Translations under genes and position numbers: made by a program
Notes under the pieces: model-generated
Seen by the model: only the letters and a program-made list of their open reading frames with translations
The model's database searches: none
What the model was told of the DNA's origin: nothing
Shown: one piece after another, positions 1 through 64,000 of the stretch
Numbering within the stretch: the stretch's first letter is position 1
Layout of the letters: each line of letters starts with the position of its first letter
Origin: Solirubrobacterales bacterium
GTDB taxonomy: Bacteria; Actinomycetota; Thermoleophilia; Solirubrobacterales; 70-9
Assembly (NCBI GenBank): GCA_036375215.1
Contig: DASUSH010000094.1
Span: 1,314 to 65,313, forward strand
Direction: 5' to 3'
Length of the DNA stretch: 64,000 bases

Positions 1-478
1 CGTCGACTGGGAGGCGGCGGCGAAGGAGGCCGAGGGCGACCTCAGGCTGGTGATCTTGCGCACGGGTCTCGTCCTCACGCAGCGCGGCGGGCTGCTCAAG
101 GAGCTCCTCACGCCGTTCAAGCTCGGCGTCGGCGGCCCGCTCGCCGGCGGCGGTCAGTACTGGCCCTGGATCTCGCTCGACGACGAGGTCGGTCTGATCC
201 TCTGGGCGCTCGACGACGAGCGGGTCAGCGGCACGCTCAATGCGACCGGTCCGGCGCCGGTGACGAACCGCGAATTCTCGAAGGCGCTCGGCCGCGCCCT
301 CGGCAGGCCGGCGATCGTGCCGGCACCGAAGCTCGCCCTCGTCGCGCGCTTCGGGGCCGAGGCGGCCGAGTCCCTCGCCGGCGGCCAGCGCGCCGTCCCG
401 CGCCGCGCGCTCGACCTCGGCTACGAGTTCCGCCACCCCGACGTCGACAGCGCGATCAAGGCGGCCCTGGCCGACTGA
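1..478 (+). CDS. Epimerase-family protein (YfcH/TIGR01777-like, DUF1731 C-terminal region); 5' end outside window
   Basis: Frame of ORF 50..478 is open to the window edge. The translation (GQYWPWISLDDEVGLILWAL, VTNREFSKALGRALGRPA, RRALDLGYEFRHPD) looks like the C-terminal part of SDR-like YfcH epimerases. TGA at 476-478. Confidence 0.8.
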   Translation, partial: VDWEAAAKEAEGDLRLVILRTGLVLTQRGGLLKELLTPFKLGVGGPLAGGGQYWPWISLDDEVGLILWALDDERVSGTLNATGPAPVTNREFSKALGRALGRPAIVPAPKLALVARFGAEAAESLAGGQRAVPRRALDLGYEFRHPDVDSAIKAALAD

Positions 479-573
479 CCTGCCACCCGAGGGGTCTGAC
501 CCCGAAGGGTCAGGTCGACCTGCCACCTGAGGGGTCTGACCCCGAGGGGTCAGGTCGACCTGCCACCTCGGGG
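479..573. repeat. Tandem 40-bp structured repeat (2 full units plus a 15-bp partial unit) filling a convergent intergenic gap
   Basis: Units 479-518 and 519-558 read CCTGCCACC[C/T]GAGGGGTCTGACCCCGA[A/G]GGGTCAGGTCGA. Each has an inner hairpin CTGACCC-N4-GGGTCAG. An outer stem GTCGACCTG (514-522) pairs with CAGGTCGAC (551-559). A 27-nt core is the exact reverse complement of a sequence at 32741-32767. Confidence 0.85.
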
Positions 574-1674
574 CTAAGGGGCGCGGAGGGCGGAATCGAA
601 GCGCGGCTCACCGTCCTCGACCCGGTACCCCGCGATCGCGTCGAGGGTGGTGTCGCCCGCCTCGTCGATCGAGTATGTCCCGAGCACCGAGTCGCGGTCG
701 GAGGTGGCGAAGAACTCGTCGATCACCGCGGTGCGGTCGCGCGGGTCCTCGGCGCGCTCGATCGAGTCGAGCACGATCGCCATCGCCTCGTAGCCGTAGG
801 CGGCGTAGCGATCGGGCGGCTCGCCGAAGGCCTCCTCGTAGGCGCGGGCGAAGTCCCGACCGGCGGGCGGGAGCTGCTCGGGCGCCTGCGCGGATGAGGT
901 GAGGTAGCCCGCCTGAGCGGTGTCGAAGAGGGCGTCGGTGCCCATCGAATCGGCGCCCGGCTCGGACGTGGAGCCGGACTCCCCGGCAAGGTAGGTGAGC
1001 TCTCCCCCGGACTCGATCGCGATGCCGAGCGCCTCCGCCTCCTCGGTGAACTCGTCCCCGACGACCTCGCCGAAATCGCTGCGGTCGGTCTCGACGGTCG
1101 CGCTCGCGAACCCGAGCTCGTCCGCCCACGCCGCGCCGGCGCCCGCCTGCTTCTCGTCGTCGGGGATGACGCGGCCGAAGGTGCGCTCGCCGGTCGGCTG
1201 GGTGAGCTGGGGCACGGCGTCGGAGGCCGAGGACTCGCGGGTGAGGTCGACGGCGGTCGAGGCCGCCGAGACCTGGAGCATCTGCGCCTGGTTCGTGATC
1301 GGGAGCGAGATCCGGGTGGCGCCCGACTCGAGGTCGCCGATGTAGGCGATCGCGGTCGAGTCCTGGGCGGCGCGGCGGGCGTTGTCGGCGACGACGACCG
1401 GGTCCCAGCGCGCCCGCGCGCCCTCGCCGGCGGTGTCGTCCATGTAGACGGGCTCGACGTCGACGCCACCGGCCTCCCCGCCCGCGTCCTCGAGCGCGAG
1501 CTTGGCGCCGTTCACGATCGCCCGCCCCTCTTCCCCGCTCTCGCCGCGCAGGGGCGCGCCGACGTAGACGGTCAGGGTGGCGTCATCGGGCGCCTGGTCG
1601 TCGTAATCGCCCGATGAGCACCCGGCGAACGCGAAGACGACCAGCGCGACCGCGGCTGTCGCGGGCACACGCAT
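574..1674 (-). CDS. ABC-transporter substrate-binding lipoprotein (type I periplasmic-binding fold, Leu/Ile/Val-binding-like)
   Basis: 366-aa ORF. The N-terminal signal has a lipobox (VVFAFAGCSSG). The body resembles Peripla_BP_6/LivK-type binding proteins. No permease or ATPase genes are adjacent. Confidence 0.6.
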   Translation of the reverse strand: MRVPATAAVALVVFAFAGCSSGDYDDQAPDDATLTVYVGAPLRGESGEEGRAIVNGAKLALEDAGGEAGGVDVEPVYMDDTAGEGARARWDPVVVADNARRAAQDSTAIAYIGDLESGATRISLPITNQAQMLQVSAASTAVDLTRESSASDAVPQLTQPTGERTFGRVIPDDEKQAGAGAAWADELGFASATVETDRSDFGEVVGDEFTEEAEALGIAIESGGELTYLAGESGSTSEPGADSMGTDALFDTAQAGYLTSSAQAPEQLPPAGRDFARAYEEAFGEPPDRYAAYGYEAMAIVLDSIERAEDPRDRTAVIDEFFATSDRDSVLGTYSIDEAGDTTLDAIAGYRVEDGEPRFDSALRAP

Positions 1675-1703
1675 CAGGCGCGCGATTCTATGCTCCGCCC
1701 CCG

Positions 1704-2468
1704 GTGGCCGAGTACGTCTACGACCAGGACTGGAAGGACGAGCGCGAGCGCCTCGCGGGGATGGAGCGGCTCTGGGACCCCGGGACGCGCGACCTCCTCG
1801 CGCGGCTCGGCGTCGGCGAGGGCTGGCGCTGCCTCGAGGTCGGGGCCGGCGGCGGCTCGGTCAGCCAGTGGCTCGCGGAGCGGGTCGGCACGGGCGGCCA
1901 CGTGGTCGCCGCGGACGTCTCGCTGCGCTTCCTCACGCCGATCGAGGGCGGCAACCTCGAGGCCCGCGAGCTCGACATCCTCGGCGACGACCTCCCCGAG
2001 GGCGAGTTCGACCTCGTCTACTCGCGGCTCGTCGCCGAGCACCTCGGCACCGAGGCGGTGCGGGCGATGGCGCGATGCGTGAAGCCCGGCGGCCTGCTGG
2101 TCCTCGAGGACTACGACTGGAGCGTCGACCTGCGCGACGACTTCTTCCAGCGCGTCCAGGACGCTGTGCTCGGCTTCATGGAGCAGGCCGGTTTCGATCC
2201 CTACTTCGGCCGCCGGCTGATCGCGGAGATGGCGAGCGCCGGGATCGAGGCGGTCGCGGCCGACGGCCGGGTGCGCGTCGTCCGCGGCGGCACGCCCGAG
2301 ACGGCGTTCTTCAGGCTCAGCCTGGTCTCGCTCGAGGACGCGCTGCTCGAGGCCGGGGCGATCGCCGCGGGCGAGGCCGAGGCGGCGCTCGCCCGGTTCG
2401 ACGACCCGGCCGAGGTGATGCTCTCCCCGGTGATGGTCGCGGCGTGGGGCCGGCGGCCGGACCGGTGA
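1704..2468 (+). CDS. Class I SAM-dependent methyltransferase
   Basis: ORF 1614..2468 contains motif I (CLEVGAGGGSVSQWLAERV), an acidic loop (VVAADVS) and a post-I region (VKPGGLLVLEDY). The 1614 start overlaps the upstream gene, so an in-frame GTG at 1704 is more plausible. The start is uncertain. Confidence 0.75.
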   Translation: MAEYVYDQDWKDERERLAGMERLWDPGTRDLLARLGVGEGWRCLEVGAGGGSVSQWLAERVGTGGHVVAADVSLRFLTPIEGGNLEARELDILGDDLPEGEFDLVYSRLVAEHLGTEAVRAMARCVKPGGLLVLEDYDWSVDLRDDFFQRVQDAVLGFMEQAGFDPYFGRRLIAEMASAGIEAVAADGRVRVVRGGTPETAFFRLSLVSLEDALLEAGAIAAGEAEAALARFDDPAEVMLSPVMVAAWGRRPDR

Positions 2469-2499
2469 GCCGGGGGCGAGATCGGTAGATTCGCAACCG

Positions 2500-3528
2500 A
2501 TGCGGATCGGCGTGCTCACCGGAGGGGGCGACTGCCCCGGGCTGAACGCGGTCATCCGCGCGATCGTCCGCAAGGGGATCGACGTCTACGGGGACGAGCT
2601 GATCGGCTTCCGCGACGGCTGGCGCGGAGTCCTCGACGCCGACCACGAGGATCTCACGATCGAGTCGACGCGCGGCATCCTGCACCGCGGCGGCACGATC
2701 CTCGGCACCTCGCGGACCAACGTCTACAAGGACGAGGAGGGCCCGGCGCTGGCGGCGCAGACGTTCGCGGACCTCGAGCTCGACGGCCTGATCGCGATCG
2801 GCGGCGAGGACACGCTCGGCGCCGCCAACAAGCTCCACGCCGACGGCACCCCGGTGCTCGGGGTCCCGAAGACGATCGACAACGATCTCGGCGGCACCGA
2901 CGTCACCTTCGGCTTCGACACCGCCCTGAGCGTCGCGAGCGAGGCGATCGACCGTCTCCACACGACCGCGGAGAGCCACCATCGGATCCTCATCTGCGAG
3001 GTCATGGGGCGTCACGCGGGCTGGATCGCCCTGCATTCCGGCGTCGCCGGCGGGGCCGACGTGATCCTGATCCCCGAGCGCCCCTTCGACATCGACGAAG
3101 TCTGCGCGATGCTGCATCGCCGCAAGGCGCGTGGTCGCGGGTTCTCGATCGTGGTCGCCGCCGAGGGCGCGACCGCGAAGGAGGGCCAGTTCGCCACCGC
3201 CGATGGCGGGGTCGACGAGTTCGGCCACCCGCGGCTCGGCGGGATCGGCCACGCGCTCGAGCGCGAGATCGAGGACCGCACCGGGTACGAGACCCGCGCC
3301 ACCGTGCTCGGCCACGTCCAGCGTGGCGGCACCCCGACCGCCCGCGACCGCGTCCTCGCCACCCGCTTCGGGCTCGCAGCGATCGACGGGGCCCACGAGG
3401 GCGGCTGGGGGAAGATGGCCGCGCTGCGCGGGACCGCGATCGAGCTCGTCCCCCTCGGCGAGGCGGTCGCCACGCTCAAGACCGTCCCGCCCGAGGAGTA
3501 CGAGACGATCAGCGCGCTGTTCGGCTGA
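2500..3528 (+). CDS. pfkA: 6-phosphofructokinase (ATP- or PPi-dependent)
   Basis: 342 aa with MRIGVLTGGGDCPGLNAVIRA, IGGEDTL, PKTIDNDL and MGRHAGWIAL, which are canonical PFK-A family motifs. Confidence 0.93.
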   Translation: MRIGVLTGGGDCPGLNAVIRAIVRKGIDVYGDELIGFRDGWRGVLDADHEDLTIESTRGILHRGGTILGTSRTNVYKDEEGPALAAQTFADLELDGLIAIGGEDTLGAANKLHADGTPVLGVPKTIDNDLGGTDVTFGFDTALSVASEAIDRLHTTAESHHRILICEVMGRHAGWIALHSGVAGGADVILIPERPFDIDEVCAMLHRRKARGRGFSIVVAAEGATAKEGQFATADGGVDEFGHPRLGGIGHALEREIEDRTGYETRATVLGHVQRGGTPTARDRVLATRFGLAAIDGAHEGGWGKMAALRGTAIELVPLGEAVATLKTVPPEEYETISALFG

Positions 3529-3994
3529 CGCCCCGGCTCCGCTTGCGCTGGGCGCGGAGGAAGCTGAGGGCGGTGCGGGGGTAGGCGAGGCCCATCCGGA
3601 CCCGCTGGACCGGGCTCGTGGAGGGCCGGACGTCGAGGAACGTGTAGAGGCGGTGCTCGCGCACCCGGCCCTCGCCGTCGAAGACCCAGTACTCGATCCC
3701 GCGCGACTCGGTGTGGCCGCCGAGCGTCCCCGTCCACTCGTTGCAGATCACGTCGCCGCAGACCGAGACGATCGTCTTCGCGAGCCGGAAGTCGCGGGCG
3801 GCCATCGCCTCGAGGTAGCTCGCCCAGGCGCCGCGCACCGCGCCGGCGCCGTGGAAGCTCTCCTCGGCGCCGTCGGTGAGGGTCTGCATGAAGGCGTCCT
3901 GGGCGTAGACGCCCGCGGTCCCCTCGAGGTCGCGCTCGTTGATGCCGCGCTCGGCGGCGGCGATGAAGGCCTGCGGGTCGTCCGGGACCGGCAA
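3509..3994 (-). CDS. SnoaL-like / NTF2-fold protein
   Basis: 161 aa. The size and pattern (INERDLEGTAGVYAQDA ... WTGTLGGHTESRGIEYWVFDGEGRVREHRLY) are typical of SnoaL/ketosteroid-isomerase-like folds. It overlaps pfkA by 20 nt in convergent orientation. Confidence 0.55.
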   Translation of the reverse strand: MPVPDDPQAFIAAAERGINERDLEGTAGVYAQDAFMQTLTDGAEESFHGAGAVRGAWASYLEAMAARDFRLAKTIVSVCGDVICNEWTGTLGGHTESRGIEYWVFDGEGRVREHRLYTFLDVRPSTSPVQRVRMGLAYPRTALSFLRAQRKRSRGVSRTAR

Positions 3995-4007
3995 GGGGCG
4001 CGGGAGC

Positions 4008-4202
4008 CTAGGGCTTGAGGCGTTCGACGATCGGCTCGGCCCAGCGCATCATCACGCCGGTGAAGAGGATCAGCAGGAAGATCAGGCCGGCGACGGTCCC
4101 GCCGAGCCCGAAGGAATAGGCGACGAGGTAGGCGACGAGGCCGATCGTTGTGAAGACGACGAGCTGCACGGCCGGAAACCTAGCGGACGGGAGCCATGGC
4201 AT
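4008..4202 (-). CDS. Small two-TM membrane protein (hypothetical)
   Basis: 64-aa ORF with two hydrophobic helices (VQLVVFTTIGLVAYLVAY, VAGLIFLLILFTGVMM). An alternative GTG start at 4169 would avoid overlapping trpA. Confidence 0.35.
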   Translation of the reverse strand: MPWLPSARFPAVQLVVFTTIGLVAYLVAYSFGLGGTVAGLIFLLILFTGVMMRWAEPIVERLKP

Positions 4203-4992
4203 CGCGGCAGGCCTCGAGGAAGCCCCGGGCCCGCGCCGCGGCCTCCTCCGCCCCGGAGGCCTCGCCGACCTCGCGGACGAGGCGGCTGCCGATGATGACT
4301 CCGTCGGCGATCTCCCCGACGCTCGCCGCCTGCTCGGGCGTGCCGATCCCGAAGCCGACCGCGGCGGGCACCGGCGCCTCCTCGCGCACGGTCGCGACGA
4401 GGCCGGCGAGCTCGGCCGGCAACTCCCCGCGCTCGCCGGTCACGCCGACTAGCGAGACGACGTAGACGAAGCCGCTCGCCGCCTCGCAGATCCGCGCCCG
4501 CCGCTCGGCAGAGGTCGTCGGCGCGACCAGCGGGACGAGGGCCAGCCCGGCGGCGGCGAGCGCCTCGCGGATCCCCGGCGACTCCTCGAACGAGAGGTCG
4601 GGGACGATCGCGCCGGCCGCCCCCGCCTCGGCCGCGGCCGCCGCGAACGCCTCGGGCCCGCGCGCTAGCACCATGTTCGAGTAGGCCATCAGCAGGACCG
4701 GCACGCGGCCGGCGACCGCGGCGCAGATCTCGAGCGTGGAGTCGAGGGTGGCGCCGGCGGCGAGCGCCGCCGTCGCCGCCGCGTGGATCACGGGTCCGTC
4801 GGCGAGCGGGTCCGAAAAGGGGACGCCGAGCTCGATCAGGTCGGCGCCGCCCTCGGCGTAGGCGCCGGCGACGGCGAGCGCGGCGTCGTGATCCGGGTAG
4901 CCCCCGACCATGTAGGGCATGAGCGCCGCGCGCCCCTCGTCGCGGGCGGACTCGAAGGCGGCGGCGATCCGCGCCGCGCCGGATTCAGGCAT
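4180..4992 (-). CDS. trpA: Tryptophan synthase alpha chain
   Basis: 270 aa with [27 protein letters not shown] and [10 protein letters not shown] motifs. It overlaps trpB by 8 nt. Confidence 0.95.
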
Positions 4993-6184
4993 CGGGCGGG
5001 CCAGGGCGGTCGGTGGTGCGCTCGACCACCTCGGCGAGGTCCTTGTCGCCCCGCCCGGAAAGGCACATCAGGTCGTAGCCGTCGCCCGCAGGCGGGTTCT
5101 CGAGCAGCCACGCGATCGCGTGCGAGGGCTCGAGCGCGGGCACGATCCCCTCGAGGCGGGCGAGCTCGCGGAAGGCGGCGAGCGCCCGGTCGTCGGTGAC
5201 CGCGTCGTAGCGGGCGCGGCCGGAGTCGCGGAGCTGGGCGTGCTGCGGCCCGACCCCCGGGTAGTCGAGCCCGGCCGAAACCGAGTGGGCCTCGACGATC
5301 TGGCCCTCGGGGTCGGCGAGGATCGAGGAGAGCGCGCCGTGCAGGACGCCGGTCCGCCCGGCCACGAGCGAGGCGCCGTGGCGCGAGTCGAGGCCCTCTC
5401 CTCCGGCCTCGATCCCGATCAGCTCGACGCCGGGGTCGTCGATGAAGGCCGTGAACGTCCCGATCGAGTTGGAGCCGCCGCCGACGCAGGCGATCACGCG
5501 GGCCGGGAGCGCGCCCTCGGCGGCGAGCGCCTGCTCGCGCGCCTCGTCGCCGATCACCCGCTGGAGGTCGCGGACGAGCGCGGGATAGGGCGCCGGGCCG
5601 ACCGCGGAGCCGATCACGTAGTGGGTCGTGGCGACGCTCGCCACCCAGTCGCGGATCGCGGCGCTCACCGCCTCCTTGAGGGTCCGGGCGCCGCTCTCGA
5701 CGGGCGCGACCTCGGCGCCGAGCAGCCGCATCCTCTCGACGTTGGGCGCCTGGCGGCGCATGTCCTCGGTGCCCATGTAGACGACGCATTCGAGGCCGAG
5801 CAGCGCGCAGGCGGTCGCCGTCGCGACCCCGTGCTGGCCGGCGCCCGTCTCGGCGATCACGCGGCTCTTCCCCATGCGCCTCGCGAGCAGCGCCTGGCCG
5901 ACGGCGTTGTTGATCTTGTGGGCGCCGGTGTGGGCGAGGTCCTCGCGCTTCAGGTAGACGCGGCCGCCGACGGCCTCGGAGAGCCGCTCGGCGAGGTAGA
6001 GCGGTGTCGGACGGCCGACGAAGTCGCGCAAGAGCCGGCCGAGCTCGGCGCCGAAGGCCGCGTCGGACCGCGCCTCCTCCCAGGCGGCGGTGAGCTCGTC
6101 CAGCGCCGGGATCAGCGTCTCCGGAACGTAGCGGCCCCCGTAGGGGCCGAAGCGCTCCTCGATCGCGGGGAGCACGATGCTCAC
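4985..6184 (-). CDS. trpB: Tryptophan synthase beta chain
   Basis: 399 aa with [16 protein letters not shown] (PLP lysine), ETGAGQHG and GGGSNSIG motifs. Confidence 0.97.
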
Positions 6185-6822
6185 GGGGTCGCCGGGGACT
6201 CGGTGGTGGAGCGCACGGCCTCGAAGAAGGCGGCGAGCTTGCGGTGGTCCTTGCGCCCGGGCTCGGCCTCGACGCCGCTCACGACGTCCACGCCCCAGGG
6301 CTTCGCGGCGAGGATCGCCTCGCCCGCGTTCTCCGGAGTGAGCCCGCCGGCGAGGAGCGCCGGGATCTCGGAGCGCCGGCCGGCGAGCAGCTCCCAGTCG
6401 AAGCTCTCGCCGGTGCCGCCGGGCGTCTGCGGGCGGTAGGCGTCGAAGAGGTGGAAGTCGGTGCGGTACGCCTCCGCGCCGCGCACGTCGGCGCCGCTCC
6501 GGACCCGGAAGGCGCGGATCACCTTGGCGCCCGTGCGGCGCGCGACCTCGCGGCAGAACTGCGGTCCCTGGTCGCCGTGGAGCTGCACGATCGTGAGCTG
6601 CTCCTCGTCGGCGGCGCGGACGATCTCGTCCATCGTGCTGTCGACGAACACCCCGGCGATGAGGCAGCGCCGTTTCAGCGCGGCGGCGATCTCGGCCGCG
6701 ACCTCCGGCTCGACGTAGCGCGGGCTCTCCGGGTGGTGGATCAGCCCGATCGCCCAGGCGCCCATGTCGGCGGCGGCGCGCGCGTCGTCGAGGTTCGTGT
6801 TCCCGCAGATCTTGACCTTCAC
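6181..6822 (-). CDS. trpF: N-(5'-phosphoribosyl)anthranilate isomerase
   Basis: 213 aa with [14 protein letters not shown] and [10 protein letters not shown] motifs. It has a 4-nt overlap with trpB. Confidence 0.9.
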
Positions 6823-6870
6823 GCGTCTAGCTAAGCAGACGCGCTCGGGGTTTCGGCCGGGCCCCGCAGC

Positions 6871-8076
6871 TCAGGGCGTCGCCTGCTCGGGCCGGTTGGC
6901 GAGCTCGGCGGTGACGGTCTCCTCGTCGCCGTCGCGCAGGACGGTGACCTCGAGGTCGTCGCCGGGCTCCCTCGCCTCGACCGCGGCGATCACGTCCTCC
7001 ATCGAGTCGACGGGCTCGCCCGCGACCTCGGTGATGATGTCGCCGCCGATCTGGATCGCCCCGGGGCCGATCCGGGCCTCGGCGCTGCCGGCCTCGATCC
7101 CGGCCTCGTCGGCGGGGCCGTCGGGGACGACATCCTGGACGAGCACGCCGTCGTCGACCGGGAGGTCGAGGACCTCGGTCGCCTGCGGGGTGATGTCGGC
7201 GCCGGTGAGGCCTAGGAAGGCCTGGCTCACCTCGCCGTCGTCGAGCAGGTCGTCGACGACCTCGCCGGCGGTCTCGGCGGGGACGGCGAAGCCGATGCCG
7301 ATGTTGCCCTGGCCGCCCGCGGTCGCGATCTGGGAGTTGATGCCGACGACCTCGCCCTCGGCGTCGAACAGCGGGCCGCCCGAGTTGCCGGGGTTGATCG
7401 GGGCGTCGGTCTGGATCGCGTTGGTGATCGAGAAGCCGTTCGGCGAGTCGATCGTGCGGCCGAGCGCGGAGACGATGCCCGCGGTCGCGGTGTGGTCGAG
7501 CCCGAGCGGGTTGCCGATCGCGACGACGGGGTCGCCCACCGCGAGGCCGGAGGACTTGCCGAGCGGAAGCGGGTGCAGGTCCGCCGAGTCGGCGTCGGCG
7601 TCGAGCAGGGCGAGGTCGGTCGAGGGATCGGCGCCGACCACCTTGGCGGGGACCGGGTCGCCGTCCTCTCCGATCGAGACGCGAACCTCGTCGGCGCCGT
7701 CGACGACGTGGGCGTTGGTGAGCACGTGGCCCTCCTCGTCGAGCACGAACCCGGATCCGGTCGCGGTCCGCTGCTGCGGGGGGCCGCCGAACGGGCTGAG
7801 CTCCTGCTGCGGGTCGCGGACCCCGTCGGCCTCGATGTAGACGACGCCGTCGCTGGTCCGCTCGTAGATCTGGTTGACCGGGCTCTGCCCGTCCGATTCC
7901 GTGGAGGCGGCGGGGAGCGAGGGGAGCGAGGGCGCAGCGGTGGCGTCGCCGTCGCCACCCACCCAGCCGGCCGCGAGGGCGACGAGGAAGGCGGCGCCGA
8001 CGAGGACGCCGCCGAGCAGGGCGGACACGAACGGGTGGGTGAAGGCGCGGCGCAGGAAGCTCATGCGCGGCAGCAT
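6871..8076 (-). CDS. Trypsin-like serine protease with C-terminal PDZ domain (HtrA/DegP family)
   Basis: 401 aa with an N-terminal TM anchor. Catalytic-triad contexts are TNAHVV, DLALL and GNSGGPL. A C-terminal PDZ-like segment (GVLVQDVVPDGPADEAGI) follows. Confidence 0.9.
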   Translation of the reverse strand: MLPRMSFLRRAFTHPFVSALLGGVLVGAAFLVALAAGWVGGDGDATAAPSLPSLPAASTESDGQSPVNQIYERTSDGVVYIEADGVRDPQQELSPFGGPPQQRTATGSGFVLDEEGHVLTNAHVVDGADEVRVSIGEDGDPVPAKVVGADPSTDLALLDADADSADLHPLPLGKSSGLAVGDPVVAIGNPLGLDHTATAGIVSALGRTIDSPNGFSITNAIQTDAPINPGNSGGPLFDAEGEVVGINSQIATAGGQGNIGIGFAVPAETAGEVVDDLLDDGEVSQAFLGLTGADITPQATEVLDLPVDDGVLVQDVVPDGPADEAGIEAGSAEARIGPGAIQIGGDIITEVAGEPVDSMEDVIAAVEAREPGDDLEVTVLRDGDEETVTAELANRPEQATP

Positions 8077-8135
8077 CCGGCGAAGCGGTGAACGCTCGCT
8101 AATCCGTTCCCAAAAAGTCGGTAAAGCGGGGCGCG

Positions 8136-8939
8136 CTAGAGCAGGTGCTCGCGGGTCCCTTCCTCGCCGAGCGAGAGCGCCCGCACCGCCTCCTCGGGAT
8201 CGTCGGCGCGCATCAGCCGCTCGCCGACGAGGACCGCGTCGACCCCGATCCGCTCGAGCTCCTCGAACTGCTCGCGGGTCGAGTAGCCGGACTCGGAGAC
8301 GACGGTCTTGCCGGCGGGCACGTCGGTGAGGAGCTCCGCGGTGGTCTCGAGATCGACGTTCAGCGTGCGCAGGTTGCGGTTGTTGATCCCGATCACGTCG
8401 CAGCCCATGTCGAGGGCGCGCTCGAGGTCGGGCTCGTCGTGGACCTCGACGAGGCAGTCGAGGTCGAGGCCCCGCGCCTCGTCGTGGAGCAGCCGCAGCG
8501 CCGGGTCGTCGAGGGCGGCGACGATCAGCAGGATCGCGTCGGCGCCGCCGACCGCCGCCTCGTAGAGCTGGTACGGGTCGACGATGAAGTCCTTGCGCAG
8601 GATCGGCAAGGTAGAGGCCTCGCGGGCGGCGCGGAGGTCCTCGAGCGAGCCGCCGAAGCTGCGCGGCTCGGTCAGGATCGAGAGCGCCGCGGCGCCGCCG
8701 CGCTCGTAGGCGCCGACGATATCGGCGACCTCGGCGCCGGGCCTGATCTCACCGTGCGAGGGTGAGCGCCGCTTGAACTCGGCGATCACGCTGAGGCCGG
8801 GCCGGACGAGCGCCTCGCTGAACGGGCGGTCGTCGCCGCGATCGGCGAGCTGCCCCGCGAGCTCTTCGAGCGGGACCTCGGCGCTGCGCCTCTCCACCTC
8901 CTCGCGCGCCGCCGCGACCAGGTGGTCGAGCGTGCTCAT
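8136..8939 (-). CDS. trpC: Indole-3-glycerol-phosphate synthase
   Basis: 267 aa with VIAEFKRRSPS, ILRKDFIVDPYQ, GINNRNL and SESG motifs. Confidence 0.95.
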   Translation of the reverse strand: MSTLDHLVAAAREEVERRSAEVPLEELAGQLADRGDDRPFSEALVRPGLSVIAEFKRRSPSHGEIRPGAEVADIVGAYERGGAAALSILTEPRSFGGSLEDLRAAREASTLPILRKDFIVDPYQLYEAAVGGADAILLIVAALDDPALRLLHDEARGLDLDCLVEVHDEPDLERALDMGCDVIGINNRNLRTLNVDLETTAELLTDVPAGKTVVSESGYSTREQFEELERIGVDAVLVGERLMRADDPEEAVRALSLGEEGTREHLL

Positions 8940-8949
8940 CGGGTGCAGG

Positions 8950-9996
8950 CTAGCCTCCCCCGGGCTCCCGGCCGGCGAGTTCCGCGCTGAGCGCGACGAG
9001 GCGCTCGAGGACCTCCCGGGCGGCGCCCGAGTCGATCGCCTCCTGGGCGAGCGTGACGCCGGCGCCGAGGTCGGCGGCGCCGCCGCCGACGAAGATCGCC
9101 GCGCCCGCGTTCAGGACGACGAGGTCGCGAGCGGGGCCGCGCTCGCCGGCGAAGACGGCGCGGGTCACGGCCGCGTTCTCCTCGGGCGAGCCGCCGGTGA
9201 CCTCGGTGAGCTCGGCCTGGGCGAGGCCGAGGTCCGAGGGGCCCACGAACCACTCCTCGGTGCTGCCGCCGCGGACCTCGATCACCCGCGTGCGCGAGGA
9301 GAGCGCGAGCTCGTCGATCCCGTCCTCGCCGGCGACGACGAGGGCGTGCTCGGTGTCGAGCCCGGCGAGCGCCTCGGCGATCGTCTCCTGGTAGCGGCGG
9401 TCGGAGACGCCGAGGAGCTGCCGGCGCGCGCCCGCCGGGTTCGTCAGCGGGCCGAGGAAGTTGAAGATCGTGCGCACGCCGAGCTCCTTGCGGACCGGGA
9501 CGACGTGCTTCATCGCGGCGTGATGGCGGGGCGCGAACATGAAGCCGAAGCCGATCTCATCGATGCAGCGGGCGACGCCTTCGGGACCGAGGTCGATCCG
9601 CACGCCGAGCGCCTCGAGTAGGTCGGCGGATCCCGAGCGGCTCGTGGCCGAGCGGTTGCCGTGCTTGGCGACGGCGCGCCCAGCGCCGGCGGCGACGAGC
9701 GCCGCGGTCGTCGAGACGTTGAAGGTCGAAGGCCCGCCGCCCGTACCGGCCGTGTCGACCAGGTCGCCGCGCGGCGTCTCGACGTGCGCGGCCAGGCGGC
9801 GCATCGTCCGCGCCAGCCCGATCAGCTCCGGCACGGTCTCACCCTTCGCCCGCAGGGCGACCAGGAAGGCGCCGGTCTGGACCTCGCTCGCCCGCCCCTC
9901 CATCACCTCGTCGAGGACCGCCGAGGCGTGGTCCGCGGTGAGATGCTCGCCGGCGGCGACGGCATCGATCGCGCGCGTGAGGATCTCGTTGGGCAT
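8950..9996 (-). CDS. trpD: Anthranilate phosphoribosyltransferase
   Basis: ORF 8950..10050. The conserved N-terminus begins at the ATG at 9996 (MPNEILTRAID). Motifs include DTAGTGGG, KHGNRS and HHAAMKHV. Confidence 0.93.
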   Translation of the reverse strand: MPNEILTRAIDAVAAGEHLTADHASAVLDEVMEGRASEVQTGAFLVALRAKGETVPELIGLARTMRRLAAHVETPRGDLVDTAGTGGGPSTFNVSTTAALVAAGAGRAVAKHGNRSATSRSGSADLLEALGVRIDLGPEGVARCIDEIGFGFMFAPRHHAAMKHVVPVRKELGVRTIFNFLGPLTNPAGARRQLLGVSDRRYQETIAEALAGLDTEHALVVAGEDGIDELALSSRTRVIEVRGGSTEEWFVGPSDLGLAQAELTEVTGGSPEENAAVTRAVFAGERGPARDLVVLNAGAAIFVGGGAADLGAGVTLAQEAIDSGAAREVLERLVALSAELAGREPGGG

Positions 9997-10009
9997 GGGC
10001 CGAAGTCTT

Positions 10010-10789
10010 TCAGGAGGGAGCGGATAGGAGCGCGCGCAGAGTCGCGCCAAGGGTTCCCCGGTCGCCGACCTGCCTGTCCGTGAGCCGGACCGGGCGGAAC
10101 CCGCGGGTGGTCAGATAGGCGTCCCGGGCGCGGTCCTCCTCGAAGGCGGTCCGGGTGCCGTGCGTCTCCCAGCCATCGGTCTCGAGGACGAGGCGCTGCT
10201 CGCGCCATAGGAAGTCGACCGCGTAGGGGCCGATCGAGACATTCCGCTCGGGGAGGGGCATGCCCTCGCTGCGGCAGGCGGCGAAGAGCCGGCGCTCCAG
10301 GTCGCTGCGCGAGCGATCGGGGGCGTACTCCGGCTGTGGGCCTGTGTCGAGCCGGAGGATCTCGGCGCGGCGGAGAGCGGCGCGGAAGTGGTCGGGCGGC
10401 AGGATGCGCCGGAGGTCGGCGAAGGTGCGGCGCGGAGTGGTCGTCGGGATGCGTTCCACTTCGGCCACGTCCGCGGGGACGAGGCTCGCGGAACGGTGGC
10501 TGGACACGCCGGGACGGTCGGCCCTGCCCGCGGTCGACGGGACGATGATCTCGGTGGGACCGCCCGATTGCGGGCGGATGCCGAGGTGGGCGGCCGCGCT
10601 GCGGCGCCAGAGCGCGGCACCGGGGCCGCAGGCGCGGACGGCCGCGAGCAGACGGCCCTCGGTGGTGAGGAGAGCTGGGTGAACCGTGCAATAGACGCCT
10701 CGGTACAGGCGGAACAGCGTCCCGGCGCGCGCCCGACCCGCGACCCCGCGCCGCCCGAGACCGAGCGCCGCAAGCTCGGCGGTGGTCAC
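10010..10789 (-). CDS. AbiEi_4-like wHTH + DUF559 (Vsr/endonuclease-like fold) protein
   Basis: 259 aa. The N-terminal part (GTLFRLYRGVY...HPAL) is typical of AbiEi-type antitoxin-like domains. The C-terminal part (GPYAVDFLWREQRLVLETDGWETHGTRTAFEEDRARDAYLTTRGFRPVRLT) is typical of DUF559. It lies between trpG and trpD. Confidence 0.75.
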   Translation of the reverse strand: MTTAELAALGLGRRGVAGRARAGTLFRLYRGVYCTVHPALLTTEGRLLAAVRACGPGAALWRRSAAAHLGIRPQSGGPTEIIVPSTAGRADRPGVSSHRSASLVPADVAEVERIPTTTPRRTFADLRRILPPDHFRAALRRAEILRLDTGPQPEYAPDRSRSDLERRLFAACRSEGMPLPERNVSIGPYAVDFLWREQRLVLETDGWETHGTRTAFEEDRARDAYLTTRGFRPVRLTDRQVGDRGTLGATLRALLSAPS

Positions 10790-10843
10790 GATCGAGTGCC
10801 GGCGCGCGGCGAATTCGGCGATCGCCGTGTTTCTGTCGAGAAC

Positions 10844-10860
10844 GTCCCCGATACGGGGAC
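10844..10860. other. Perfect 7-bp-stem hairpin GTCCCCG-ATA-CGGGGAC in the trpG / DUF559 spacer
   Basis: Read directly from the sequence. It sits in the 141-bp gap between the trpG stop (10931) and the DUF559 start (10789). Function is unknown; an insertion scar, attenuating structure or RNA processing site are all possible. Confidence 0.3.
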
Positions 10861-10930
10861 CAAGTCGACAGGGAGGCTTCCTCGCCCCCTCGTCGCCCTC
10901 GCCCCCCTCGTCGACCCAGTGCGCTGTGTC

Positions 10931-11491
10931 TCAATCGCGCAGGAAGTTGCGGAGGAGGTCCTTCCCGTCCGGCGTCAGCACCGACTCCGGGTGGAACTGG
11001 ACGCCCTCGGCGGGGAGCTCGCGATGGCGGACGCCCATGACGACTTCGCCGTAGGTGGCCGTCCGGACGAGCTCGTCGGGCAGCTCGGGGTCGGTGACCA
11101 GCGAGTGGTAGCGGCCGGCCGTGAGCGGGTTGGGCAGGCCGGAATAGACGCCGCTGCCGTCGTGCTCGACCTCGGCGTCCTTGCCGTGGATCGGCTCGCC
11201 GCGGATCGTGCGGCCGCCGAACGCCTCGACCATCGCCTGATGGCCGAGGCAGACGCCGAGCGACGGCACGCCGGCCTCGGGGAACGCCCGCGCCGCCTCG
11301 ATCGAGATCCCCGCGTCGGCGGGCGTGCACGGGCCCGGCGAGATCACGAGCCGGTCGGCGCCGCGGCCGAGGAGCTCGGCGGTCTCCGCCTTGTCGTTGC
11401 GGACGACGTCGACCTGCGCGCCGAGCTCGCCGAGGAACTGGACGAGGTTGTAGGTGAAGGAGTCGTAGTTGTCGATGACGAGGACCCGCAT
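10931..11491 (-). CDS. trpG: Anthranilate synthase component II (glutamine amidotransferase)
   Basis: The conserved start MRVLVIDNYDSFTYNLVQ is at the ATG at 11491. Motifs include GPCTP, GVCLGHQ and the triad context VQFHPES. It starts 3 nt after the trpE stop. Confidence 0.93.
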   Translation of the reverse strand: MRVLVIDNYDSFTYNLVQFLGELGAQVDVVRNDKAETAELLGRGADRLVISPGPCTPADAGISIEAARAFPEAGVPSLGVCLGHQAMVEAFGGRTIRGEPIHGKDAEVEHDGSGVYSGLPNPLTAGRYHSLVTDPELPDELVRTATYGEVVMGVRHRELPAEGVQFHPESVLTPDGKDLLRNFLRD

Positions 11492-11493
11492 CG

Positions 11494-12975
11494 CTACTCC
11501 CACCCCGGCTGGCTCGCCGCGAGCGCGATCGCGCTGAACACGGCCTCCGCCTTGGCGAGCGACTCGCGGTACTCGTAGTCGGGCTTGGCGTCCGCGACGG
11601 TGCCGCCGCCCGCCTGCACGAAGGCGGTTCCGTCCTTGACGACGACGGTGCGGATGTGGATCGCGGTGTCGAGGTCCCCGTCGAACCCGACGTAGCCGAT
11701 CGCGCCGCCGTAGGAGCCGCGCTTGTGCGGCTCGAGCTCGTCGATGATCTCCATCGCCCGCACCTTCGGCGCGCCCGAGAGCGTGCCCGCGGGCAGCACC
11801 GAGCGCAGCGCGTCGAGCGCGGTCGTGTCGCCGCGGAGCGTTCCGGTCACCCGGCTCACGATGTGGAAGACGTGCGAGTACGCCTCGACCTGCATGAACT
11901 CTTCGACCGCGACCGTGCCGTAGTCGGAGACCCGACCGAGGTCGTTGCGACCGAGGTCGACGAGCATCACGTGCTCGGCGCGCTCCTTCGGGTCGGCGAG
12001 GAGCCCCTCGGCGTTGCGCCGGTCCTCCTCCTCGCTCGCCCCGCGCGGGTAGGTGCCGGCGATCGGGCGGGTCTCGACGGTGCCGTTCGTGACCTTGACC
12101 AGCGACTCCGGCGAGGTGCCGGCGATCTGGAAGTCGCCGAACTCGAGGTAGTACATGTACGGCGACGGGTTGATCGTGCGCAGGCCGCGGTAGATCGAGA
12201 AGGCCGAGACCGGGACCGGGGCCGAGAAGCGCTGCGAGGGCACGACCTGGAAGGCGTCGCCGGCGTGCACGTACTCGACGATCCGGGCGACGTTGGCCTC
12301 GAACTGCTCGCGGCTCATGTTCGACTCGAACGACTCGACGTCCCGCGGCGGGTGCTCCTCGACTGACGGCACGGCGCGGGCGAGCGCGGTGCGAACGGCC
12401 GCGATCGCGGCCTCGGCGCGGGCGCGGCCGGCGCCGCCGGAGAAGTCGAAGGCGATCACGGTGAGCTCGTGCTTGAGGTGATCGAAGGCGAGCATCACCT
12501 CGCAGACCATGAGCGCCAGGTCGGGGAGCCCGAGCGGGTCCGGGTTCGGCGCGCCGAGGTCCTCGACCGTGCGCACGAGGTCGTAGCCGAAGATGCCGAC
12601 CGCGCCGCCGGTGAACGGCGGCAGCGGCACCGCGGGATCGGCGCCGGCGACCTCGCCGAGCCGGTAGCCGTCGAGGATGCGGGCGACGGCGCCGTAGGGG
12701 TCTTCCTCGTCGGTCTCGCTGGCCTCGCCGCCCTCGGTGACCGTGAGCCGTCCCTCGGCCCAGCGGATCAGCGCGTGGGGGCGAAAGCCGAGGAAGGAGT
12801 AGCGGCCGAAGCGGCCCTGCTCGGCGGACTCGAGCAGGAACGAGGGCCCGCCGCCGAGCTCGGGATCGGCACGGAGCTTGAGAAAGGCCGAGACCGGGGT
12901 CTCGCAGTCGTCGATGAAGCGCTCGACGACCGGGATGACGGTTGCGCTCTCGGCGAGCTGCTCAGCGGCGCCCAT
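11494..12975 (-). CDS. trpE: Anthranilate synthase component I
   Basis: 493 aa with LLESAE, chorismate-binding C-terminal motifs (GTLSGAPKVRAMEII, GGAIGY, IRT) and a LLES-type Trp feedback site. Confidence 0.95.
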   Translation of the reverse strand: MGAAEQLAESATVIPVVERFIDDCETPVSAFLKLRADPELGGGPSFLLESAEQGRFGRYSFLGFRPHALIRWAEGRLTVTEGGEASETDEEDPYGAVARILDGYRLGEVAGADPAVPLPPFTGGAVGIFGYDLVRTVEDLGAPNPDPLGLPDLALMVCEVMLAFDHLKHELTVIAFDFSGGAGRARAEAAIAAVRTALARAVPSVEEHPPRDVESFESNMSREQFEANVARIVEYVHAGDAFQVVPSQRFSAPVPVSAFSIYRGLRTINPSPYMYYLEFGDFQIAGTSPESLVKVTNGTVETRPIAGTYPRGASEEEDRRNAEGLLADPKERAEHVMLVDLGRNDLGRVSDYGTVAVEEFMQVEAYSHVFHIVSRVTGTLRGDTTALDALRSVLPAGTLSGAPKVRAMEIIDELEPHKRGSYGGAIGYVGFDGDLDTAIHIRTVVVKDGTAFVQAGGGTVADAKPDYEYRESLAKAEAVFSAIALAASQPGWE

Positions 12976-13630
12976 TGAGGACCTCCATCGCGGCGGAGAG
13001 CGGCAGATCGCGCGATCGCATCAGGACCTCGAGGTGGTACAGGACATCGGCCGCCTCCTCCGCGAGGCGCTCGTCGGACTCGTCCGCGGCCGCGCGGGCG
13101 ACCTCGTCTGCCTCCTCGCGGACCTTCTCGCCGATCCGCGGCGGGTCGGCGAGCAGCTCAGCCGTGTAGCTGCCCTCGGGCCGATCCGCGGCGCGGGCGG
13201 CGATCGTCCGCTCGAGCGCGGCGAGCGCCTCGTGCGCAGCCGGGTCGGGCGCCGTGCCGGATTCGAGCTCGCGGTGAAAACAGGACCGCTCGCCGGTGTG
13301 GCAGGCGGGTCCGGTGGGCTCGACCAGGGCGACGATCGCGTCGGCGTCGCAATCGAAGCGAAGCTGGCGCACGCTCATCGTGTTGCCGGAGGTCTCCCCC
13401 TTGCGCCAGAGCTCCTGCCGGGAGCGGCTGTAGAAGTGGATCTCGCCGCTCTCGCAGGTCAGCCGCAGCGCCTCCTCGTTCATGTAGGCGAGGGTCAGCA
13501 CCTCCCCCGTCGCCCAATCCTGCATCACGCAGGGCACGAGGCCGCTCTCGTCGAAACGGATCTCACGCAGATGAGATTGAGCCGAACCGGACGCGGAGCG
13601 GGGGATTCGGCGGCCTTGTTTCTCCATCAC
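12962..13630 (-). CDS. hisI: Bifunctional phosphoribosyl-AMP cyclohydrolase / phosphoribosyl-ATP pyrophosphatase
   Basis: 222 aa. The HisI part carries SRSRQELWRKGETSGN and CDADAI...CHTGERSCF. The HisE part carries YTAELL and EEAADVLYHLEVLM. The first codon is GTG at 13630, followed by ATG at 13627. The 3' end overlaps the trpE start by 14 nt. Confidence 0.9.
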   Translation of the reverse strand: MMEKQGRRIPRSASGSAQSHLREIRFDESGLVPCVMQDWATGEVLTLAYMNEEALRLTCESGEIHFYSRSRQELWRKGETSGNTMSVRQLRFDCDADAIVALVEPTGPACHTGERSCFHRELESGTAPDPAAHEALAALERTIAARAADRPEGSYTAELLADPPRIGEKVREEADEVARAAADESDERLAEEAADVLYHLEVLMRSRDLPLSAAMEVLNGRR

Positions 13631-13633
13631 CCG

Positions 13634-13639
13634 AGTCTA
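13634..13639 (-). promoter_or_regulatory. Candidate -10 box TAGACT, 6 nt upstream of the hisIE ATG
   Basis: The minus strand reads TAGACT-cgggtg-ATG, which fits the actinobacterial TANNNT consensus. There is no room for a Shine-Dalgarno sequence. Confidence 0.3.
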
Positions 13640-13645
13640 GATGCG

Positions 13646-14557
13646 CTAATCGATCCCGAGGCGGTCGAGCAGGGACTCGTCTCGGCGCCAGCGCTCGCGC
13701 AGGCGGACCTGGAGGTCGAGGAAGACCTTCTCGCCGAGCTCGTGCTCGAGCTCGCGCCGGGCGGCGCTGCCGATCTCCTTGATCATCCGCCCGCCGCGGC
13801 CGATCAGGATCCCCTTCTGCGAGTCGGACTCGACCCAGATCTGGGCCTTGACGTCGACGAGCCCGTCCTCGCGCTCCTCGATCGACTGCACCGCGACCTC
13901 GACCGCGTGCGGGATCTCGTCGCGGGTGCGGCGCAGGACCTGCTCGCGGATCAGCTCGGCGAGGTGGACGTCGCTGGGCTGGTCACCGTGGTCCTCGGGC
14001 GGGTAGAGGAACGGTCCCTCGGGGAGCAGGCCGGCGACGTGCTCGATCAGGGGCTCGAGGCCGGTGCCGCGCTTCGCCGAGATCGGGAAGAACTCGTCGG
14101 CGACGCCAAGCTCCTCCGCGTCCGCGAGGACCTTCGCCGCCTCCGGCGGGCGGACCCGGTCGAGCTTGTTGACCGCGCAGATCACGGGCGCCCTCCCCGC
14201 GTCGCCCGCCTCGGCGCCGACGCCGAGCAGCTGCTGGGCGATGAAGCGGTCGCCGGGGCCCACGCCCTGCTCGGCGTTCAGGACGAAGAGGACCGCATCG
14301 GAGTCGGCGAGCTCGTGCTCGACGCGGCGCTGCATGCGCTTGGTGAGCGTGTCCCGGGGACGCTGCACCCCGGGGAGGTCGACGAGCACCATCTGCCAGC
14401 CCTCGGCGACGTCGGTGGCGACCCCGCGGACGGCGCGGCGCGTCGTCTGCGGGCGGTCGGAGACGATCGCGACCTTGGCGCCGACGATCGCGTTGGCGAG
14501 CGTCGACTTGCCGACGTTCGGCCGCCCCGCCAGCCCCACGAACCCCGCGCGGGTCAT
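13646..14557 (-). CDS. era: GTPase Era
   Basis: 303 aa with G1 (GRPNVGKST), G3 (DLPG), G4 (NKLD) and a C-terminal KH domain (VESDSQKGILIGRGGRMIKEIG). Confidence 0.95.
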   Translation of the reverse strand: MTRAGFVGLAGRPNVGKSTLANAIVGAKVAIVSDRPQTTRRAVRGVATDVAEGWQMVLVDLPGVQRPRDTLTKRMQRRVEHELADSDAVLFVLNAEQGVGPGDRFIAQQLLGVGAEAGDAGRAPVICAVNKLDRVRPPEAAKVLADAEELGVADEFFPISAKRGTGLEPLIEHVAGLLPEGPFLYPPEDHGDQPSDVHLAELIREQVLRRTRDEIPHAVEVAVQSIEEREDGLVDVKAQIWVESDSQKGILIGRGGRMIKEIGSAARRELEHELGEKVFLDLQVRLRERWRRDESLLDRLGID

Positions 14558-14919
14558 CGCAGGCCTTCCATGACGCGGTCCTGGAGGGCCAGCATCTCGC
14601 CGGAGTCGGCCTCGTGGTCGTGGCCGCAGAGGTGGAGGACGCCGTGGACGGCCGCCTCGGTCACGTCCTCGCTGTGCTCGGGGCAGATCACCACGTCGCC
14701 CAGCTCGCGCGGCCCGGCGACCTCGTCGGGCCCGTCGAGCGGGAAGGAGAGCACGTCGGTGGGCCGGTCGCGGTCGCGGTGCTCGCGGTTGAGCTCGCGG
14801 ATCCGATCGGACGAGACCAGCTCGACCGAGAGGTGCCCCTCCCCCACCCCGGCAGCGTCGAGCGCCGCGGCGACGGCGTCGCGGAGCTCGGCGGGGACGT
14901 CGGCGAGATCCGGGGTCAA
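14554..14919 (-). CDS. ybeY: rRNA maturation endoribonuclease YbeY
   Basis: 121 aa with the HGVLHLCGHDH zinc motif. It has 4-nt overlaps with both era and phoH. Confidence 0.9.
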   Translation of the reverse strand: MTPDLADVPAELRDAVAAALDAAGVGEGHLSVELVSSDRIRELNREHRDRDRPTDVLSFPLDGPDEVAGPRELGDVVICPEHSEDVTEAAVHGVLHLCGHDHEADSGEMLALQDRVMEGLR

Positions 14920-15869
14920 CCGGGGGAGTTGCGCTCGGAGTAGGCGCCGTAGGCGGCGACGATCCGCTGCACCAGCTTGTGGCGGACGACGTCCTCGCCG
15001 CCGAAGCGGACGAAGGCGATGTCCTCGAGCCCCTCGAGGATCTCGCCGATCACGACGAGGCCGGAGCGCTGGTCGCGGGGGAGGTCGATCTGGGTGACGT
15101 CGCCGGTGACGACCATCCGCGATCCGAAGCCGAGCCGGGTCAGGAACATCTTCATCTGCTCCGGGCTCGTGTTCTGGGCCTCGTCGAGGATCACGAAGGA
15201 GTCGTTCAGGGTGCGCCCGCGCATGAAGGCGAGCGGCGCGACCTCGATCACGCCCTTCTCGAAGTAGGAGTTGACCCGGTCGGGATCGAGCATGTCGTAG
15301 AGCGCGTCGAAGAGCGGGCGCAGGTAGGGATCGACCTTGGCCTGGATGTCGCCGGGAAGGAAGCCGAGCCGCTCGCCGGCCTCGACCGCCGGCCGGGTGA
15401 GGATCACGCGGCTGACCTGGCGCGAGTCGAGCGCCGCGACCGCCATCGCGACCGCGATGAAGGTCTTGCCTGTGCCGGCCGGGCCGATCCCGAAGGTGAC
15501 GGTGTGCTCGCGGATCGAGTCGACGTAGCGCTTCTGGTTGACGGTCTTCGGCGCGACCTTGGTCCCGCGGTGGCGCCAGACGACGTCCTCGAGCACGGTC
15601 GCCGGGCTCTCGCCGGCGTCGAGGGCCCCGGTCACGGCCTCGATCGTGCCCGGCGCGATCTCCTGGCCGCGCTCGATCAGCTCGACCAGCTCGTCGACGA
15701 CGGTCTCGGCCGAGCGTACGCCGCCCTCGTCGCCGTCGAGGGTGAGGACGTTGCCGCGCAGGTAGAGGTCGACGTCGAGGTGGCCCTCGAGCGCGCGCAG
15801 CACGGAGTCCTCGGAGCCGGCGAGCTCCGCCGCCACGGTGTTGTCGAGGGTGAGCTGCCTACGAGCCAA
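14916..15869 (-). CDS. phoH: PhoH-family ATPase (YbeZ-like)
   Basis: 317 aa with Walker A (GPAGTGKTF), Walker B (FVILDEAQN) and [12 protein letters not shown]. Confidence 0.93.
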
Positions 15870-16296
15870 GCTTCTCGCGCACCATCGCGCTGACCCGCTT
15901 GCCGTCGGCGCGGCCCCCGACCTTCGCCATCGCCGGCCCCATCGCCTTGCCCATGTCGGACGGCTCGCTCGCGCCGGAGGCGGCGATCGCCTCGTCGACG
16001 ATCGCGCCCAGCTCCTCGTCGGAGAGCTCGGCCGGCAGGTAGGAGGAGATCACCTCGGCCTCGGCCACTTCGGCCTCGGCGCGCTCGGCGCTGCCGCCCT
16101 CCCGGTAGGCCTCCGCGGCCTCGAGCCGGCGCTTGCGCTCGCGGCGCAGCACGGCCACCTCGTCCGATTCGCCCTCCTTGGCGTCCTGCTGGAGGGCGTT
16201 GGAGATCATCCGCAGGGCGCCGACGCGGTCGCGCTCGCGCGCCTTCATCGCCGCCTTCGTGTCCTCCTGGACTCGCTCGAGGATCGTCTCCGCCAT
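15859..16296 (-). CDS. yqeY: GatB/YqeY domain protein
   Basis: 145 aa. The pattern (ILERVQEDTKAAMKARE...ALRMI...EVISSYLP...MGKAMG) is typical of YqeY. Confidence 0.85.
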   Translation of the reverse strand: MAETILERVQEDTKAAMKARERDRVGALRMISNALQQDAKEGESDEVAVLRRERKRRLEAAEAYREGGSAERAEAEVAEAEVISSYLPAELSDEELGAIVDEAIAASGASEPSDMGKAMGPAMAKVGGRADGKRVSAMVREKLGS

Positions 16297-16313
16297 CTCC
16301 CGGTACAGGGTAG

Positions 16314-17114
16314 TCAGGCGACGTCGACCTGCTCGACGTCGCCAAGCGGCAGCTGCAGGAACCGGGTGCCGAGCTCGCGGAAGGCGTAGGGGTCGCCGGT
16401 GCAGAGGAAGCGGTAGTCGCCCTCCCCGTGGTTGGCGGTGGCGAGGCCCGCCGAGTCGAGCGTGCGCTGGACGGTGGCGGCGATCGCGTGCCCGGCGGTG
16501 ACGAGGCGGACGTCGCGGCCCAGGATCCGCTGCAGCATCGGCCGCACGAGCGGATAGTGGGTGCAGCCGAGGATCACCGTGTCGACCTCGGCGCGCTTGA
16601 GCGGCGCGCAGTAGGAGCGCACGATCGCGACGACGTCTTCGTCGATCCGGTTCCCGCGCTGGATGATCGGGGCGAGGTCGGGCGCCTCGACCTCGATCAC
16701 CTCGAGCTCACGGCCCTGGCGCTCGAGCGCGTGGTGGTACGCGCCCCCCTCGACCGTCGCCGGGGTGGCGAGCACGCCGATCCGTCCCGAGTCGGTGATC
16801 GCCGCGGCGATTTCGGCCTCGGGCTCGATCACCGCCACGACCTCGACCCCGGCGTCCGCGGCCGCGGCGCGCGCCGCGTCGAGCCCCGCGGTCGTCGCCG
16901 AGTTGCAGGCGAGGACGAGCAGCTTCGCGCCGCGCCCGAGCAGGAACGCGCTCGCCGCCTCGACCCGCGCACGGACGTCGGCGAGCTCCTTGGTGCCATA
17001 GGGGAAGTGGGCGTCGTCGCCGAGGTAGAGGAAGTCCTCCTCTGGGAGCGAGACCAGGCACTCGTGCAGGACGGTGAGCCCGCCGACGCCGGAGTCGAGC
17101 ACCGCGATCGGCAA
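16314..17114 (-). CDS. murI: Glutamate racemase
   Basis: ORF 16314..17498, but homology starts at PIAVLDSGVGGLTV. An in-frame TTG at 17114 gives that N-terminus. Motifs include ACNSAT and GCTHYP (catalytic cysteines). The upstream 127 codons overlap the neighbouring gene and are Arg/Gly-rich junk. Confidence 0.88.
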   Translation of the reverse strand: MPIAVLDSGVGGLTVLHECLVSLPEEDFLYLGDDAHFPYGTKELADVRARVEAASAFLLGRGAKLLVLACNSATTAGLDAARAAAADAGVEVVAVIEPEAEIAAAITDSGRIGVLATPATVEGGAYHHALERQGRELEVIEVEAPDLAPIIQRGNRIDEDVVAIVRSYCAPLKRAEVDTVILGCTHYPLVRPMLQRILGRDVRLVTAGHAIAATVQRTLDSAGLATANHGEGDYRFLCTGDPYAFRELGTRFLQLPLGDVEQVDVA

Positions 17115-17152
17115 CTCGGAGCCGGGCCGCGCGTCGATCGGGGCGGTGGCGC

Positions 17153-17638
17153 TCAGGGCTTGACGGTCATGAAGAAGATCGCCACGACGATGATCACGCC
17201 CGCCAGCGACCCGATCTGCGCGATCCGCTTGGAGACCGCCCAGTACTCGTCGCTGAACTCGACCTCGCCGGTCCCGGCGGCGGCGATGTCGCGATCGGCG
17301 AGCGCGATCGCGCGGCGGCCCTGCGGGTTCAGGAACCCGTGGACGAGCCCGAGCAGGACGAGCACCGCGAGGATGCCGACGCCGATGAAGACGTCGGAGA
17401 ACTCCCAGGCGTCGATCGTCAGGTAGAGCCCGGCGAGCAGGAGCACGATCGCCGCAGGCGTCACCAGGTAGTTGCTCGCCATCTCCGTCGCCCGCCACAT
17501 CGTCGGCACCCCGCGCGGGTTGGTGCGCTCGGTGACCGCCTGGAAGAAGGCGTAGCCGAACGTCGGGCCGAAGGCGAGGAAGGCCGCGACCACATGTAGG
17601 AAGAGGCCGATCTCGTAGCCGCTGATCGCGACGGGCAT
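17153..17638 (-). CDS. Integral membrane protein (DUF2269-like, 4 TM)
   Basis: ATG at 17638 gives MPVAISGYEIGLFLHVVAAFLAFGPTFGYAFF. Four hydrophobic helices are visible. The start lies just downstream of the prmA stop. Confidence 0.55.
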   Translation of the reverse strand: MPVAISGYEIGLFLHVVAAFLAFGPTFGYAFFQAVTERTNPRGVPTMWRATEMASNYLVTPAAIVLLLAGLYLTIDAWEFSDVFIGVGILAVLVLLGLVHGFLNPQGRRAIALADRDIAAAGTGEVEFSDEYWAVSKRIAQIGSLAGVIIVVAIFFMTVKP

Positions 17639-17651
17639 CGCCGCAAGATAC

Positions 17652-18470
17652 CTAGCGGGCCAGAAGGAGCGCGGCCCAGTCGCCGTCGCCGAGCCGGCGC
17701 CGCTCGGCGAAGCCGTGGGCGGCAAAGGCGCCGGCGACCTCGTCCGCCTCGCGGGCGAGGAGGCCGGAGCAGACGAGGCGCTCGGGCGCCTCGCCGAGGC
17801 GGGCCGCCACCTCGAGCAGGACGGGCGCTGTGAGGTTGGCCGTGGCGGTCGGGGCGGCGGGCGCCGGCCCGGTGCGCAGGTTGCGGCGCTCGAGCGCGAT
17901 CTCGACCCCGTTCGCGGCCGCGTTCTCGCCGGCGGCGGCGATCGCGGCGAGCTCGTGGTCGCAGCCCGAGACCGGCGCGAAGCCGAGCTTGGCGGCGGCG
18001 ATCGCGAGCACCCCGGAGCCCGTGCCCCAGTCCGTCAGGGCGCCCTGCGCTTCGCCGGAGGCGGCGAGCTCGATCAGGAGCTCGAGGCACATCCGGGTGG
18101 TCGCGTGGGCGCCGGTGCCGAAGGCCTGGCCGGGATCGACGACGATGCGCTCCAGGGGGCCGGAGTCCGGCACCTCCTCCCACGACGGCGCGACGACGAG
18201 CCTGTCGCCGACGACGATCGGCCTGTGGAAGTCGCGCCAGCGGTCGGTCCAGTCGTCGGGGATCTCCTCGCTGGTGACCTCGATCGAGCCGCCCTCGACT
18301 TCGGCGGCCAGCGCGCCGAGCTCGGGCAGCTCGCCGGGGGCGCCGTAGATCGCGTACTCGACGTAGCCCTCGCCCTCGTCCTCCTCGACCCCGCCCGGGG
18401 CGAGCACGAGGAGCTCCGCGAGCACCCGCTCGCCGAGCTCCGGCGGGCAGCGGACCGCCAGGCGGATCAA
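17652..18470 (-). CDS. prmA: Ribosomal protein L11 methyltransferase
   Basis: Homology begins at (M)[13 protein letters not shown] at 18470 overlaps the dnaJ TGA (TTGA). Motifs include FGTGAHATT and the SAM motif [17 protein letters not shown]. Confidence 0.88.
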
Positions 18471-19597
18471 CCGAACGCGCGTCGGACGCGCGAGAAGATG
18501 CCCTCGCGCCGGCGCCCGCGCAGGTTCTCCTCGGTGATCGTCTCCCCCAGGCGCGCCGCGAGCTCGCGCTGCTCGTCGGTGAGGTTCGCGGGGACAACGA
18601 CGTTGAAGAGGACGTGCTGGTCTCCGCGCGCGCTCTGGCGCAGGGTCGGCAGGCCGAGCCCCCTGAGCGTGACCCGCTCCCCGTGCTGGCTCCCGGCCGG
18701 AACCTCGACGGTCTCGGTGCCGTCGAGCGTCGCGACCTCGACCTCGACGCCGAGCATCGCCTCGGTGGCGGACACGTCGACGACCGAGACCAGGTCCGGG
18801 CCCTCGCGGAGGAGGCGTTCGTCCGCGGCGACCGCGACCTCGACGTAGAGGTCGCCGCTGCGCCCGCCGGATTCGCCGGCGTGGCCGGCGCCGCCGATCC
18901 GGATCCGCTGGCCGTTCTCGATCCCGGGCGGGATCTCGATGTCGAAGGTGCGATCGCCGACCGTGCGGCCCCGCCCGTCGCAGACCTCGCATGGCGTCTC
19001 GGCGATCTTGCCGTCGCCGCCGCAGGTGTCGCAGGCGACCGCGCGGACCATCTGGCCGAAGGCGGTCCGGCTGACCTGGCGCAGCTGGCCGGCGCCGCCG
19101 CAGGTCTCGCAGGTGCGGATCGGCGTCCCCGGCTCGGCGCCGTTGCCGCGGCAGTGCTCGCACGTCTGCACGGCCTCGAAGGAGATCTCGCGGGTGGCGC
19201 CGGTGACCACCTCGGCGAGGGTGATCTCGACCTCCGCCGCCACGTCGGCGCCGCCGGCCGAGCCGCGGCCGCCGAAGATGTCGCCGAACGGCGAGCCCGA
19301 TCCGCCGCCGAAGAACGCCTGGAAGATGTCCTCGACGCTGCCAAACCCGGAGCTGCGCGGGCTCCAGCCGCCGGAGCGCAGGCCGTCGTGCCCGAAGGCG
19401 TCGTATGTCTGCCGCCGCTCGGGGTCGGAGAGCACCTCGTAGGCCTCGGCGGCGCGCTTGAACTTCTCCTCGGCCTCGGGGTCGTGCTTGTTGACGTCGG
19501 GGTGGAGCTCGCGGGCGACCTTGCGGAACGCCTTCTTGATCTCCGTCTCGGAGGCCCCCCGCTCGACGCCGAGGAGCTCGTAGTAGTCCTCCGGCAC
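18467..19597 (-). CDS. dnaJ: Molecular chaperone DnaJ
   Basis: 376 aa with a J domain (DYYELLGV...HPD), a G/F-rich region and four CxxCxGxG zinc motifs. Confidence 0.96.
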
Positions 19598-19600
19598 GGG

Positions 19601-20632
19601 CTAACCGCCTTCGTAGACCGTCTCGAAGAAGCGGGAGAGCTGGCCGGCGGCGTCGCGGACGGAGGAGATCGCGGTGGCGTAGTCCATGCGCAGCGGGCCG
19701 ACCACGCCGACCGCACCGAGGTTGCGGTAGCCGAGCCCGTAATTGGCGCCGACGATGCTCACCGAGCGGAGCTCCGGCTCGGGGTTCTCGGCGCCGATCC
19801 AGAGGAAGACCGAGCGCTCCTCGAGCGCCGAGCGCAGCATCTCGAGCAGGCCGGCGCGGCGCTCGAGCGCGCGCATCAGGGCGTCGACCTCGGGCAGGTC
19901 ACGCGAGTGCGACTCCGACAGGAGGCGGGCGGCACCGTCGACGTAGATCGTGCTCTCGACGTCGGTCTCGAGCGCGGTGAAGGCGCCCCCGAGCTGGTCG
20001 AGGAAGCGGCGCTCGGGCGGGCTCAGCTCCGGGTCGGCGAGGCGGCTCGCGATCATCCGCGCGCCGAGGCCCATCCCGGCGAGCCGCTCGTTCAGGTAGC
20101 TCGAGGCCCACTCGACGAGCCCGCGGTCGACCTCCCGCGCGAAGGTGAAGACGCGCTTGGTGACGGAGCCGTTGGAGGCGATCACGACCACCATCACGAC
20201 CTTCGGCTGGAGCTGGAGGACCTCGACGCGGTGGATCCGGGCGCTCGACGGCGGTGGCGCCGTCGCGAGCGCGAGCAGATCGGTCATCTGCGAGAGCGCG
20301 GCGGTGGTCTCGCGCATCGCCTCCTCGACCTCGCGGCGCATCCGATCGAGGCTGAGCGAGGAGTCCCGCTCGGCGGGCAGGCGGTCGCCGGTGGCGATCA
20401 GCTGGTCGGCGTAGAAGCGGTAGCCGGAGTCGGTCGGGACACGGCCCGCCGAGGTGTGCGGGTGGGTGAGGTAGCCCGCGCTCTCGAGCGCGGCGAGCTC
20501 GGAGCGCACCGTGGACGCGCCCCAGTCGATCCCGGAGCGCTCGGCGATCGCCTTCGAGCCGACCGGGCGGCCGGACTCCAGGTAATCGCCCACGACCGCC
20601 TCGAGAATGTGCTGCTGTCGCTCGCTTAGCAT
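19601..20632 (-). CDS. hrcA: Heat-inducible transcriptional repressor HrcA
   Basis: 343 aa with LSERQQHILEAVV..Y...G.PVGSK and GYLTHPHTSAGRVPT motifs. It lies directly upstream of dnaJ, with no grpE or dnaK between them. Confidence 0.93.
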   Translation of the reverse strand: MLSERQQHILEAVVGDYLESGRPVGSKAIAERSGIDWGASTVRSELAALESAGYLTHPHTSAGRVPTDSGYRFYADQLIATGDRLPAERDSSLSLDRMRREVEEAMRETTAALSQMTDLLALATAPPPSSARIHRVEVLQLQPKVVMVVVIASNGSVTKRVFTFAREVDRGLVEWASSYLNERLAGMGLGARMIASRLADPELSPPERRFLDQLGGAFTALETDVESTIYVDGAARLLSESHSRDLPEVDALMRALERRAGLLEMLRSALEERSVFLWIGAENPEPELRSVSIVGANYGLGYRNLGAVGVVGPLRMDYATAISSVRDAAGQLSRFFETVYEGG

Positions 20633-20641
20633 CGTCGAGCA

Positions 20642-20647
20642 AGCTTA
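20642..20647 (-). promoter_or_regulatory. Candidate -10 box TAAGCT, 9 nt upstream of the hrcA ATG
   Basis: The minus strand reads TAAGCT-tgctcgacg-ATG, which fits TANNNT. It lies immediately downstream of the 20656-20679 hairpin. Confidence 0.3.
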
Positions 20648-20655
20648 GGGTCCGG

Positions 20656-20679
20656 CCCCGCGGCAGCGGGGCCGCGGGG
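20656..20679 (-). terminator. GC-rich stem-loop (9-bp perfect stem, 6-nt loop) after the FHA gene
   Basis: CCCCGCGGC (20656-20664) pairs with GCCGCGGGG (20671-20679). It lies 9 nt downstream of the FHA-gene stop and upstream of hrcA. There is no U-tract, as is common in high-GC genomes. Confidence 0.45.
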
Positions 20680-20687
20680 GAAGCGGG

Positions 20688-21626
20688 CTAGATGACCGCG
20701 AGCCCGACGCCGAGCAGGACGACCGCCGCGATCCCGGTCGCCAGCACCAGCCCGGGCCGGCGCGACTTCGAGAAGTACTGGATCGAGAAGACCAGGAAGG
20801 CGATCGAGGCGATCGTGCCGAGCACGGAGAGGATCGAGCCGATCGCGCGCGTCCCGCTGCTGCCGTCGTAGCAGTCGTCCAAGAAGCTCAGGCCCGGGTC
20901 GTCGCAGAGGTCGAGGCTCAGCGCCACCCCGACGACGATCAGGGCGAAGATGCCCGCGAGCATGACGACGATCGAGAGGACGAGCGCGGTGACGCGCAGC
21001 CCGGTCGAGGCCTGCGATCCCGTCCGCGGCGGTGTCCCGGGGACGGCGCCGGGCGGGGGCGGGGGCGCGGCGGCCCGCTGCGGCGCGGGGGGCTGCGGCG
21101 GCGGGGGCGGCGGCGTCGGGGGCTTGGCGCGGGGCGGCGGCGGAGCGGCGGCCGGCGGTGGCGGCGGCTCGGCGGATGGAGGTGGCGGCGTCGGCGGCTC
21201 GGGCGCCACCGGCTGGGGCGCGGTGACGTCGTCGGGCCCGAGGCCCGGCGGCACCTCGGCGGCCGCCACGGTGCGGTCGGGGTCGGGCGGGGGCTGCGCG
21301 GAGACCTTGGTCGCGCCCGGGTCCGGCGGCGGTGGCGGCGGCGGGGCCTCGACCTTGATCGTCGTCATCCCGGCCACGATCTCCTCGCCGCCGGCGAGCA
21401 GGCGCGGTCCGGAGATCCGCTCGCCGTCGACGCGCGTGCCGTTGCGGGAGCCGAGGTCGTTGATCTCGACGCCGCCGTCGGGCAGCGTCCGCAGCTCGAA
21501 GTGCTGCCGCGAGACCTCCTCGTCCGCCAGCAGGAAGTCGACGTCCTCGCGGCCGACCGTGTAGCGCTCGCCGCTCGGCTCGATCTCGGTGCCCGCATCC
21601 GGGCCTGAGGTGATCTGGAAGCGCAC
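20688..21626 (-). CDS. FHA-domain protein with Pro-rich linker and C-terminal membrane anchors
   Basis: 312 aa. The N-terminal FHA domain reads YTVGRE..DFLLADEEVSRQHFEL...INDLGSRNGTRVDG. A linker of about 100 aa is rich in P and A. The C-terminal end has 3 predicted TM helices. Confidence 0.8.
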   Translation of the reverse strand: MRFQITSGPDAGTEIEPSGERYTVGREDVDFLLADEEVSRQHFELRTLPDGGVEINDLGSRNGTRVDGERISGPRLLAGGEEIVAGMTTIKVEAPPPPPPPDPGATKVSAQPPPDPDRTVAAAEVPPGLGPDDVTAPQPVAPEPPTPPPPSAEPPPPPAAAPPPPRAKPPTPPPPPPQPPAPQRAAAPPPPPGAVPGTPPRTGSQASTGLRVTALVLSIVVMLAGIFALIVVGVALSLDLCDDPGLSFLDDCYDGSSGTRAIGSILSVLGTIASIAFLVFSIQYFSKSRRPGLVLATGIAAVVLLGVGLAVI

Positions 21627-21633
21627 GCCGGCC

Positions 21634-22029
21634 CTACCCCGTCGCGATCGTCGCGCTCGCGTTGCGGATGATCTGGTTGCCGTTCTGCTCGGCGGCCGTC
21701 TCGGTGACGACCGTGCCGTTCCCGGCCTCGACCACCTCGGCGGTGACGACGACCTCCTGCTCGGGGAAGCCCATGCCGCGGAACTGGACCTCGAGCCGCT
21801 TCAGCGAGCGCGGGTCGCCGCCCGCGGCCTCGGTGTGCGCGCGGGCCACCTGGGCCATCGTCCAGAGCCCGTGGAGGATCGTCGACGGCAGGCCGACCGA
21901 CTTCGCGAACTCCTCGTCGGTGTGGATCGGGTTTGGGTCGCCGGACGCCGCCGCGTAGCGCTTCGTCAGCCCGGCGTCCGGGGTGACGTGCAGCTCGGGA
22001 ATCGAGTCGCCCTTGCTCAGGTCGGCCAT
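21634..22029 (-). CDS. MaoC-like (R)-hydratase/dehydratase, hot-dog fold (HadB-like)
   Basis: 131 aa with the hydratase-2 motif context (ASGDPNPIHTDEEFAKSVGLPSTILHG). Confidence 0.8.
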   Translation of the reverse strand: MADLSKGDSIPELHVTPDAGLTKRYAAASGDPNPIHTDEEFAKSVGLPSTILHGLWTMAQVARAHTEAAGGDPRSLKRLEVQFRGMGFPEQEVVVTAEVVEAGNGTVVTETAAEQNGNQIIRNASATIATG

Positions 22030-22036
22030 CGGCCGC

Positions 22037-22477
22037 TCACACTCCTCGCACGATGTTGGTCCAGGTCGCGCGGACGACCTCGCCCCCGTCCTGGTTCGTG
22101 GAGACGGTCTCGAAGACGTAGAAGCCCTTGCCGTCCTGTTCGTAGATCTGCTTGCAGGTCGCGTTGGTCGTGATCTCGTCGCCGGCGCAGACCGGCTCGC
22201 CCCACTCGAACAGCTGACCGCCGTGGACCATCGCGCCGAAGTTGATCCCGACCTCGGGGTCCAGGATCGCCTGGCCCATCGCCGGCGAGCTGTAGACGAC
22301 CGCGAACATCGGGGGCGCGACGAGGTCGCGGAAGCCCGCCGCCTTCGCAGCGCCGGCGTCCTGGTGGACCTCGCCGGTCTCGCCCACGGCGTCCGCGTAC
22401 TGGCGGATCCGGTCGGCCTCGACCTCGAAGGTCTCGGGGCCCCACTGCTTGCCCACGGCTTTGTCGTCGACTGGCAT
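22037..22477 (-). CDS. MaoC-like N-terminal dehydratase subunit (HadA/HadC-like)
   Basis: 146 aa. It forms the hot-dog partner ORF immediately upstream of the HadB-like gene, and its features (IRQYADAVG, PPMFAVV) are typical of the non-catalytic subunit. Confidence 0.72.
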   Translation of the reverse strand: MPVDDKAVGKQWGPETFEVEADRIRQYADAVGETGEVHQDAGAAKAAGFRDLVAPPMFAVVYSSPAMGQAILDPEVGINFGAMVHGGQLFEWGEPVCAGDEITTNATCKQIYEQDGKGFYVFETVSTNQDGGEVVRATWTNIVRGV

Positions 22478-22535
22478 CGCGGCGGCGAGTTATATCGAGG
22501 CTTCGGCGCTCTCGCGGTCGGGGTAGCCGCTGCGG

Positions 22536-24326
22536 TCAGCCGTCGAGCTCGAGCACGGCGAGGAACGCCTCCTGCGGAACCTCCACCTGCCCGACCTGCT
22601 TCATCCGCTTCTTGCCCTTCTTCTGCTTCTCGAGGAGCTTGCGCTTGCGGGTCACGTCGCCGCCGTAGAGCTTCGCCGTGACGTCCTTGCGCAGCGCCTT
22701 GACGGTCTCGCGGGAGAGCACGCGGGAGCCGACGGCGGCCTGCACCGGGACGTCGAAGAGCTGGCGCGGGATCGTCTTCTGGAGGCGCTCGACGAGGGTC
22801 CTGCCCACCTTGTAGGCGTGGTCGCGGTGGACGATCACCGACAGCGCGTCGACGCGGTCGCCGGCGAGCAGGATGTCGAGCTTGACGAGATCGCCGGGCC
22901 GGTTGCCGATCGGCTCGTAGTCGAGCGACGCGTAGCCCGCGGTCCGGGACTTGAGCTGGTCGAAGAAGTCGAGGACGATCTCGGCGAGCGGCAGGTCGTA
23001 GTGGAGCTGGACGCGCTCCGGCGAGAGGTAGTGCATGTCGACGTGGGTGCCGCGGCGCTGCTGGCAGAGCTCCATCACCGCGCCCACGTGGTCCTTGGGG
23101 CCGATCACGGTTGCGCGGATGTAGGGCTCGAGGATCTCCTCGATCGTGCCTGGGTCCGGCATCTCGACGGGGCTGTGGACCTCGACGCGCTCGCCGCCGA
23201 TCAGGACGACGTCGTAGCGGACGGTCGGGGTCGTGGCCAGGAGCTCGAGGTCGTACTCCCGCTCGAGCCGCTCGCGGACGATGTCCATGTGCAGGAGGCC
23301 GAGGAAGCCGCAGCGGAAACCGAACCCGAGCGCCTGTGAGGTCTCGGGCTCATACGAGAGCGCGGCGTCGTTCAGCGAGAGGCGGTCGAGGGCGTCGCGC
23401 AGGTCCTCGTAGCGGTCGGTGTCGATCGGGAAGAGGCCGCAGAAGACCATCGGCCGGACCTCGCGGTAGCCGGGCAGGGGCTCGGTCGCGGGGTTCTCGG
23501 CCGCGGTCAGGGTGTCGCCGACCCGGAGCTTGGAGACGTCTTTGATCCCGGTGATGACGTAGCCGACCTCGCCGGCGGCCATCCCCGACGCGGGCGTCAT
23601 CTCCGGGGTGAAGAAGCCGATCTCGTCGATCTCTGCGCGAGTGCCCGCCTGCATCGCGACGATCGGCTCACGCTTCGCGAAGGCGCCGTCCATCATCCGC
23701 ACGTAGGCGACCGCGCCGCGGTACTGGTCGAACTCGGAGTCGAAGATCAGCGCCCGCGGCGGCGCCGCGGGCTTCCCCGCCGGCGGTGGGACGCGCGCGA
23801 CGATCGCCTCCAGCACCTCGACCACCCCATCCCCGGTCTTCGCCGAGATCCGCAGGACGTCCTCGGCGCCGCCGAGCAGGTCGTCGATCTCGGCGGCGAC
23901 CTGGTCCGGCTCGGCGCTCGGCAGGTCGACCTTGTTCAGCACCGGGATCAGCTCGAGCCCGGCCTCGATCGCGGCGTAGGTGTTGGCGACGGTCTGCGCC
24001 TCGACGCCCTGCGACGCGTCGACGACGAGGAGGGCCCCCTCGCACGCGGCCATCGAGCGCGAGACCTCGTAGGAGAAGTCGACGTGGCCCGGGGTGTCGA
24101 TCAGGTGCAGGTGGTAGGTCTCGCCGTCGGAGGCGTCGTAGGCGACCTGGACGGCCTGCGCCTTGATCGTGATGCCGCGCTCGCGCTCGAGGTCCATCGA
24201 GTCGAGCACCTGGGCGCGCATCTTCTTCGGGTCCACGGTCTTCGTGACCTCGAGGATGCGGTCGGCAAGGGTCGACTTGCCGTGGTCGATGTGGGCGATG
24301 ATCGAGAAGTTGCGGATGCGCTCCAT
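22536..24326 (-). CDS. lepA: Translation elongation factor 4 (LepA)
   Basis: The conserved N-terminus [23 protein letters not shown] starts at the ATG at 24326. Motifs include [12 protein letters not shown] and the LepA C-terminal domain. The upstream 90 codons of ORF 22536..24596 are spurious. Confidence 0.96.
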
Positions 24327-24356
24327 GGGCGAGACCAGGCTAGTTATCGTCGGGAC

Positions 24357-25166
24357 GTGCGGCTCGTCGCGACGCTCGCGCTGTCCGTCGCCTCGCTGGC
24401 GGGGGCCGGCCCGGCCGCGGCCGCCGGGGTGCCCGACCCGCTCCCCTGCGACCCGGCGGCGGGGCCGTGCTGGGACCCGGCGCCGACCACCGAGCCGTGG
24501 CAGATCCAGCTCCAGGGGCGGATCGACCTCTCGGTGCCGGCTCCGGTGTACGACATCGACGCCGACTCCGGCCGAGCGCTCGTCGAAGCGATCCACGCCC
24601 AGGGCGATCGGGCGATCTGCTACATCAGCGCCGGCAGCTGGGAGCCTTACCGCGCGGACGCCGGCGAGTTCCCGAAGCGGCTACTCGGCAGGCCGATCGC
24701 GGGCTTCGAGGAGGAGCGCTGGCTAGACATCCGCCGGATCGGCCGGCTGCGGCCGATCATCGAGGCGCGCATGGACGAGTGCGCGGCGAAGGGGTTCGAC
24801 GCGATCGACCCCGACAACGTGGACGGCTACCGGAACCGGACGGGATTCCCGCTCGGCGGGCGCGACCAGCTCGCCTACAACTCCTTCGTCGCGAACGCCG
24901 CGCACGAGCGCGGGCTGGCGGTGGGCCTCAAAAACGACCTCGGCCAGGCCCGGAGGCTGCTCCCCTACTTCGACTTCGCCGTCAACGAGCAGTGCTTCCA
25001 GTACCGCGAGTGCGACCGGCTCGACCGCTTCGTCGCCGCGGCCAAGCCGGTCTACGGGATCGAGTACGAGGTCGGGCGCGACCGATTCTGCGCCACATCG
25101 CTCGAGCACGGCTTCTCGACGATCTTCAAGCGCTACGGCCTGCGCGCATTCCGCGAGGCCTGCTGA
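24357..25166 (+). CDS. Secreted glycoside hydrolase family 114-like (endo-alpha-1,4-polygalactosaminidase family)
   Basis: GTG at 24357 gives the signal peptide [24 protein letters not shown]. Motifs [34 protein letters not shown] and [10 protein letters not shown] are typical of Glyco_hydro_114. Confidence 0.78.
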
Positions 25167-25167
25167 G

Positions 25168-26298
25168 TCAGGCGCGGGGCTCGGGGCCGCTCGGCAGCTC
25201 GTTCCGGTGGTGGGTCTCGAGGTGGCGGCGGGCGACGCCCACGTCGCGGAACCGCCACCCGCAGACGCCGCAGCGGATCTCCTTCTCGCCGGTCGCGATC
25301 AGCGCGCCGCCGTCGATCGCCTGGGTGGGCTCGCCGCTCGGCGGGGGCGGCGGGCCCCCGGGCGGCGGGGGCGGGAAGCCGGCCGGCACGGGGGGCGCGG
25401 GGACGGGCGTCTGGCCCACCGGCGGGGGCGGCTGCGATGGGCCCGGCGAGGGCGGGGGCGGCGGCTGAGCGCCGCCGGCCGAAGGTGGCGGGGGCGGGGG
25501 CGCGCTGCCCGGTGGTGGTGGTGGTGGTGGTGGTGGCGGCGGCTGCGCCCCGGGCGGCGGCATCGCCCCGGGCGGCGGCGGCTGGGCGAACACGGCGGCG
25601 CGGACGCCGTCGTCGCGCTCGCTGATCCGGCGGATCACGATGCAGGCGAGGATGGCGGCGGCGACCAGGCAGAGCATCCCGGGCGCGGCGATCGTGGCGG
25701 CGGTCTGGTCGCGCTCGAAGTCGGCGCGGCCTTCGAGCACGCCGTCGGCGTCGAAGCCGGCGATCACCGCGATGACGCCGAGGATGCTCGCGCCGACCCA
25801 GAGCGCCCACCACCAGTGCAGGAGGGGGGTCACCGGGCGCTTGCGCCAGGAGGCGTCGCGGACCTCGGCGCCGGCCTCGCCCGCCCGCCAGACGTCGTCG
25901 ATCATCTGCTTCGGCCGGATCCAGTTGAAGACCGGGATGAACCACGAGCCGATCGCCCACCCCGGCCGGTAGCGGAGCCCCGCGACCGAGGTGCGCAGCA
26001 GGTTGCCGTAGGCGCGGTACATCCAGGCGATGAAGAACCCGGCGACGACGCAGGCGATCACGCCGATCAGGATGCTGAGCCCGGCGCGGGCCGCCTGCAG
26101 GTCCTCGACGTCGGCGAGCGAGCCGTCGTGGTGCAGGTACTGCGTGATCGCGTCGACGTAGGTGATCTCGACGATGAACGAGACGCCGTAGAGGATCGCG
26201 AGGATGATCAGCAGGACCGTCGCCGTCCAGCCGAAGCCGCCGAGCGGACGCGGCGGGTCCGAGACGTTCGCGATCCGGTGCGTGCTGGGGCCGGCCAC
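25168..26298 (-). CDS. DUF4328-like membrane protein with poly-proline linker and C-terminal C2H2-pattern motif
   Basis: GTG at 26298 lies 8 nt after the murJ stop. The TM core carries WMYRAYGNL and WFIPVFNWIRPKQMIDDVW (DUF4328-like). A linker of about 100 aa is dominated by P. The tail reads CGVCGWRFRDVGVARRHLETHH. Confidence 0.7.
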   Translation of the reverse strand: MAGPSTHRIANVSDPPRPLGGFGWTATVLLIILAILYGVSFIVEITYVDAITQYLHHDGSLADVEDLQAARAGLSILIGVIACVVAGFFIAWMYRAYGNLLRTSVAGLRYRPGWAIGSWFIPVFNWIRPKQMIDDVWRAGEAGAEVRDASWRKRPVTPLLHWWWALWVGASILGVIAVIAGFDADGVLEGRADFERDQTAATIAAPGMLCLVAAAILACIVIRRISERDDGVRAAVFAQPPPPGAMPPPGAQPPPPPPPPPPPGSAPPPPPPSAGGAQPPPPPSPGPSQPPPPVGQTPVPAPPVPAGFPPPPPGGPPPPPSGEPTQAIDGGALIATGEKEIRCGVCGWRFRDVGVARRHLETHHRNELPSGPEPRA

Positions 26299-26306
26299 GC
26301 CCGCGC

Positions 26307-27989
26307 CTAGCCCTCGGCCGGATCGGAGCCGCGCGACCTGCCCGGGAGCAGCCGCATGATCTGTCCCGCCTCTGGCACCCGCATCGCGTAGACCGCGGCA
26401 GCGTAGACGGCGCCGCCCGCGGCGAGCGCGATGCCCATCGAGGCGATCTGGCCGCCGAGGCCGCGGCCGAGGACGTCGTCGAGCGCCCACCAGACCGCGT
26501 AGGCGACGCCCGCGAGCGCGGCCGCCGCGAGCCCGACGCGGACGACCGTCGAGAGCAGGCGGGTCAGCTCGAGGCCGCCGAGCTGGCGGCGCAGGAGCGC
26601 CATCTGGGCGATCACGCTGGCGGCGGTGGCGATCGCGGTCGCGGCGACGATGCCGGCTACCTCGAACTCCCTGTAGAGGGCGAACGAGACGACCCCGGTG
26701 ACGAGCAGGTTGAGCAGCGAGATCGAGGTCGGCAGCCAGGGCCGCTGCAGGCTGAAGAAGGTCCGGGTGAGGAGCAGGAAGAGGCCGTTGAACGGGAGCG
26801 AGAAGGCGAACCAGAAGAGCGCGGTGGCGACGAGCTCGGTCTGCGAGGCGTCGAACTCGCCGCGCTCGTAGACGAGGCGGATCATCGGCTCGGAGAGGAC
26901 GAGGATCGCGGCGGCGGCCGGGACGAGCAGGAAGACGATCTGGCGCATCCCGTTCGCCATCGTCCGGCGCAGGTTGCGGTACTCCCCGCGCGCCGCGAAC
27001 CGGGCAAGGGTCGGGAAGACGACGGTGGCGACCGCGACCGAGAAGATCCCCTGCGGGAGCATGTAGATCCGGAAGGCCTTGTCGATCGCGGCCGGGGCGC
27101 GCTCGGCGACGGTTGGGTCCTCGATCAGCGTGCCGAAGAAGCTGTTGATCTGGAAGTTGAAGTTGATCAGGCCGAGGCTGATCGTCACCGGCAGCATCAG
27201 CAGCAGGACGCGGCGGACGGCCTTCGAGCGCCAGTCGAACACGGGCTGAAGCCGAAACGGCGTGTTGCGCAGGTCGAAGGCGGGGATCGCGAGCTGGACG
27301 ACCGTGCCGACGAGGATCCCGACCGCGTAGGCGTAGATCTCGTCGCCCTCCGGGAAGACCGGCGCGAGGCCGACGAGGACGGCGATGATCGCGATGTTCC
27401 AGAACAGCGGCGAGATCGCGAACGCGCCGAAGCGGTCGTAGCTGTTGAGGACGCCGACGACCATCCCGGTCATCCCGAGCAGCACGAGGATCGGGAAGAG
27501 CAGCTGCGAGAGCATGACCGTGAGGTCGAGGAGCTCGCCCTCGTAGCCGGGGGCGAAGACGTCCATCACGACCGGAGCGAGCAGGATGAAGAGCGCGGTC
27601 AGCGCCCCGAGGATGAGCGCGACCATGAAGATCAAGGTCGAGGCGAGCTTGAACGCCTCGCGCTTGTCGCCGCGCTCGAGCTGCTCGGTGAAGACGGGCA
27701 CGAACGCCGCCTGGATCGCGGCGTCGGCGAACAGGCTGCGGACCAGGTTCGGCACCTGGAAGGCGATCGTGAAGGCCGACATCGGGCCCTTCACGCCGAA
27801 GTAGCTCGCGGCGACGATCTCGCGGACGAGGCCGGCGACGCGCGAGGCGGCGGTGGCCAGCGAGAAGAAGGCGGTCGAGCGGGCCAGCCGGCCGGCGCGG
27901 GAGCGCGGCTCGCGCGCGCGGGCGGAGGCGATCTCCTCCTCGCCGGGATCCTCGGAGGGAAACCAGCCGGAGTCCCGGCGCTCGGTCAC
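26307..27989 (-). CDS. murJ: Lipid II flippase MurJ (MviN family)
   Basis: 560 aa, polytopic (about 14 TM). The N-terminal motif is SRVAGLVREIVAASYFG and the protein shows MviN-like architecture. Confidence 0.9.
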   Translation of the reverse strand: MTERRDSGWFPSEDPGEEEIASARAREPRSRAGRLARSTAFFSLATAASRVAGLVREIVAASYFGVKGPMSAFTIAFQVPNLVRSLFADAAIQAAFVPVFTEQLERGDKREAFKLASTLIFMVALILGALTALFILLAPVVMDVFAPGYEGELLDLTVMLSQLLFPILVLLGMTGMVVGVLNSYDRFGAFAISPLFWNIAIIAVLVGLAPVFPEGDEIYAYAVGILVGTVVQLAIPAFDLRNTPFRLQPVFDWRSKAVRRVLLLMLPVTISLGLINFNFQINSFFGTLIEDPTVAERAPAAIDKAFRIYMLPQGIFSVAVATVVFPTLARFAARGEYRNLRRTMANGMRQIVFLLVPAAAAILVLSEPMIRLVYERGEFDASQTELVATALFWFAFSLPFNGLFLLLTRTFFSLQRPWLPTSISLLNLLVTGVVSFALYREFEVAGIVAATAIATAASVIAQMALLRRQLGGLELTRLLSTVVRVGLAAAALAGVAYAVWWALDDVLGRGLGGQIASMGIALAAGGAVYAAAVYAMRVPEAGQIMRLLPGRSRGSDPAEG

Positions 27990-28031
27990 GCGGCCAGCCG
28001 TCCCCCGGCGGCTATCCTTCCGCGCCGCGAG

Positions 28032-28289
28032 ATGGCCAACATCGCCTCACAGAAGAAGCGCATCGCTCGGACCGAACGCGAGCGGGTCGAGAACCGCCGC
28101 CTGACGAGCGCGGTCAAGACCTACTTCCACCGCCTCGAGCAGGCGGGCGACGCCGAGACCGCGGACGCCGAGCACAAGGAGCTCGTCTCCAAGATCGACA
28201 AGGCCGTCCAGCGCGGCGCGATCCACGCCCGCAACGGCGCTCGCAAGAAGGCCCGCGCGGCCCGGATCCGCGCCGGCCTGCGGTCCTAG
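28032..28289 (+). CDS. rpsT: 30S ribosomal protein S20
   Basis: 85 aa reading MANIASQKKRIARTERERVENRRLTSAVKTY...AVQRGAIHARNGARKKAR. Confidence 0.95.
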   Translation: MANIASQKKRIARTERERVENRRLTSAVKTYFHRLEQAGDAETADAEHKELVSKIDKAVQRGAIHARNGARKKARAARIRAGLRS

Positions 28290-29284
28290 CGCCTGCCACC
28301 GGATCCGGCCGCGCGCCTGACCGCCAGCGTGAGCGCGGCCGTCTCGGTGTACTCGGCGCCGCCGCGCGACCACCACTCGAGGTCGGCGAGGGCGCAGGAG
28401 GCGGCCCGCAACTCCGCGGGCGAGGTTCCGGAGACGCTCTTCACGATCATCTTCGCCGCGTAGGGGCTCATCCGCAGGCCCGAGGCGACCTCGCGTGGCG
28501 AGCGCCCCGCCTCGAGCTCTGTCGCGGCCTGGTGCGCCTTACGCAGGCGGCCGGCGACCCCGTAGACGATCTTCGGCAGGGCCTCGCTCTGCGCGGTGAG
28601 CCGGTCGGCGTAGCGGACGGCCGCGCCCGCGCGCCCTTCGACGATCGCGTCGGAGAGGCTCCAGACCATCGCCTCGGAGGTGTCGGCGACCATCTCGTCG
28701 AGATCCTCGACCCCGACCGACCCGCCTTCGCCGGCCCAAAGCGCCAGCCGATCGAGCTCGTTGGCGAGGCGGACGGTGCCGTTCCCCATGCGCTCGATCA
28801 GGAGGCGGGCCGCGTCGGGCTCGAGCTCGAAGCCCCGGCGCCTCGCCTCCTCGCCGAGCCACCTGGGGAGCGCGCGGGCGGCCGGGGCGTCGAAGGAGAG
28901 CACGTCTCCCCCGGCCTTCTCCACTGCCTCGGCGAGCTTCTTCGGCGCCTTCACCTTCGGGGGCTCCTCGCGGGCGGCGAGGACGACCGTGGTATCCGGT
29001 GGCAGCTCGGCGAGCGCCGCGGCGACGGCGCCGGCCTGCTTGGGATTCCAGCGCTCGACGCGGTCGGCGAGCAGGTAGCGGCGCTCCGCGATCAGCGACA
29101 GCGCGGGGATCGCCGCGATCAGGGCGTCGGCGTCGGGGGCGCCCTGGCCCTCGGGCGCCGTGAACGTCTCGAGCGCGCCCTCGCCGCTCTCGCGCATGGC
29201 GCGCTCGCGCAGGCGCGCGAGCGTGGCGTCGACCTTGGCGTCGTCGGATCCGGCGATCAGGTACGCGGGCTTGATCTCGCTCAT
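28286..29284 (-). CDS. holA: DNA polymerase III subunit delta
   Basis: ATG at 29284 (MSEIKPAYLIAGSDD). The length (332 aa) and its position next to comEC and rpsT fit holA. The upstream part of ORF 28286..29551 is spurious. Confidence 0.85.
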   Translation of the reverse strand: MSEIKPAYLIAGSDDAKVDATLARLRERAMRESGEGALETFTAPEGQGAPDADALIAAIPALSLIAERRYLLADRVERWNPKQAGAVAAALAELPPDTTVVLAAREEPPKVKAPKKLAEAVEKAGGDVLSFDAPAARALPRWLGEEARRRGFELEPDAARLLIERMGNGTVRLANELDRLALWAGEGGSVGVEDLDEMVADTSEAMVWSLSDAIVEGRAGAAVRYADRLTAQSEALPKIVYGVAGRLRKAHQAATELEAGRSPREVASGLRMSPYAAKMIVKSVSGTSPAELRAASCALADLEWWSRGGAEYTETAALTLAVRRAAGSGGRR

Positions 29285-29301
29285 TCGGCCACCTCCGGCT
29301 G

Positions 29302-29307
29302 AGTCTA
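29302..29307 (-). promoter_or_regulatory. Candidate -10 box TAGACT upstream of holA
   Basis: The minus strand reads TAGACT-cagccGGAGGTGgccga-ATG, so a GGAGGTG Shine-Dalgarno sequence lies between the box and the start. Confidence 0.3.
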
Positions 29308-29352
29308 CGGCGGGCGCCGGAGCCAGCCGCCGGCGCGGTCGGGGCGGGCGGA

Positions 29353-29703
29353 CTAGAAGCTCACCGGGAGGAAGGCGACCGCGAGGAGGCCCAGGACCGG
29401 GGTGAGTGCCGCGGTCAGGGCGAGCGGGCCCGCGCCGGCGCCGCGGATGGCGAACCGGACCGCGCAGGCGACCGCCAGGACGGCGCAGACGACAGCGAGC
29501 CAGCCCGCGACGAGCCCGAGCACCCGCTCGCCCGAGGTCGCGTCGATGCACTCGTCGGCGTCGCGGAGGGCGTGCCCGTCCGCGCAGAGCGGCAGCCCGG
29601 TCACGTTCAGCATCAGGATCAGCAGGACCAGCCCGAGCAGGACGAGGATGACGGCGGCGAAGCTCGCGAGGCCAGTGCGCACCGGCGCATCCTTCCAGCT
29701 CAT
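29353..29703 (-). CDS. Small membrane protein (hypothetical, 3-4 TM)
   Basis: ATG at 29703 overlaps the comEC TGA (ATGA). The 116-aa product reads MSWKDAPVRTGLASFAAVILVLLGLVLLILML... and is hydrophobic throughout. Confidence 0.5.
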   Translation of the reverse strand: MSWKDAPVRTGLASFAAVILVLLGLVLLILMLNVTGLPLCADGHALRDADECIDATSGERVLGLVAGWLAVVCAVLAVACAVRFAIRGAGAGPLALTAALTPVLGLLAVAFLPVSF

Positions 29704-32012
29704 CCGGTCACCGAGGCCCCCTCGCGCGTGACCGTGAGCTCGACCGCCCCGTCGAGGTCGGTGCGGGCGACCGGCACGCCGGCCGCCTCGAGCGCGGCGA
29801 GGGTCGAGGGGTGCGGATGGCCGTAGGGGTTGCCCGCCCCGACGGAGATCAGCGCGAGGCGCGGGTCGGTGCGATCGAGCAGGGCGGGCAGGCCGGCGTC
29901 CTCGCTCCCGTGGTGGGCGACCTTGAGCAGGTCGAGGGGCCCCGGGTCGAGCGGGGCCGCCTCGGCCTCGGCGTCGCCGGTGAGCAGCGCGTCGAAGCTG
30001 TGCCAGCGGGCGAGCACGACGATCGAGCGCTGGTTCGGGTCGGCGCCGGGGGACGGCCGGCCGGCCGCGGCGGGCGGCGGCCACACGACCCGCAGGCGCA
30101 GGGCACCGGCCCGGAAGGAGTCGCCGGCCGCGACGGCCCGGGCCTCCGCCCCGGCGGCGCGCGCGAGGGCCCGGACCTCCCGGCCCGCGCCGGCTTGGAG
30201 AACGCCGCCGGCCGGGATCGCCCGCAGGACGGCGGCGAGGCCGCCCGCGTGGTCGCTCTGGTCGTGGGTGAGGACGATCGCGGCGAGGCGCTCGACGCCG
30301 CGCTCGGCGAGGTCCGCGGGGAGGTCGGTCCCGGGCGGGCCGGTGTCCACGAGGACGGGGTCGCCGGGGTCCGGGTCGAGCAGGATCGCGTCGCCCTGGC
30401 CGACGTCGACGGCGGTGACGGTGAGGCCGTGCGAGGGCTTCGCGGCGGTGGCGCCGGGGCCGGCGGGGAGCGGGACCAACAGGGCAACCGCGAGGACCGC
30501 GCCGAGGCCGGCGAGCGGGCGCCACGCGGCGCGGCCGCCCCGCAGCCGGGCGCGACGGGCGAGGGCACGCGCTCCGAGCGCGCCGGCGGCGACGAGGGCC
30601 GTGCCGATCCCGGCGAGCGCGGCCGGGCCGGGGGCGGCGACGGGCGCCGAGGCCCAGCCGGGCGTCCCGAACCAGTGCGCCACCTGGGCGATGTAGGCGA
30701 CGAGGAGCGAGCAGAGCCAGTTGAGCGGCTCGACCGGGATCGCGCCGGCCTGCCCGAGCGCCGCGGCGAGCATGCCCAGCCACATCACCGGCGCCACGGC
30801 GGGCAGGGCGAGCAGGTTGGCGGGCAGTGAGGCGAGCGAGACGGTCTCGAAGTGGGCGGCGGAGATCGGAGCGGTCGCGAGCGTCGCCGCGACCGTGACG
30901 CCGATCCCGTCGGCAAGGCCGCGGCGCAGCGGCGAGAGCTGGTCGTGGCGGCCGCGGGCGGCGAGCGCGGCCAGCGGGCGGGCCCAGAGCAGGATGCCTA
31001 CGACCGCGGCGAAACTGAGCTGCCAGCCGACGTCGGCGGCGGCGCGGGGGTTGACCGCGAGCGTGACCGCCGCGGCGAGCAGGAGGACGTATGCGCGCCG
31101 GCTCGGGCGGCCGGCGAGGACGGCGGCGGTCCCCGCCGCCCCCATCACCGCGGCGCGCTGGATCGATGGGCCGGCGCCCGTCACCGGCACGTAGATCGCG
31201 ATCAGGGCGATCACGGTTACGAGCCGCGCCCGTAGCGGCACCCCGAGCAGGGCCAGAACGGGCATCGCGAGGAGGGCGAGCAGGAGGACGTTCTGGCCGC
31301 TCACCGCGAGCAGGTGGGCGAGGCCCGAGCGGCGGAAGTCGTCGACCGTGGCCGGGTCGATGCGGTCGTCCTGACCGAGCACGAACCCGCGGGCGAGGTC
31401 GGCCTCGGGGCCGGGGACGCCGCGCTCGAGCGCGGCCTCGGCCCGGTCGCGGACGCCGTCGAGGGCGCCGGAGACGCCGCCGCGACTGCGGCCGGTGGGC
31501 TCGATCGCGTCCGCCGAGACGATCCGGGTGACGCCGCCGACGCGCAGGCGGCCCGCCTGCCAGGGCGCGGGCTCGCGGACGACGCCCTCGGCGCGGACCT
31601 CGCCACCGACGCGGACGTCGCGGTCGGGCGGCGGAGCCTCGACGACGAGCCGGCCGTCAGCCGTCTCCAGGGGGACGAGGAGGAGGCCCTGTTGGGGCCG
31701 CGGGACGCCGCTGACGACGCCGCGGACCGCGACGCGCTCCCCGGGCGCGCCGGCGAAGGCGCCGCGGTCGATCGCGGCGACCCGGGCGTCGCCGGCGACG
31801 AGGCCCGCGACGGTCGCGGCGAGGGCGAGGCAGGCGAGCCAGGGCCAGGCGCCGCGCCCGGGCGCGCGCGGCCGGACGGCGGCGAGGCCGAGCGCGGCCG
31901 CGGCCGAGAGGGCGAGCGCCGCGCCGGGCGCGAGCGGGGGCGCCGGCGCGTAGGGCGCCGCAGCGAGGCCGGCGACGGCTCCACCGAGGAGGGCGTGGCG
32001 CCAGCCGCTCAC
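29700..32012 (-). CDS. comEC: DNA internalization competence protein ComEC/Rec2 (with C-terminal metallo-beta-lactamase domain)
   Basis: 770 aa. It has a polytopic competence domain (GLAHLLAVSGQNV) and a C-terminal MBL domain (VDVGQGDAILL, LTHDQSDHAGG, KVAHHGS). Confidence 0.9.
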   Translation of the reverse strand: MSGWRHALLGGAVAGLAAAPYAPAPPLAPGAALALSAAAALGLAAVRPRAPGRGAWPWLACLALAATVAGLVAGDARVAAIDRGAFAGAPGERVAVRGVVSGVPRPQQGLLLVPLETADGRLVVEAPPPDRDVRVGGEVRAEGVVREPAPWQAGRLRVGGVTRIVSADAIEPTGRSRGGVSGALDGVRDRAEAALERGVPGPEADLARGFVLGQDDRIDPATVDDFRRSGLAHLLAVSGQNVLLLALLAMPVLALLGVPLRARLVTVIALIAIYVPVTGAGPSIQRAAVMGAAGTAAVLAGRPSRRAYVLLLAAAVTLAVNPRAAADVGWQLSFAAVVGILLWARPLAALAARGRHDQLSPLRRGLADGIGVTVAATLATAPISAAHFETVSLASLPANLLALPAVAPVMWLGMLAAALGQAGAIPVEPLNWLCSLLVAYIAQVAHWFGTPGWASAPVAAPGPAALAGIGTALVAAGALGARALARRARLRGGRAAWRPLAGLGAVLAVALLVPLPAGPGATAAKPSHGLTVTAVDVGQGDAILLDPDPGDPVLVDTGPPGTDLPADLAERGVERLAAIVLTHDQSDHAGGLAAVLRAIPAGGVLQAGAGREVRALARAAGAEARAVAAGDSFRAGALRLRVVWPPPAAAGRPSPGADPNQRSIVVLARWHSFDALLTGDAEAEAAPLDPGPLDLLKVAHHGSEDAGLPALLDRTDPRLALISVGAGNPYGHPHPSTLAALEAAGVPVARTDLDGAVELTVTREGASVTG

Positions 32013-32046
32013 CGCTGCCGGGGACCGTCCCCTCCGTCCCCGGGGC

Positions 32047-32703
32047 TCACGGCTGCACGCTCGAGCGCAGGGCCTCCATCGTCGCCGGGCCGATCCCGGA
32101 GATCTGGTCCAGGTCCTCGACCGAGGAGATGCCGCCGTTCTCGGTGCGGAAGTCGATGATGTTCTGCGCGGTGACCGGCCCGATGCCCTCGATCGTGTCG
32201 AGCTGCTCGAGGGTCGCCGAGCCGATGCTGATCGGTCCCGACGATGCGCCCGTGCCGGCGCCCGCCGCGGTGGCTCCGCCCGCCGCGGTGGCTCCGGGCC
32301 CCGCTCGCGCGGGCAGCACCACCTGCTGGCCGTCGGCGAGCTCGGCGGCGAGGTTCACCGCGTCGAGCCCGGCGTCGCCCGTGGCGCCCCCGGCCCGGTC
32401 GACGGCGTCGGTGACGCGCGAGCCGGCCGGCAGGCGGTAGACACCGGGGTCGCGGACGGCCCCCGCGACGTGGACGACGACGTCCTCGCCGCCGGAGTCG
32501 AACTCGATCGCGCCCCCTCCCCCGCCCTCGCCGCCCGCCTGCTCGACCCCGCCCTCGGGCGCGCCCTCGGCCTCGGCCGAGCGGATCCAGCGCGCGCCGA
32601 CGAGGAGGAGGGCGACCGCGATCGCGCCGTAGACGAGGAGCTGGGATCGGCTGAGCCCGGCCACGCGCGGATGGTGCGAGGCGCGGGCGCACGGATGGCG
32701 CAC
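32047..32703 (-). CDS. comEA: ComEA-family DNA-binding protein (SLBB + helix-hairpin-helix)
   Basis: 218 aa with a TM anchor, an SLBB-like part (VHVAGAVRDPGVYRLPAGSRVTDAV) and C-terminal tandem HhH motifs (ATLEQLDTIEGIGPVTAQNI, DLDQISGIGPATMEAL). Confidence 0.85.
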   Translation of the reverse strand: MRHPCARASHHPRVAGLSRSQLLVYGAIAVALLLVGARWIRSAEAEGAPEGGVEQAGGEGGGGGAIEFDSGGEDVVVHVAGAVRDPGVYRLPAGSRVTDAVDRAGGATGDAGLDAVNLAAELADGQQVVLPARAGPGATAAGGATAAGAGTGASSGPISIGSATLEQLDTIEGIGPVTAQNIIDFRTENGGISSVEDLDQISGIGPATMEALRSSVQP

Positions 32704-32727
32704 GCACCGTGCCGAGGGCGAGACAAC

Positions 32728-32807
32728 GACCTGTCCCGTTGGGGTCAGACCCCTCGGGTGGCAGGTCGGCCTGTCCCTTTGGGGTCAGACCCCTCGGGTG
32801 GCAGGTC
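32728..32807. repeat. Second locus of the 40-bp structured repeat family (2 units, inverted relative to 479-573)
   Basis: Two tandem units each contain GGGGTCAGACCCCTCGGGTGGCAGGTC (32741-32767 and 32781-32807). This is the exact reverse complement of GACCTGCCACCCGAGGGGTCTGACCCC at 477-503. It fills the comEA / acylphosphatase gap. Confidence 0.85.
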
Positions 32808-33075
32808 AGCCCACGCGGAAGCCCGTGAGGCCCTCGGGGTCCTCGTCGGTCACCTCGAGGTCCGAGACGGTGGCGTTGCCCGGGCCCTCGCGGGCGTAGC
32901 GGACCATGCTCTCGACCGCCTCGGGGTCGCCCTCGAAGACGGCCTCGACGGCGCCGTCGGCGCGGTTGGTGACCCAGCCCGCGACCCCGAGGGACTCGGC
33001 GCGGCGGCGGGTGGAGTCGCGGAAGAAGACGCCCTGGACGCGGCCATGGGCGACGACGCGGCGGCGTACGCTCAC
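32806..33075 (-). CDS. acyP: Acylphosphatase
   Basis: 89 aa with the VHGRVQGVFFR signature and GWV.N..DG.VE. Confidence 0.9.
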   Translation of the reverse strand: MSVRRRVVAHGRVQGVFFRDSTRRRAESLGVAGWVTNRADGAVEAVFEGDPEAVESMVRYAREGPGNATVSDLEVTDEDPEGLTGFRVG

Positions 33076-33085
33076 CGGCCCGCGC

Positions 33086-33502
33086 TCAGTAGCGCTCGTC
33101 GTCGTCCTCGGCGTACTCGTCGTAACCGGCGGCCCGGCCGGCGAGCTGGCGCTCGTAGAGCTCCTCGATCGCGACCGCGGGCGACTGCACGGAGACCAGC
33201 GCGAACGGGGTCTCCCCCGAGTTGGCGATCTCGTGGTCGGTCGCGGGCGGGATCAGGGCGAGGTCGCCTGCGGAGAGCTGCTCGGTGTCGCCGGCGGCGG
33301 ACATCGTGCCGGTGCCGGCGACCGCCACGTAAACCTGCTCCGCCTCCTCGTGGGAGTGGAGCTTCTCGGACGTTCCCGGGGGTACCTCGAGCCAGCACAC
33401 CGAAAGGTGGCGCGAGCCCAACTCCCCCGCGTCCATCAGGATGTGGGAGCGGAGACGGTGCCACTCGTGCACAGCCGCCTCGGACTGCCGCCTGACAAGC
33501 AC
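33086..33502 (-). CDS. Cupin-domain protein
   Basis: 138 aa. Cupin motif 1 context is HSHEEAEQVYVAVAG and motif 2 is PPATDHEIANSG. Confidence 0.75.
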   Translation of the reverse strand: MLVRRQSEAAVHEWHRLRSHILMDAGELGSRHLSVCWLEVPPGTSEKLHSHEEAEQVYVAVAGTGTMSAAGDTEQLSAGDLALIPPATDHEIANSGETPFALVSVQSPAVAIEELYERQLAGRAAGYDEYAEDDDERY

Positions 33503-33543
33503 GGCGCCTTTCTAGCAGACCGCCGCTTCGGCGGGCCTGACGC

Positions 33544-36015
33544 TCACTTGACGACGAGGTTGACGAGCTTGCCCGGGACGACGATCTCCTTGACCACCTC
33601 GCGGCCGTCGATGTGGGCCCGGACCTTCTCGCTGGCGTGCGCGATCCGGAGGAGCTCGTCCTCGCCGGCGTCGGAGCCGGCCTCGATCTGGTCGCGGAGC
33701 TTGCCGTTCACCTGGACGACGAGGGTGAAGGTGTCGGTGGCGAGCAACGCGGGGTCGGCCTTCGGCCAGGGCTGCTCCCAGACGTGGCCGCCCTCGATCA
33801 GCTCCCAGACCTCCGCGCCGAGGTGGGGCGCGAACGGGAAGACGAGGGAGGCTGCCGTCGCGACCGCGAAGCGGAGGGCGGCGTCGCCGGCCGGGTCGCC
33901 GTAGAGCCCGCCCTTGAGGCGGTAGGCGTCGTTCACGAGCTCCATTACCGCGGCGATCGCGGTGTTGAACTGGAAGTCGCGGTGGAAGTCGGTGGTGACC
34001 TTGTCGATCGCCCAGTGCGCCTTGGCGAGCAGGTCGCGAGCGTCGCCGGCCGCCGCGCCGGGGGCGGCCGGCGAGGTGCGCTCGTCGACCTCGACCGCGA
34101 GCCGCCAGAGGCGCGCGAGGAAGCGGTGGACCCCCTCGACGCCCTCGTCGGTCCAGTCGCCGCCGCGCTCGGGCGGGCCCATGAAGCAGATGAAGGCGCG
34201 GATCGCGTCGGCGCCGTAGCGGTCGACGAACTCGGCGGGGCTGATCGTGTTGCCTTTCGACTTCGACATCTTGGCGCCGTCGCGGGTGATCATGCCCTGG
34301 GTGAAGAGGCTCGCGAACGGCTCCTGGACGCCCAGCAGGTCCTGGTCCGCGAGCGCCTTGACGAAGAAGCGCGCGTACATCAGGTGGAGGATCGCGTGCT
34401 CGACGCCGCCGATGTACTGGTCGACCGGCATCCAGTGGTCGGCGACCTCGCGGTCCCACGGCGCCTCGGTGTTGCGCGGATCGAGGTAGCGCAGGAAGTA
34501 CCAGGAGGAGTCGACGAAGGTGTCCATCGTGTCGGTCTCGCGATGCCCGGGGCCGCCGCAATGCGGGCACTCGACGTTGACCCAGTCCTCGACGGCGGCG
34601 AGGGGGCTCTTGCCCTTCGGCGCGTAGTCCTCAACCTCGGGCAGCTCGACGGGCAGCTGGTCGTCGGGGACGGCGACGCGGCCGCAGCGGTCGCAATGGA
34701 CGATCGGGATCGGGCAGCCCCAGTAGCGCTGGCGGGAGAGGAGCCAGTCGCGCAGGCGGTAGTTGACCGCGGGGCGGCCGAGGCCCTTGGTCTCGAGCCA
34801 CTCGACGATCTTCGTCTTCGCCTCCTCGGAAGGCAGGCCGTCGAACCCGACCGAGTTGACGAGCCGCCCCTCGCCCGTGTACGGCTCCTCCTGGTCGGCC
34901 TCCCCGCTCTCGACCACCGGGCGGATCTCGAGGTCGAAGGCCTTCGCGAAGGCGAGGTCGCGGTCGTCGTGGGCCGGGACCGCCATCAGCGCGCCCGTGC
35001 CGTATTCCATCAGCACGTAATCGGCGACGAACATCGGGATCTCCTCGCCGTTCACCGGGTTGACGACGGTGCGGCCGAGCGGGACGCCGGTCTTGGTGCG
35101 CTCGGCGTCGCCGCGGTCCGCGGCGGAGGCGCGGGCGACCTCATCGACGTAGCGGCGCACGTCCTCCTCGTGCTCGGTCCCGGCGGCGAGCCGGTCGAGG
35201 TCCGGGTGCTCGGGCGCGAGCACGAAGAAGGTGGCGCCGAAGAGGGTGTCCGGGCGGGTGGTGAAGACCGGGAAGTCGATCTGCGGGTCCGAGCAGCGGA
35301 AGATGACCTCGGCGCCCTCGGAGCGGCCGATCCAGTTGCGCTGCATCCGGACGACGTGGTCCGGCCAGGAGTCGAGGATCTCGAAGTCGGCCAGCAGGCG
35401 GTCGGCGTAGTCGGTGATCCGGAAGAACCACTGCTCGAGCCTGCGGGTCTCGACGAGGTGGCCGCAGCGCTCGCAGCGGCCGTCGACGACCTGCTCGTTG
35501 GCGAGCACGGTGGCGTCGTTCGGACACCACTGAACGGGCGCCTCGTCGCGGTAGGCGAGGCCGCGCTCGAAGAGGCGCAGGAAGATCCACTGGGTCCAGC
35601 GGTAGTAGTCGGGGTGGTGGCTCGAGACCTCGCGGGACCAGTCGATCGAGATGCCCCAGCGGCGGAACTGCTCGCGGAAGTTGGCGATCGACGCCTCGGT
35701 GGCGACCCGCGGGTGCTCCCCGGTCTTGATCGCGTTGTTCTCCGCCGGCAGGCCGAAGGCGTCGTAGCCCATGGGGTGGATCACCTGGTAGCCGTTGCGC
35801 CGCCGGAAGTGGGCGATCGCGTCGCCGACCGCGTAGCACTTGAGGTGGCCGACGTGCGGGTCGCCCGACGGGTAGGGCAGCATCTCGAGGACGTAGGCCT
35901 TGGGCTTCGTGCCGTCGAACCCGGGCTCGCCGGGGTTCGGCACCTCCCAGGTGCGCTCCTCCTCCCAGAGGTGGCGCCACTTGCGCTCGATCGCTTCGGG
36001 CTCGTATCCGGCCAT
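33544..36015 (-). CDS. leuS: Leucine--tRNA ligase
   Basis: ATG at 36015 (MAGYEPEAIERKWRHLWEE). Motifs include the HIGH variant (PYPSGDPHVGHL), the CP1 editing domain and KMSKS (KMSKSKGN). The upstream 67 codons of ORF 33544..36216 are spurious. Confidence 0.97.
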   Translation of the reverse strand: MAGYEPEAIERKWRHLWEEERTWEVPNPGEPGFDGTKPKAYVLEMLPYPSGDPHVGHLKCYAVGDAIAHFRRRNGYQVIHPMGYDAFGLPAENNAIKTGEHPRVATEASIANFREQFRRWGISIDWSREVSSHHPDYYRWTQWIFLRLFERGLAYRDEAPVQWCPNDATVLANEQVVDGRCERCGHLVETRRLEQWFFRITDYADRLLADFEILDSWPDHVVRMQRNWIGRSEGAEVIFRCSDPQIDFPVFTTRPDTLFGATFFVLAPEHPDLDRLAAGTEHEEDVRRYVDEVARASAADRGDAERTKTGVPLGRTVVNPVNGEEIPMFVADYVLMEYGTGALMAVPAHDDRDLAFAKAFDLEIRPVVESGEADQEEPYTGEGRLVNSVGFDGLPSEEAKTKIVEWLETKGLGRPAVNYRLRDWLLSRQRYWGCPIPIVHCDRCGRVAVPDDQLPVELPEVEDYAPKGKSPLAAVEDWVNVECPHCGGPGHRETDTMDTFVDSSWYFLRYLDPRNTEAPWDREVADHWMPVDQYIGGVEHAILHLMYARFFVKALADQDLLGVQEPFASLFTQGMITRDGAKMSKSKGNTISPAEFVDRYGADAIRAFICFMGPPERGGDWTDEGVEGVHRFLARLWRLAVEVDERTSPAAPGAAAGDARDLLAKAHWAIDKVTTDFHRDFQFNTAIAAVMELVNDAYRLKGGLYGDPAGDAALRFAVATAASLVFPFAPHLGAEVWELIEGGHVWEQPWPKADPALLATDTFTLVVQVNGKLRDQIEAGSDAGEDELLRIAHASEKVRAHIDGREVVKEIVVPGKLVNLVVK

Positions 36016-36025
36016 CGCGCGCCTG

Positions 36026-36031
36026 AGTCTA
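36026..36031 (-). promoter_or_regulatory. Candidate -10 box TAGACT, 10 nt upstream of the leuS ATG
   Basis: The minus strand reads TAGACT-caggcgcgcg-ATG. This suggests a near-leaderless transcript. Confidence 0.3.
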
Positions 36032-36143
36032 CGAGCGGGCATCGCGTCGACCGGTGCGGAGGCGAGCGCCGGCGCCGCGCCGGCGAGGGCGCGGGGGCGC
36101 TCTGCGGGTCCTCCCCCGGGACGGGCCCGCCGGGCCGGGGATT

Positions 36144-36149
36144 TAGACT
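36144..36149 (+). promoter_or_regulatory. Candidate -10 box TAGACT for the 36179 gene
   Basis: TAGACT lies 29 nt upstream of the ATG at 36179, with a GGAAGGAGG Shine-Dalgarno sequence (36165-36173) between them. Confidence 0.3.
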
Positions 36150-36178
36150 CGGTGCCGGACGACGGAAGGAGGCGTGAG

Positions 36179-36403
36179 ATGGCGCGACTGATCAGGATGG
36201 ACCGGACCGGGCACACGACGCTCGCCGAGTGGGCGCCGGGCGATCCAGCGGCCCGCGAGGCGGCCGTGGAGGCGTTCCGGCGCGAGCTCGACGCGGGGAT
36301 GCTGGCCGCGGTGACCCGCGACGACGGGACCGCCGAGCAGGTGCGCGAGTTGCCCCTCGACGCGGACCTGGTCGTGCTGCGGCGGCCGATCGCCGGCGGA
36401 TAG
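36179..36403 (+). CDS. Small hypothetical protein (74 aa)
   Basis: An ATG is preceded by a strong Shine-Dalgarno sequence. The product MARLIRMDRTGHTTLAEWAPGDPAAREAAVEAFRRELDAGMLA... has a normal, non-junk composition. I do not recognise a family. Confidence 0.5.
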   Translation: MARLIRMDRTGHTTLAEWAPGDPAAREAAVEAFRRELDAGMLAAVTRDDGTAEQVRELPLDADLVVLRRPIAGG

Positions 36404-36572
36404 TGGGCGGCCCGGGAGCCGGGAGCCGGCCATAGCCGACGCCGGATCGATCGCGAGCCGGGCGGGCGCGCCCGGCGGAGGTCAGCTCCACGAGGCCGTC
36501 GAGCTGCCCTGGCGGCGGCGTTTCGACCCGGGCGCGCTGCCCCGGCGGGAGCGGTTCTGGACCGCGTGGACG

Positions 36573-37136
36573 GTGTCCGTGGTGACGCCGTTCGTGGCGG
36601 CGGGCGGAGTGCTCGTCTGGCTCGAGCCGTGGACGTTCCCGGTCGCGCTGTGGAGCTGGGCGCACGCGTGGGCGATCCCGATGCTCTACGGGCGGCGCGC
36701 CGGGCGGGCGCTGGTGCCGATCGGGAGCCCGCGCAGCGCGGCGCACGCCGACGCGGAGGCGGATCGGGTCGCGCTGGGGCTGCTCGGCGACCTGCTCGGC
36801 CATCGCGAGCGCGAGCTGATGGCGGCCACCGGGCTGGCGTTGCAACGCGGGGCGCTCGGGGTCTGGCTGCTCGGGGAGAAGGGGGCGCTGCTCGTGCGGC
36901 CCGGGGGGCGGCGCGTGGACTCGTGGTGCGTGCGGATCGCGGACCCGGGCGGGCTGCCGGCGGGCGACCGCGTGGCGCACCTGCTGCTCGCGCTGCGGGA
37001 GGACGAGGAGGGGTTCTGCACGATCGCCAACATGGACTTCTCGGGGGCGGCTTGGCGGGTGCGGCGGCACCTGCCCGAGCGGGCCCGGCCGGCGCTCGAC
37101 GAGGGGCGGAGAGTCGCGCGCGGGGGCAGCGGGTAG
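36573..37136 (+). CDS. Hypothetical protein with N-terminal hydrophobic segments
   Basis: 187-aa ORF starting at GTG. The N-terminus is Trp-rich and hydrophobic (VLVWLEPWTFPVALWSWAHAWAIPMLY). The frame stays open upstream to about 36405 but only CTG/ATC codons are available there, so the start is uncertain. I do not recognise a family. Confidence 0.45.
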   Translation: MSVVTPFVAAGGVLVWLEPWTFPVALWSWAHAWAIPMLYGRRAGRALVPIGSPRSAAHADAEADRVALGLLGDLLGHRERELMAATGLALQRGALGVWLLGEKGALLVRPGGRRVDSWCVRIADPGGLPAGDRVAHLLLALREDEEGFCTIANMDFSGAAWRVRRHLPERARPALDEGRRVARGGSG

Positions 37137-37145
37137 GAGCTTGTC

Positions 37146-38276
37146 ATGGTGAACCCGGGGCGGGATCTGCGCGACACGGCGACGCCGTACAAGGTCGTCA
37201 TCCTCGGGTTCGCGCTGCTCGCGGCCGGCCTGCTCTTCCGCGAGCTGGTGACGCTGATCGTCGCGATCCTGATGACGGTCCTGATCGCGATCCCGCTGGC
37301 CGCGACCGCGACGCGGCTCGAGCGCGTCGGGATCCCGCGTTTCCTCGGCGCGCTCGCCGGGCTCCTGATCGGCTTCGGGGTGCTGGCGGCGGTGTTCGCG
37401 CTGATCATCCCGCCGTTCGTCGACGAGGTCGAGCGGTTCGCGGACGAGGTGCCGACGATCGTGCAGGACCTCGAGCAGGACGTCGGCGGGCTGGTCGGGG
37501 ACTCGGACGGCAGCGAGGTCCAGGACTTCATCCAGGGCTTCGTCGACGATCCGGGCAAGCTGATCGGGCCGGTGACGTCCCTGGGCATCTCGGTGGCGGG
37601 GGTCCTGGGCGCGATCGCGCTGATGGTGATCACGGCCTACTACATGGCGGTGCGCCCCGAGCCGCTGGTGCGCTCGATCGCGTCGCTCTTCCCGCCGTCG
37701 CGCCGGCCCTGGGCGAACCACGTGATGGACCGGCTGCGCGACGCCTGGATCGGGTGGATGCAGGGGATGCTCGCCGACATGGTGATCACGGGGGTGCTCG
37801 TCTACATCGGGCTCTCGGTGATCGGGCTGGATTTCGCGATCTTCTTCGCGGTCTTCTCGGCGGTGCTCGTGCTGATCCCGTACTTCGGCGCGATCATCGG
37901 GGCGATCCCGCCGGTGCTGTTCGCGCTCGCGGACTCGCCGCAGAAGGCGCTCCTGGCGCTCGCGATCTACGTGCTGATCCAGCAGATCGAGGGCAACATC
38001 ACGATCCCGCTGGTGATGGCGGACCGGGTCAGGCTGCACCCGGCGGCGGTCGCGATCGGGGTGGTGATCGTCGGCCAGCTCTTCGGCTTCATCGGGCTGT
38101 TCGTGGCCGTGCCCCTGCTCTCGCTGATCATCATCCTGGTCGACGAGCTGTGGGTGAAGCAGGTGGAGGCCGGGGACATGCGGGCGGCGAGCGAGGGCGA
38201 GGCGCGCGAGAAGCTGGCCGAGGCGGAGCCGGAACCCGACTCGGAGCTCGAGGTCGTGCGCAGCCGATCCAGCTAG
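37146..38276 (+). CDS. AI-2E family transporter (PerM/UPF0118)
   Basis: 376 aa with about 8 TM helices. The conserved C-terminal region reads IPYFGAIIGAIPPVLFAL...IQQIEGNITIPLVM. Confidence 0.88.
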   Translation: MVNPGRDLRDTATPYKVVILGFALLAAGLLFRELVTLIVAILMTVLIAIPLAATATRLERVGIPRFLGALAGLLIGFGVLAAVFALIIPPFVDEVERFADEVPTIVQDLEQDVGGLVGDSDGSEVQDFIQGFVDDPGKLIGPVTSLGISVAGVLGAIALMVITAYYMAVRPEPLVRSIASLFPPSRRPWANHVMDRLRDAWIGWMQGMLADMVITGVLVYIGLSVIGLDFAIFFAVFSAVLVLIPYFGAIIGAIPPVLFALADSPQKALLALAIYVLIQQIEGNITIPLVMADRVRLHPAAVAIGVVIVGQLFGFIGLFVAVPLLSLIIILVDELWVKQVEAGDMRAASEGEAREKLAEAEPEPDSELEVVRSRSS

Positions 38277-38286
38277 GCGGGCCGCG

Positions 38287-40326
38287 TCAGCGGCGGCGGA
38301 CGCGCTCGCAGTTCGAGGCGACGCTCGTGCGGCGCTTGGTCAGGACGAGGTCGAAGCCCTTTCCGCAGGTGATCACGTTGCGTCCGTGGAGGTCCTGGAT
38401 GCGGTCGTCGCCGTCGCCGCCGTGAAGCCGGTCGGCGCCGCGGCCGCCGGCGAGGCGGTCCTCGCCGCGGTTCCCGCAGATCCAATCGTCGCCGTGGAGC
38501 CCGTGGACGTCGTTGGGGTCGACCGTGCCGGCGATGACGTCGGCGCGGTTCGTGCCGCGGGTGAGGGGACCGGCGATGATCGTCGCGTCGAGGCCGTCGC
38601 AGGTCGGCTCGCCGGAGGTTCCGCGCTGCAGCTCGTAGGCGCCGATGTCGGTGCCGTCGCCGCCGGGCGGACGGGGGCGGCCGAAGGAGACGGGGCGCGT
38701 CGAGCCGCGCTGGTCGGTGGTGAAGCCGAGGCTCGTCCCCTGGTCGATCGCGGGGCTCGAGGCCGGCAGGGCGCGCGTGCGCGTGGGGCCGCCGTTGTCC
38801 TTCAGGTCGGCGAGCATGGGGTTGGTGGCGGTGAGGTCGGTCGGCTTCGAGAAGCCGCAGCTCGACCCGTCGTCGAGGTTGAAGCCATCCGAGGTGATCG
38901 TGCGGTTGCCGCAGCTCGGCGGGCCGCCGAGCGGGTTCGCGACGAGCGTGTTGGCCAGGCGGAACGTGGCGTCGGTGTTGGCGAGGTTCGCTCCGGCGGT
39001 CGCGGTCACCGCGGTCGCCTCGTTGTCGGCGATCGTGGACGCGGCAATCCGGGCGCGGCTGCCGTCGCGGTTGTCGATGCCGCCGCCGACCGCGGCGCTG
39101 TTGCCGCTCAGGGTGAGGAGCTGGGCGAAGAGGTCGGAGTCGCCGGCGCTGGAGAGGCCGCCGCCGGCAATGACGGAGGTGTCGGGATCGTGGCGGTCGC
39201 CACCGCGGACCGTGTTGCTTCTGACCGTGCTCGACTGGAGGAACACGACGCCGGTGCCGCGCAGCCCGCCGCCGAACGCCGTCTGGCCGCGCTTCTCGTT
39301 GTGGTCGCCGGCGCCGCCGCGCACCGCGTTGTCGCTGATCGTGGAGTCGACGATCTCGGCGCCGTTCGCGAGGATGCCGCCGCCGGCGGCGTTGCCGCCC
39401 CAGGGGCCGGGGCCGCCGCGGGCGGTGTTCGCGTCGAGGGACGTGCCGGTGATCGAGACCTCCTGGTCCGAGACCGAGGCGATGCCCCCGCCGTTCCCCT
39501 CACCGCCCCGGCGCCCGCGGCTGTCGCCGTACCGGTCGTTGCCGCCCTCGCCGCCGGCCGCCTGGCCGCCCGCTACGCGGCTGTCGATGATCGTCAGGGC
39601 GCCCTGGTTCCAGATGCCGCCGCCCCAGCCCGTGCCGCCCTCGCCCGCGTGGCCGCCGAGGATGCAGCGGGCCGGCGCGTCGCCGCCGAACCCGCCCTGG
39701 GCGGTGTTGCCGGCCACGAGGGTGTGACTCAGGGCGAGGCTGGCGCCGGGGCCGTTGAAGATGCCGCCGCCGAATGCGTTGCCACCGGACCCGCCCGAGT
39801 CACCGCACACACCGTTGCCGCCGCTGCCGGCGAGTGCGAGGCCGCCGCTCACCTGCACGGAGTCGAGGGAAAGCGTGCCGAGGTTGTAGATGACGCCGCC
39901 CCCGATCGAGCCGCCGTTCTGGGCGGTGCTCCCTGAAGGACCGTAGGCGGTGCCGTTGGCGATCGTGAGGTTCGAGATTCGGGCGCTGCCGCGCGGCTGG
40001 CCCGCGATGTTGAAGACCCGGATGTTGTTGTTCCCGGAGATCGTCAGGGCCTGGACGCCGGGCCCCTGGATCTCCATGTCGCTCTGGACCGAGAGCTCGC
40101 CCTGGGCGAGCTTGATCGTGCCGGTGACACCGGTGTCGAAGACGATGGTGTCGTGGGCCGGGTGGGCGTTGGCCTGGATCATGGCCTGGCGCAGCGACCC
40201 GGGGCCGGGATCGTTGGTGTTGCTGACGTGGAAGGTGTCGGCGGCAGCCGGAACAGCCGCGCAGAGCGACGCCAGGACCGCGATGGTCCCCGCTCCGACC
40301 AACCTGTGGCGAATCATCCGTGACAA
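38287..40326 (-). CDS. Secreted right-handed beta-helix / PMP-repeat protein (CSLREA-like N-terminal motif) with RTX-type Cys-bracketed C-terminal module
   Basis: 679 aa with a signal peptide (AVPAAADT). The GSLRQAMIQAN motif resembles the CSLREA domain. There are many GGG[IL] Gly-rich beta-helix repeats and a choice-of-anchor-Q-like DQRG..R segment. The C-terminal end carries GGxGxD nonapeptides ending CGKGFD...NCERVRRR. Confidence 0.75.
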   Translation of the reverse strand: MSRMIRHRLVGAGTIAVLASLCAAVPAAADTFHVSNTNDPGPGSLRQAMIQANAHPAHDTIVFDTGVTGTIKLAQGELSVQSDMEIQGPGVQALTISGNNNIRVFNIAGQPRGSARISNLTIANGTAYGPSGSTAQNGGSIGGGVIYNLGTLSLDSVQVSGGLALAGSGGNGVCGDSGGSGGNAFGGGIFNGPGASLALSHTLVAGNTAQGGFGGDAPARCILGGHAGEGGTGWGGGIWNQGALTIIDSRVAGGQAAGGEGGNDRYGDSRGRRGGEGNGGGIASVSDQEVSITGTSLDANTARGGPGPWGGNAAGGGILANGAEIVDSTISDNAVRGGAGDHNEKRGQTAFGGGLRGTGVVFLQSSTVRSNTVRGGDRHDPDTSVIAGGGLSSAGDSDLFAQLLTLSGNSAAVGGGIDNRDGSRARIAASTIADNEATAVTATAGANLANTDATFRLANTLVANPLGGPPSCGNRTITSDGFNLDDGSSCGFSKPTDLTATNPMLADLKDNGGPTRTRALPASSPAIDQGTSLGFTTDQRGSTRPVSFGRPRPPGGDGTDIGAYELQRGTSGEPTCDGLDATIIAGPLTRGTNRADVIAGTVDPNDVHGLHGDDWICGNRGEDRLAGGRGADRLHGGDGDDRIQDLHGRNVITCGKGFDLVLTKRRTSVASNCERVRRR

Positions 40327-40383
40327 CGCTTCGGTCGTACCTCCCTGTACCCGCGGCGAGCGTACCGGATTACGTACCGTTTG

Positions 40384-40500
40384 TCACGTATAGCCGGCGA
40401 TGAGCCGAACGTACGGACGGCCGCGGCGGTTCACGCGGATCTCCTCGCCCGTGGCGGCGCGCTCCATGTACCAGCCGAAGCGGTTGCGGAACTCGTGGGC
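40384..40500 (-). pseudogene. Remnant of a Phd/YefM-type antitoxin (N-terminal ~38 codons only, no start codon)
   Basis: The translation HEFRNRFGWYMERAATGEEIRVNRRGRPYVRLIAGYT* matches the N-terminal half of prevent-host-death antitoxins. Upstream codons are GTA/ACC/ACG (no start), and it is read in frame with the tRNA. Confidence 0.4.
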
Positions 40501-41019
40501 GCCTACGGTCGTCGGCGCGGGTTCGGGTGAAGTGGAGCTGGGGGGATTCGAACCCCCGACCTTGCGGCTGCCAGCCGCACGCTCTCCCAACTGAGCTACA
40601 GCCCCAGACAGGGTGAAATCGGCAGCGAAGTGTACCGCCGCGCGCTGGCGATTCTTGGGTGGAGAAAGTCGTAGCTGCACCGCGCTGAGGCCGTCGACCA
40701 CATCCATCGGCAGGAAGAAGTTCCGATCGAGCTCATGGCTGTGAGCGACGAATGCGTCCACGTCATCCGCGCTGTACCGACGCCGGACGTAGCCCTTCGG
40801 CGAATGCCAACTACTCACAAGCCCAACGACCAGAACGTCGCCTCGACGGTGCGCGGATTTGCATTGAATCTTCAGCAGGTCTCCCGAAAGCGAAAACACG
40901 AGGTCCGCCCGCGCGTGCTCGGACATGGGCTTGTAGACCTCGACCCCGAGCCGCATCGCCTCCAGGGCGATCGCCGTCTCGGCGACGCATCCGAGGTGGT
41001 TCGGCGTCTGGCTCGTCAC
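40384..41019 (-). CDS. PD-(D/E)XK endonuclease-like ORF (PDDEXK_5 / group-I-intron-associated type); the frame has no stop before the tRNA and runs through it
   Basis: The first ~138 codons (41019 to ~40606) carry GCVAETAIALEAMRLGVEVYKP...ADLVFSLSGDLLKIQCKSA...VDAFVAHSHELDRNFFLPMD...LRLSPPKNRQ, which fits PDDEXK_5. Codons 139-162 are the tRNA-Ala sequence and the rest is the Phd remnant. Local G+C is about 58-60% (35/60 and 36/60 in two hand-counted lines). Confidence 0.65.
   Translation of the reverse strand: MTSQTPNHLGCVAETAIALEAMRLGVEVYKPMSEHARADLVFSLSGDLLKIQCKSAHRRGDVLVVGLVSSWHSPKGYVRRRYSADDVDAFVAHSHELDRNFFLPMDVVDGLSAVQLRLSPPKNRQRAAVHFAADFTLSGAVAQLGERAAGSRKVGGSNPPSSTSPEPAPTTVGAHEFRNRFGWYMERAATGEEIRVNRRGRPYVRLIAGYT
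40533..40605 (-). tRNA. tRNA-Ala (anticodon GGC)
   Basis: The minus strand reads GGGGCTGTAGCTCAGTTGGGAGAGCGTGCGGCTGGCAGCCGCAAGGTCGGGGGTTCGAATCCCCCAGCTCCA. This folds as a 73-nt cloverleaf with the G3:U70 Ala identity pair, anticodon loop CTGGCAG and a GGTTCGAATCC T-loop. CCA is not encoded. Confidence 0.93.
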
Positions 41020-41071
41020 GAACGCATGTTCGCATGCAGGAATGCACGGATGTGCGACGGAACGTGCCGGT

Positions 41072-41794
41072 CTACGCGGCCTCGGCCTCGTCGGCGAGGT
41101 CGAGGATGAGGCGGCCGTCGCGGACGCTTCTGACCTGGAAGTCGAACGGGGCGCGCTCGCCGAGCTCGCGGAGGAGGTCGACCGGCTCGGACAGCTTCAG
41201 GTCGAGCGACGCCCGGCCCGCCGAGAACCGCGTCACCGAGATCTCGCTCGTCGCCTCGATCGCGCCGGCGGCGTCCTCGAACCCGACGAGCTGGGAGAAG
41301 TCCGCGAGCGGCCCGATCTCCAGCTGGACGATGCCCTCGAAGAGGTCGGCGGGCGCCGCCGGGCGAACTCCGAACGTGCTCTCCGGCGCCTCCGCCGCGG
41401 TCTCGGCGGCAGCCGCGTGCTCGGCCGCCGGCACGGGCTCGCGCGAGCCCGCCCCCTTCGGGTCCGCGCCGGCGATCGACGCCGCCTGGCGCAGCGCCTG
41501 CATCCGCACCCGCGTGGCGTAGCCGCGCGCCTGCGCGCACACGTCGTCGATCTGCGCTCTCAGCGCCGCCAGCTCGCGCTCACGCTCCACGACCCGCCGC
41601 GAGAGGTGCGTCCCCACCCGGTCGAGCTCGTCGATCCGCGCGTAACTCTCGGTCAGGGCGGCGTCGCGGGCCGCGATCGCCTCGTCGCGGTCGGCGACGC
41701 CTCGGCGCCAGTACGACACCTCCTCGCCGCGCACGACGAGCCCCGCGTCGCGCTCCGCGAGCGCCGCGTCGCGTTCGGCGATCGCGCCGTCCAC
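41072..41794 (-). CDS. DivIVA-motif coiled-coil protein
   Basis: 240-aa ORF from GTG at 41794, with heptad-rich repeats (AERDAALAERDAGL...). The in-frame codons just upstream encode LFRRALFGYRPAEVD, the DivIVA-domain signature. The true start is therefore probably non-canonical, upstream at about 41833-41845. Confidence 0.6.
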   Translation of the reverse strand: MDGAIAERDAALAERDAGLVVRGEEVSYWRRGVADRDEAIAARDAALTESYARIDELDRVGTHLSRRVVERERELAALRAQIDDVCAQARGYATRVRMQALRQAASIAGADPKGAGSREPVPAAEHAAAAETAAEAPESTFGVRPAAPADLFEGIVQLEIGPLADFSQLVGFEDAAGAIEATSEISVTRFSAGRASLDLKLSEPVDLLRELGERAPFDFQVRSVRDGRLILDLADEAEAA

Positions 41795-41885
41795 CTCCGC
41801 GGGGCGGTAGCCGAACAGCGCCCTTCTGAACAGGCCTCCTGCGATGGGCGAAAGCTAGGCGCGCCGTCGGACGAAGCCGCGGTCG

Positions 41886-42260
41886 TCAGAGCTCGAGCTT
41901 CGGCGCCTCGCCCCAGAGCTGCTCGAGCCGGTACAGCTCGCGGGTCTCGGGCACGAACACGTGCAGGACCGCGTCGAGGTAGTCGAGCAGGATCCAGCGC
42001 GCCTCGCGCTCGCCCTCGGCCCGGGCCGGCAGCAGGCCCTCCGCCTTCAGCTGCAGCCGTGCCTCGTCCGCGATCGCCTTCGCCAGGCGCTCGTTCCGCG
42101 CCGACGCCAGCACCAGGTAGTCCGTGTAGCCGACCAGCCCGCGCATGTCGAGGACGACGATGTCGGTCCCCTGCTTCGCGTCCGCGATCGCCGCCAGTCG
42201 CCGCGCGAGCTCCTCCGTGTCGAGCGCCCGCTCGGCGCGGCTAGCCTCCATAGAGGCCAC
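41886..42260 (-). CDS. rsfS: Ribosome silencing factor RsfS (iojap)
   Basis: 124 aa with DIVVLDMRGLVGYTDYLVLASARNERL and WILLDYLDAVLHVF. Confidence 0.9.
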   Translation of the reverse strand: MASMEASRAERALDTEELARRLAAIADAKQGTDIVVLDMRGLVGYTDYLVLASARNERLAKAIADEARLQLKAEGLLPARAEGEREARWILLDYLDAVLHVFVPETRELYRLEQLWGEAPKLEL

Positions 42261-42837
42261 GCTCCTCGATCAGCTCGACCACGGGGTCGGGCACCAGGTG
42301 GCGGATCGGCCGCCCCTCGCGCACCCGCTCGCGCACCTGCGACGACGAGACGCCGATCGCGGGCATCTCGACCGCCGCGGCCTCCCCGGCGCCGGCGCCG
42401 AGCCGCTCCAGCACCTCGTCGAGATCGGCGCGCATCACCTCGGCGCGCGGCGCGATCCCGAGCCGCGCCAGCTCGACGACCCGCTCGGGCCGCCGCCAGG
42501 ACTCGAGGGCGAGCGCCGCGTCGGCCCCCATCAGCCAGACCAGCTCCGCCTCGGGCTCCTCCCCGTGGAGCGCCTCCAGCGTCTCATAGGTGTAAGACGG
42601 CCCGTCCCGGCGCAGCTCCAGGTCCGAGACCTCCACCCCGTCCGCCGCGCCCGCCGCCAACCGCGCCATCTCGGCGCGCACGCCGGCGCCGGGGTCGTCG
42701 GCGATCGTCTTGTGGGGCGCGACGCCGGTCGGCATCAGGAGCACCCGCTCCAGGCCGAGCTGCCAGCGCGCCTCCTGGGCGAGCACGAGGTGGCCGAGAT
42801 GGGGCGGGTTGAACGCCGAGCCGAGCACGCCCAACAC
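42241..42837 (-). CDS. nadD: Nicotinate-nucleotide adenylyltransferase
   Basis: 198 aa with GSAFNPPHLGHL (the HxGH motif) and a SSSQVR-type C-terminal motif (GVSSSQVRERV). Confidence 0.9.
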   Translation of the reverse strand: MLGVLGSAFNPPHLGHLVLAQEARWQLGLERVLLMPTGVAPHKTIADDPGAGVRAEMARLAAGAADGVEVSDLELRRDGPSYTYETLEALHGEEPEAELVWLMGADAALALESWRRPERVVELARLGIAPRAEVMRADLDEVLERLGAGAGEAAAVEMPAIGVSSSQVRERVREGRPIRHLVPDPVVELIEERGLYGG

Positions 42838-42879
42838 CTTCGCCGGACCGGGAACGGTTTCCCCCGAGGCCGTATGCCG

Positions 42880-44145
42880 CTACTCCCGCACCTGGCCGGT
42901 GCCGTGGAGCACGTACTTCATCGTCGTCAGCTCGCGCAGCCCGATCGGGCCGCGAGCGTGCAGCTTCTGGGTCGAGTTGCCGATCTCGGCCCCCATCCCG
43001 AACACGAAGCCGTCGGTGAAGCGCGTTGAGGCGTTCACGTAGACGCAGGCCGCGTCGACGAGCCCGGTGAACTGCGATCCGACCTTGTCCGAGCCGGTCA
43101 CGATCGCCTCCGAGTGCCCGCTGCCGTACTCATTCACGTGCTCGATCGCCTCCGCGAGCGAGTCGACGACCGCGACGGCCATCTTCATGCCGAGGTACTC
43201 AGTCTCCCAGTCGGCCTCCGTCGCCTCGCCGACCTCGACGTCCCCGGCGGCCGCGCGCACGCGCCCGTCGCCGACGAGCTCGACCCCCGCCGCGCTCAGG
43301 TCGGCGAGGACCCCGGGCAGGAACGCTTCGGCGACGTCGGCGTGGACGAGGAGGGTCTCGGCCGAGTTGCAGACGCCGGGGCGGTCCACCTTCGCGTTGA
43401 ACGCGATCGCCCGCGCCATCTCGAGGTCGGCGTCCGCGTGGACGTAGACGTGGCAGTTGCCCGACGCGGCGTACATCACCGGCACCGTCGCGACCTCCGT
43501 GAGCGCCGCCTTCAGTCCCTCTCCGCCGCGCGGGATCAGCAGGTCGACGAGCCCGTCGGCGCTCGCCATCTCGGCGAGCTCGGAGCGCTCGCCGCTCGTC
43601 AGCAGCTCGACCGAGCCCTCGGGCAGCCCGGCCTCCGCCACCGCGTCCCGCATCACGGTCGCCAGCACCGCGTTCGAGCGGGCGGCGCTCGAGGAGCCGC
43701 GCAGCACGATCGCGTTGCCGCTCTTCAGGGTCAGCGCCGCGCAGTCGATCGTCACGTTCGGCCGCGCCTCGTAGACGACGCCGACGACGCCCAGCGGCAC
43801 CCGGACCTTGCGCAGCTCCACCCCGGAGGCGAGCGTGCGCTCCTCGAGGAGCTCGCCGACCGGGTCGGGCAGCGCGATGATCGCCCGCAGGCCCTCGGCC
43901 ATCGCGGCAACCCGCGCCGGCGTCAGCGTCAGCCGGTCGAGCAGCGCCGCGTCGAGCCCGGCCCCGGCCCCGGCCTCGACGTCGGCCGCGTTCGCCTCGA
44001 GGATCTCGTCGGTCCGCTCGGCGAGCAGCTCGGCCGCGCGCTCGAGCGCCGCGTCCTTGGTCGCCGAATCGGCGGTCGCGAGCAGGTGCGAAGCCCGCTT
44101 CGCGGACTCGCAGACCTCGAGCGTGCTTCGCGTCGCGATCGCCAT
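42880..44145 (-). CDS. proA: Glutamate-5-semialdehyde dehydrogenase
   Basis: 421 aa with VYEARPNVT, CNSAETLLVH (catalytic Cys) and NASTRFTDG. Confidence 0.95.
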   Translation of the reverse strand: MAIATRSTLEVCESAKRASHLLATADSATKDAALERAAELLAERTDEILEANAADVEAGAGAGLDAALLDRLTLTPARVAAMAEGLRAIIALPDPVGELLEERTLASGVELRKVRVPLGVVGVVYEARPNVTIDCAALTLKSGNAIVLRGSSSAARSNAVLATVMRDAVAEAGLPEGSVELLTSGERSELAEMASADGLVDLLIPRGGEGLKAALTEVATVPVMYAASGNCHVYVHADADLEMARAIAFNAKVDRPGVCNSAETLLVHADVAEAFLPGVLADLSAAGVELVGDGRVRAAAGDVEVGEATEADWETEYLGMKMAVAVVDSLAEAIEHVNEYGSGHSEAIVTGSDKVGSQFTGLVDAACVYVNASTRFTDGFVFGMGAEIGNSTQKLHARGPIGLRELTTMKYVLHGTGQVRE

Positions 44146-44151
44146 GCTCGT

Positions 44152-44157
44152 AGGGTA
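44152..44157 (-). promoter_or_regulatory. Candidate -10 box TACCCT, 6 nt upstream of the proA ATG
   Basis: The minus strand reads TACCCT-acgagc-ATG, which fits TANNNT. There is no room for a Shine-Dalgarno sequence. Confidence 0.3.
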
Positions 44158-44195
44158 ACCATCCGGCCCGGCGCGGCCGGGGCACCGGCATTGCG

Positions 44196-44573
44196 ATGAG
44201 CGAGCTGATCCACACCTGCTACCGCATCGGCGACATCGACCGCTCGGTCGCCTTCTACGAGGCGCTCGGATTCGAGGAGCGGCGCCGCAAGCCGATCCGC
44301 GACGAGGCGATCAACGTCTTCATGGGCCTCCCCGGCGACGGCGACCGGCTCGAGCTGACCTACAACCACGGCGTCGACTCCTACGACCTCGGCGACGGCT
44401 ACAACCACGTCGCGATCACCGTCGACGACCTGCACGCGACCGTCGAGCGCCTCGCCGCCGCGGGGATCGAGCCCGAGAGACCCCCGTACCGGGCCCGCAA
44501 GGGCGGCTCGCTGATCTGCTTCGTGCGCGACCCGGACGGGTACCGCGTCGAGCTGATCGAGCGGCGGATGTAG
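44196..44573 (+). CDS. gloA: Lactoylglutathione lyase / VOC-family glyoxalase I
   Basis: 125 aa with HTCYRIGDIDRSVAFYE, LELTYNHG, GYNHVAI and FVRDPDGYRVELIE. Confidence 0.85.
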   Translation: MSELIHTCYRIGDIDRSVAFYEALGFEERRRKPIRDEAINVFMGLPGDGDRLELTYNHGVDSYDLGDGYNHVAITVDDLHATVERLAAAGIEPERPPYRARKGGSLICFVRDPDGYRVELIERRM

Positions 44574-44588
44574 ACCCGCCCCGACGCG

Positions 44589-45677
44589 CTACGCCAGCAC
44601 GAAGTTGTCGCGGTGCACGGCCTCCTCGGAGGCGTGTGGCATCAGCTCGCGGACGCGGTCGGTGCGCATCCCCTTGATGCGGCCGAGCTCGTCGGCCGAG
44701 TAGTTGGCGATCCCCTTGCCGACGACCGTGCCGTCGCAGACCACCTCGACCGCGTCGCCGGCGCCGAACCGTCCCTCCACGGCGACGATCCCGACCGGGA
44801 GCAGGCTCGAGCCGCGCTCGCGCAGCACCCGCGCGGCGCCCTCGTCGACGACGACGCGGCCGCGGGCCGGCTTCGCGTAGCGCAGCCAGAGCTTGAAGCT
44901 CGGCGTCCGCTCGGGCCGGGGCTCGAACCGCGTCCCGGTGCGCTCGCCGGCGACGGCCGCGAGGAGCGTCCCGGCGGCGGTGCCGTCGCAGATCACGACC
45001 GGGATGCCGGACGCGCTCGCCATCTCCGCCGCCGCCACCTTGCTCGACATGCCGCCGAGGCCGAAGGGCGAGGTCCCCTCGCCGATCTGGAGCGTCTCGA
45101 GTTGCGCGAAGTCGGTGACCGTCTCCACCAGCTCCGCATCGGGGTCGGTGCGCGGGTCGGCGGTGTGGAGGCCGTCGACGTCGGAGAGCAGGACGAGCAG
45201 GCGCGCCTCCAGCAGGATCGCCACCTGGGCGGAGAGGAAGTCGTTGTCGCCGAACGTGATCTCGTCGGTGGCCGTGGTGTCGTTCTCGTTCACGACCGGG
45301 ACCACGCGCCACTCGAGCAGCCGCCGCAGCGTCCGCCTGGCGTTGACGTAGTTGGAGCGCGCCGCGATGTCCATCGAGGTGAGCAGCACCTGCGCCGCGT
45401 GCACGTCGCCGCGCCCGAGCCGCTCCTCGTAGGCGCGGAAGAGCGAGCCCTGGCCGACCGCCGACGCCGCCTGCAGCTCGTCGATCGCCTTCGGCCGCTC
45501 GGCGAGGCCCATCACCCGCCGCCCGCGGGCGATCGCGCCCGAGGTCACCATCGCGACGTCCTCCCCGCCCCCGTGCAGCTCGACGACCTGCGCGCAGACG
45601 GAGTCGAGCACGTCCGAGCGCAGCTCGCCGCCCTCGGCGGCGACGATCGAGGAGCCCAGCTTGGCGACGACGGTCAT
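44589..45677 (-). CDS. proB: Glutamate 5-kinase (with C-terminal PUA domain)
   Basis: 362 aa with KLGSS, VTSGAIA, NENDT, GDND.LSA and a PUA segment (LLPVGIVAVEGRFGAGDAV). Confidence 0.95.
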   Translation of the reverse strand: MTVVAKLGSSIVAAEGGELRSDVLDSVCAQVVELHGGGEDVAMVTSGAIARGRRVMGLAERPKAIDELQAASAVGQGSLFRAYEERLGRGDVHAAQVLLTSMDIAARSNYVNARRTLRRLLEWRVVPVVNENDTTATDEITFGDNDFLSAQVAILLEARLLVLLSDVDGLHTADPRTDPDAELVETVTDFAQLETLQIGEGTSPFGLGGMSSKVAAAEMASASGIPVVICDGTAAGTLLAAVAGERTGTRFEPRPERTPSFKLWLRYAKPARGRVVVDEGAARVLRERGSSLLPVGIVAVEGRFGAGDAVEVVCDGTVVGKGIANYSADELGRIKGMRTDRVRELMPHASEEAVHRDNFVLA

Positions 45678-45686
45678 TCCGCGGCC

Positions 45687-45692
45687 AGTCTA
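45687..45692 (-). promoter_or_regulatory. Candidate -10 box TAGACT, 9 nt upstream of the proB ATG
   Basis: The minus strand reads TAGACT-ggccgcgga-ATG. It lies in the 34-bp gap after the ceramidase-like gene stop (45712). Confidence 0.3.
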
Positions 45693-45711
45693 GGAATGGA
45701 CGGGTCCTGCG

Positions 45712-48372
45712 CTAGGGCGTCGAGTTGCCGCAGGCGTCGGTGACCGCGACGTCCGCGATCTGCGCCCCGGCGGGCACCCGCGCCTCGAAGCCGAGTCCCT
45801 GGTCGTCCGGCCGCGCGACCACCTCGCGGCCGCCCGCGAGCGTGATCCGCGCCTCGCCGTCGCGGACCCGCCGCGGCAGCGCCAGGATCGCCGGGCCGGG
45901 ATCCGGGTAGCGCGCGCGGACCCGCGCGACGCCACCGTCGGCGACCGCGTCGATCACCTCGAGCGGCTCCGTCGGCCCCAGCTCGAACTCGTCCGAGGTC
46001 GCGGCGTACTCCTCGGGCGCGCCGGCCGGCGCGGTCACCGCCCGCCCGGTCACGACGAACCGGTAGGTGCCGAGCGGCTCGCAGCTCGAGAACTGCCAGG
46101 TCTCGGTCCAGGCCCCGGCCTGGTTGTCGTAGACGGTCACGTCCTCCGGCCCGTCCTCGGTCCCGACCGTCACCCACTCGCCGCCCTGGAGACGCTGGAG
46201 CGAGACGAAGGTCTCCCCGCGGGTAGCGTCGACGCTCGGGTCACCCCCCTTCCAGGTGAAGCTCACGCGGTCGAACCGGCGCGCGTCGCCGGGCTCGGCG
46301 ACCACGGCGCCGGCGTCGGGCGTGGGGACCGGGTTCGCCGAGTTCGGGACGTCGAAGCCGACCGGCGCGGGCTCCGGGTCGCTCGCCGGCGCCTCGCCAC
46401 CGCCCACGACCGCCGGCACGAGCGAGGTGGCCGTGTCGCGCAGCAGCGGGCCCTGGTGGCGGCCGAACAGCGTGAAGCTGCCCTCGTACGCGCAGGCGTC
46501 GTACTCCTCCGGGGTCGAGGTGTAGGAGAGGTAGCCGTTGGAGAGCCCGGCGATCACGGTGCCGTCGAGCTCGCCGCCGGCCGCGTCGGTCACGGCCGCG
46601 GAGATCCTCCGCCCCATCTGCGTCGTGATCTCGAACGGCATCGCCGCGATCGCGGTGTCGCCGATCCGCAGCAGCGAGATCGGGGCGGTCTGCGGCACGA
46701 GCCCCACGCCCGCGATCAGCGGGAACTTCGCGCCCTGGCCCGGGCCAGCGACGTTCTCGACCGGCGAGCAGAAGCCCTCCTGGACGATGCCCGCGCCGAG
46801 CGCCGTGATCGGCCCGACCGGCATGCCGTCGGCCTCGTCGCCGTCGAACAGCTTGAAGACCTGGTGCGCCTCGAGCTCGAGGTCGCCCGCGAGGTGGCCG
46901 CCCGCGTCCTCCCACGCCGCCACGATCCCGCCGGCGACCTTCAACCCCGTCATGTTCGCGCTGGCGGCGGAGCTGTTCACGTAGTCGAGCGGCTCACCGT
47001 CGGGCGCGGGCGAGCCGCCGTTCGGGCTGACGTCGCCCTCGGCCCCGTTCGACCAGACGAGGGTGCCGCCGACCTCGTCCTCGACGAGCCGCTCGGTGGT
47101 GGCGGCGTTATCGCCCGAGAACAGCAGATTGGAGTCGCCGAACGAGGTCGGGTGAACAGCGAAGTTCGACCACGTCCCGATCGGCGCGCCGTCGGTCCCG
47201 TCGGCCCGGACCACGGTCACGGTCCGGTTCAGCTTCAGCTCCTGCTCGCGCGCGTCGGGCACGTCCTCGTTGCGCTGGAACGCCTCGAAGGCGCGGTTGT
47301 TGGAGGCGCCGTCGAGCTCGCTCGTGCCGAGCCCGACCCGCGCCGGCTCGAGCGACCGGTCGGCCTCGACGATCGCCTCGGCGATGCCGTCGGCGGTGAT
47401 GCCGAACACGCGCGGGTCGAAGAAGTCGCCGCCGAGTGCCTGGTAGCCCAGGTTGTCCGCCGGCCAGATCGGCCCGGTGGCCGAGTGGCTGTGGGTGGCC
47501 GAGATCACGATGTGGTCGGCGGCGATCCCCGTGGCGGCGATCCGGTCCTGGACCGCCTGGACCAGCGCGTACGGGAGCCCGCCGAGGTCCGCCTGGACGA
47601 GCGCGAACTTCTCGCCCTCGCGCTCGATCACGATCGCGCTCGCGCGCAGCCGGGTGTGGATCCCCTCGCTGGGCTCGAAGGTCTTCGCGTAGAGGTTTTG
47701 GTCGGGCGCCGGGTCCGCGACGACCTGCATCGCGTCCTCGGGGCTCTGCGGCGGGTCCGCGACCCGCGAGCGCGCGGTGTACGCGAACATCGGCGTCCCG
47801 ACGGGCGGGGTGATGTCGGCGACCGCCGCGCCGGCCTTCAGCTTGGTGGGCCCGGGCTCCGGGTCGGGATCGGGATCGGGCCCCGGTCCGGGGCCGGGCG
47901 CGCCAGGGCCGGGCGCGGGCAGCGCGCCGTCACCGCCGCCCTCGCCGGGGCGCTGGCAGAGGTCCTGGTCGGCGGCGAGCGGCCGCTGCGCGGCATCGCC
48001 GCGCGTGCCGCCGCGCCCGCCGTCGTCGACCTTGGCCCGGACGGTGATCGTGAGGAGCTCGCAGCGCGCGCTGGCGCCCTCGAGCGCGGCGCGGCCGGGG
48101 GCGGTGAGCGGCAGGAGCGCGTTGCGCGAGCCGCCCTTGGCGAAGCGCACGCGCTCGCGCCCGCTGAGGCGCCGGGTGCCGGGCGCGCTTGCGGTGAGCT
48201 CGACGCGCGCCGGCTCGGCGACGCGGACCCGCACGGCGATCGTGCCGGTCGCGAGCGCCTTGCCCTGGTCGGCGGTCTTGATCTTCACGGCGTCGGCGGC
48301 GGCCGAGGCGCCCGCCGGCGCGAGGAGGAGCGCGGTAGCCGCGATGGCGGCGGTGGTCGCTCGGCGGCGCAT
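45712..48372 (-). CDS. Secreted neutral/alkaline ceramidase-family protein with extra N-terminal domain
   Basis: 886 aa with a signal peptide (ALLLAPAGASAAA), an N-terminal domain of about 130 aa and a GPGPDPDPDPEPGP linker. Ceramidase signatures follow: ADITPPVGTPM, ATHSHSATGP and EGDVSPN, then a C-terminal beta-domain (FTWKGG...GTYRFVVTG). The ATG overlaps the upstream TGA (ATGA at 48370-48374). Confidence 0.8.
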   Translation of the reverse strand: MRRRATTAAIAATALLLAPAGASAAADAVKIKTADQGKALATGTIAVRVRVAEPARVELTASAPGTRRLSGRERVRFAKGGSRNALLPLTAPGRAALEGASARCELLTITVRAKVDDGGRGGTRGDAAQRPLAADQDLCQRPGEGGGDGALPAPGPGAPGPGPGPDPDPDPEPGPTKLKAGAAVADITPPVGTPMFAYTARSRVADPPQSPEDAMQVVADPAPDQNLYAKTFEPSEGIHTRLRASAIVIEREGEKFALVQADLGGLPYALVQAVQDRIAATGIAADHIVISATHSHSATGPIWPADNLGYQALGGDFFDPRVFGITADGIAEAIVEADRSLEPARVGLGTSELDGASNNRAFEAFQRNEDVPDAREQELKLNRTVTVVRADGTDGAPIGTWSNFAVHPTSFGDSNLLFSGDNAATTERLVEDEVGGTLVWSNGAEGDVSPNGGSPAPDGEPLDYVNSSAASANMTGLKVAGGIVAAWEDAGGHLAGDLELEAHQVFKLFDGDEADGMPVGPITALGAGIVQEGFCSPVENVAGPGQGAKFPLIAGVGLVPQTAPISLLRIGDTAIAAMPFEITTQMGRRISAAVTDAAGGELDGTVIAGLSNGYLSYTSTPEEYDACAYEGSFTLFGRHQGPLLRDTATSLVPAVVGGGEAPASDPEPAPVGFDVPNSANPVPTPDAGAVVAEPGDARRFDRVSFTWKGGDPSVDATRGETFVSLQRLQGGEWVTVGTEDGPEDVTVYDNQAGAWTETWQFSSCEPLGTYRFVVTGRAVTAPAGAPEEYAATSDEFELGPTEPLEVIDAVADGGVARVRARYPDPGPAILALPRRVRDGEARITLAGGREVVARPDDQGLGFEARVPAGAQIADVAVTDACGNSTP

Positions 48373-51300
48373 CAGCCCCGCCCCCTGACTTTCTCGCAGC
48401 CGGTGACGGTGTCGGCGCGGTCGGCGCGGGCGACGTCGCCCTTGCCCGGCCCGCAGGCGATCTCGTCGGCGCCGGCGCCGCCGGCGATCACGTCGTTCCC
48501 GGGGCCGCCGGTCAGGCGGTCGTCGCCGCCCTTGCCGGAGATGCGGTCGTCGCCGCGGCCGCCGGCGATGCAGTCGTCGCCGGCCGTCCCCTCGAGGCGC
48601 TCGTCGCGGCGCGTGCCGCGGGTGCAGGCCGGTGGCACCGTGCCGGGCCCGGGGAGCGGTCCGGCCGCGCCGTCGTCGCCGGCGTTCGGCAGGGTGCCGT
48701 CGCCGCCGGTGTCGCCTGGCGGCGGGTCCCCTGGCGGCGGGTCCCCTGGCGGCGGGTCGGCCGGCGGCGGCTCCTCGGTCGGCGGGTCGCCGAAGCAGGC
48801 CTCGGTCGCGGCCGGCGGCTCCGCCGCGGCGCCGACGGCCGTCACCGACCCGGCGCCGTTGAAGTTCCCGTACTCGTCCTCGACGCAGCCCGCGCCGACG
48901 AAGGCGCTCTCGCCCTCGCCGAGCGCCCGCTCGGTCACCCAGCGGTCGCCCTGCCGCGTCGCCGCCACGTCCTCGGCCTCGCCGCCGGCGCCGACGAACG
49001 TGACCCGCGCGCGGGCCGCCTCGCCGGAGTCGAGCCAGGGCCGGAACGAGCAGGTGAAGCAGAATGTCTCGGACTCGCCGCGGGCGGTCAGCGTCGTGCG
49101 CTCGTCGCGGATGAACTGCGCGGCGCGCGGGTCACCCGCGTAGCTGTCCGGGTAGTCGACCGACCCGGTCGCGCCCTCGGCGCTCGGCTCGGGCCCCGTG
49201 GCGGCGAAGCTCACTGTCCCGCCGGGATCGGCGCGCAGGTCGCTCACCGTGATCCCGTCCCACGGCAGCACCTCGAAGGTCTTCGACTCGATCTCGTACG
49301 GGACAACGGCGCCGCCCTCGCGCCGCTCGCCGGCGACGACGAACTTGTAGGTGCCCGCCGGGGTGGCGCGCTCGGGCCGGCCCACGTCGAACGGCGCGAC
49401 GAAGGCCTCGAAGTGCGCGGTCCAGCGCCACTCCTGCTGCCCGGCCGCGTAGCCGGGCGCCGACTCCAGGCCGCTCGGGAACTCGACCGTGACCGGCAGC
49501 TCGCCGGACTGGTCGGCCCACTGCTCCCAGCCGTCCGCGGTGCGGCGCAGCACCTGGACCTCCGGGTCGTCGGTGTAGTTGGAGCCGCCGACCCAGGTGA
49601 AGAAGGTCGCGTCGAAGCGCTCGACGTCCTCGGGCTGGCCGTCCTCGGTCGCGCCGGCCTCGCCGCCGTCGTCGGGCAGCGCGGCCTCGTAGGCCTCAAT
49701 CGCGGCGGTGCCGGCGTCGCCGAGCGCCTGCGCGCGCACGTCGTTGATCGCCTGGTCGGCCTCGGCCTTCGCCGCGAGCGCCTGCTCCTGGACCTGGTCG
49801 GTCGGGAGCTCGACGTCGGCGTCCTTGAGCTGGCGGCCGAGGGTGACGAGGCGGGAGGCCATGTAGTCGCTCGAGTGCGGGCCCCAGCCGGTCAGCGCCT
49901 TGCGGTAGTGGTCGCCGCGCTGGTATTCGCGATAGCTCGCGATGTAGCCGTTGTAGTCGTTCGCCATCGAGATCGGCACGGTCAGCGTGTAGCCGAGTGC
50001 CGCCGATGTGTCGTCGTCGTCGTGACTGAAGTTGCCCTTGATCTCGGTGACCTCGGTCGGCTCGGACTCGGCGGTCAGCACGTTCTCCGCGTCGTTCCAG
50101 CCATTCGCCGGGTTCAGGACCTGCGCCCGCATCCGGCGGAGCTCGTGGTCGGACACCGGCGGCAGCGTCTGCGCGGGATCGCCGGGGTTGGGGCAGTCCC
50201 AGGTGCCGGTGCCGCTCGCTCCGGGCTCGTCGTAGGGCCGGTAGGTGCCGTCGCCGCGCTTCGTGCAGCGCGCGCCCCAGTCGTAGCCCAACCACTCGTC
50301 GCCGGCGACCGTGTTCGTCCGCGTCTCGATGTTCTTCGACTGGTCGAACCACTGCTCGCAGGAGCAGATCGGCAGGTAGATCTCGCCGAGCCGGATCCCC
50401 TGGAGGTGGATGTCGATGTCCTCCTCGAGCCCGGTGTACGCCGGCGCCGAGTAGTTCTCCGGCACCGGGATGCCGAGCTCCTGGAAGTCGTCGGTGGTGA
50501 GGCCGGGGTCGCCGTCCTGGTCGGCGGGCGGCACGTCGGGCAGGCCGAGCGCGTCGGAGAAGCTCGAGAGGCCGCCCGGCAGGCGCTGGCAGTCGGGCAG
50601 GCCCGCGATCGGGACGCCGGCCGCGTCGCCGAGCACCGAATCGGTGCGGCAGTTCGAGACGCCGGGGTACGGGTGCGAGAACGGGCCCGGGAACCAGCGA
50701 TCGGACATCTGAACGGGGACGTCGGAGGCGAACGGGACGAACCGCTCGGGGTCGTCCGGGGTTCCCGCCTCGACGTCGCGCCAGACGTCGACGACCTTCT
50801 TCGACATCAGGCTGGCGCCGTACTCGGCCTGGGCGTAGTCGCGGTGGGTGAACTCGAGCCGCTCGTGGAGCGAGTGGTAGGTCGAGCGCTCGGGCTCGGC
50901 CGTGCCGACGGCGCCCTGGGTGTAGACGGTGAGCGCGCCGGTGGCGCGGTCGGTCATCCGCTCGAGCGGCGCGACGTAGTCGCCGGAGAGCAGGTCGTTG
51001 CCCTCGAGGAACTCGGGGTGCAGGCTGAAGTTGACGAGGTTCGCGAGCGGCTTGCCGTCGAGCGTGTCGAACCGGATCACGGTCAGGTCGTGGTCGGTCT
51101 CGTCGTTCGGGTAGCCCGCCGGCGTGCCGTCGTCGGCGACGGCGGGGCCGAACGAGTGGCGGTGGGTCTTGTCGAAGGAGCCGACCGAGGCGCCGACGCG
51201 CACCGGCTCGCGCGCGGCGCAGGCCTTCACGACTGCCTCCGCGATGCGCTCGGCGAGGTAGTTGTAGAAGCGGACGTCGAAGACGTCCTGGAACGCCCAG

Positions 51301-51872
51301 ACGCCCCACGAGGTCGACGAGTACATCGGCGACGAGTGGTTGTGCGTCGCGGTCATCGTCAGCGTCTCGCGCGTGACCGGGCAGTCCGCGGTGCCGCCCG
51401 TCGCCTCCTGCGTGAGCGCGCGCTGCTCGAGGATCTGCGCGGCGCGGCGGTAGAGCAGGTCCTGGGGCACGTACTGGTTCGTCTTGACGATCGCGACCGG
51501 CGCCCCCTCGCCGCCGTCGATGACGAGCGCGCGCACGTCGAGGCGCGACTGGAGGCCGTAGGAATTCTCCCGCCGAGTGGAGTGGGCCGTCGGGTCGTAG
51601 GTGCCGTCGCTGGGGTCGACGCCGAAGGCGCAGGCGTGCTCGGCGGTGGCCTCGGCCGCGCCGGCCGGGTCGCCGTCCTCGAGCGAGCCCTGGGTCTCCT
51701 CGGCGCCGTCGGTGAGGCAGTCGCCGGCGTACTGGCCGGCGGCGGCGCCGACGTGCCACGAGGCGTCGACCTTCGCGGCCCCCGCCGTGACCTGGGCCTG
51801 CGCCGTGCCGGCGCCGAACATCAGCGCGGTCGCGATCAGCCCTGCCAGCGTGCCTGTGAGCTTCCTTGTCAC
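48372..51872 (-). CDS. Secreted divergent ceramidase-fold paralog with RTX-type Cys-bracketed C-terminal module
   Basis: GTG at 51872 lies 7 nt after a GGGAGGAG Shine-Dalgarno sequence. The signal peptide is VTRKLTGTLAGLIATALMFGAGTAQA. It carries MTATHNHSSP and a ceramidase-like C-terminal beta-domain (FTWVGG...GTYKFVVAG), but GDVSPN is replaced by GAVGTAEP. The tail has PPGD repeats and GGxGxD nonapeptides ending CGPGKGD...GCEKVRGRG. Confidence 0.72.
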   Translation of the reverse strand: MTRKLTGTLAGLIATALMFGAGTAQAQVTAGAAKVDASWHVGAAAGQYAGDCLTDGAEETQGSLEDGDPAGAAEATAEHACAFGVDPSDGTYDPTAHSTRRENSYGLQSRLDVRALVIDGGEGAPVAIVKTNQYVPQDLLYRRAAQILEQRALTQEATGGTADCPVTRETLTMTATHNHSSPMYSSTSWGVWAFQDVFDVRFYNYLAERIAEAVVKACAAREPVRVGASVGSFDKTHRHSFGPAVADDGTPAGYPNDETDHDLTVIRFDTLDGKPLANLVNFSLHPEFLEGNDLLSGDYVAPLERMTDRATGALTVYTQGAVGTAEPERSTYHSLHERLEFTHRDYAQAEYGASLMSKKVVDVWRDVEAGTPDDPERFVPFASDVPVQMSDRWFPGPFSHPYPGVSNCRTDSVLGDAAGVPIAGLPDCQRLPGGLSSFSDALGLPDVPPADQDGDPGLTTDDFQELGIPVPENYSAPAYTGLEEDIDIHLQGIRLGEIYLPICSCEQWFDQSKNIETRTNTVAGDEWLGYDWGARCTKRGDGTYRPYDEPGASGTGTWDCPNPGDPAQTLPPVSDHELRRMRAQVLNPANGWNDAENVLTAESEPTEVTEIKGNFSHDDDDTSAALGYTLTVPISMANDYNGYIASYREYQRGDHYRKALTGWGPHSSDYMASRLVTLGRQLKDADVELPTDQVQEQALAAKAEADQAINDVRAQALGDAGTAAIEAYEAALPDDGGEAGATEDGQPEDVERFDATFFTWVGGSNYTDDPEVQVLRRTADGWEQWADQSGELPVTVEFPSGLESAPGYAAGQQEWRWTAHFEAFVAPFDVGRPERATPAGTYKFVVAGERREGGAVVPYEIESKTFEVLPWDGITVSDLRADPGGTVSFAATGPEPSAEGATGSVDYPDSYAGDPRAAQFIRDERTTLTARGESETFCFTCSFRPWLDSGEAARARVTFVGAGGEAEDVAATRQGDRWVTERALGEGESAFVGAGCVEDEYGNFNGAGSVTAVGAAAEPPAATEACFGDPPTEEPPPADPPPGDPPPGDPPPGDTGGDGTLPNAGDDGAAGPLPGPGTVPPACTRGTRRDERLEGTAGDDCIAGGRGDDRISGKGGDDRLTGGPGNDVIAGGAGADEIACGPGKGDVARADRADTVTGCEKVRGRG

Positions 51873-51943
51873 CGAGTCACTCCTCCCTGGAAACGAAGCT
51901 CTCGCTCTCACGAACGGACCGACGCGGCGAGGATCACGCCGCC

Positions 51944-53182
51944 TCACCTCTGCACGAAGATCGCCGAGGTGAGCGCGAGCGCCCCGACCGTGTTGCGGCA
52001 GTAGGTCGTGCTCGAGCCGAAGAGCTCGTCGCAGGCGGCCTCGCGCGCCGCCCGCCCGTCGCCCACGTTCAGCTCGGCCCGCACCCAGGTCGCCCAGGCC
52101 GGGACGGTGAAGCCGCGCTTGTACCTCCCCGCGCCGACCGTGCTCTCGGACCCGATCTGCCGCCCGCCGGCGCCGACCAGGCGGAGCTTCGCCCCGGGCG
52201 CGCCCTCGACCCGCACGCGAAACGCGCCCGAGCGCGGCGCCGCGTCGCCCGCCATCGACTCGAAGCGGCCGTCCCGATCCGCGTCCGCCTCGAGGAAGAG
52301 CCGCGGACCACCCAGGTTCGGCGGCTGGTGGCTCACGAAGGTGTGGCCGCGGCGGAGGCCCGCGAGGACGCCGGCGGCGGTGCGCTCCTCTGCGTAGACC
52401 CAGGTCGTCGGCTGCCCGGCGCCCTGGATCGGCGTGGTCGCGACGTAGTGGTTGTCGGAGCCGCCCGTCACCGCCACCCGCTCGCCCGCGTCGAGGAAGC
52501 CCTCCCAGAAGCGGATCGCCGTGTCGTTGTCGGACGCCGAGGGCAGGGGCGGCTGGTAGAGCCGCGAGATGTTCCAGACCTCGACGGTGTCCGGCACGAC
52601 CTCGTGGCCGAGCTTCCAGTCGAGCTCGGCGCCGGTCGCGCCCTCCGCGGGGTGGTTGATCTGGAAGACCCCGTCTAGGGGCGGCGCGCGCAGCTCGTCG
52701 GCGGCCGCCTGGACCGCCGGCGCGCTCGAGCCGGAGCCGACGAGGCGCGTCGCGCCCAGCATCTGCGCGTGGCCGTCGAGCGAGTTCTCGTATGCCGGGA
52801 CGCCGATCACCCCGTCGTCCGGCCCCGGCCAGCCCGGGTCGGACTGCGAGCGGACGTCGTTGTGGTCGGTGATCGCGAGGAAGTCGAGGCCGCGTGACTC
52901 CGCCACCGCGAACTGGCTCGCCACCGAGTGGCCGAGCGTGAAGGCCTCCTCGGGGCCGGTGTTGTCGTCGCCCGGCCCCCCGAAGGAGTCGTGCGAGTAG
53001 GTCGTGTGCACGTGCAGGTCACCGGCGAGCCACTCGCCGGCGAACGCGGGTCCGGCCGTGGCCACCCCGAGCGCGAGCGCGGCAGCGAACGCCGCAACCC
53101 CCGCGAAGATCCCCCTCCTCGCGCGCATCCCGGCCGGGAGGCTAGACGCGGGCGCCGCCGCGCGCGCCGGTTCGCGCCTCAT
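51944..53182 (-). CDS. Secreted PHP-domain metallohydrolase (CehA/McbA-like) with twin-arginine-type signal
   Basis: 412-aa ORF. PHP motifs are GDLHVHTTYSHDS, FLAITDHND, INHP and GGSDNHY. The signal MRARRGIFAGVAAFAAALALGVATAGPAFA has an RR-x-F Tat-like motif. The ATG at 53182 overlaps the upstream TGA (ATGA), and an alternative ATG lies at 53128. Confidence 0.8.
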   Translation of the reverse strand: MRREPARAAAPASSLPAGMRARRGIFAGVAAFAAALALGVATAGPAFAGEWLAGDLHVHTTYSHDSFGGPGDDNTGPEEAFTLGHSVASQFAVAESRGLDFLAITDHNDVRSQSDPGWPGPDDGVIGVPAYENSLDGHAQMLGATRLVGSGSSAPAVQAAADELRAPPLDGVFQINHPAEGATGAELDWKLGHEVVPDTVEVWNISRLYQPPLPSASDNDTAIRFWEGFLDAGERVAVTGGSDNHYVATTPIQGAGQPTTWVYAEERTAAGVLAGLRRGHTFVSHQPPNLGGPRLFLEADADRDGRFESMAGDAAPRSGAFRVRVEGAPGAKLRLVGAGGRQIGSESTVGAGRYKRGFTVPAWATWVRAELNVGDGRAAREAACDELFGSSTTYCRNTVGALALTSAIFVQR

Positions 53183-55770
53183 CCCTGGTCCCTCTCCCTG
53201 ACCGTCTCGCAGCCGCGGACGCGGTCACCGCGGTCGACGACCGCGACGTCCTCGCCCCGCCCGCAGCTGACCGCGTCCGCGCCGGGGCCACCGGTGAGCC
53301 GGTCGTTGCCGGCCAGGCCGCTCAGCCCGTCGTCGCCGCGCCCGCCCGCGATGCAGTCGTCGCCCGCCGTGCCGCGCAGCCGCTCGCCGCGGCGCGTGCC
53401 TCGCACGCAGCGCGGCGCGGGCGGCGGGCCTTGAAGCGCGTTCTCGCCGGCGGCGCCGGGTGCCGCGTTGTCGCTGGGCACGGGCGTCTCCATCTCGGGG
53501 ACGGTGGGGGCCGTCCCCTCCGGCTCCGGCAGCGCCCGGATCACGAGCACGCGCGCGGTCTCCTTCTCGGGCAGCTCGACCCCGATGCCCTCGGCGAGCT
53601 CCGCCGAGGTGGCCGTGCCGACCCGCTCGCCCGTGGGGCCCTCGAGGAGCTCGAAGGTGCGGCCCGGTGGCACGTTGCGAAGCGCGATCCGCCGCGCCGG
53701 GTCGTCCGAGCCCTGGCGGAAGGCGAGCAGCGCCCCCTCGCCGCGCTGCGGATCCCAAGGCTGGAGCGCGGTCCACCCGCGTTCGAGCGGGTCGGCGAGG
53801 AGCGGGTAGACCATGCCGCCGAGGAGCGCGCGGTGCTCGCGGTAGAAGCGGGTCCACTCCGCTGCCCGGACGACGACGTCGGCCGGGACATCGCGGAGGT
53901 CGCTGAAGAACGTGAGGTGGGACGGCAGCGCCGCCGCCATCAGCGTGTCGACCGGGTAGCGCTCCCACTGGCGCGCGCCCAGGAAGTGCTGGCCGATCGC
54001 GAAGCTCGGCACGTAGCCGCCGAGGTTCCAGAGGTTGTGCAGGAGACGGTCGGGCTCGGGCGAGCCGTTCTGGAACCAGGTCGGCCCGCGGCTCACCGAC
54101 TCGTACGGGAAGAGGCGGTAGTCGTTGGTCTCGTCGACCTGGAGCGTGACATCGGGGTGGTCCGCGCGCAGGCGGTCGAGCATCGCCATGAACTCCTCGC
54201 GGAACTCGTACGCGTCGCCCTGGCCGGCGCAGTCGAACCAGTGCAGGAAGTCGAACTTGAAGTAGCGCACGCCCCAGCTCTCGATCGCCTCGCGGATCCG
54301 TGCCTCGACGTGCGGGATCGCGTCCGGGCCCCAGGCCCCGATGCCCGCCTCGTTCGAGCCCGACTCCGGGTCGGCCGCGTTGTAGACGGCGGTCCCCTCG
54401 CCGAGCGGCGTGCAGGCCCACTCGGGATGGCGGCGGAAGGTCTCCGACGCCGGGTTGAAGTGCATTGGGCTCATCCACAGCCCGAGCTTCATCGGCGCGA
54501 TCTCCTGCCGGACCGCCTCGAAGCGCGGGTCCGGGAAGCGCGGCGCGAACTTCACCGGGTCCTCGTCGTGGCGCGGCTCCGGGTGCTCGGGCGAGTCCGG
54601 GTACCAGTCGCCGGAGATGGCCTGCCAGCCGTCGTCGAGAATGAACGTCTCGACGCCGAGGTCGCGCGCGATCGGGGCGATGCGGCGCACCGTCGCGATG
54701 TCGACGTCGTCCTTGGCCCCGGTCGAGATCGCGTTCCGGTCGGTCCCGTTCGAGTTGAACGTGACGTCGCGGTCGTAGGGCTCGAGCCGGTGCTCGGTCA
54801 GGTAGCGGTGGAACTGCCACGGCTCGTCGCCGTCGTGGTCGCCGAAGCCCGTGAAGACCGGCTCGAGCGCGAGCGGCGCACCCGGGCCGACGACCCGGAA
54901 GCGGCCGGCGGGTCCGCCGGGCAGGAGCTCCGGCAGCGGGTTCTCGACGTGCGCCTGCTCCTCGAAGGGCCCGAGCGAGGCGACGTCCCGCCCGTACTCG
55001 ACGCCGACGCCCGCCAGCTCGCCGTCGTAGACGGCCCGCGAGGACGGCGCGTCGTAGCGCTCCATCGCCATGAACAGGGTGCGCTCGCCGCGCGCGGCCG
55101 AGAGCCACTCGCCCGGCCCCGCGAGCGCCTCGCCCGATGCAGCGGAGCGGCTCTCCCGCCAGGTGCCCGGGTGGCGGTCGCCCACCGTCAACGGCGGGCC
55201 TTCGTAGCCGGGCTCGCGCCAGTCGGCGCCGCCCCGCATGGCGGTGATCGTGGGGGTGGCGGCGCCCACGGCCGCCTCGTCGAGCATCGCCGAGGTGATC
55301 GCGAGCGGCGCCGCGGACTCGATCGTGGTCTGGGTCCGGAAGCCGGCGACGCCGGGGTACGCCTCGGCGACCCGGGTAATGGTGAGCGGCGCGGGTGAGC
55401 CCGCGGCCGCGGCGGGCACGAGCGTCATCGTCACCCGCAGGCCGCCCCGCGCCAGCCGCTCGACGGCGGCGTCGCGGGCGGCGAACGCCTCGCTGCCGAT
55501 CTCGGCCGCCCCGAGGCCGAGGCTGAAATCTCGGTGACCGGCGCTCCAGGCCTCTCCCCCGCGCCGCTTGTCCACGAGCGCGGTGGTCGCGAAGGCGTCG
55601 CGGCTCCAGCTGCGCTCGACCAGGTCGTTGCCGAGCGTGACCGCCGCGGGCGTCACCTCGACGTAGACGTCGCCGTCGCGGACGGTCTCGGCGGTCGCGC
55701 CCGCCGGCGCGGAGAGCGCGAGCACGGCGGCGAACCCCAGCGCGATCCTTGCGACGGTGCCCCGCATCAC
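53179..55770 (-). CDS. Secreted alpha-galactosidase-like glycoside hydrolase (clan GH-D, GH36-like) with RTX-type Cys-bracketed C-terminal module
   Basis: 863 aa with a signal peptide (ALSAPAGATA), a GH36-N-like beta-domain and TIM-barrel motifs (FILDDGWQ..GDWYP, YFKFDFLHW). The C-terminal end carries GGxGxD nonapeptides ending CGRGED...GCETVRERDQG. Confidence 0.68.
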   Translation of the reverse strand: MMRGTVARIALGFAAVLALSAPAGATAETVRDGDVYVEVTPAAVTLGNDLVERSWSRDAFATTALVDKRRGGEAWSAGHRDFSLGLGAAEIGSEAFAARDAAVERLARGGLRVTMTLVPAAAAGSPAPLTITRVAEAYPGVAGFRTQTTIESAAPLAITSAMLDEAAVGAATPTITAMRGGADWREPGYEGPPLTVGDRHPGTWRESRSAASGEALAGPGEWLSAARGERTLFMAMERYDAPSSRAVYDGELAGVGVEYGRDVASLGPFEEQAHVENPLPELLPGGPAGRFRVVGPGAPLALEPVFTGFGDHDGDEPWQFHRYLTEHRLEPYDRDVTFNSNGTDRNAISTGAKDDVDIATVRRIAPIARDLGVETFILDDGWQAISGDWYPDSPEHPEPRHDEDPVKFAPRFPDPRFEAVRQEIAPMKLGLWMSPMHFNPASETFRRHPEWACTPLGEGTAVYNAADPESGSNEAGIGAWGPDAIPHVEARIREAIESWGVRYFKFDFLHWFDCAGQGDAYEFREEFMAMLDRLRADHPDVTLQVDETNDYRLFPYESVSRGPTWFQNGSPEPDRLLHNLWNLGGYVPSFAIGQHFLGARQWERYPVDTLMAAALPSHLTFFSDLRDVPADVVVRAAEWTRFYREHRALLGGMVYPLLADPLERGWTALQPWDPQRGEGALLAFRQGSDDPARRIALRNVPPGRTFELLEGPTGERVGTATSAELAEGIGVELPEKETARVLVIRALPEPEGTAPTVPEMETPVPSDNAAPGAAGENALQGPPPAPRCVRGTRRGERLRGTAGDDCIAGGRGDDGLSGLAGNDRLTGGPGADAVSCGRGEDVAVVDRGDRVRGCETVRERDQG

Positions 55771-55797
55771 CCCCGGAACGGAGGCGAGGCCCGAACG

Positions 55798-57099
55798 TCA
55801 CGGGTGCAGCTCGAACGCCTCCTCGCCGACCCGGACCTCGTCGCCGGGCTCGAAGCCGGCGGAGCGCAGCGCGGCGATCACGCCGATCTCGTTCAGCCGC
55901 TGTTCGACGTACGCGAGCGCCTCGTGGTTGGCGAGGTCGTGGCGGGCGAAGAGCAGCTCGACGCCCCGGCCCTCGACGCGGAAGGCGCCCTCATCCTCGC
56001 GCACGACGGTGTAGCCGCCCTCGCCGGCGGGGCGGTAGACGCGGTGCTCGGCCTCGAACTCGGGCTCCGGCGCAGCGGCCGCGGGGACGGCGGGGACGGT
56101 CCCCTCCCCGGGGACGTTGGCTGCGATCGTGCCGCGGAGCTCGTCGAGCCCGGCGCCGGTCGCGGCGGAGGTCGCGACGACGCCGGCGACCGCGTCGCCG
56201 ACGCGTTCGCGAAACTCGGCGACCGCCTCCTCGGCGCGCTCGGCGGGGACCAGGTCGGACTTGGAGAGCACGATGAGCTCCGGCAGGCGGGCGAGCCCGT
56301 GGCCGTACTCGCCGAGCTCCGACCGGACGGCGCGGTAGCGGTCGAGGGCATCATCGCCCGCCTCGGTCTCGATCGCGACGACGTGGACGAGCATCCGGCA
56401 GCGCTCGACGTGGGCGAGGAACTCGTGGCCGAGCCCGGCCCCCTCGGCGGCGCCCTCGATCAGACCGGGGATGTCGGCGAGGACGAGCTGGCGGTCCGCC
56501 AGCTCCAGTGTCCCGAGCACCGGCGAAGTGGTCGTGAACGGATAGCCGGCGACCTTCGGGGCCGCCCGCGTCAGGCGGCCTAGCAGCGACGACTTGCCCG
56601 CGTTGGGGAGCCCGACGAGGCCGGCGTCCGCGAGCAGCTTGAGCCGCAGCTCGATCCAGCCCGAGCGGCCCTCGAGCCCCCGCTCGGCGAAGCGGGGCGC
56701 CTGCCGGGTCGAGTTCGCGAAGCGCTTGTTGCCGTGCCCGCCGAGGCCGCCGGCCGCGACGATCGCGCGCTGCCCGGGCTCGACCAGGTCGAAGCGCTCA
56801 CCGTCGAGCCCGACCGCCTGGGTCCCAGGCGGGACCAGGATCAGCCGGTCCTCGCCGCGGGCGCCGTGGCGCTGCTTGCCCTGGCCGTGCACGCCCTTCG
56901 CGGCCCGATGGTGAGGCGCCCGCCGCAAGGACTCGAGATCGCGCCGCGAGGGATCGCAGACGAGCACGACGTCGCCGCCGCGGCCGCCGTCGCCGCCGTC
57001 GGGCCCGCCACGCGGAACGTGCGCTTCGCGGCGGAAGCTGACGCAGCCGTTGCCGCCGCGGCCGCCCTCGACCCAGATCTTCGCCCGATCCGCGAACAC
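55798..57099 (-). CDS. obg: GTPase Obg/CgtA
   Basis: 433 aa with a GTG start. The Obg fold reads FADRAKIWVEGGRGGNGCVSFRRE. G motifs are GLPNAGKSS, DIPG and SKSD. A C-terminal OCT/TGS-like domain follows. Confidence 0.97.
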   Translation of the reverse strand: MFADRAKIWVEGGRGGNGCVSFRREAHVPRGGPDGGDGGRGGDVVLVCDPSRRDLESLRRAPHHRAAKGVHGQGKQRHGARGEDRLILVPPGTQAVGLDGERFDLVEPGQRAIVAAGGLGGHGNKRFANSTRQAPRFAERGLEGRSGWIELRLKLLADAGLVGLPNAGKSSLLGRLTRAAPKVAGYPFTTTSPVLGTLELADRQLVLADIPGLIEGAAEGAGLGHEFLAHVERCRMLVHVVAIETEAGDDALDRYRAVRSELGEYGHGLARLPELIVLSKSDLVPAERAEEAVAEFRERVGDAVAGVVATSAATGAGLDELRGTIAANVPGEGTVPAVPAAAAPEPEFEAEHRVYRPAGEGGYTVVREDEGAFRVEGRGVELLFARHDLANHEALAYVEQRLNEIGVIAALRSAGFEPGDEVRVGEEAFELHP

Positions 57100-57108
57100 G
57101 CGCCCAAT

Positions 57109-57807
57109 CTAGGTCTGCAGGGCAGCGAACCGCGCCGCGAGGAAATCGTGCGCCACCGGGCCCGGATCGCCGGACTCGATCAGCGCGGCATAGGCGAGCT
57201 CGGCGCCGGGAAAGCCCGCCGCGTTCCAGAGCTCGCCCTCGGGCCTCGCGGTCCAGGGCCCGACGTACAGGTACGGCTCGGCGTGGTCCGCGTCGCCGGG
57301 CGAAGCGCCGTAGTTCGCGCGCTCCCCCTTCGCCTCGGCACCGGCCTCGATCGCGAGGTCGAAGTGCTCGGGCCAGAGGATCGCCGGCGACGGCTCGGCT
57401 CCGTCCGGGAGGGCGTCGCGGAAGCGCGCCAGCAGGTCGGCGGCGAAGGCGTAGAAGGCGGCGAGCGCGGCGGCGGCGTCGGGATCGATCGCCAGCGGGG
57501 TCTCGTCGGCCGGCATGCCGTCCGGGAGCAGCTCGGGGCCGAGCAGCTCGGCCCCCGCGGCGATGCTCTCGAGCGCCGCACGGCGCTCCTCCCCACCGGC
57601 CTCGAGGACCAGCTCCGCTCCCTCCACCCGCACCACGGTCCGCTCCCCGCCGAGCTCGAACGGCGGCGTCCCGAAGCCGCCGGGCGCCGGCGTCAGCGCG
57701 ATCTCGTTGTGCGGCTTGCGGGCGGGCGCGACGAGCTCCTCGGCGACCCGGTGAAGCGCGTCGCGGGTCGCGGCGAAGCCGGGCGGCAGCGGATGGAGGC
57801 TGTCCAT
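57109..57807 (-). CDS. Hypothetical protein (232 aa)
   Basis: ATG at 57807 (MDSLHPLPPGFAATRDALHRVAEELV...). The composition is protein-like and the gene ends 9 nt before the obg start. I do not recognise a family. The rest of ORF 57109..58689 is antisense junk. Confidence 0.55.
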   Translation of the reverse strand: MDSLHPLPPGFAATRDALHRVAEELVAPARKPHNEIALTPAPGGFGTPPFELGGERTVVRVEGAELVLEAGGEERRAALESIAAGAELLGPELLPDGMPADETPLAIDPDAAAALAAFYAFAADLLARFRDALPDGAEPSPAILWPEHFDLAIEAGAEAKGERANYGASPGDADHAEPYLYVGPWTARPEGELWNAAGFPGAELAYAALIESGDPGPVAHDFLAARFAALQT

Positions 57808-57882
57808 GCGGCGATTGTGGCGGGACTCGCCGCCCCGCGTCGGCCGGGTGTAACGCGGCGGGCTCGGCGGCGACACACCCGC

Positions 57883-59112
57883 ATGGAGGAGATCTCGTTC
57901 ACCGGGCTCCTGATCGTCACCGCCGTCGCCTTCGCCGCCCCCCTCGCGCTCGGCGCCGCGCCCGGCCTCCGCTTCCCCTCGGTGGTCGTCGAGATCGTCG
58001 CGGGAATCCTGATCGGTCCGAACGTCCTCGGCTGGGTCGAGCCGGACCCGGCGATCGAGGTGATCGCGGTCGTCGGGCTCGCGTTCCTGCTCTTCCTCGC
58101 CGGCCTCGAGATCGACCTCTCCCGGCTGCGCGGCCTGATCCTGCGCAACGCCGCCCTCGGGTTCGGCCTCTCGCTCGTCCTCGCCCTCGGCGCCGGCCTC
58201 GCGCTCGACGTCGCGGGCCTCGCCGGCGCCCCGCTCCTCGTCGCGATCATCCTCGTCTCGACCTCGCTCGGGATCGTCGTCCCCGTGCTGAAGGACGCCG
58301 GCCGGGCGTCCTCCGGGTTCGGCCAGCTCGTGATCGCCGCCGCGACGATCGCCGACTTCGCCGCGATCGTGCTGCTCTCGCTCCTGTTCTCGCGGGAGGC
58401 GACCGGGACGGCGACCAAGGTGCTCCTGCTCGGCAGCTTCGTGCTCCTGATCGCCGCGGTCGCCGCCGGCCTGGTCCGCGCCGAGCGATCGCCCCGGGTC
58501 TCCGGCCTCCTGCTGCGACTCCAGGACACGACCGCGCAGATCCGGGTACGAGGCGCATTCGTCCTGCTCGTCGGCTTCGCCGCGCTCGCGGAGACGCTCG
58601 GCCTCGAGACGATTCTCGGGGCCTTCGCGGCCGGCGTGATCGTCGGCGGCATCGACCGCGACGAGATGCACACCCACCCGGAGTTCCACGTCAAGCTCCA
58701 GGCGGTCGGCTACGGCGTCTTCATCCCGATCTTCTTCGTCGCCAGCGGGCTCGCCATCGATCCCGGCGCCGTCCTCGGGTCGAGCTCGGCCCTGATCGCC
58801 GTACCCGCCTTCCTGGCCTGCCTGCTCGCGGTCCGCGGCCTCCCCGCCCTGCTCTATCGCGGCCAGGCGACCCGCCGCGAGATCGCCGCCGCCGCGCTCC
58901 TGCAGGCGACCTCGCTGCCGTTCATCGTCGCCGCCACCGAGATCGGCCGCGAGCTCGGCATGCTCGGCGAGTCCGAGGCCGGCGGCCTGATCTTCGCCGG
59001 CCTGCTCTCGGTCATGGCCTTCCCCGCGGTCGCGCTCGGCCTGCTCGGTGGCGGCGAACGCGAGCCCGGTCCCGCGACGGGTCCGATCGCCCCGGCCGCC
59101 GGGGCCGGCTAG
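57883..59112 (+). CDS. Cation:proton antiporter (CPA1/CPA2, Na_H_Exchanger family)
   Basis: ATG at 57883 (MEEISFTGLLIVTAVAFAAPLA...VVVEIVAGILIGPNVLGWV). The product is 409 aa with about 11-12 TM helices. The upstream part of ORF 56734..59112 is antisense to obg. Confidence 0.85.
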   Translation: MEEISFTGLLIVTAVAFAAPLALGAAPGLRFPSVVVEIVAGILIGPNVLGWVEPDPAIEVIAVVGLAFLLFLAGLEIDLSRLRGLILRNAALGFGLSLVLALGAGLALDVAGLAGAPLLVAIILVSTSLGIVVPVLKDAGRASSGFGQLVIAAATIADFAAIVLLSLLFSREATGTATKVLLLGSFVLLIAAVAAGLVRAERSPRVSGLLLRLQDTTAQIRVRGAFVLLVGFAALAETLGLETILGAFAAGVIVGGIDRDEMHTHPEFHVKLQAVGYGVFIPIFFVASGLAIDPGAVLGSSSALIAVPAFLACLLAVRGLPALLYRGQATRREIAAAALLQATSLPFIVAATEIGRELGMLGESEAGGLIFAGLLSVMAFPAVALGLLGGGEREPGPATGPIAPAAGAG

Positions 59113-59124
59113 GCCCGGGCGGGC

Positions 59125-59376
59125 TCAGCGTCCGCGGCGCTCGCGGAAGGCCGCGATCAGGTCGTCGAGCCCCGCCGGCGGAGCGGTGCCGCCGATGCCG
59201 CGCAGGGCGGTCACGGTCTGGCGCATCTGGGCGAGGTATGCCTCGCAGCCCTCGCACTCCTCGAGGTGCGCCTCGAGCCGGACGCGCTCTTCCTCGCTCA
59301 GGCGCCGCTCGAGGTAGTCGGTGACGATCTCGACCACCTCGACGCAATCCATCTGCTCCACTTCGTAAGCGCTCAT
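59125..59376 (-). CDS. Soluble zinc-binding anti-sigma factor (ZAS, RsrA-like)
   Basis: 83 aa with no TM segment. It has the H-x3-C-x2-C motif (HLEECEGC) plus an upstream Cys (MDCVEV). It overlaps the sigma-factor gene by 4 nt. Confidence 0.8.
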   Translation of the reverse strand: MSAYEVEQMDCVEVVEIVTDYLERRLSEEERVRLEAHLEECEGCEAYLAQMRQTVTALRGIGGTAPPAGLDDLIAAFRERRGR

Positions 59377-60017
59377 GCCGGGTCCCCCACCTCGTCGAAG
59401 TGCTCCTCGAGGGCCGCTCGCACCTTCGAGCGGGCCCGGTGGAGCAGGACTCTCTGGTTGGTCTCCTCGACGTCGAGGGCGTTACGGGCCTCCTCCGAGG
59501 TGAGCCCCTGGATGTCGCGCATCACCAGCACCTCCTGCTGGCGGGGCGGCAGCTCGGCGATCGCCCGGAGCATCACGTCGCGGGCCTCGTCGGAGGCGAG
59601 CCGCTCGTCGGGCGAGCTCCACGCGACCGGCGGGCGCGCCCAGTGCCCCGGGTACTCGCCGGCCGGCCCCTGGAAGCGGTCCGCGTCGACCGCGGGCTCC
59701 TCGCCGTTGCCGCCGCGGCGCCGCAGCGAGGAGAAGGGCAGCGAGCGCGCGTCGCGCTTCCCGCGGGTCCGCGCCTTGTTGATCAGGATCTGGAAGATCC
59801 AGGTGCGCAGGGCCGAGCGACCCTCGAACCCGTCGATGCCCTCGATCACGGCGATCCAGGTGTCGCCGACGACCTCCTCGGCGACGGAGCGGCTCGAGAC
59901 GTGCGCCATCGCGAGGCGCAGGAGCCCCGGGTTCAGCTCCCCGACGAGGGCTTCGAACGCGCCGGCGTCGCCGGCGCGAAGCGCTTCGACTACCTCGGCG
60001 TCAGGACGATTCGTCAA
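59373..60017 (-). CDS. ECF-family RNA polymerase sigma-70 factor
   Basis: 214 aa. Region 2 reads [12 protein letters not shown]...[12 protein letters not shown] and region 4 reads [41 protein letters not shown]. The sigma2-sigma4 linker is unusually long (~55 aa). The TTG start at 60017 overlaps the rpmA 3' end by 17 nt. Confidence 0.88.
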
Positions 60018-60255
60018 CAGAGACGACGCGGCCTCTGCGTGACCGGCTGAAGCTGACCACCCCGGGACGGGTGGCGAAGATCGTGTGGTCGCGGCCGATG
60101 CCGGTGCCGTCGCCGGAGCGGAAGCGCGTGCCCCGCTGGCGGACGATGATCTCGCCGCCGCCGACCTCCTGGCCGGCGAAGACCTTCACCCCGAGCATCT
60201 TCGGGTTCGAGTCGCGACCGTTGCGGCTCGAGCCGAGCCCCTTCTTGTGCGCCAT
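60001..60255 (-). CDS. rpmA: 50S ribosomal protein L27
   Basis: 84 aa reading [29 protein letters not shown]...GTRF..G. Confidence 0.97.
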
Positions 60256-60767
60256 TACTCGCTCTCCTTCTTCGCAGCGGGCTTCTTGGCAGCCGGCTTC
60301 TTGGCGGCCGGCTTCTTCGCCGCGGGCTTCTTCGCCGCGGGCTTCTTCGCGGCGGCCTTCTTCGCGGCCGGCTTCTTCGCGGGCTCCTTCTCCTCGGCCG
60401 GCTTCGCCTCCGCCTTGCTCTCGGCCGGCTTCTTCGCCGCGGGCTTGCGGGTGAGGAGCTTCACCTCCGTGACCTCGAGGCGGGTCTGGTCCTGGCGGTG
60501 GCCGGCGCGGCGCCGGTAGCCCTTCTTCGCCTTGTACTTGAAGACGGTCAGCTTCGGCCCGCGCATGTGCTTCGCGACCTTCGCCTCGACCTTGACCTTC
60601 TCGAGGTCGTCCCCGGCGGCGACCAGATCGCCGTCGCCGAGGTAGGCGACCGGGCGGAGCAGGACCTTCGCGCCCTCTTCCTCGGGCACGCGGTCGACGA
60701 CCAGCTCCGTGCCCTTCTCGACCCGGAACTGCTGGCCACCGCTTTCGACTATCGCGTAATCAGCCAT
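60255..60767 (-). CDS. rplU: 50S ribosomal protein L21 with Lys/Ala/Pro-rich C-terminal extension
   Basis: ATG at 60767 ([19 protein letters not shown]...). The L21 core (~100 aa) is followed by a tail of about 65 aa with six KPAAKK repeats. The TAA overlaps the rpmA ATG (TAATG). Confidence 0.93.
60271..60385 (-). repeat. 15-bp tandem coding repeat (~7 copies) encoding (K)PAAKK units of the L21 tail
   Basis: The plus strand reads GC[AG]GC[CG]GGCTTCTT[GC] reiterated (gcagcgggcttcttg, gcagccggcttcttg, gcggccggcttcttc, gccgcgggcttcttc ...). Confidence 0.8.
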
Positions 60768-62676
60768 CGGTATTCGCCTCTTCGCGCGAACGGCGCCCCC
60801 GGCCGCCCCTGCGGCCACGGCGCCGTCTGCGAGCCGAGGATTCTAGCTCCCCGTCGCCGTCATTCCGCTCGTCGATCGGCAGGGGCTCGCCGTCCTCGCC
60901 CAGGAGCAGCGCGGTGGCCGCCGCCCGGTCCACGGACTCGATCCGCACCATCCGGCGCTCGCCGACGAAACGGCCGGCGCCCTTGATCGAGACGATGTAG
61001 GAGTCCACGCGCGCGATCGCGTCGTCGGCGTTGTACATGTGCGGCTCCTCGATGTGGACGAGGACCTCGTCGTCGGCCTGGAAGGGGAGGGCCCGCGCCT
61101 CGACCTCCTCGCGGCTGCCCGCCTCGATCACGTCGAAGGTGTCGATCGGCAGCGCGTCGCCGCCCTCGAAGTGGAAGTGCTTGCCGTTCTCCTCTTCGAA
61201 CTCGCGCAGGCCGGAGTCCTCGCGCAGCATTTCGGCGGCCACCTTCGGGTTCACCCTGATCAGGTAGGCCTCCGGCTCGGGCCGCTCCTCGATCACGTCG
61301 TTCAGGCGGCGCAGCACGTCCAGGGCGACGGTCTCGGCGCTCAGCACCACGCCCTCGCCGTCGCAGGTCGGGCAGCGGTGGGTGAGGATCTCGCGCACCC
61401 CGTCGGTGACGTTCTGGCGCGTCATCTCGACCAGGCCGAGCGGCGAGACCTCCATCACGTAGCTCTTCGTCTTGTCGAGGTCGAGCGCCTTGCGCAGCGT
61501 CTTCAGCACCTGGTCGCGGTTGCGGGCCCGCGCCATGTCGATGAAGTCGATGACGATGATCCCGCCGATGTCGCGGAGGCGGAGCTGGCGGACGACCTCC
61601 TCCGCCGCCTCGACGTTCACCTTGGTGATCGTGTCCTCGAGCCGGCCCTTGCCGCGCCCCGTGAACGAGCCGGTGTTGACGTCGATCACGGTCAGCGCCT
61701 CGGCGTAGTCGATCATCAGGTAGCCGCCGGAGGGCAGGTCGACCCGGCGCGAGAGCACCTCGTCGAAGGTGCGGTCGACGTCGTAGGCCTCGAACAGCGG
61801 CTTGCGCTGCTCGTAGAGCTCGACCGACTCGGTCAGCTCCGGCGCGGTGCGCTCGAAGAAGCTCGTCACCCGCTGGTGCTGCTTCGGGTCGTCGATCACG
61901 GCGCCCTCGAACTCGCTGCGCAGCACGTCGCGCAGAACCCGGACCGAGAGGTCCGCCTCCTGGAACGCGAGCGCCGGCGCCTCGACCTTCTCGGCGCGCT
62001 TGGCGAGCACGTCGTGCAGCTTCAGCAGGTAGTCGATCTCGCGCTCGAAGTCCTCGGCCTCCGCGCCCTGGGCGGCGGTGCGCACGATCAGCCCGCCCGG
62101 GACCTCCTTCTTGCGGGCCTTGCTCACCTTCGCGAGCAGCCGGCGCAGCTTGTCGCGCTCGGAGTCGGGCACGCGGCGGCTGACGCCGACGCCCTCGCCC
62201 TGCGGCATGTAGACGAGGTAGCGGCCGGCGATCGAGAGCTGCATCGAGAGCCGGGCGCCCTTCGTCTTCAGGGGATCCTTGACGACCTGGACGATGATCT
62301 CCTGCTTCGGCTTGATCAGCTCGTCGATCCGGCGCCCCCGGCCGCGGCCGCGCTTCGGCGCCGCCTTGCCGTCGGGCGTGACGATCTCGTCGACGTGCAG
62401 GAAGCCGTTTCGCTCCAGGCCGATGTCGACGAACGCCGCCTCCATCCCGGGCAGGACGTTGTCGATCACGCCCTTGTAGATGTTGCCCACGATCGAGCGC
62501 TGTCCGCGCCGCTCGACGTAGAGCTCCGCGACCTTGAAGCCATTGCTTCGGGACCTCTGCTGGGCGTTCTGGCCGCCCTGCTTGCCACGGCCGCCGCGCT
62601 TCGCGGCGCCCTTCGCTTCACGAACGGCCACCCGCGTTTCGCCGCGGTCGACCGAAACCAATATCTGCTTACGCAA
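60760..62676 (-). CDS. rne: Ribonuclease E/G family endoribonuclease
   Basis: 638 aa with an S1 domain (GNIYKGVIDNVLPGMEAAFVDIG), a DNase-I-like/5'-sensor region (GGLIVRTAA), a catalytic region (VIDVNTG) and a Zn-link CPTCDGEG. The Arg-rich C-terminal end overlaps the rplU start by 8 nt. Confidence 0.9.
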   Translation of the reverse strand: MRKQILVSVDRGETRVAVREAKGAAKRGGRGKQGGQNAQQRSRSNGFKVAELYVERRGQRSIVGNIYKGVIDNVLPGMEAAFVDIGLERNGFLHVDEIVTPDGKAAPKRGRGRGRRIDELIKPKQEIIVQVVKDPLKTKGARLSMQLSIAGRYLVYMPQGEGVGVSRRVPDSERDKLRRLLAKVSKARKKEVPGGLIVRTAAQGAEAEDFEREIDYLLKLHDVLAKRAEKVEAPALAFQEADLSVRVLRDVLRSEFEGAVIDDPKQHQRVTSFFERTAPELTESVELYEQRKPLFEAYDVDRTFDEVLSRRVDLPSGGYLMIDYAEALTVIDVNTGSFTGRGKGRLEDTITKVNVEAAEEVVRQLRLRDIGGIIVIDFIDMARARNRDQVLKTLRKALDLDKTKSYVMEVSPLGLVEMTRQNVTDGVREILTHRCPTCDGEGVVLSAETVALDVLRRLNDVIEERPEPEAYLIRVNPKVAAEMLREDSGLREFEEENGKHFHFEGGDALPIDTFDVIEAGSREEVEARALPFQADDEVLVHIEEPHMYNADDAIARVDSYIVSIKGAGRFVGERRMVRIESVDRAAATALLLGEDGEPLPIDERNDGDGELESSARRRRRGRRGGRGRRSREEANTDG

Positions 62677-62687
62677 TCAATCTCACC

Positions 62688-63914
62688 TCAAAGAGCATTG
62701 ACGGCCGGCCTCCTCAGCCGACCGGCCCCGCTCTTGGAGGTGAGCTGCGCTTGCACGTAGATCGATTGCAGGACCCCGATCGCCATGAAGGTGACGAGTG
62801 CGGAGGATCCTCCGAAACTCATCAGCGGCAGGGTGATCCCGGTGACCGGCATGATCGCGAGGTTCATCCCCACGTTGACGAAGACCTGGAACATGAGCAT
62901 CGCCGCGATAGCTCCGGCGATCATGCTCCCGTACAAGTTCTTCGAGAGGGTCATGATGCGCAGCGCCCGCCAGATGAGCAGGGCGTATAAGGACAAAAGC
63001 AACGCGGCGCCGACGAATCCGAAGCGCTCTCCCACCGCAGCGAACATGAAGTCCGTGTGGTGTTCGGGCAGGAAGTCGTTCCGCGTCTGAGTGGACTCGT
63101 CGCCGCGGCCGGTCTTTCCACCGGCGCCGACGGCGATCAGAGCCTGGTTGCTCTGATAGCTGGAGTCGCCGGGGTCGTCGCTCGGGTTGAGAAACGAGGT
63201 CAGGCGCTCCTGCTGGTAGCCGTGCAGCACCTCGATCCCGACCGCGGGGGCCAGGACGAGGACGAACGCGACCGCGCCCGCCGCCACCGCACCGAGGAAC
63301 GCGAAGTGCGTCCACTTGATGCCCGCGACGAAGAGAATCGAGAGCGCGATCACGCCGAGGACCAGGGCCGTGCCCAGGTCCGGCTGGATCAGTACGAGCG
63401 CCGCCGGGATCAACCCGAGCAGCAGCAGACGTGCGGTCCGCTGTCGCTCCGAGGTTCGCCGGACCCTGTCGATGACGAAGCCCGCGAGCGCGAGCATCAG
63501 CAGCAACTTGGCCAGCTCCGACGGCTGGAATGTGAAAAAGGGAAGTTCGATCCATCGTTTGGATCCTCGGGTTGCGTTGCCGAGGACGAATACGAGCGCG
63601 ATGCTCGCGATGATGAAGGTATAGAGCCCGACTCGGAGCTCGCGGAACCGCGAGTAGTCGATGCGGGCGAGTCCCAGCATCAGAGCGATCCCGACAACTC
63701 CGTAGATCGCCTGGCGCACAGCGTAGTAGTAAGGGTCGCCGGGCACGTCGCCCCGGGTCGTCATCGCGAGCGTGAAGACGCTGAATCCGATCAGGCCGAC
63801 GGCCGCGATCACGAGCAGCGGATCGAGGTGGGCGAGGCGCGGCCGCGCCTCGGGCGCGGCGCGCGGCTCGTCGAAGCTGCGCGGCCGCGGCCGCGGCTGG
63901 GCGATCGCGGGCAT
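62688..63914 (-). CDS. rodA: SEDS-family peptidoglycan polymerase (RodA/FtsW)
   Basis: 408 aa with 10 TM helices and the motifs QPSELAKL, TDFMFAAVGERFGF and TGITLPLMSFGGSS. The ATG overlaps the stop of the upstream ORF (ATGA at 63912-63916). Confidence 0.88.
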   Translation of the reverse strand: MPAIAQPRPRPRSFDEPRAAPEARPRLAHLDPLLVIAAVGLIGFSVFTLAMTTRGDVPGDPYYYAVRQAIYGVVGIALMLGLARIDYSRFRELRVGLYTFIIASIALVFVLGNATRGSKRWIELPFFTFQPSELAKLLLMLALAGFVIDRVRRTSERQRTARLLLLGLIPAALVLIQPDLGTALVLGVIALSILFVAGIKWTHFAFLGAVAAGAVAFVLVLAPAVGIEVLHGYQQERLTSFLNPSDDPGDSSYQSNQALIAVGAGGKTGRGDESTQTRNDFLPEHHTDFMFAAVGERFGFVGAALLLSLYALLIWRALRIMTLSKNLYGSMIAGAIAAMLMFQVFVNVGMNLAIMPVTGITLPLMSFGGSSALVTFMAIGVLQSIYVQAQLTSKSGAGRLRRPAVNAL

Positions 63915-64000
63915 CAGTGGTCACTCCCCTGGCACCGCGCCGACTTCGGCGCGCACCGTGGGTCGGCAGGCAAGGACGCAGGGAGGGGGCGATGGCGGCG
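63914..64000 (-). CDS. 3' end of an upstream minus-strand gene (possibly penicillin-binding protein 2); 5' part outside window
   Basis: An open frame ends ...GSDH-TGA at 63914-63916 and overlaps the rodA ATG. The PBP2 guess rests only on the common mrdA-rodA synteny. Too little sequence is present to recognise motifs. Confidence 0.25.
   Translation of the reverse strand, partial: RRHRPLPASLPADPRCAPKSARCQGSDH

Follow-up and report, generated by a model that had tools for sequence, protein, structure and literature searches.

The gap between obg and proB in this genome of an uncultured actinobacterium of soil (Solirubrobacterales) is filled by four genes, named here g1 to g4. As the initial annotation had proposed, and as the coordinates of the open reading frames bear out, all four are carried by the minus strand and are co-directional (positions are those of the window, i.e., the whole stretch of 64,000 nucleotides that was analysed). 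The upstream flank is obg (GTPase; 55798-57099, minus strand; Pfam GTP1_OBG, MMR_HSR1 and DUF1967), whose TGA stop lies at 55798-55800, and the downstream flank is proB (glutamate 5-kinase; 44589-45677, minus strand; Pfam AA_kinase and PUA). Between them are found, in order, g1 (53179-55770), a putatively secreted variant of the GH36-like (clan GH-D) glycosidases, g2 (51944-53182), a putatively secreted PHP-fold metallohydrolase (CehA/McbA, DUF3604-like), g3 (48372-51872), a neutral-ceramidase-fold protein, and g4 (45712-48372), a neutral-ceramidase homologue. The open frame of g3 spans 48372-51947, and its annotated start at 51872 is confirmed by the public protein P0001 (100% identical, 1166 aa). 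The domains of the individual proteins are already annotated in public records, where g1 (P0121) is named alpha-galactosidase, g4 appears as HEX6117381.1 and g3 is the only one of the four labelled hypothetical. The surroundings of the cluster in the window are housekeeping genes; no sphingoid-base or inositol catabolic genes were found near it in the window, which counts against the explanation favoured below.

From obg to proB, the successive gaps measure 27 nt, -4 or 50 nt (according to the g2 start), 71, -1 and 34 nt, and no terminator-like site was found on the coding strand across the cluster. Co-direction, short gaps and the lack of an internal terminator would fit a single operon. The 27-nt spacer between obg and g1 (55771-55797, minus strand), in which a search revealed neither a promoter-like nor a terminator-like site, is part of an element of about 40 nt following the obg stop, conserved in the alignment of the window with L080, L024, L003, L005 and L006. 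The ATGA by which g1 and g2 were said to overlap is indeed seen at 53179-53182 but probably does not hold the true g2 start: in the public annotation (P0241) and in the orthologues, g2 begins at Met19 (ATG 53128-53126), which is likely the genuine start codon. Ten nucleotides upstream of this ATG, a TAGCCT -10-like box (53139-53144, minus strand; a consensus match only) may be g2's own promoter, giving a leaderless or short-leader transcript, and similar TAnnnT boxes precede g3 and g2 orthologues. The Shine-Dalgarno sequence announced for g3 was recovered, GGGAGGAG being read at 51880-51887 (minus strand), 7 nt before the GTG. With these boxes ahead of g2 and g3, g1-g4 may or may not share a single transcript. 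Where g3 meets g4, the sequence is TGATG, with one nucleotide (48372) common to both genes, and not the ATGA previously given; the two genes are translationally coupled in the window, as well as in L003 and L005.

A TAGACT -10-like box close to proB had also been called consistent with an insertion. This box (45687-45692, minus strand) does lie 9 nt from the ATG of proB, as part of a TCC-TAnAnT element that precedes the start codon of proB by 7-10 nt in 24 of the 24 proB loci examined, and this clade-wide, ancestral element is kept in L001 and L011. It is uninformative on insertion because it is present even where, as in these two loci, obg directly precedes proB. Nor do other features mark out a discrete inserted island. 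No flanking repeats, tRNA or integrase were found at the bounds of the cluster (the only tRNA is at 40532-40605), its GC content (0.71-0.80) is like that of its flanks (0.73-0.76), and relatives carry nested subsets of the four genes. Thus, g3 occurs between obg and proB in about 20 related species of several families, most of which carry it there as the sole member of the cluster; g2 and g4 are confined at this site to one subclade, in the order g2-g3-g4; and all four genes are found there only in the window, L024 and L080. Movement of the four genes as one block, on which the initial annotation had staked its own reading, is contradicted by these subsets. The nested locus contents and the ProB+ProA tree rather suggest a stepwise assembly, in which g3 would have long been settled between obg and proB in Solirubrobacterales, as the conserved core gene of the locus, and been joined later by g2 and g4 in one subclade and, in part of this subclade, by g1. 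The contents of the gap vary among relatives and include a trypsin-like gene, a TPP enzyme and a sigma/anti-sigma pair, among others. PucR-like regulators were found at some related loci.

The g1 protein matches Pfam Melibiase with 38 bits (gathering cut-off 27), over residues 355-512 only, and the GH36 structures 3MI6 and 4FNQ in a profile comparison (E 3e-10). An alignment of 32 homologues shows that D378, D379, G380, W381, K504 and D506 are invariant, and D506, the nucleophile of K504-x-D506, aligns to AgaB D478. In canonical GH36 enzymes, the acid/base Asp lies within an SDxxDxxxR motif (PMC8509150). AgaB D548 aligns with high posterior probability to the invariant N567 of g1, in a region anchored by W564 and RLL, and P570 stands opposite the motif's second Asp. 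The g1 family retains the GH36 nucleophile with an invariant Asn in place of the acid/base Asp, which is a new point, and g1 may not be an ordinary glycosidase, given Asn567 at this position. Its earlier description as a clan GH-D alpha-galactosidase stands for the family and fold and not for the activity, the name alpha-galactosidase being unsafe because the canonical acid/base residue is missing.

For g2, the previous assignment to PHP/CehA-type metallohydrolases is confirmed by a match to NCBIfam NF038032 (CehA/McbA; 129.2 bits, cut-off 80, residues 51-410) and by the PHP motifs HxH, DH, E...H, H and DxH, whose metal-site residues (H57, H59, D65, H107, E132, H138, H177, D243 and H245) are invariant among orthologues. 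The AlphaFold2 model (pLDDT 84) has a PHP fold and a C-terminal beta-sandwich domain, and its top Foldseek match is the PHP phosphoesterase 3E38 (E 3e-9, probability 1.0); a sequence search of g2 against solved structures gave no match. The phosphoesterase activity suggested by the earlier term “phosphoesterase-type” is not a given because the namesakes CehA and McbA are carbamate hydrolases, and candidate bonds are phosphoester, carbamate or ester. Export by the Tat pathway, also proposed, finds no echo in orthologues of 66-85% identity, in which TR, a single R or a different N-terminus stands where g2 has RR.

The view of g3 and g4 as paralogous proteins of the neutral ceramidase fold is corroborated by Pfam, Foldseek and their alignment to each other (28% identity over 280 aa, E 4e-24), which makes them distant paralogues. 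The g4 protein matches Pfam Ceramidase_alk (190.5 bits, cut-off 32.1) and Ceramidse_alk_C (31.9, cut-off 30.5), as well as 2ZWS, the ceramidase PaCD of Pseudomonas aeruginosa (phmmer, E 1.6e-28), whose H97, H99, R160, H204, E411, Y448 and Y460 are all identical in g4. It keeps GDVSPN at residue 446, as reported, and has in addition an Ig-like domain at its N-terminus and a linker rich in Pro and Gly. At 174 bits, g4 falls far short of the 1200 that the NCBIfam equivalog ceramidase_neut demands; it is a member of the ceramidase family, though at most a candidate orthologue of neutral ceramidase. The g3 protein reaches 36.4 bits with Ceramidase_alk (cut-off 32.1), and its structure model, of which the mean pLDDT is only 66, has 2ZWS and the human 4WGK as top Foldseek matches (E 2e-22, target-normalised TM-score 0.58). 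Its H177, H179, H285, E506, Y643 and Y656 are shared by all 30 homologues; H177, H179, H285, Y643 and Y656 align to PaCD H97, H99, H204, Y448 and Y460, E506 was paired by eye with E411 (IRLGEIYLPICSCEQW vs FRIGQLELLGAPAEFT), and the equivalent of Arg160 is uncertain, R238 lying 2 residues off. The zinc sites of both proteins are intact. As described earlier, g3 has GAVGTAEP where GDVSPN is expected; it also has large insertions. It gave no Pfam match to Ceramidse_alk_C, yet its C-terminal domain aligns to that of g4 (E 9e-8).

Both g1 and g3 end in RTX nonapeptide repeats and a Cys-rich tail, located at 53190-53415 (minus strand; Pfam HemolysinCabind, repeat families D1 and D9) and 48377-48660 (minus strand; 27-nt period; Pfam HemolysinCabind, families D1-D5 and D9), respectively. 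These tails, about 75% identical at the DNA level, were absent from the initial annotation. The four N-termini, judged by eye, are hydrophobic with Ala-rich cleavage-like sites. This agrees with the signal peptides claimed for all four proteins and, together with the RTX tails, leads us to infer that g1-g4 are secreted.

Evidence from other genomes bears on whether the four genes form a functional set. Fusions of g1 to g2 are found in P0236 and P0216 (residues 756-1122 of the latter share 51% identity with the mature g2 domain, E 7e-111), and fusions in the reverse order, g2 to g1, exist as single ORFs in L138 and L135. Among the 19 loci of g1 homologues with at least 1.5 kb of flank on each side, a g2 or ceramidase-like gene lies within 3 kb of the g1 homologue in 12, and both do in eight; neither partner is nearby in about seven, which counts against the favoured explanation. 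So does the fact that most g3 homologues stand alone, or beside an S8 protease or large repeat proteins. The four families are found together outside the obg locus as well, in L090 and L098 (in the order g3, short ceramidase-like gene, g1, g2) and in L040 (g2, g4-like gene and g1 opposite g3), and the order g1-g2-g4 is seen in L100 and L103. Further recurrent neighbours of g1 encode an S9-type esterase, a penicillin-amidase-type acylase and GH92, which likewise hydrolyse lipids or glycans. The idea of a functional set, put forward from this locus alone, is supported by this comparative evidence. Since these enzyme families recur as neighbours throughout this group of bacteria and are partly fused, g1-g4 probably work together, and their common target would probably be an acylated lipid bearing sugar and phosphate.

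What is established for g1-g4 is how they fold, which catalytic residues are conserved, that fused forms exist and that the families recur as neighbours, and the reading that we favour, to which an even chance can be given as a whole, is that of co-operating secreted hydrolases that would dismantle an N-acylated glyco-/phospho-lipid, in a cluster built stepwise and not inserted as a single island. The proteins would leave the cell via Sec-type signal peptides, g1 and g3 bearing a calcium-binding RTX/Cys tail. Acting as a functional pair, g1 and g2 would take off the sugar and, probably, a headgroup linked through phosphate, after which g3 and g4 would cleave the amide-linked fatty acids. A foreign lipid of this type would end up as sugar, headgroup, fatty acid and base. 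The leading candidate substrates would be glyco-/phospho-sphingolipids, e.g., plant or fungal GIPCs and the sphingolipids of Sphingomonads or Bacteroidota. Such a (glyco)sphingolipid target is plausible but a guess. Apart from the points already named, the favoured reading has against it the Asn567 of g1, the low equivalog score of g4, the loss of GDVSPN from g3, the carbamate-hydrolysing namesakes of g2 and the possible separate promoter of g2.

The same enzymes could, with a rather low probability, target a bacterial N-acylated glycolipid, such as lipid A/LPS from Gram-negative necromass, Deinococcus-type phosphoglycolipids or lipopeptides. In lipid A/LPS, two acyl chains are amide-linked and others ester-linked, the 1-phosphate is alpha-anomeric and the core sugars are alpha-linked. 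In favour of this reading are a PHP hydrolase fused to or adjoining g1, at least two distinct ceramidase-fold amidases per locus and the esterase and penicillin-amidase-type acylase genes recurrent beside g1. The lack of an acid/base residue in g1 would also suit a good leaving group, e.g., glycosyl-1-phosphate, by analogy with myrosinase, in which the acid/base Glu is replaced by Gln. However, the sugar linkages within lipid A itself are beta, and we know of no ceramidase-fold enzyme that deacylates lipid A. Inference plays as large a part here as in the sphingolipid reading, and the substrate of characterised neutral ceramidases is ceramide (PMC5150637).

Somewhat less likely again, g3 and, by extension, its partners could be devoted to the endogenous remodelling of the cell's own envelope or surface and not to feeding. 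The conservation of g3 within the rplU-rpmA-obg-proB-proA-nadD backbone in these 20 or so species, the near-ubiquity of its family in Solirubrobacterales, the g3 orthologues with their own -10-like box beside housekeeping genes and the g3-like domains found inside giant proteins (2000-6000 aa) with the look of surface proteins are in its favour. However, g1, g2 and g4 are patchy, like accessory catabolic genes, the fixed position of g3 may only reflect an inherited, tolerated insertion site, and no amide-linked envelope lipid is known to us in Thermoleophilia. The least likely reading is that unrelated secreted hydrolases piled up by chance in a permissive intergenic gap: the variable content of this gap, the possible promoter of g2 and the many homologues of each gene that stand alone would fit it, but the g1/g2 fusions in both orders, the repeated gathering of the same families in varied orders and places and the translational coupling of g3 and g4 in three loci speak against it.

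A bolder proposal, unlikely to about the same degree as envelope remodelling, is that g1/g2 would be a new two-part catalyst. The Asn-variant g1, derived from GH36, would cut alpha-glycosyl-phosphate or similarly activated linkages, and the phosphate would next be taken off by the PHP domain, whether fused or adjacent. Joined by at least four hitherto unrecognised subfamilies of amidases with the ceramidase fold (g3, g4 and two short forms), the pair would form an extracellular pathway, common to Thermoleophilia as a whole, for glycosyl-phospho-(sphingo)lipids such as GIPCs or ceramide-phosphoryl sugars; to our knowledge, no bacterial pathway of this kind has been described. Thermoleophilia are abundant in soil and barely cultured, and their diet is little understood. 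If the favoured explanation is true, a conserved secreted set would point to a concrete source of C, N and P, in membrane lipids of plant, fungal or other bacterial origin, and would offer new ceramidase-fold and GH36-derived subfamilies to enzymology; fused g1-g2 proteins, in which the acid/base residue is lacking, would make a specific chemical hypothesis, testable on purified proteins. If it fails, what is left is a cluster of secreted hydrolases with already annotated domains.

Each component has known relatives. Like the GH36 alpha-galactosidases (Geobacillus AgaA/AgaB, 4FNQ; 3MI6), g1 has a (beta/alpha)8 domain, aligned over about 350 residues, with LDDGW and the KxD nucleophile. Unlike them, it reads QNGxPxP for SDxxDxxxR and DETNDYR for the CSGGGGR loop, is putatively secreted, carries an RTX tail and has PHP-domain fusions in other genomes. 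In the same way, g2 shares a PHP barrel with complete His/Asp/Glu metal ligands with BVU_3505 (3E38), RNase AM, the pAp phosphatase Cv1693 and the carbaryl hydrolases CehA/McbA, as well as the C-terminal beta-sandwich with 3E38, whereas it is putatively secreted and paired or fused with a glycosidase. Among Actinobacteria, Rhodococcus secretes endoglycoceramidases (GH5) that attack the glycosphingolipids of other organisms. These have an unrelated fold and, unlike this cluster, act as a single enzyme cutting between glycan and ceramide, without a ceramidase or PHP partner. A further parallel concerns g3 and g4, which have in common with PaCD the fold, the zinc ligands, the catalytic His/Arg/Tyr (with the above doubt on the Arg of g3) and secretion, putative in their case. 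By comparison, g3 is about 500 aa longer, without GDVSPN and with an RTX tail, and g4 is far under the neutral ceramidase equivalog cut-off. In P. aeruginosa, the partner of CerN/PaCD is the haemolytic phospholipase C/sphingomyelinase PlcH, and the regulator is SphR (PMC5150637). An AraC/SphR-type regulator is absent here, and in place of PlcH stand a GH36-like glycosidase and a PHP hydrolase, but the proposed g1-g4 set follows the same logic of a headgroup remover combined with a ceramidase (PMC5150637).

The interval between obg (55798-57099) on the upstream side and proB (44589-45677) on the downstream side is occupied, as the initial annotation described, by four minus-strand ORFs of the same direction: g1 (53179-55770), a GH36-like glycosidase, g2 (51944-53182), a PHP metallohydrolase of the CehA/McbA type, and two ceramidase-fold paralogues, the long g3 (48372-51947, public start 51872) and g4 (45712-48372). 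The source is a metagenome-assembled Solirubrobacterales bacterium (class Thermoleophilia, Actinomycetota). According to Pfam matches and cluster identity with annotated relatives, proA, nadD and rsfS form the downstream flank while a sigma/anti-sigma pair, rpmA, rplU, RNase E/G and ftsW form the upstream one; judged by these matches, the flanks are the expected backbone. Directly upstream of obg lies a ~230-aa gene devoid of Pfam match (57109-57810, minus strand). Loci L003 and L005 carry similar-sized Pfam-less genes at this position, matched by size and place only. A 526-aa ORF upstream of obg consists of the ~230-aa gene and the opposite-strand shadow of a plus-strand ORF (56734-59112). 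In the public record, g1 is named 'alpha-galactosidase', g2 'CehA/McbA family metallohydrolase' and g4 (HEX6117381.1) a ceramidase-domain protein, and g3 is HEX6117382.1 ('hypothetical protein VFY99_09795', 100% identity; contig of 74,081 bp). An exact-sequence look-up did not retrieve the 412-aa form of g2 because the public g2 begins at Met19.

The four genes had been regarded as one block inserted between obg and proB. Thirty g3 homologues were aligned, one genome per species was scanned, giving 80 loci, and six proteins were mapped on these loci by tblastn, since ORF calling on high-GC DNA gave opposite-strand shadow ORFs. Comparison of the obg-proB interval reveals nested subsets rather than a block. 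In about 16 species, g3 is the sole gene separating obg from proB (L002, L006-L010, L012, L014, L020, L028, L033, L048, L056, L085 and others), the order obg-g2-g3-g4-proB is found in L003, L004 and L005, and, among the mapped loci, none but the window, L024 and L080 has the complete g1-g2-g3-g4 order. In L001 and L011, g3 is located between proB and proA, and obg abuts proB directly. In a neighbour-joining tree of ProB and ProA, the window, L003 and L024 form one clade within the g3-only genomes. The simplest history would be an ancestral g3 at the site, followed by g2 and g4 and then by g1; for the latter, the tree slightly favours a late gain over a loss. Furthermore, the GC content of the cluster is in line with that of its flanks, and no bounding repeat, tRNA or integrase was found at its edges, so that a mobile island was rejected. 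L080 (CAWJOD010000019.1), whose g3 is 84% identical, is the closest relative harbouring all four genes. Its g3, g4, proB and proA are in pieces, probably due to frameshift errors of long-read assembly rather than to pseudogenization.

A ~40-nt element located right after the obg stop (55771-55810; CGTTCG..GGCCTCCGTTCGnGGAGGTGATGCGGG) is also present in L080, L024, L003, L005 and L006. It is kept whichever of g1, g2 or g3 follows, includes the Shine-Dalgarno-like run and start codon of g1, and may act as a signal for translation or form a short GC-rich hairpin. In L003 and L005, it resembles the start region of g1. Its interpretation as a relic of a g1 lost from L003 and L005 was rejected: it is also found in L006, where obg is followed by g3 only, and it is therefore an obg-downstream element and not a clear g1 relic.

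The junctions between the genes are short. The obg TGA is separated by 27 nt from the g1 GTG. The proposed ATGA overlap of g1 and g2 does exist in the sequence (53179-53182), but orthologues and public annotation place the g2 start at Met19 (ATG at 53128), 10 nt downstream of a TAGCCT box, and the coupling of g1 and g2 in particular is doubtful. The g2 TGA is followed after 71 nt by g3, and GGGAGGAG does occupy the Shine-Dalgarno position previously assigned to it, 7 nt before the g3 GTG. The g3/g4 junction, reported as ATGA, is actually TGATG, an overlap of 1 nt. Finally, 34 nt separate the g4 TAG from proB. No terminator-like site was found on the coding strand of the cluster, and Rfam and promoter/terminator scans gave nothing within it. 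From the junction layout and this absence of terminator-like sites, co-transcription of g1-g4 is predicted as plausible.

The TAGACT located 9 nt before the proB ATG had been considered as a sign that an insertion left proB self-sufficient. The box does exist, but it belongs to a TCC-TAnAnT element (45687-45694 in the window) that is strictly conserved throughout the clade: each of the 24 proB loci examined (L001-L085) has it at 7-10 nt from the start codon, including L001 and L011, where no gene separates obg from proB. Because it is found even there, the proposal of an insertion scar was rejected. The box points to a leaderless, or nearly leaderless, proB mRNA, and its distribution identifies it as a putative ancestral leaderless-type promoter rather than a result of insertion. 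In obg-g3 loci, the g3 orthologues are preceded by a similar box of their own, GGGTAnnnT.

Concerning the proteins, g4 is by homology a clear neutral-ceramidase relative: it matches the Pfam domain (190 bits) and PDB 2ZWS (E 1.6e-28), shares all zinc ligands and catalytic residues with the latter and keeps GDVSPN, while scoring far under the NCBIfam equivalog cut-off. Its alignment with g3 (28% identity over 280 aa, E 4e-24) indicates that g3 is a distant paralogue. The AlphaFold2 model of g3 is of moderate confidence (pLDDT 66); its only strong structural matches are bacterial and human neutral ceramidases (E 2e-22). These data agree with the paralogy and common fold first proposed. In g3, GAVGTAEP does stand in place of GDVSPN, as the initial annotation stated. 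Among g3 homologues, neither the zinc ligands nor the catalytic residues vary. The HxH, His, Glu and Tyr motifs are also preserved in two more short ceramidase-like subfamilies, labelled here K17 and K29. The profile counts obtained with the g3 search alignment (A1) among 50%-identity representatives are inflated by the RTX tail and thus unusable as family size.

In the representative library, full-length g3-like modules lie inside proteins of 2000-6000 aa (P0375, P0379, P0395, P0397, P0411 and others); the fold thus serves in addition as one domain among others in very large, presumably surface, proteins. Away from obg, g3 homologues repeatedly have one of two large proteins downstream, either a ~1400-aa protein with S8 subtilase and FG-GAP domains or a repeat protein with a Calx-beta domain (L016, L018, L019, L021, L025, L027, L040; L036, L037, L039, L041, L042, L046, L051), and sometimes a PucR-like regulator upstream.

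The g2 protein matches the NCBIfam CehA/McbA metallohydrolase domain (129 bits, cut-off 80), and its complete set of PHP metal ligands is invariant across 32 homologues. A search of its sequence against solved structures gave no match, but a fold search with its good predicted structure (pLDDT 84) retrieved BVU_3505 (PDB 3E38), an uncharacterised two-domain PHP phosphoesterase, then RNase AM and other PHP phosphoesterases. As the relatives that give the family its name are carbaryl hydrolases, a phosphoesterase activity of this predicted metallohydrolase is putative. The C-terminal appendage differs between g2 orthologues (alignment A3, columns 460-617): none in the window, elsewhere an RTX/Cys tail, a Big_3_5 Ig-like domain or an Arg-rich tail.

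The assignment of g1 to clan GH-D holds, but its active site departs from the GH36 pattern. The match to Pfam Melibiase is weak, although above cut-off; a profile built from 32 homologues aligns with GH36 structures along ~350 residues (E 3e-10), and LDDGW and the K504-x-D506 nucleophile motif are invariant in these homologues. However, whereas the GH36 acid/base motif is SDxxDxxxR (PMC8509150), an invariant Asn567 (in WFQNG) aligns with its Asp548 in AgaB, with high confidence between the anchors Trp564 and RLL. In the same way, an invariant DETNDYR stands in place of the GH36 loop CSGGGGR. With this motif and loop altered, g1 is GH36-derived but lacks one defining feature of the family. The Asn recalls myrosinase, a precedent for an altered acid/base residue in a glycosidase. 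By analogy, Asn567 would be adequate for substrates whose leaving group is a good one, for example a glycosyl phosphate; this testable hypothesis agrees with the presence of a PHP partner.

Judged by eye, the N-terminus of each of the four proteins is hydrophobic and looks like a Sec signal peptide, in line with the claim that all are exported. The Tat export proposed for g2 was dropped as unsupported: its twin-arginine motif is not conserved among orthologues. The C-terminal segments of g1 and g3, which combine RTX nonapeptides (seen in g1 beside the Melibiase match) with a Cys-rich stretch, are ~75% identical in DNA. The same RTX and four-Cys tail ends a third secreted protein, of 679 aa (38287-40326, minus strand), which consists of Gly-rich beta-helix-type repeats and has no other Pfam match. 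An S15 peptidase of L001 and some g2 orthologues carry it as well. It looks like a C-terminal module common to secreted Solirubrobacterales proteins.

The association of these families extends beyond this locus. Scanning metagenomes with the alignment of g1 homologues gave 80 loci, to which three others were added. Fusions of g1 and g2 occur in P0236 (L086; single frame, the g2 part starting exactly at the mature N-terminus) and P0216 (residues 756-1122, 51% identity to g2, E 7e-111), and L138 and L135 each have the reverse fusion in a single ORF (of 1130 and 1222 aa, respectively). Among the 19 loci with at least 1.5 kb on both sides of g1, one of its partners, g2 or a ceramidase-like gene, lies no more than 3 kb away in 12, and 8 carry both. 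Gene order varies from locus to locus: g3, short ceramidase-like, g1, g2 (L090, L098); g1-g2-g4 (L100, L103); short ceramidase-like, g2, g1, GH92 (L110); GH92, g2, short ceramidase-like, g1 (L129); or, in L040, away from obg, g2, a g4-like gene and g1 on one strand and g3 on the other. Besides GH92, repeated neighbours of g1 are an S9-type alpha/beta-hydrolase, a penicillin-amidase-type acylase and PucR-like regulators. This comparative signal is solid and indicates that the four families are functionally linked. Their shared theme, a glycosidase, a metal-dependent (phospho)esterase and at least one N-acyl amidase/esterase, would be that of an acylated glyco-/phospho-lipid toolkit.

Starting from what is directly supported (folds, intact active sites, g1-g2 fusions and recurrent neighbourhood), the following scheme can be proposed. 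The four proteins would leave the cell by the Sec pathway, and the RTX/Cys tail would provide calcium-dependent folding or anchoring. Outside, g1 and g2 would remove the headgroup of an N-acylated glyco- or phospho-lipid, and g3 and g4 would take off its amide-linked fatty acids. In this broad form, an external target of this kind is about evenly balanced. The narrower proposal of the initial annotation, a sphingolipid-degrading system, is tentative and, for sphingolipids specifically, less likely than not. Sphingolipids, such as GIPCs or those made by Sphingomonads and Bacteroidota, lead among the candidates because the only characterised enzymes of the ceramidase fold are ceramidases (PMC5150637). 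The same set of predicted activities could instead be directed at lipid A, LPS or another N-acyl glycolipid of bacteria. Alternatively, the enzymes could act on the envelope of the cell itself, as suggested by the conserved position of g3, and not on the external substrate proposed here. Chance co-location of the four genes is a further alternative, hardly in line with the g1-g2 fusions and the recurrent proximity of the families.

The individual names of g1, g2 and g4 were already public; what appears new is the gene association and the Solirubrobacterales ceramidase-like proteins, as literature searches found no description of a cluster of ceramidase, alpha-galactosidase and PHP genes or of Solirubrobacterales ceramidases. 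The closest known system is the secreted ceramidase of P. aeruginosa with PlcH. The system described here, predicted from sequence, differs from it in its partners, its subfamilies and the active site of g1.
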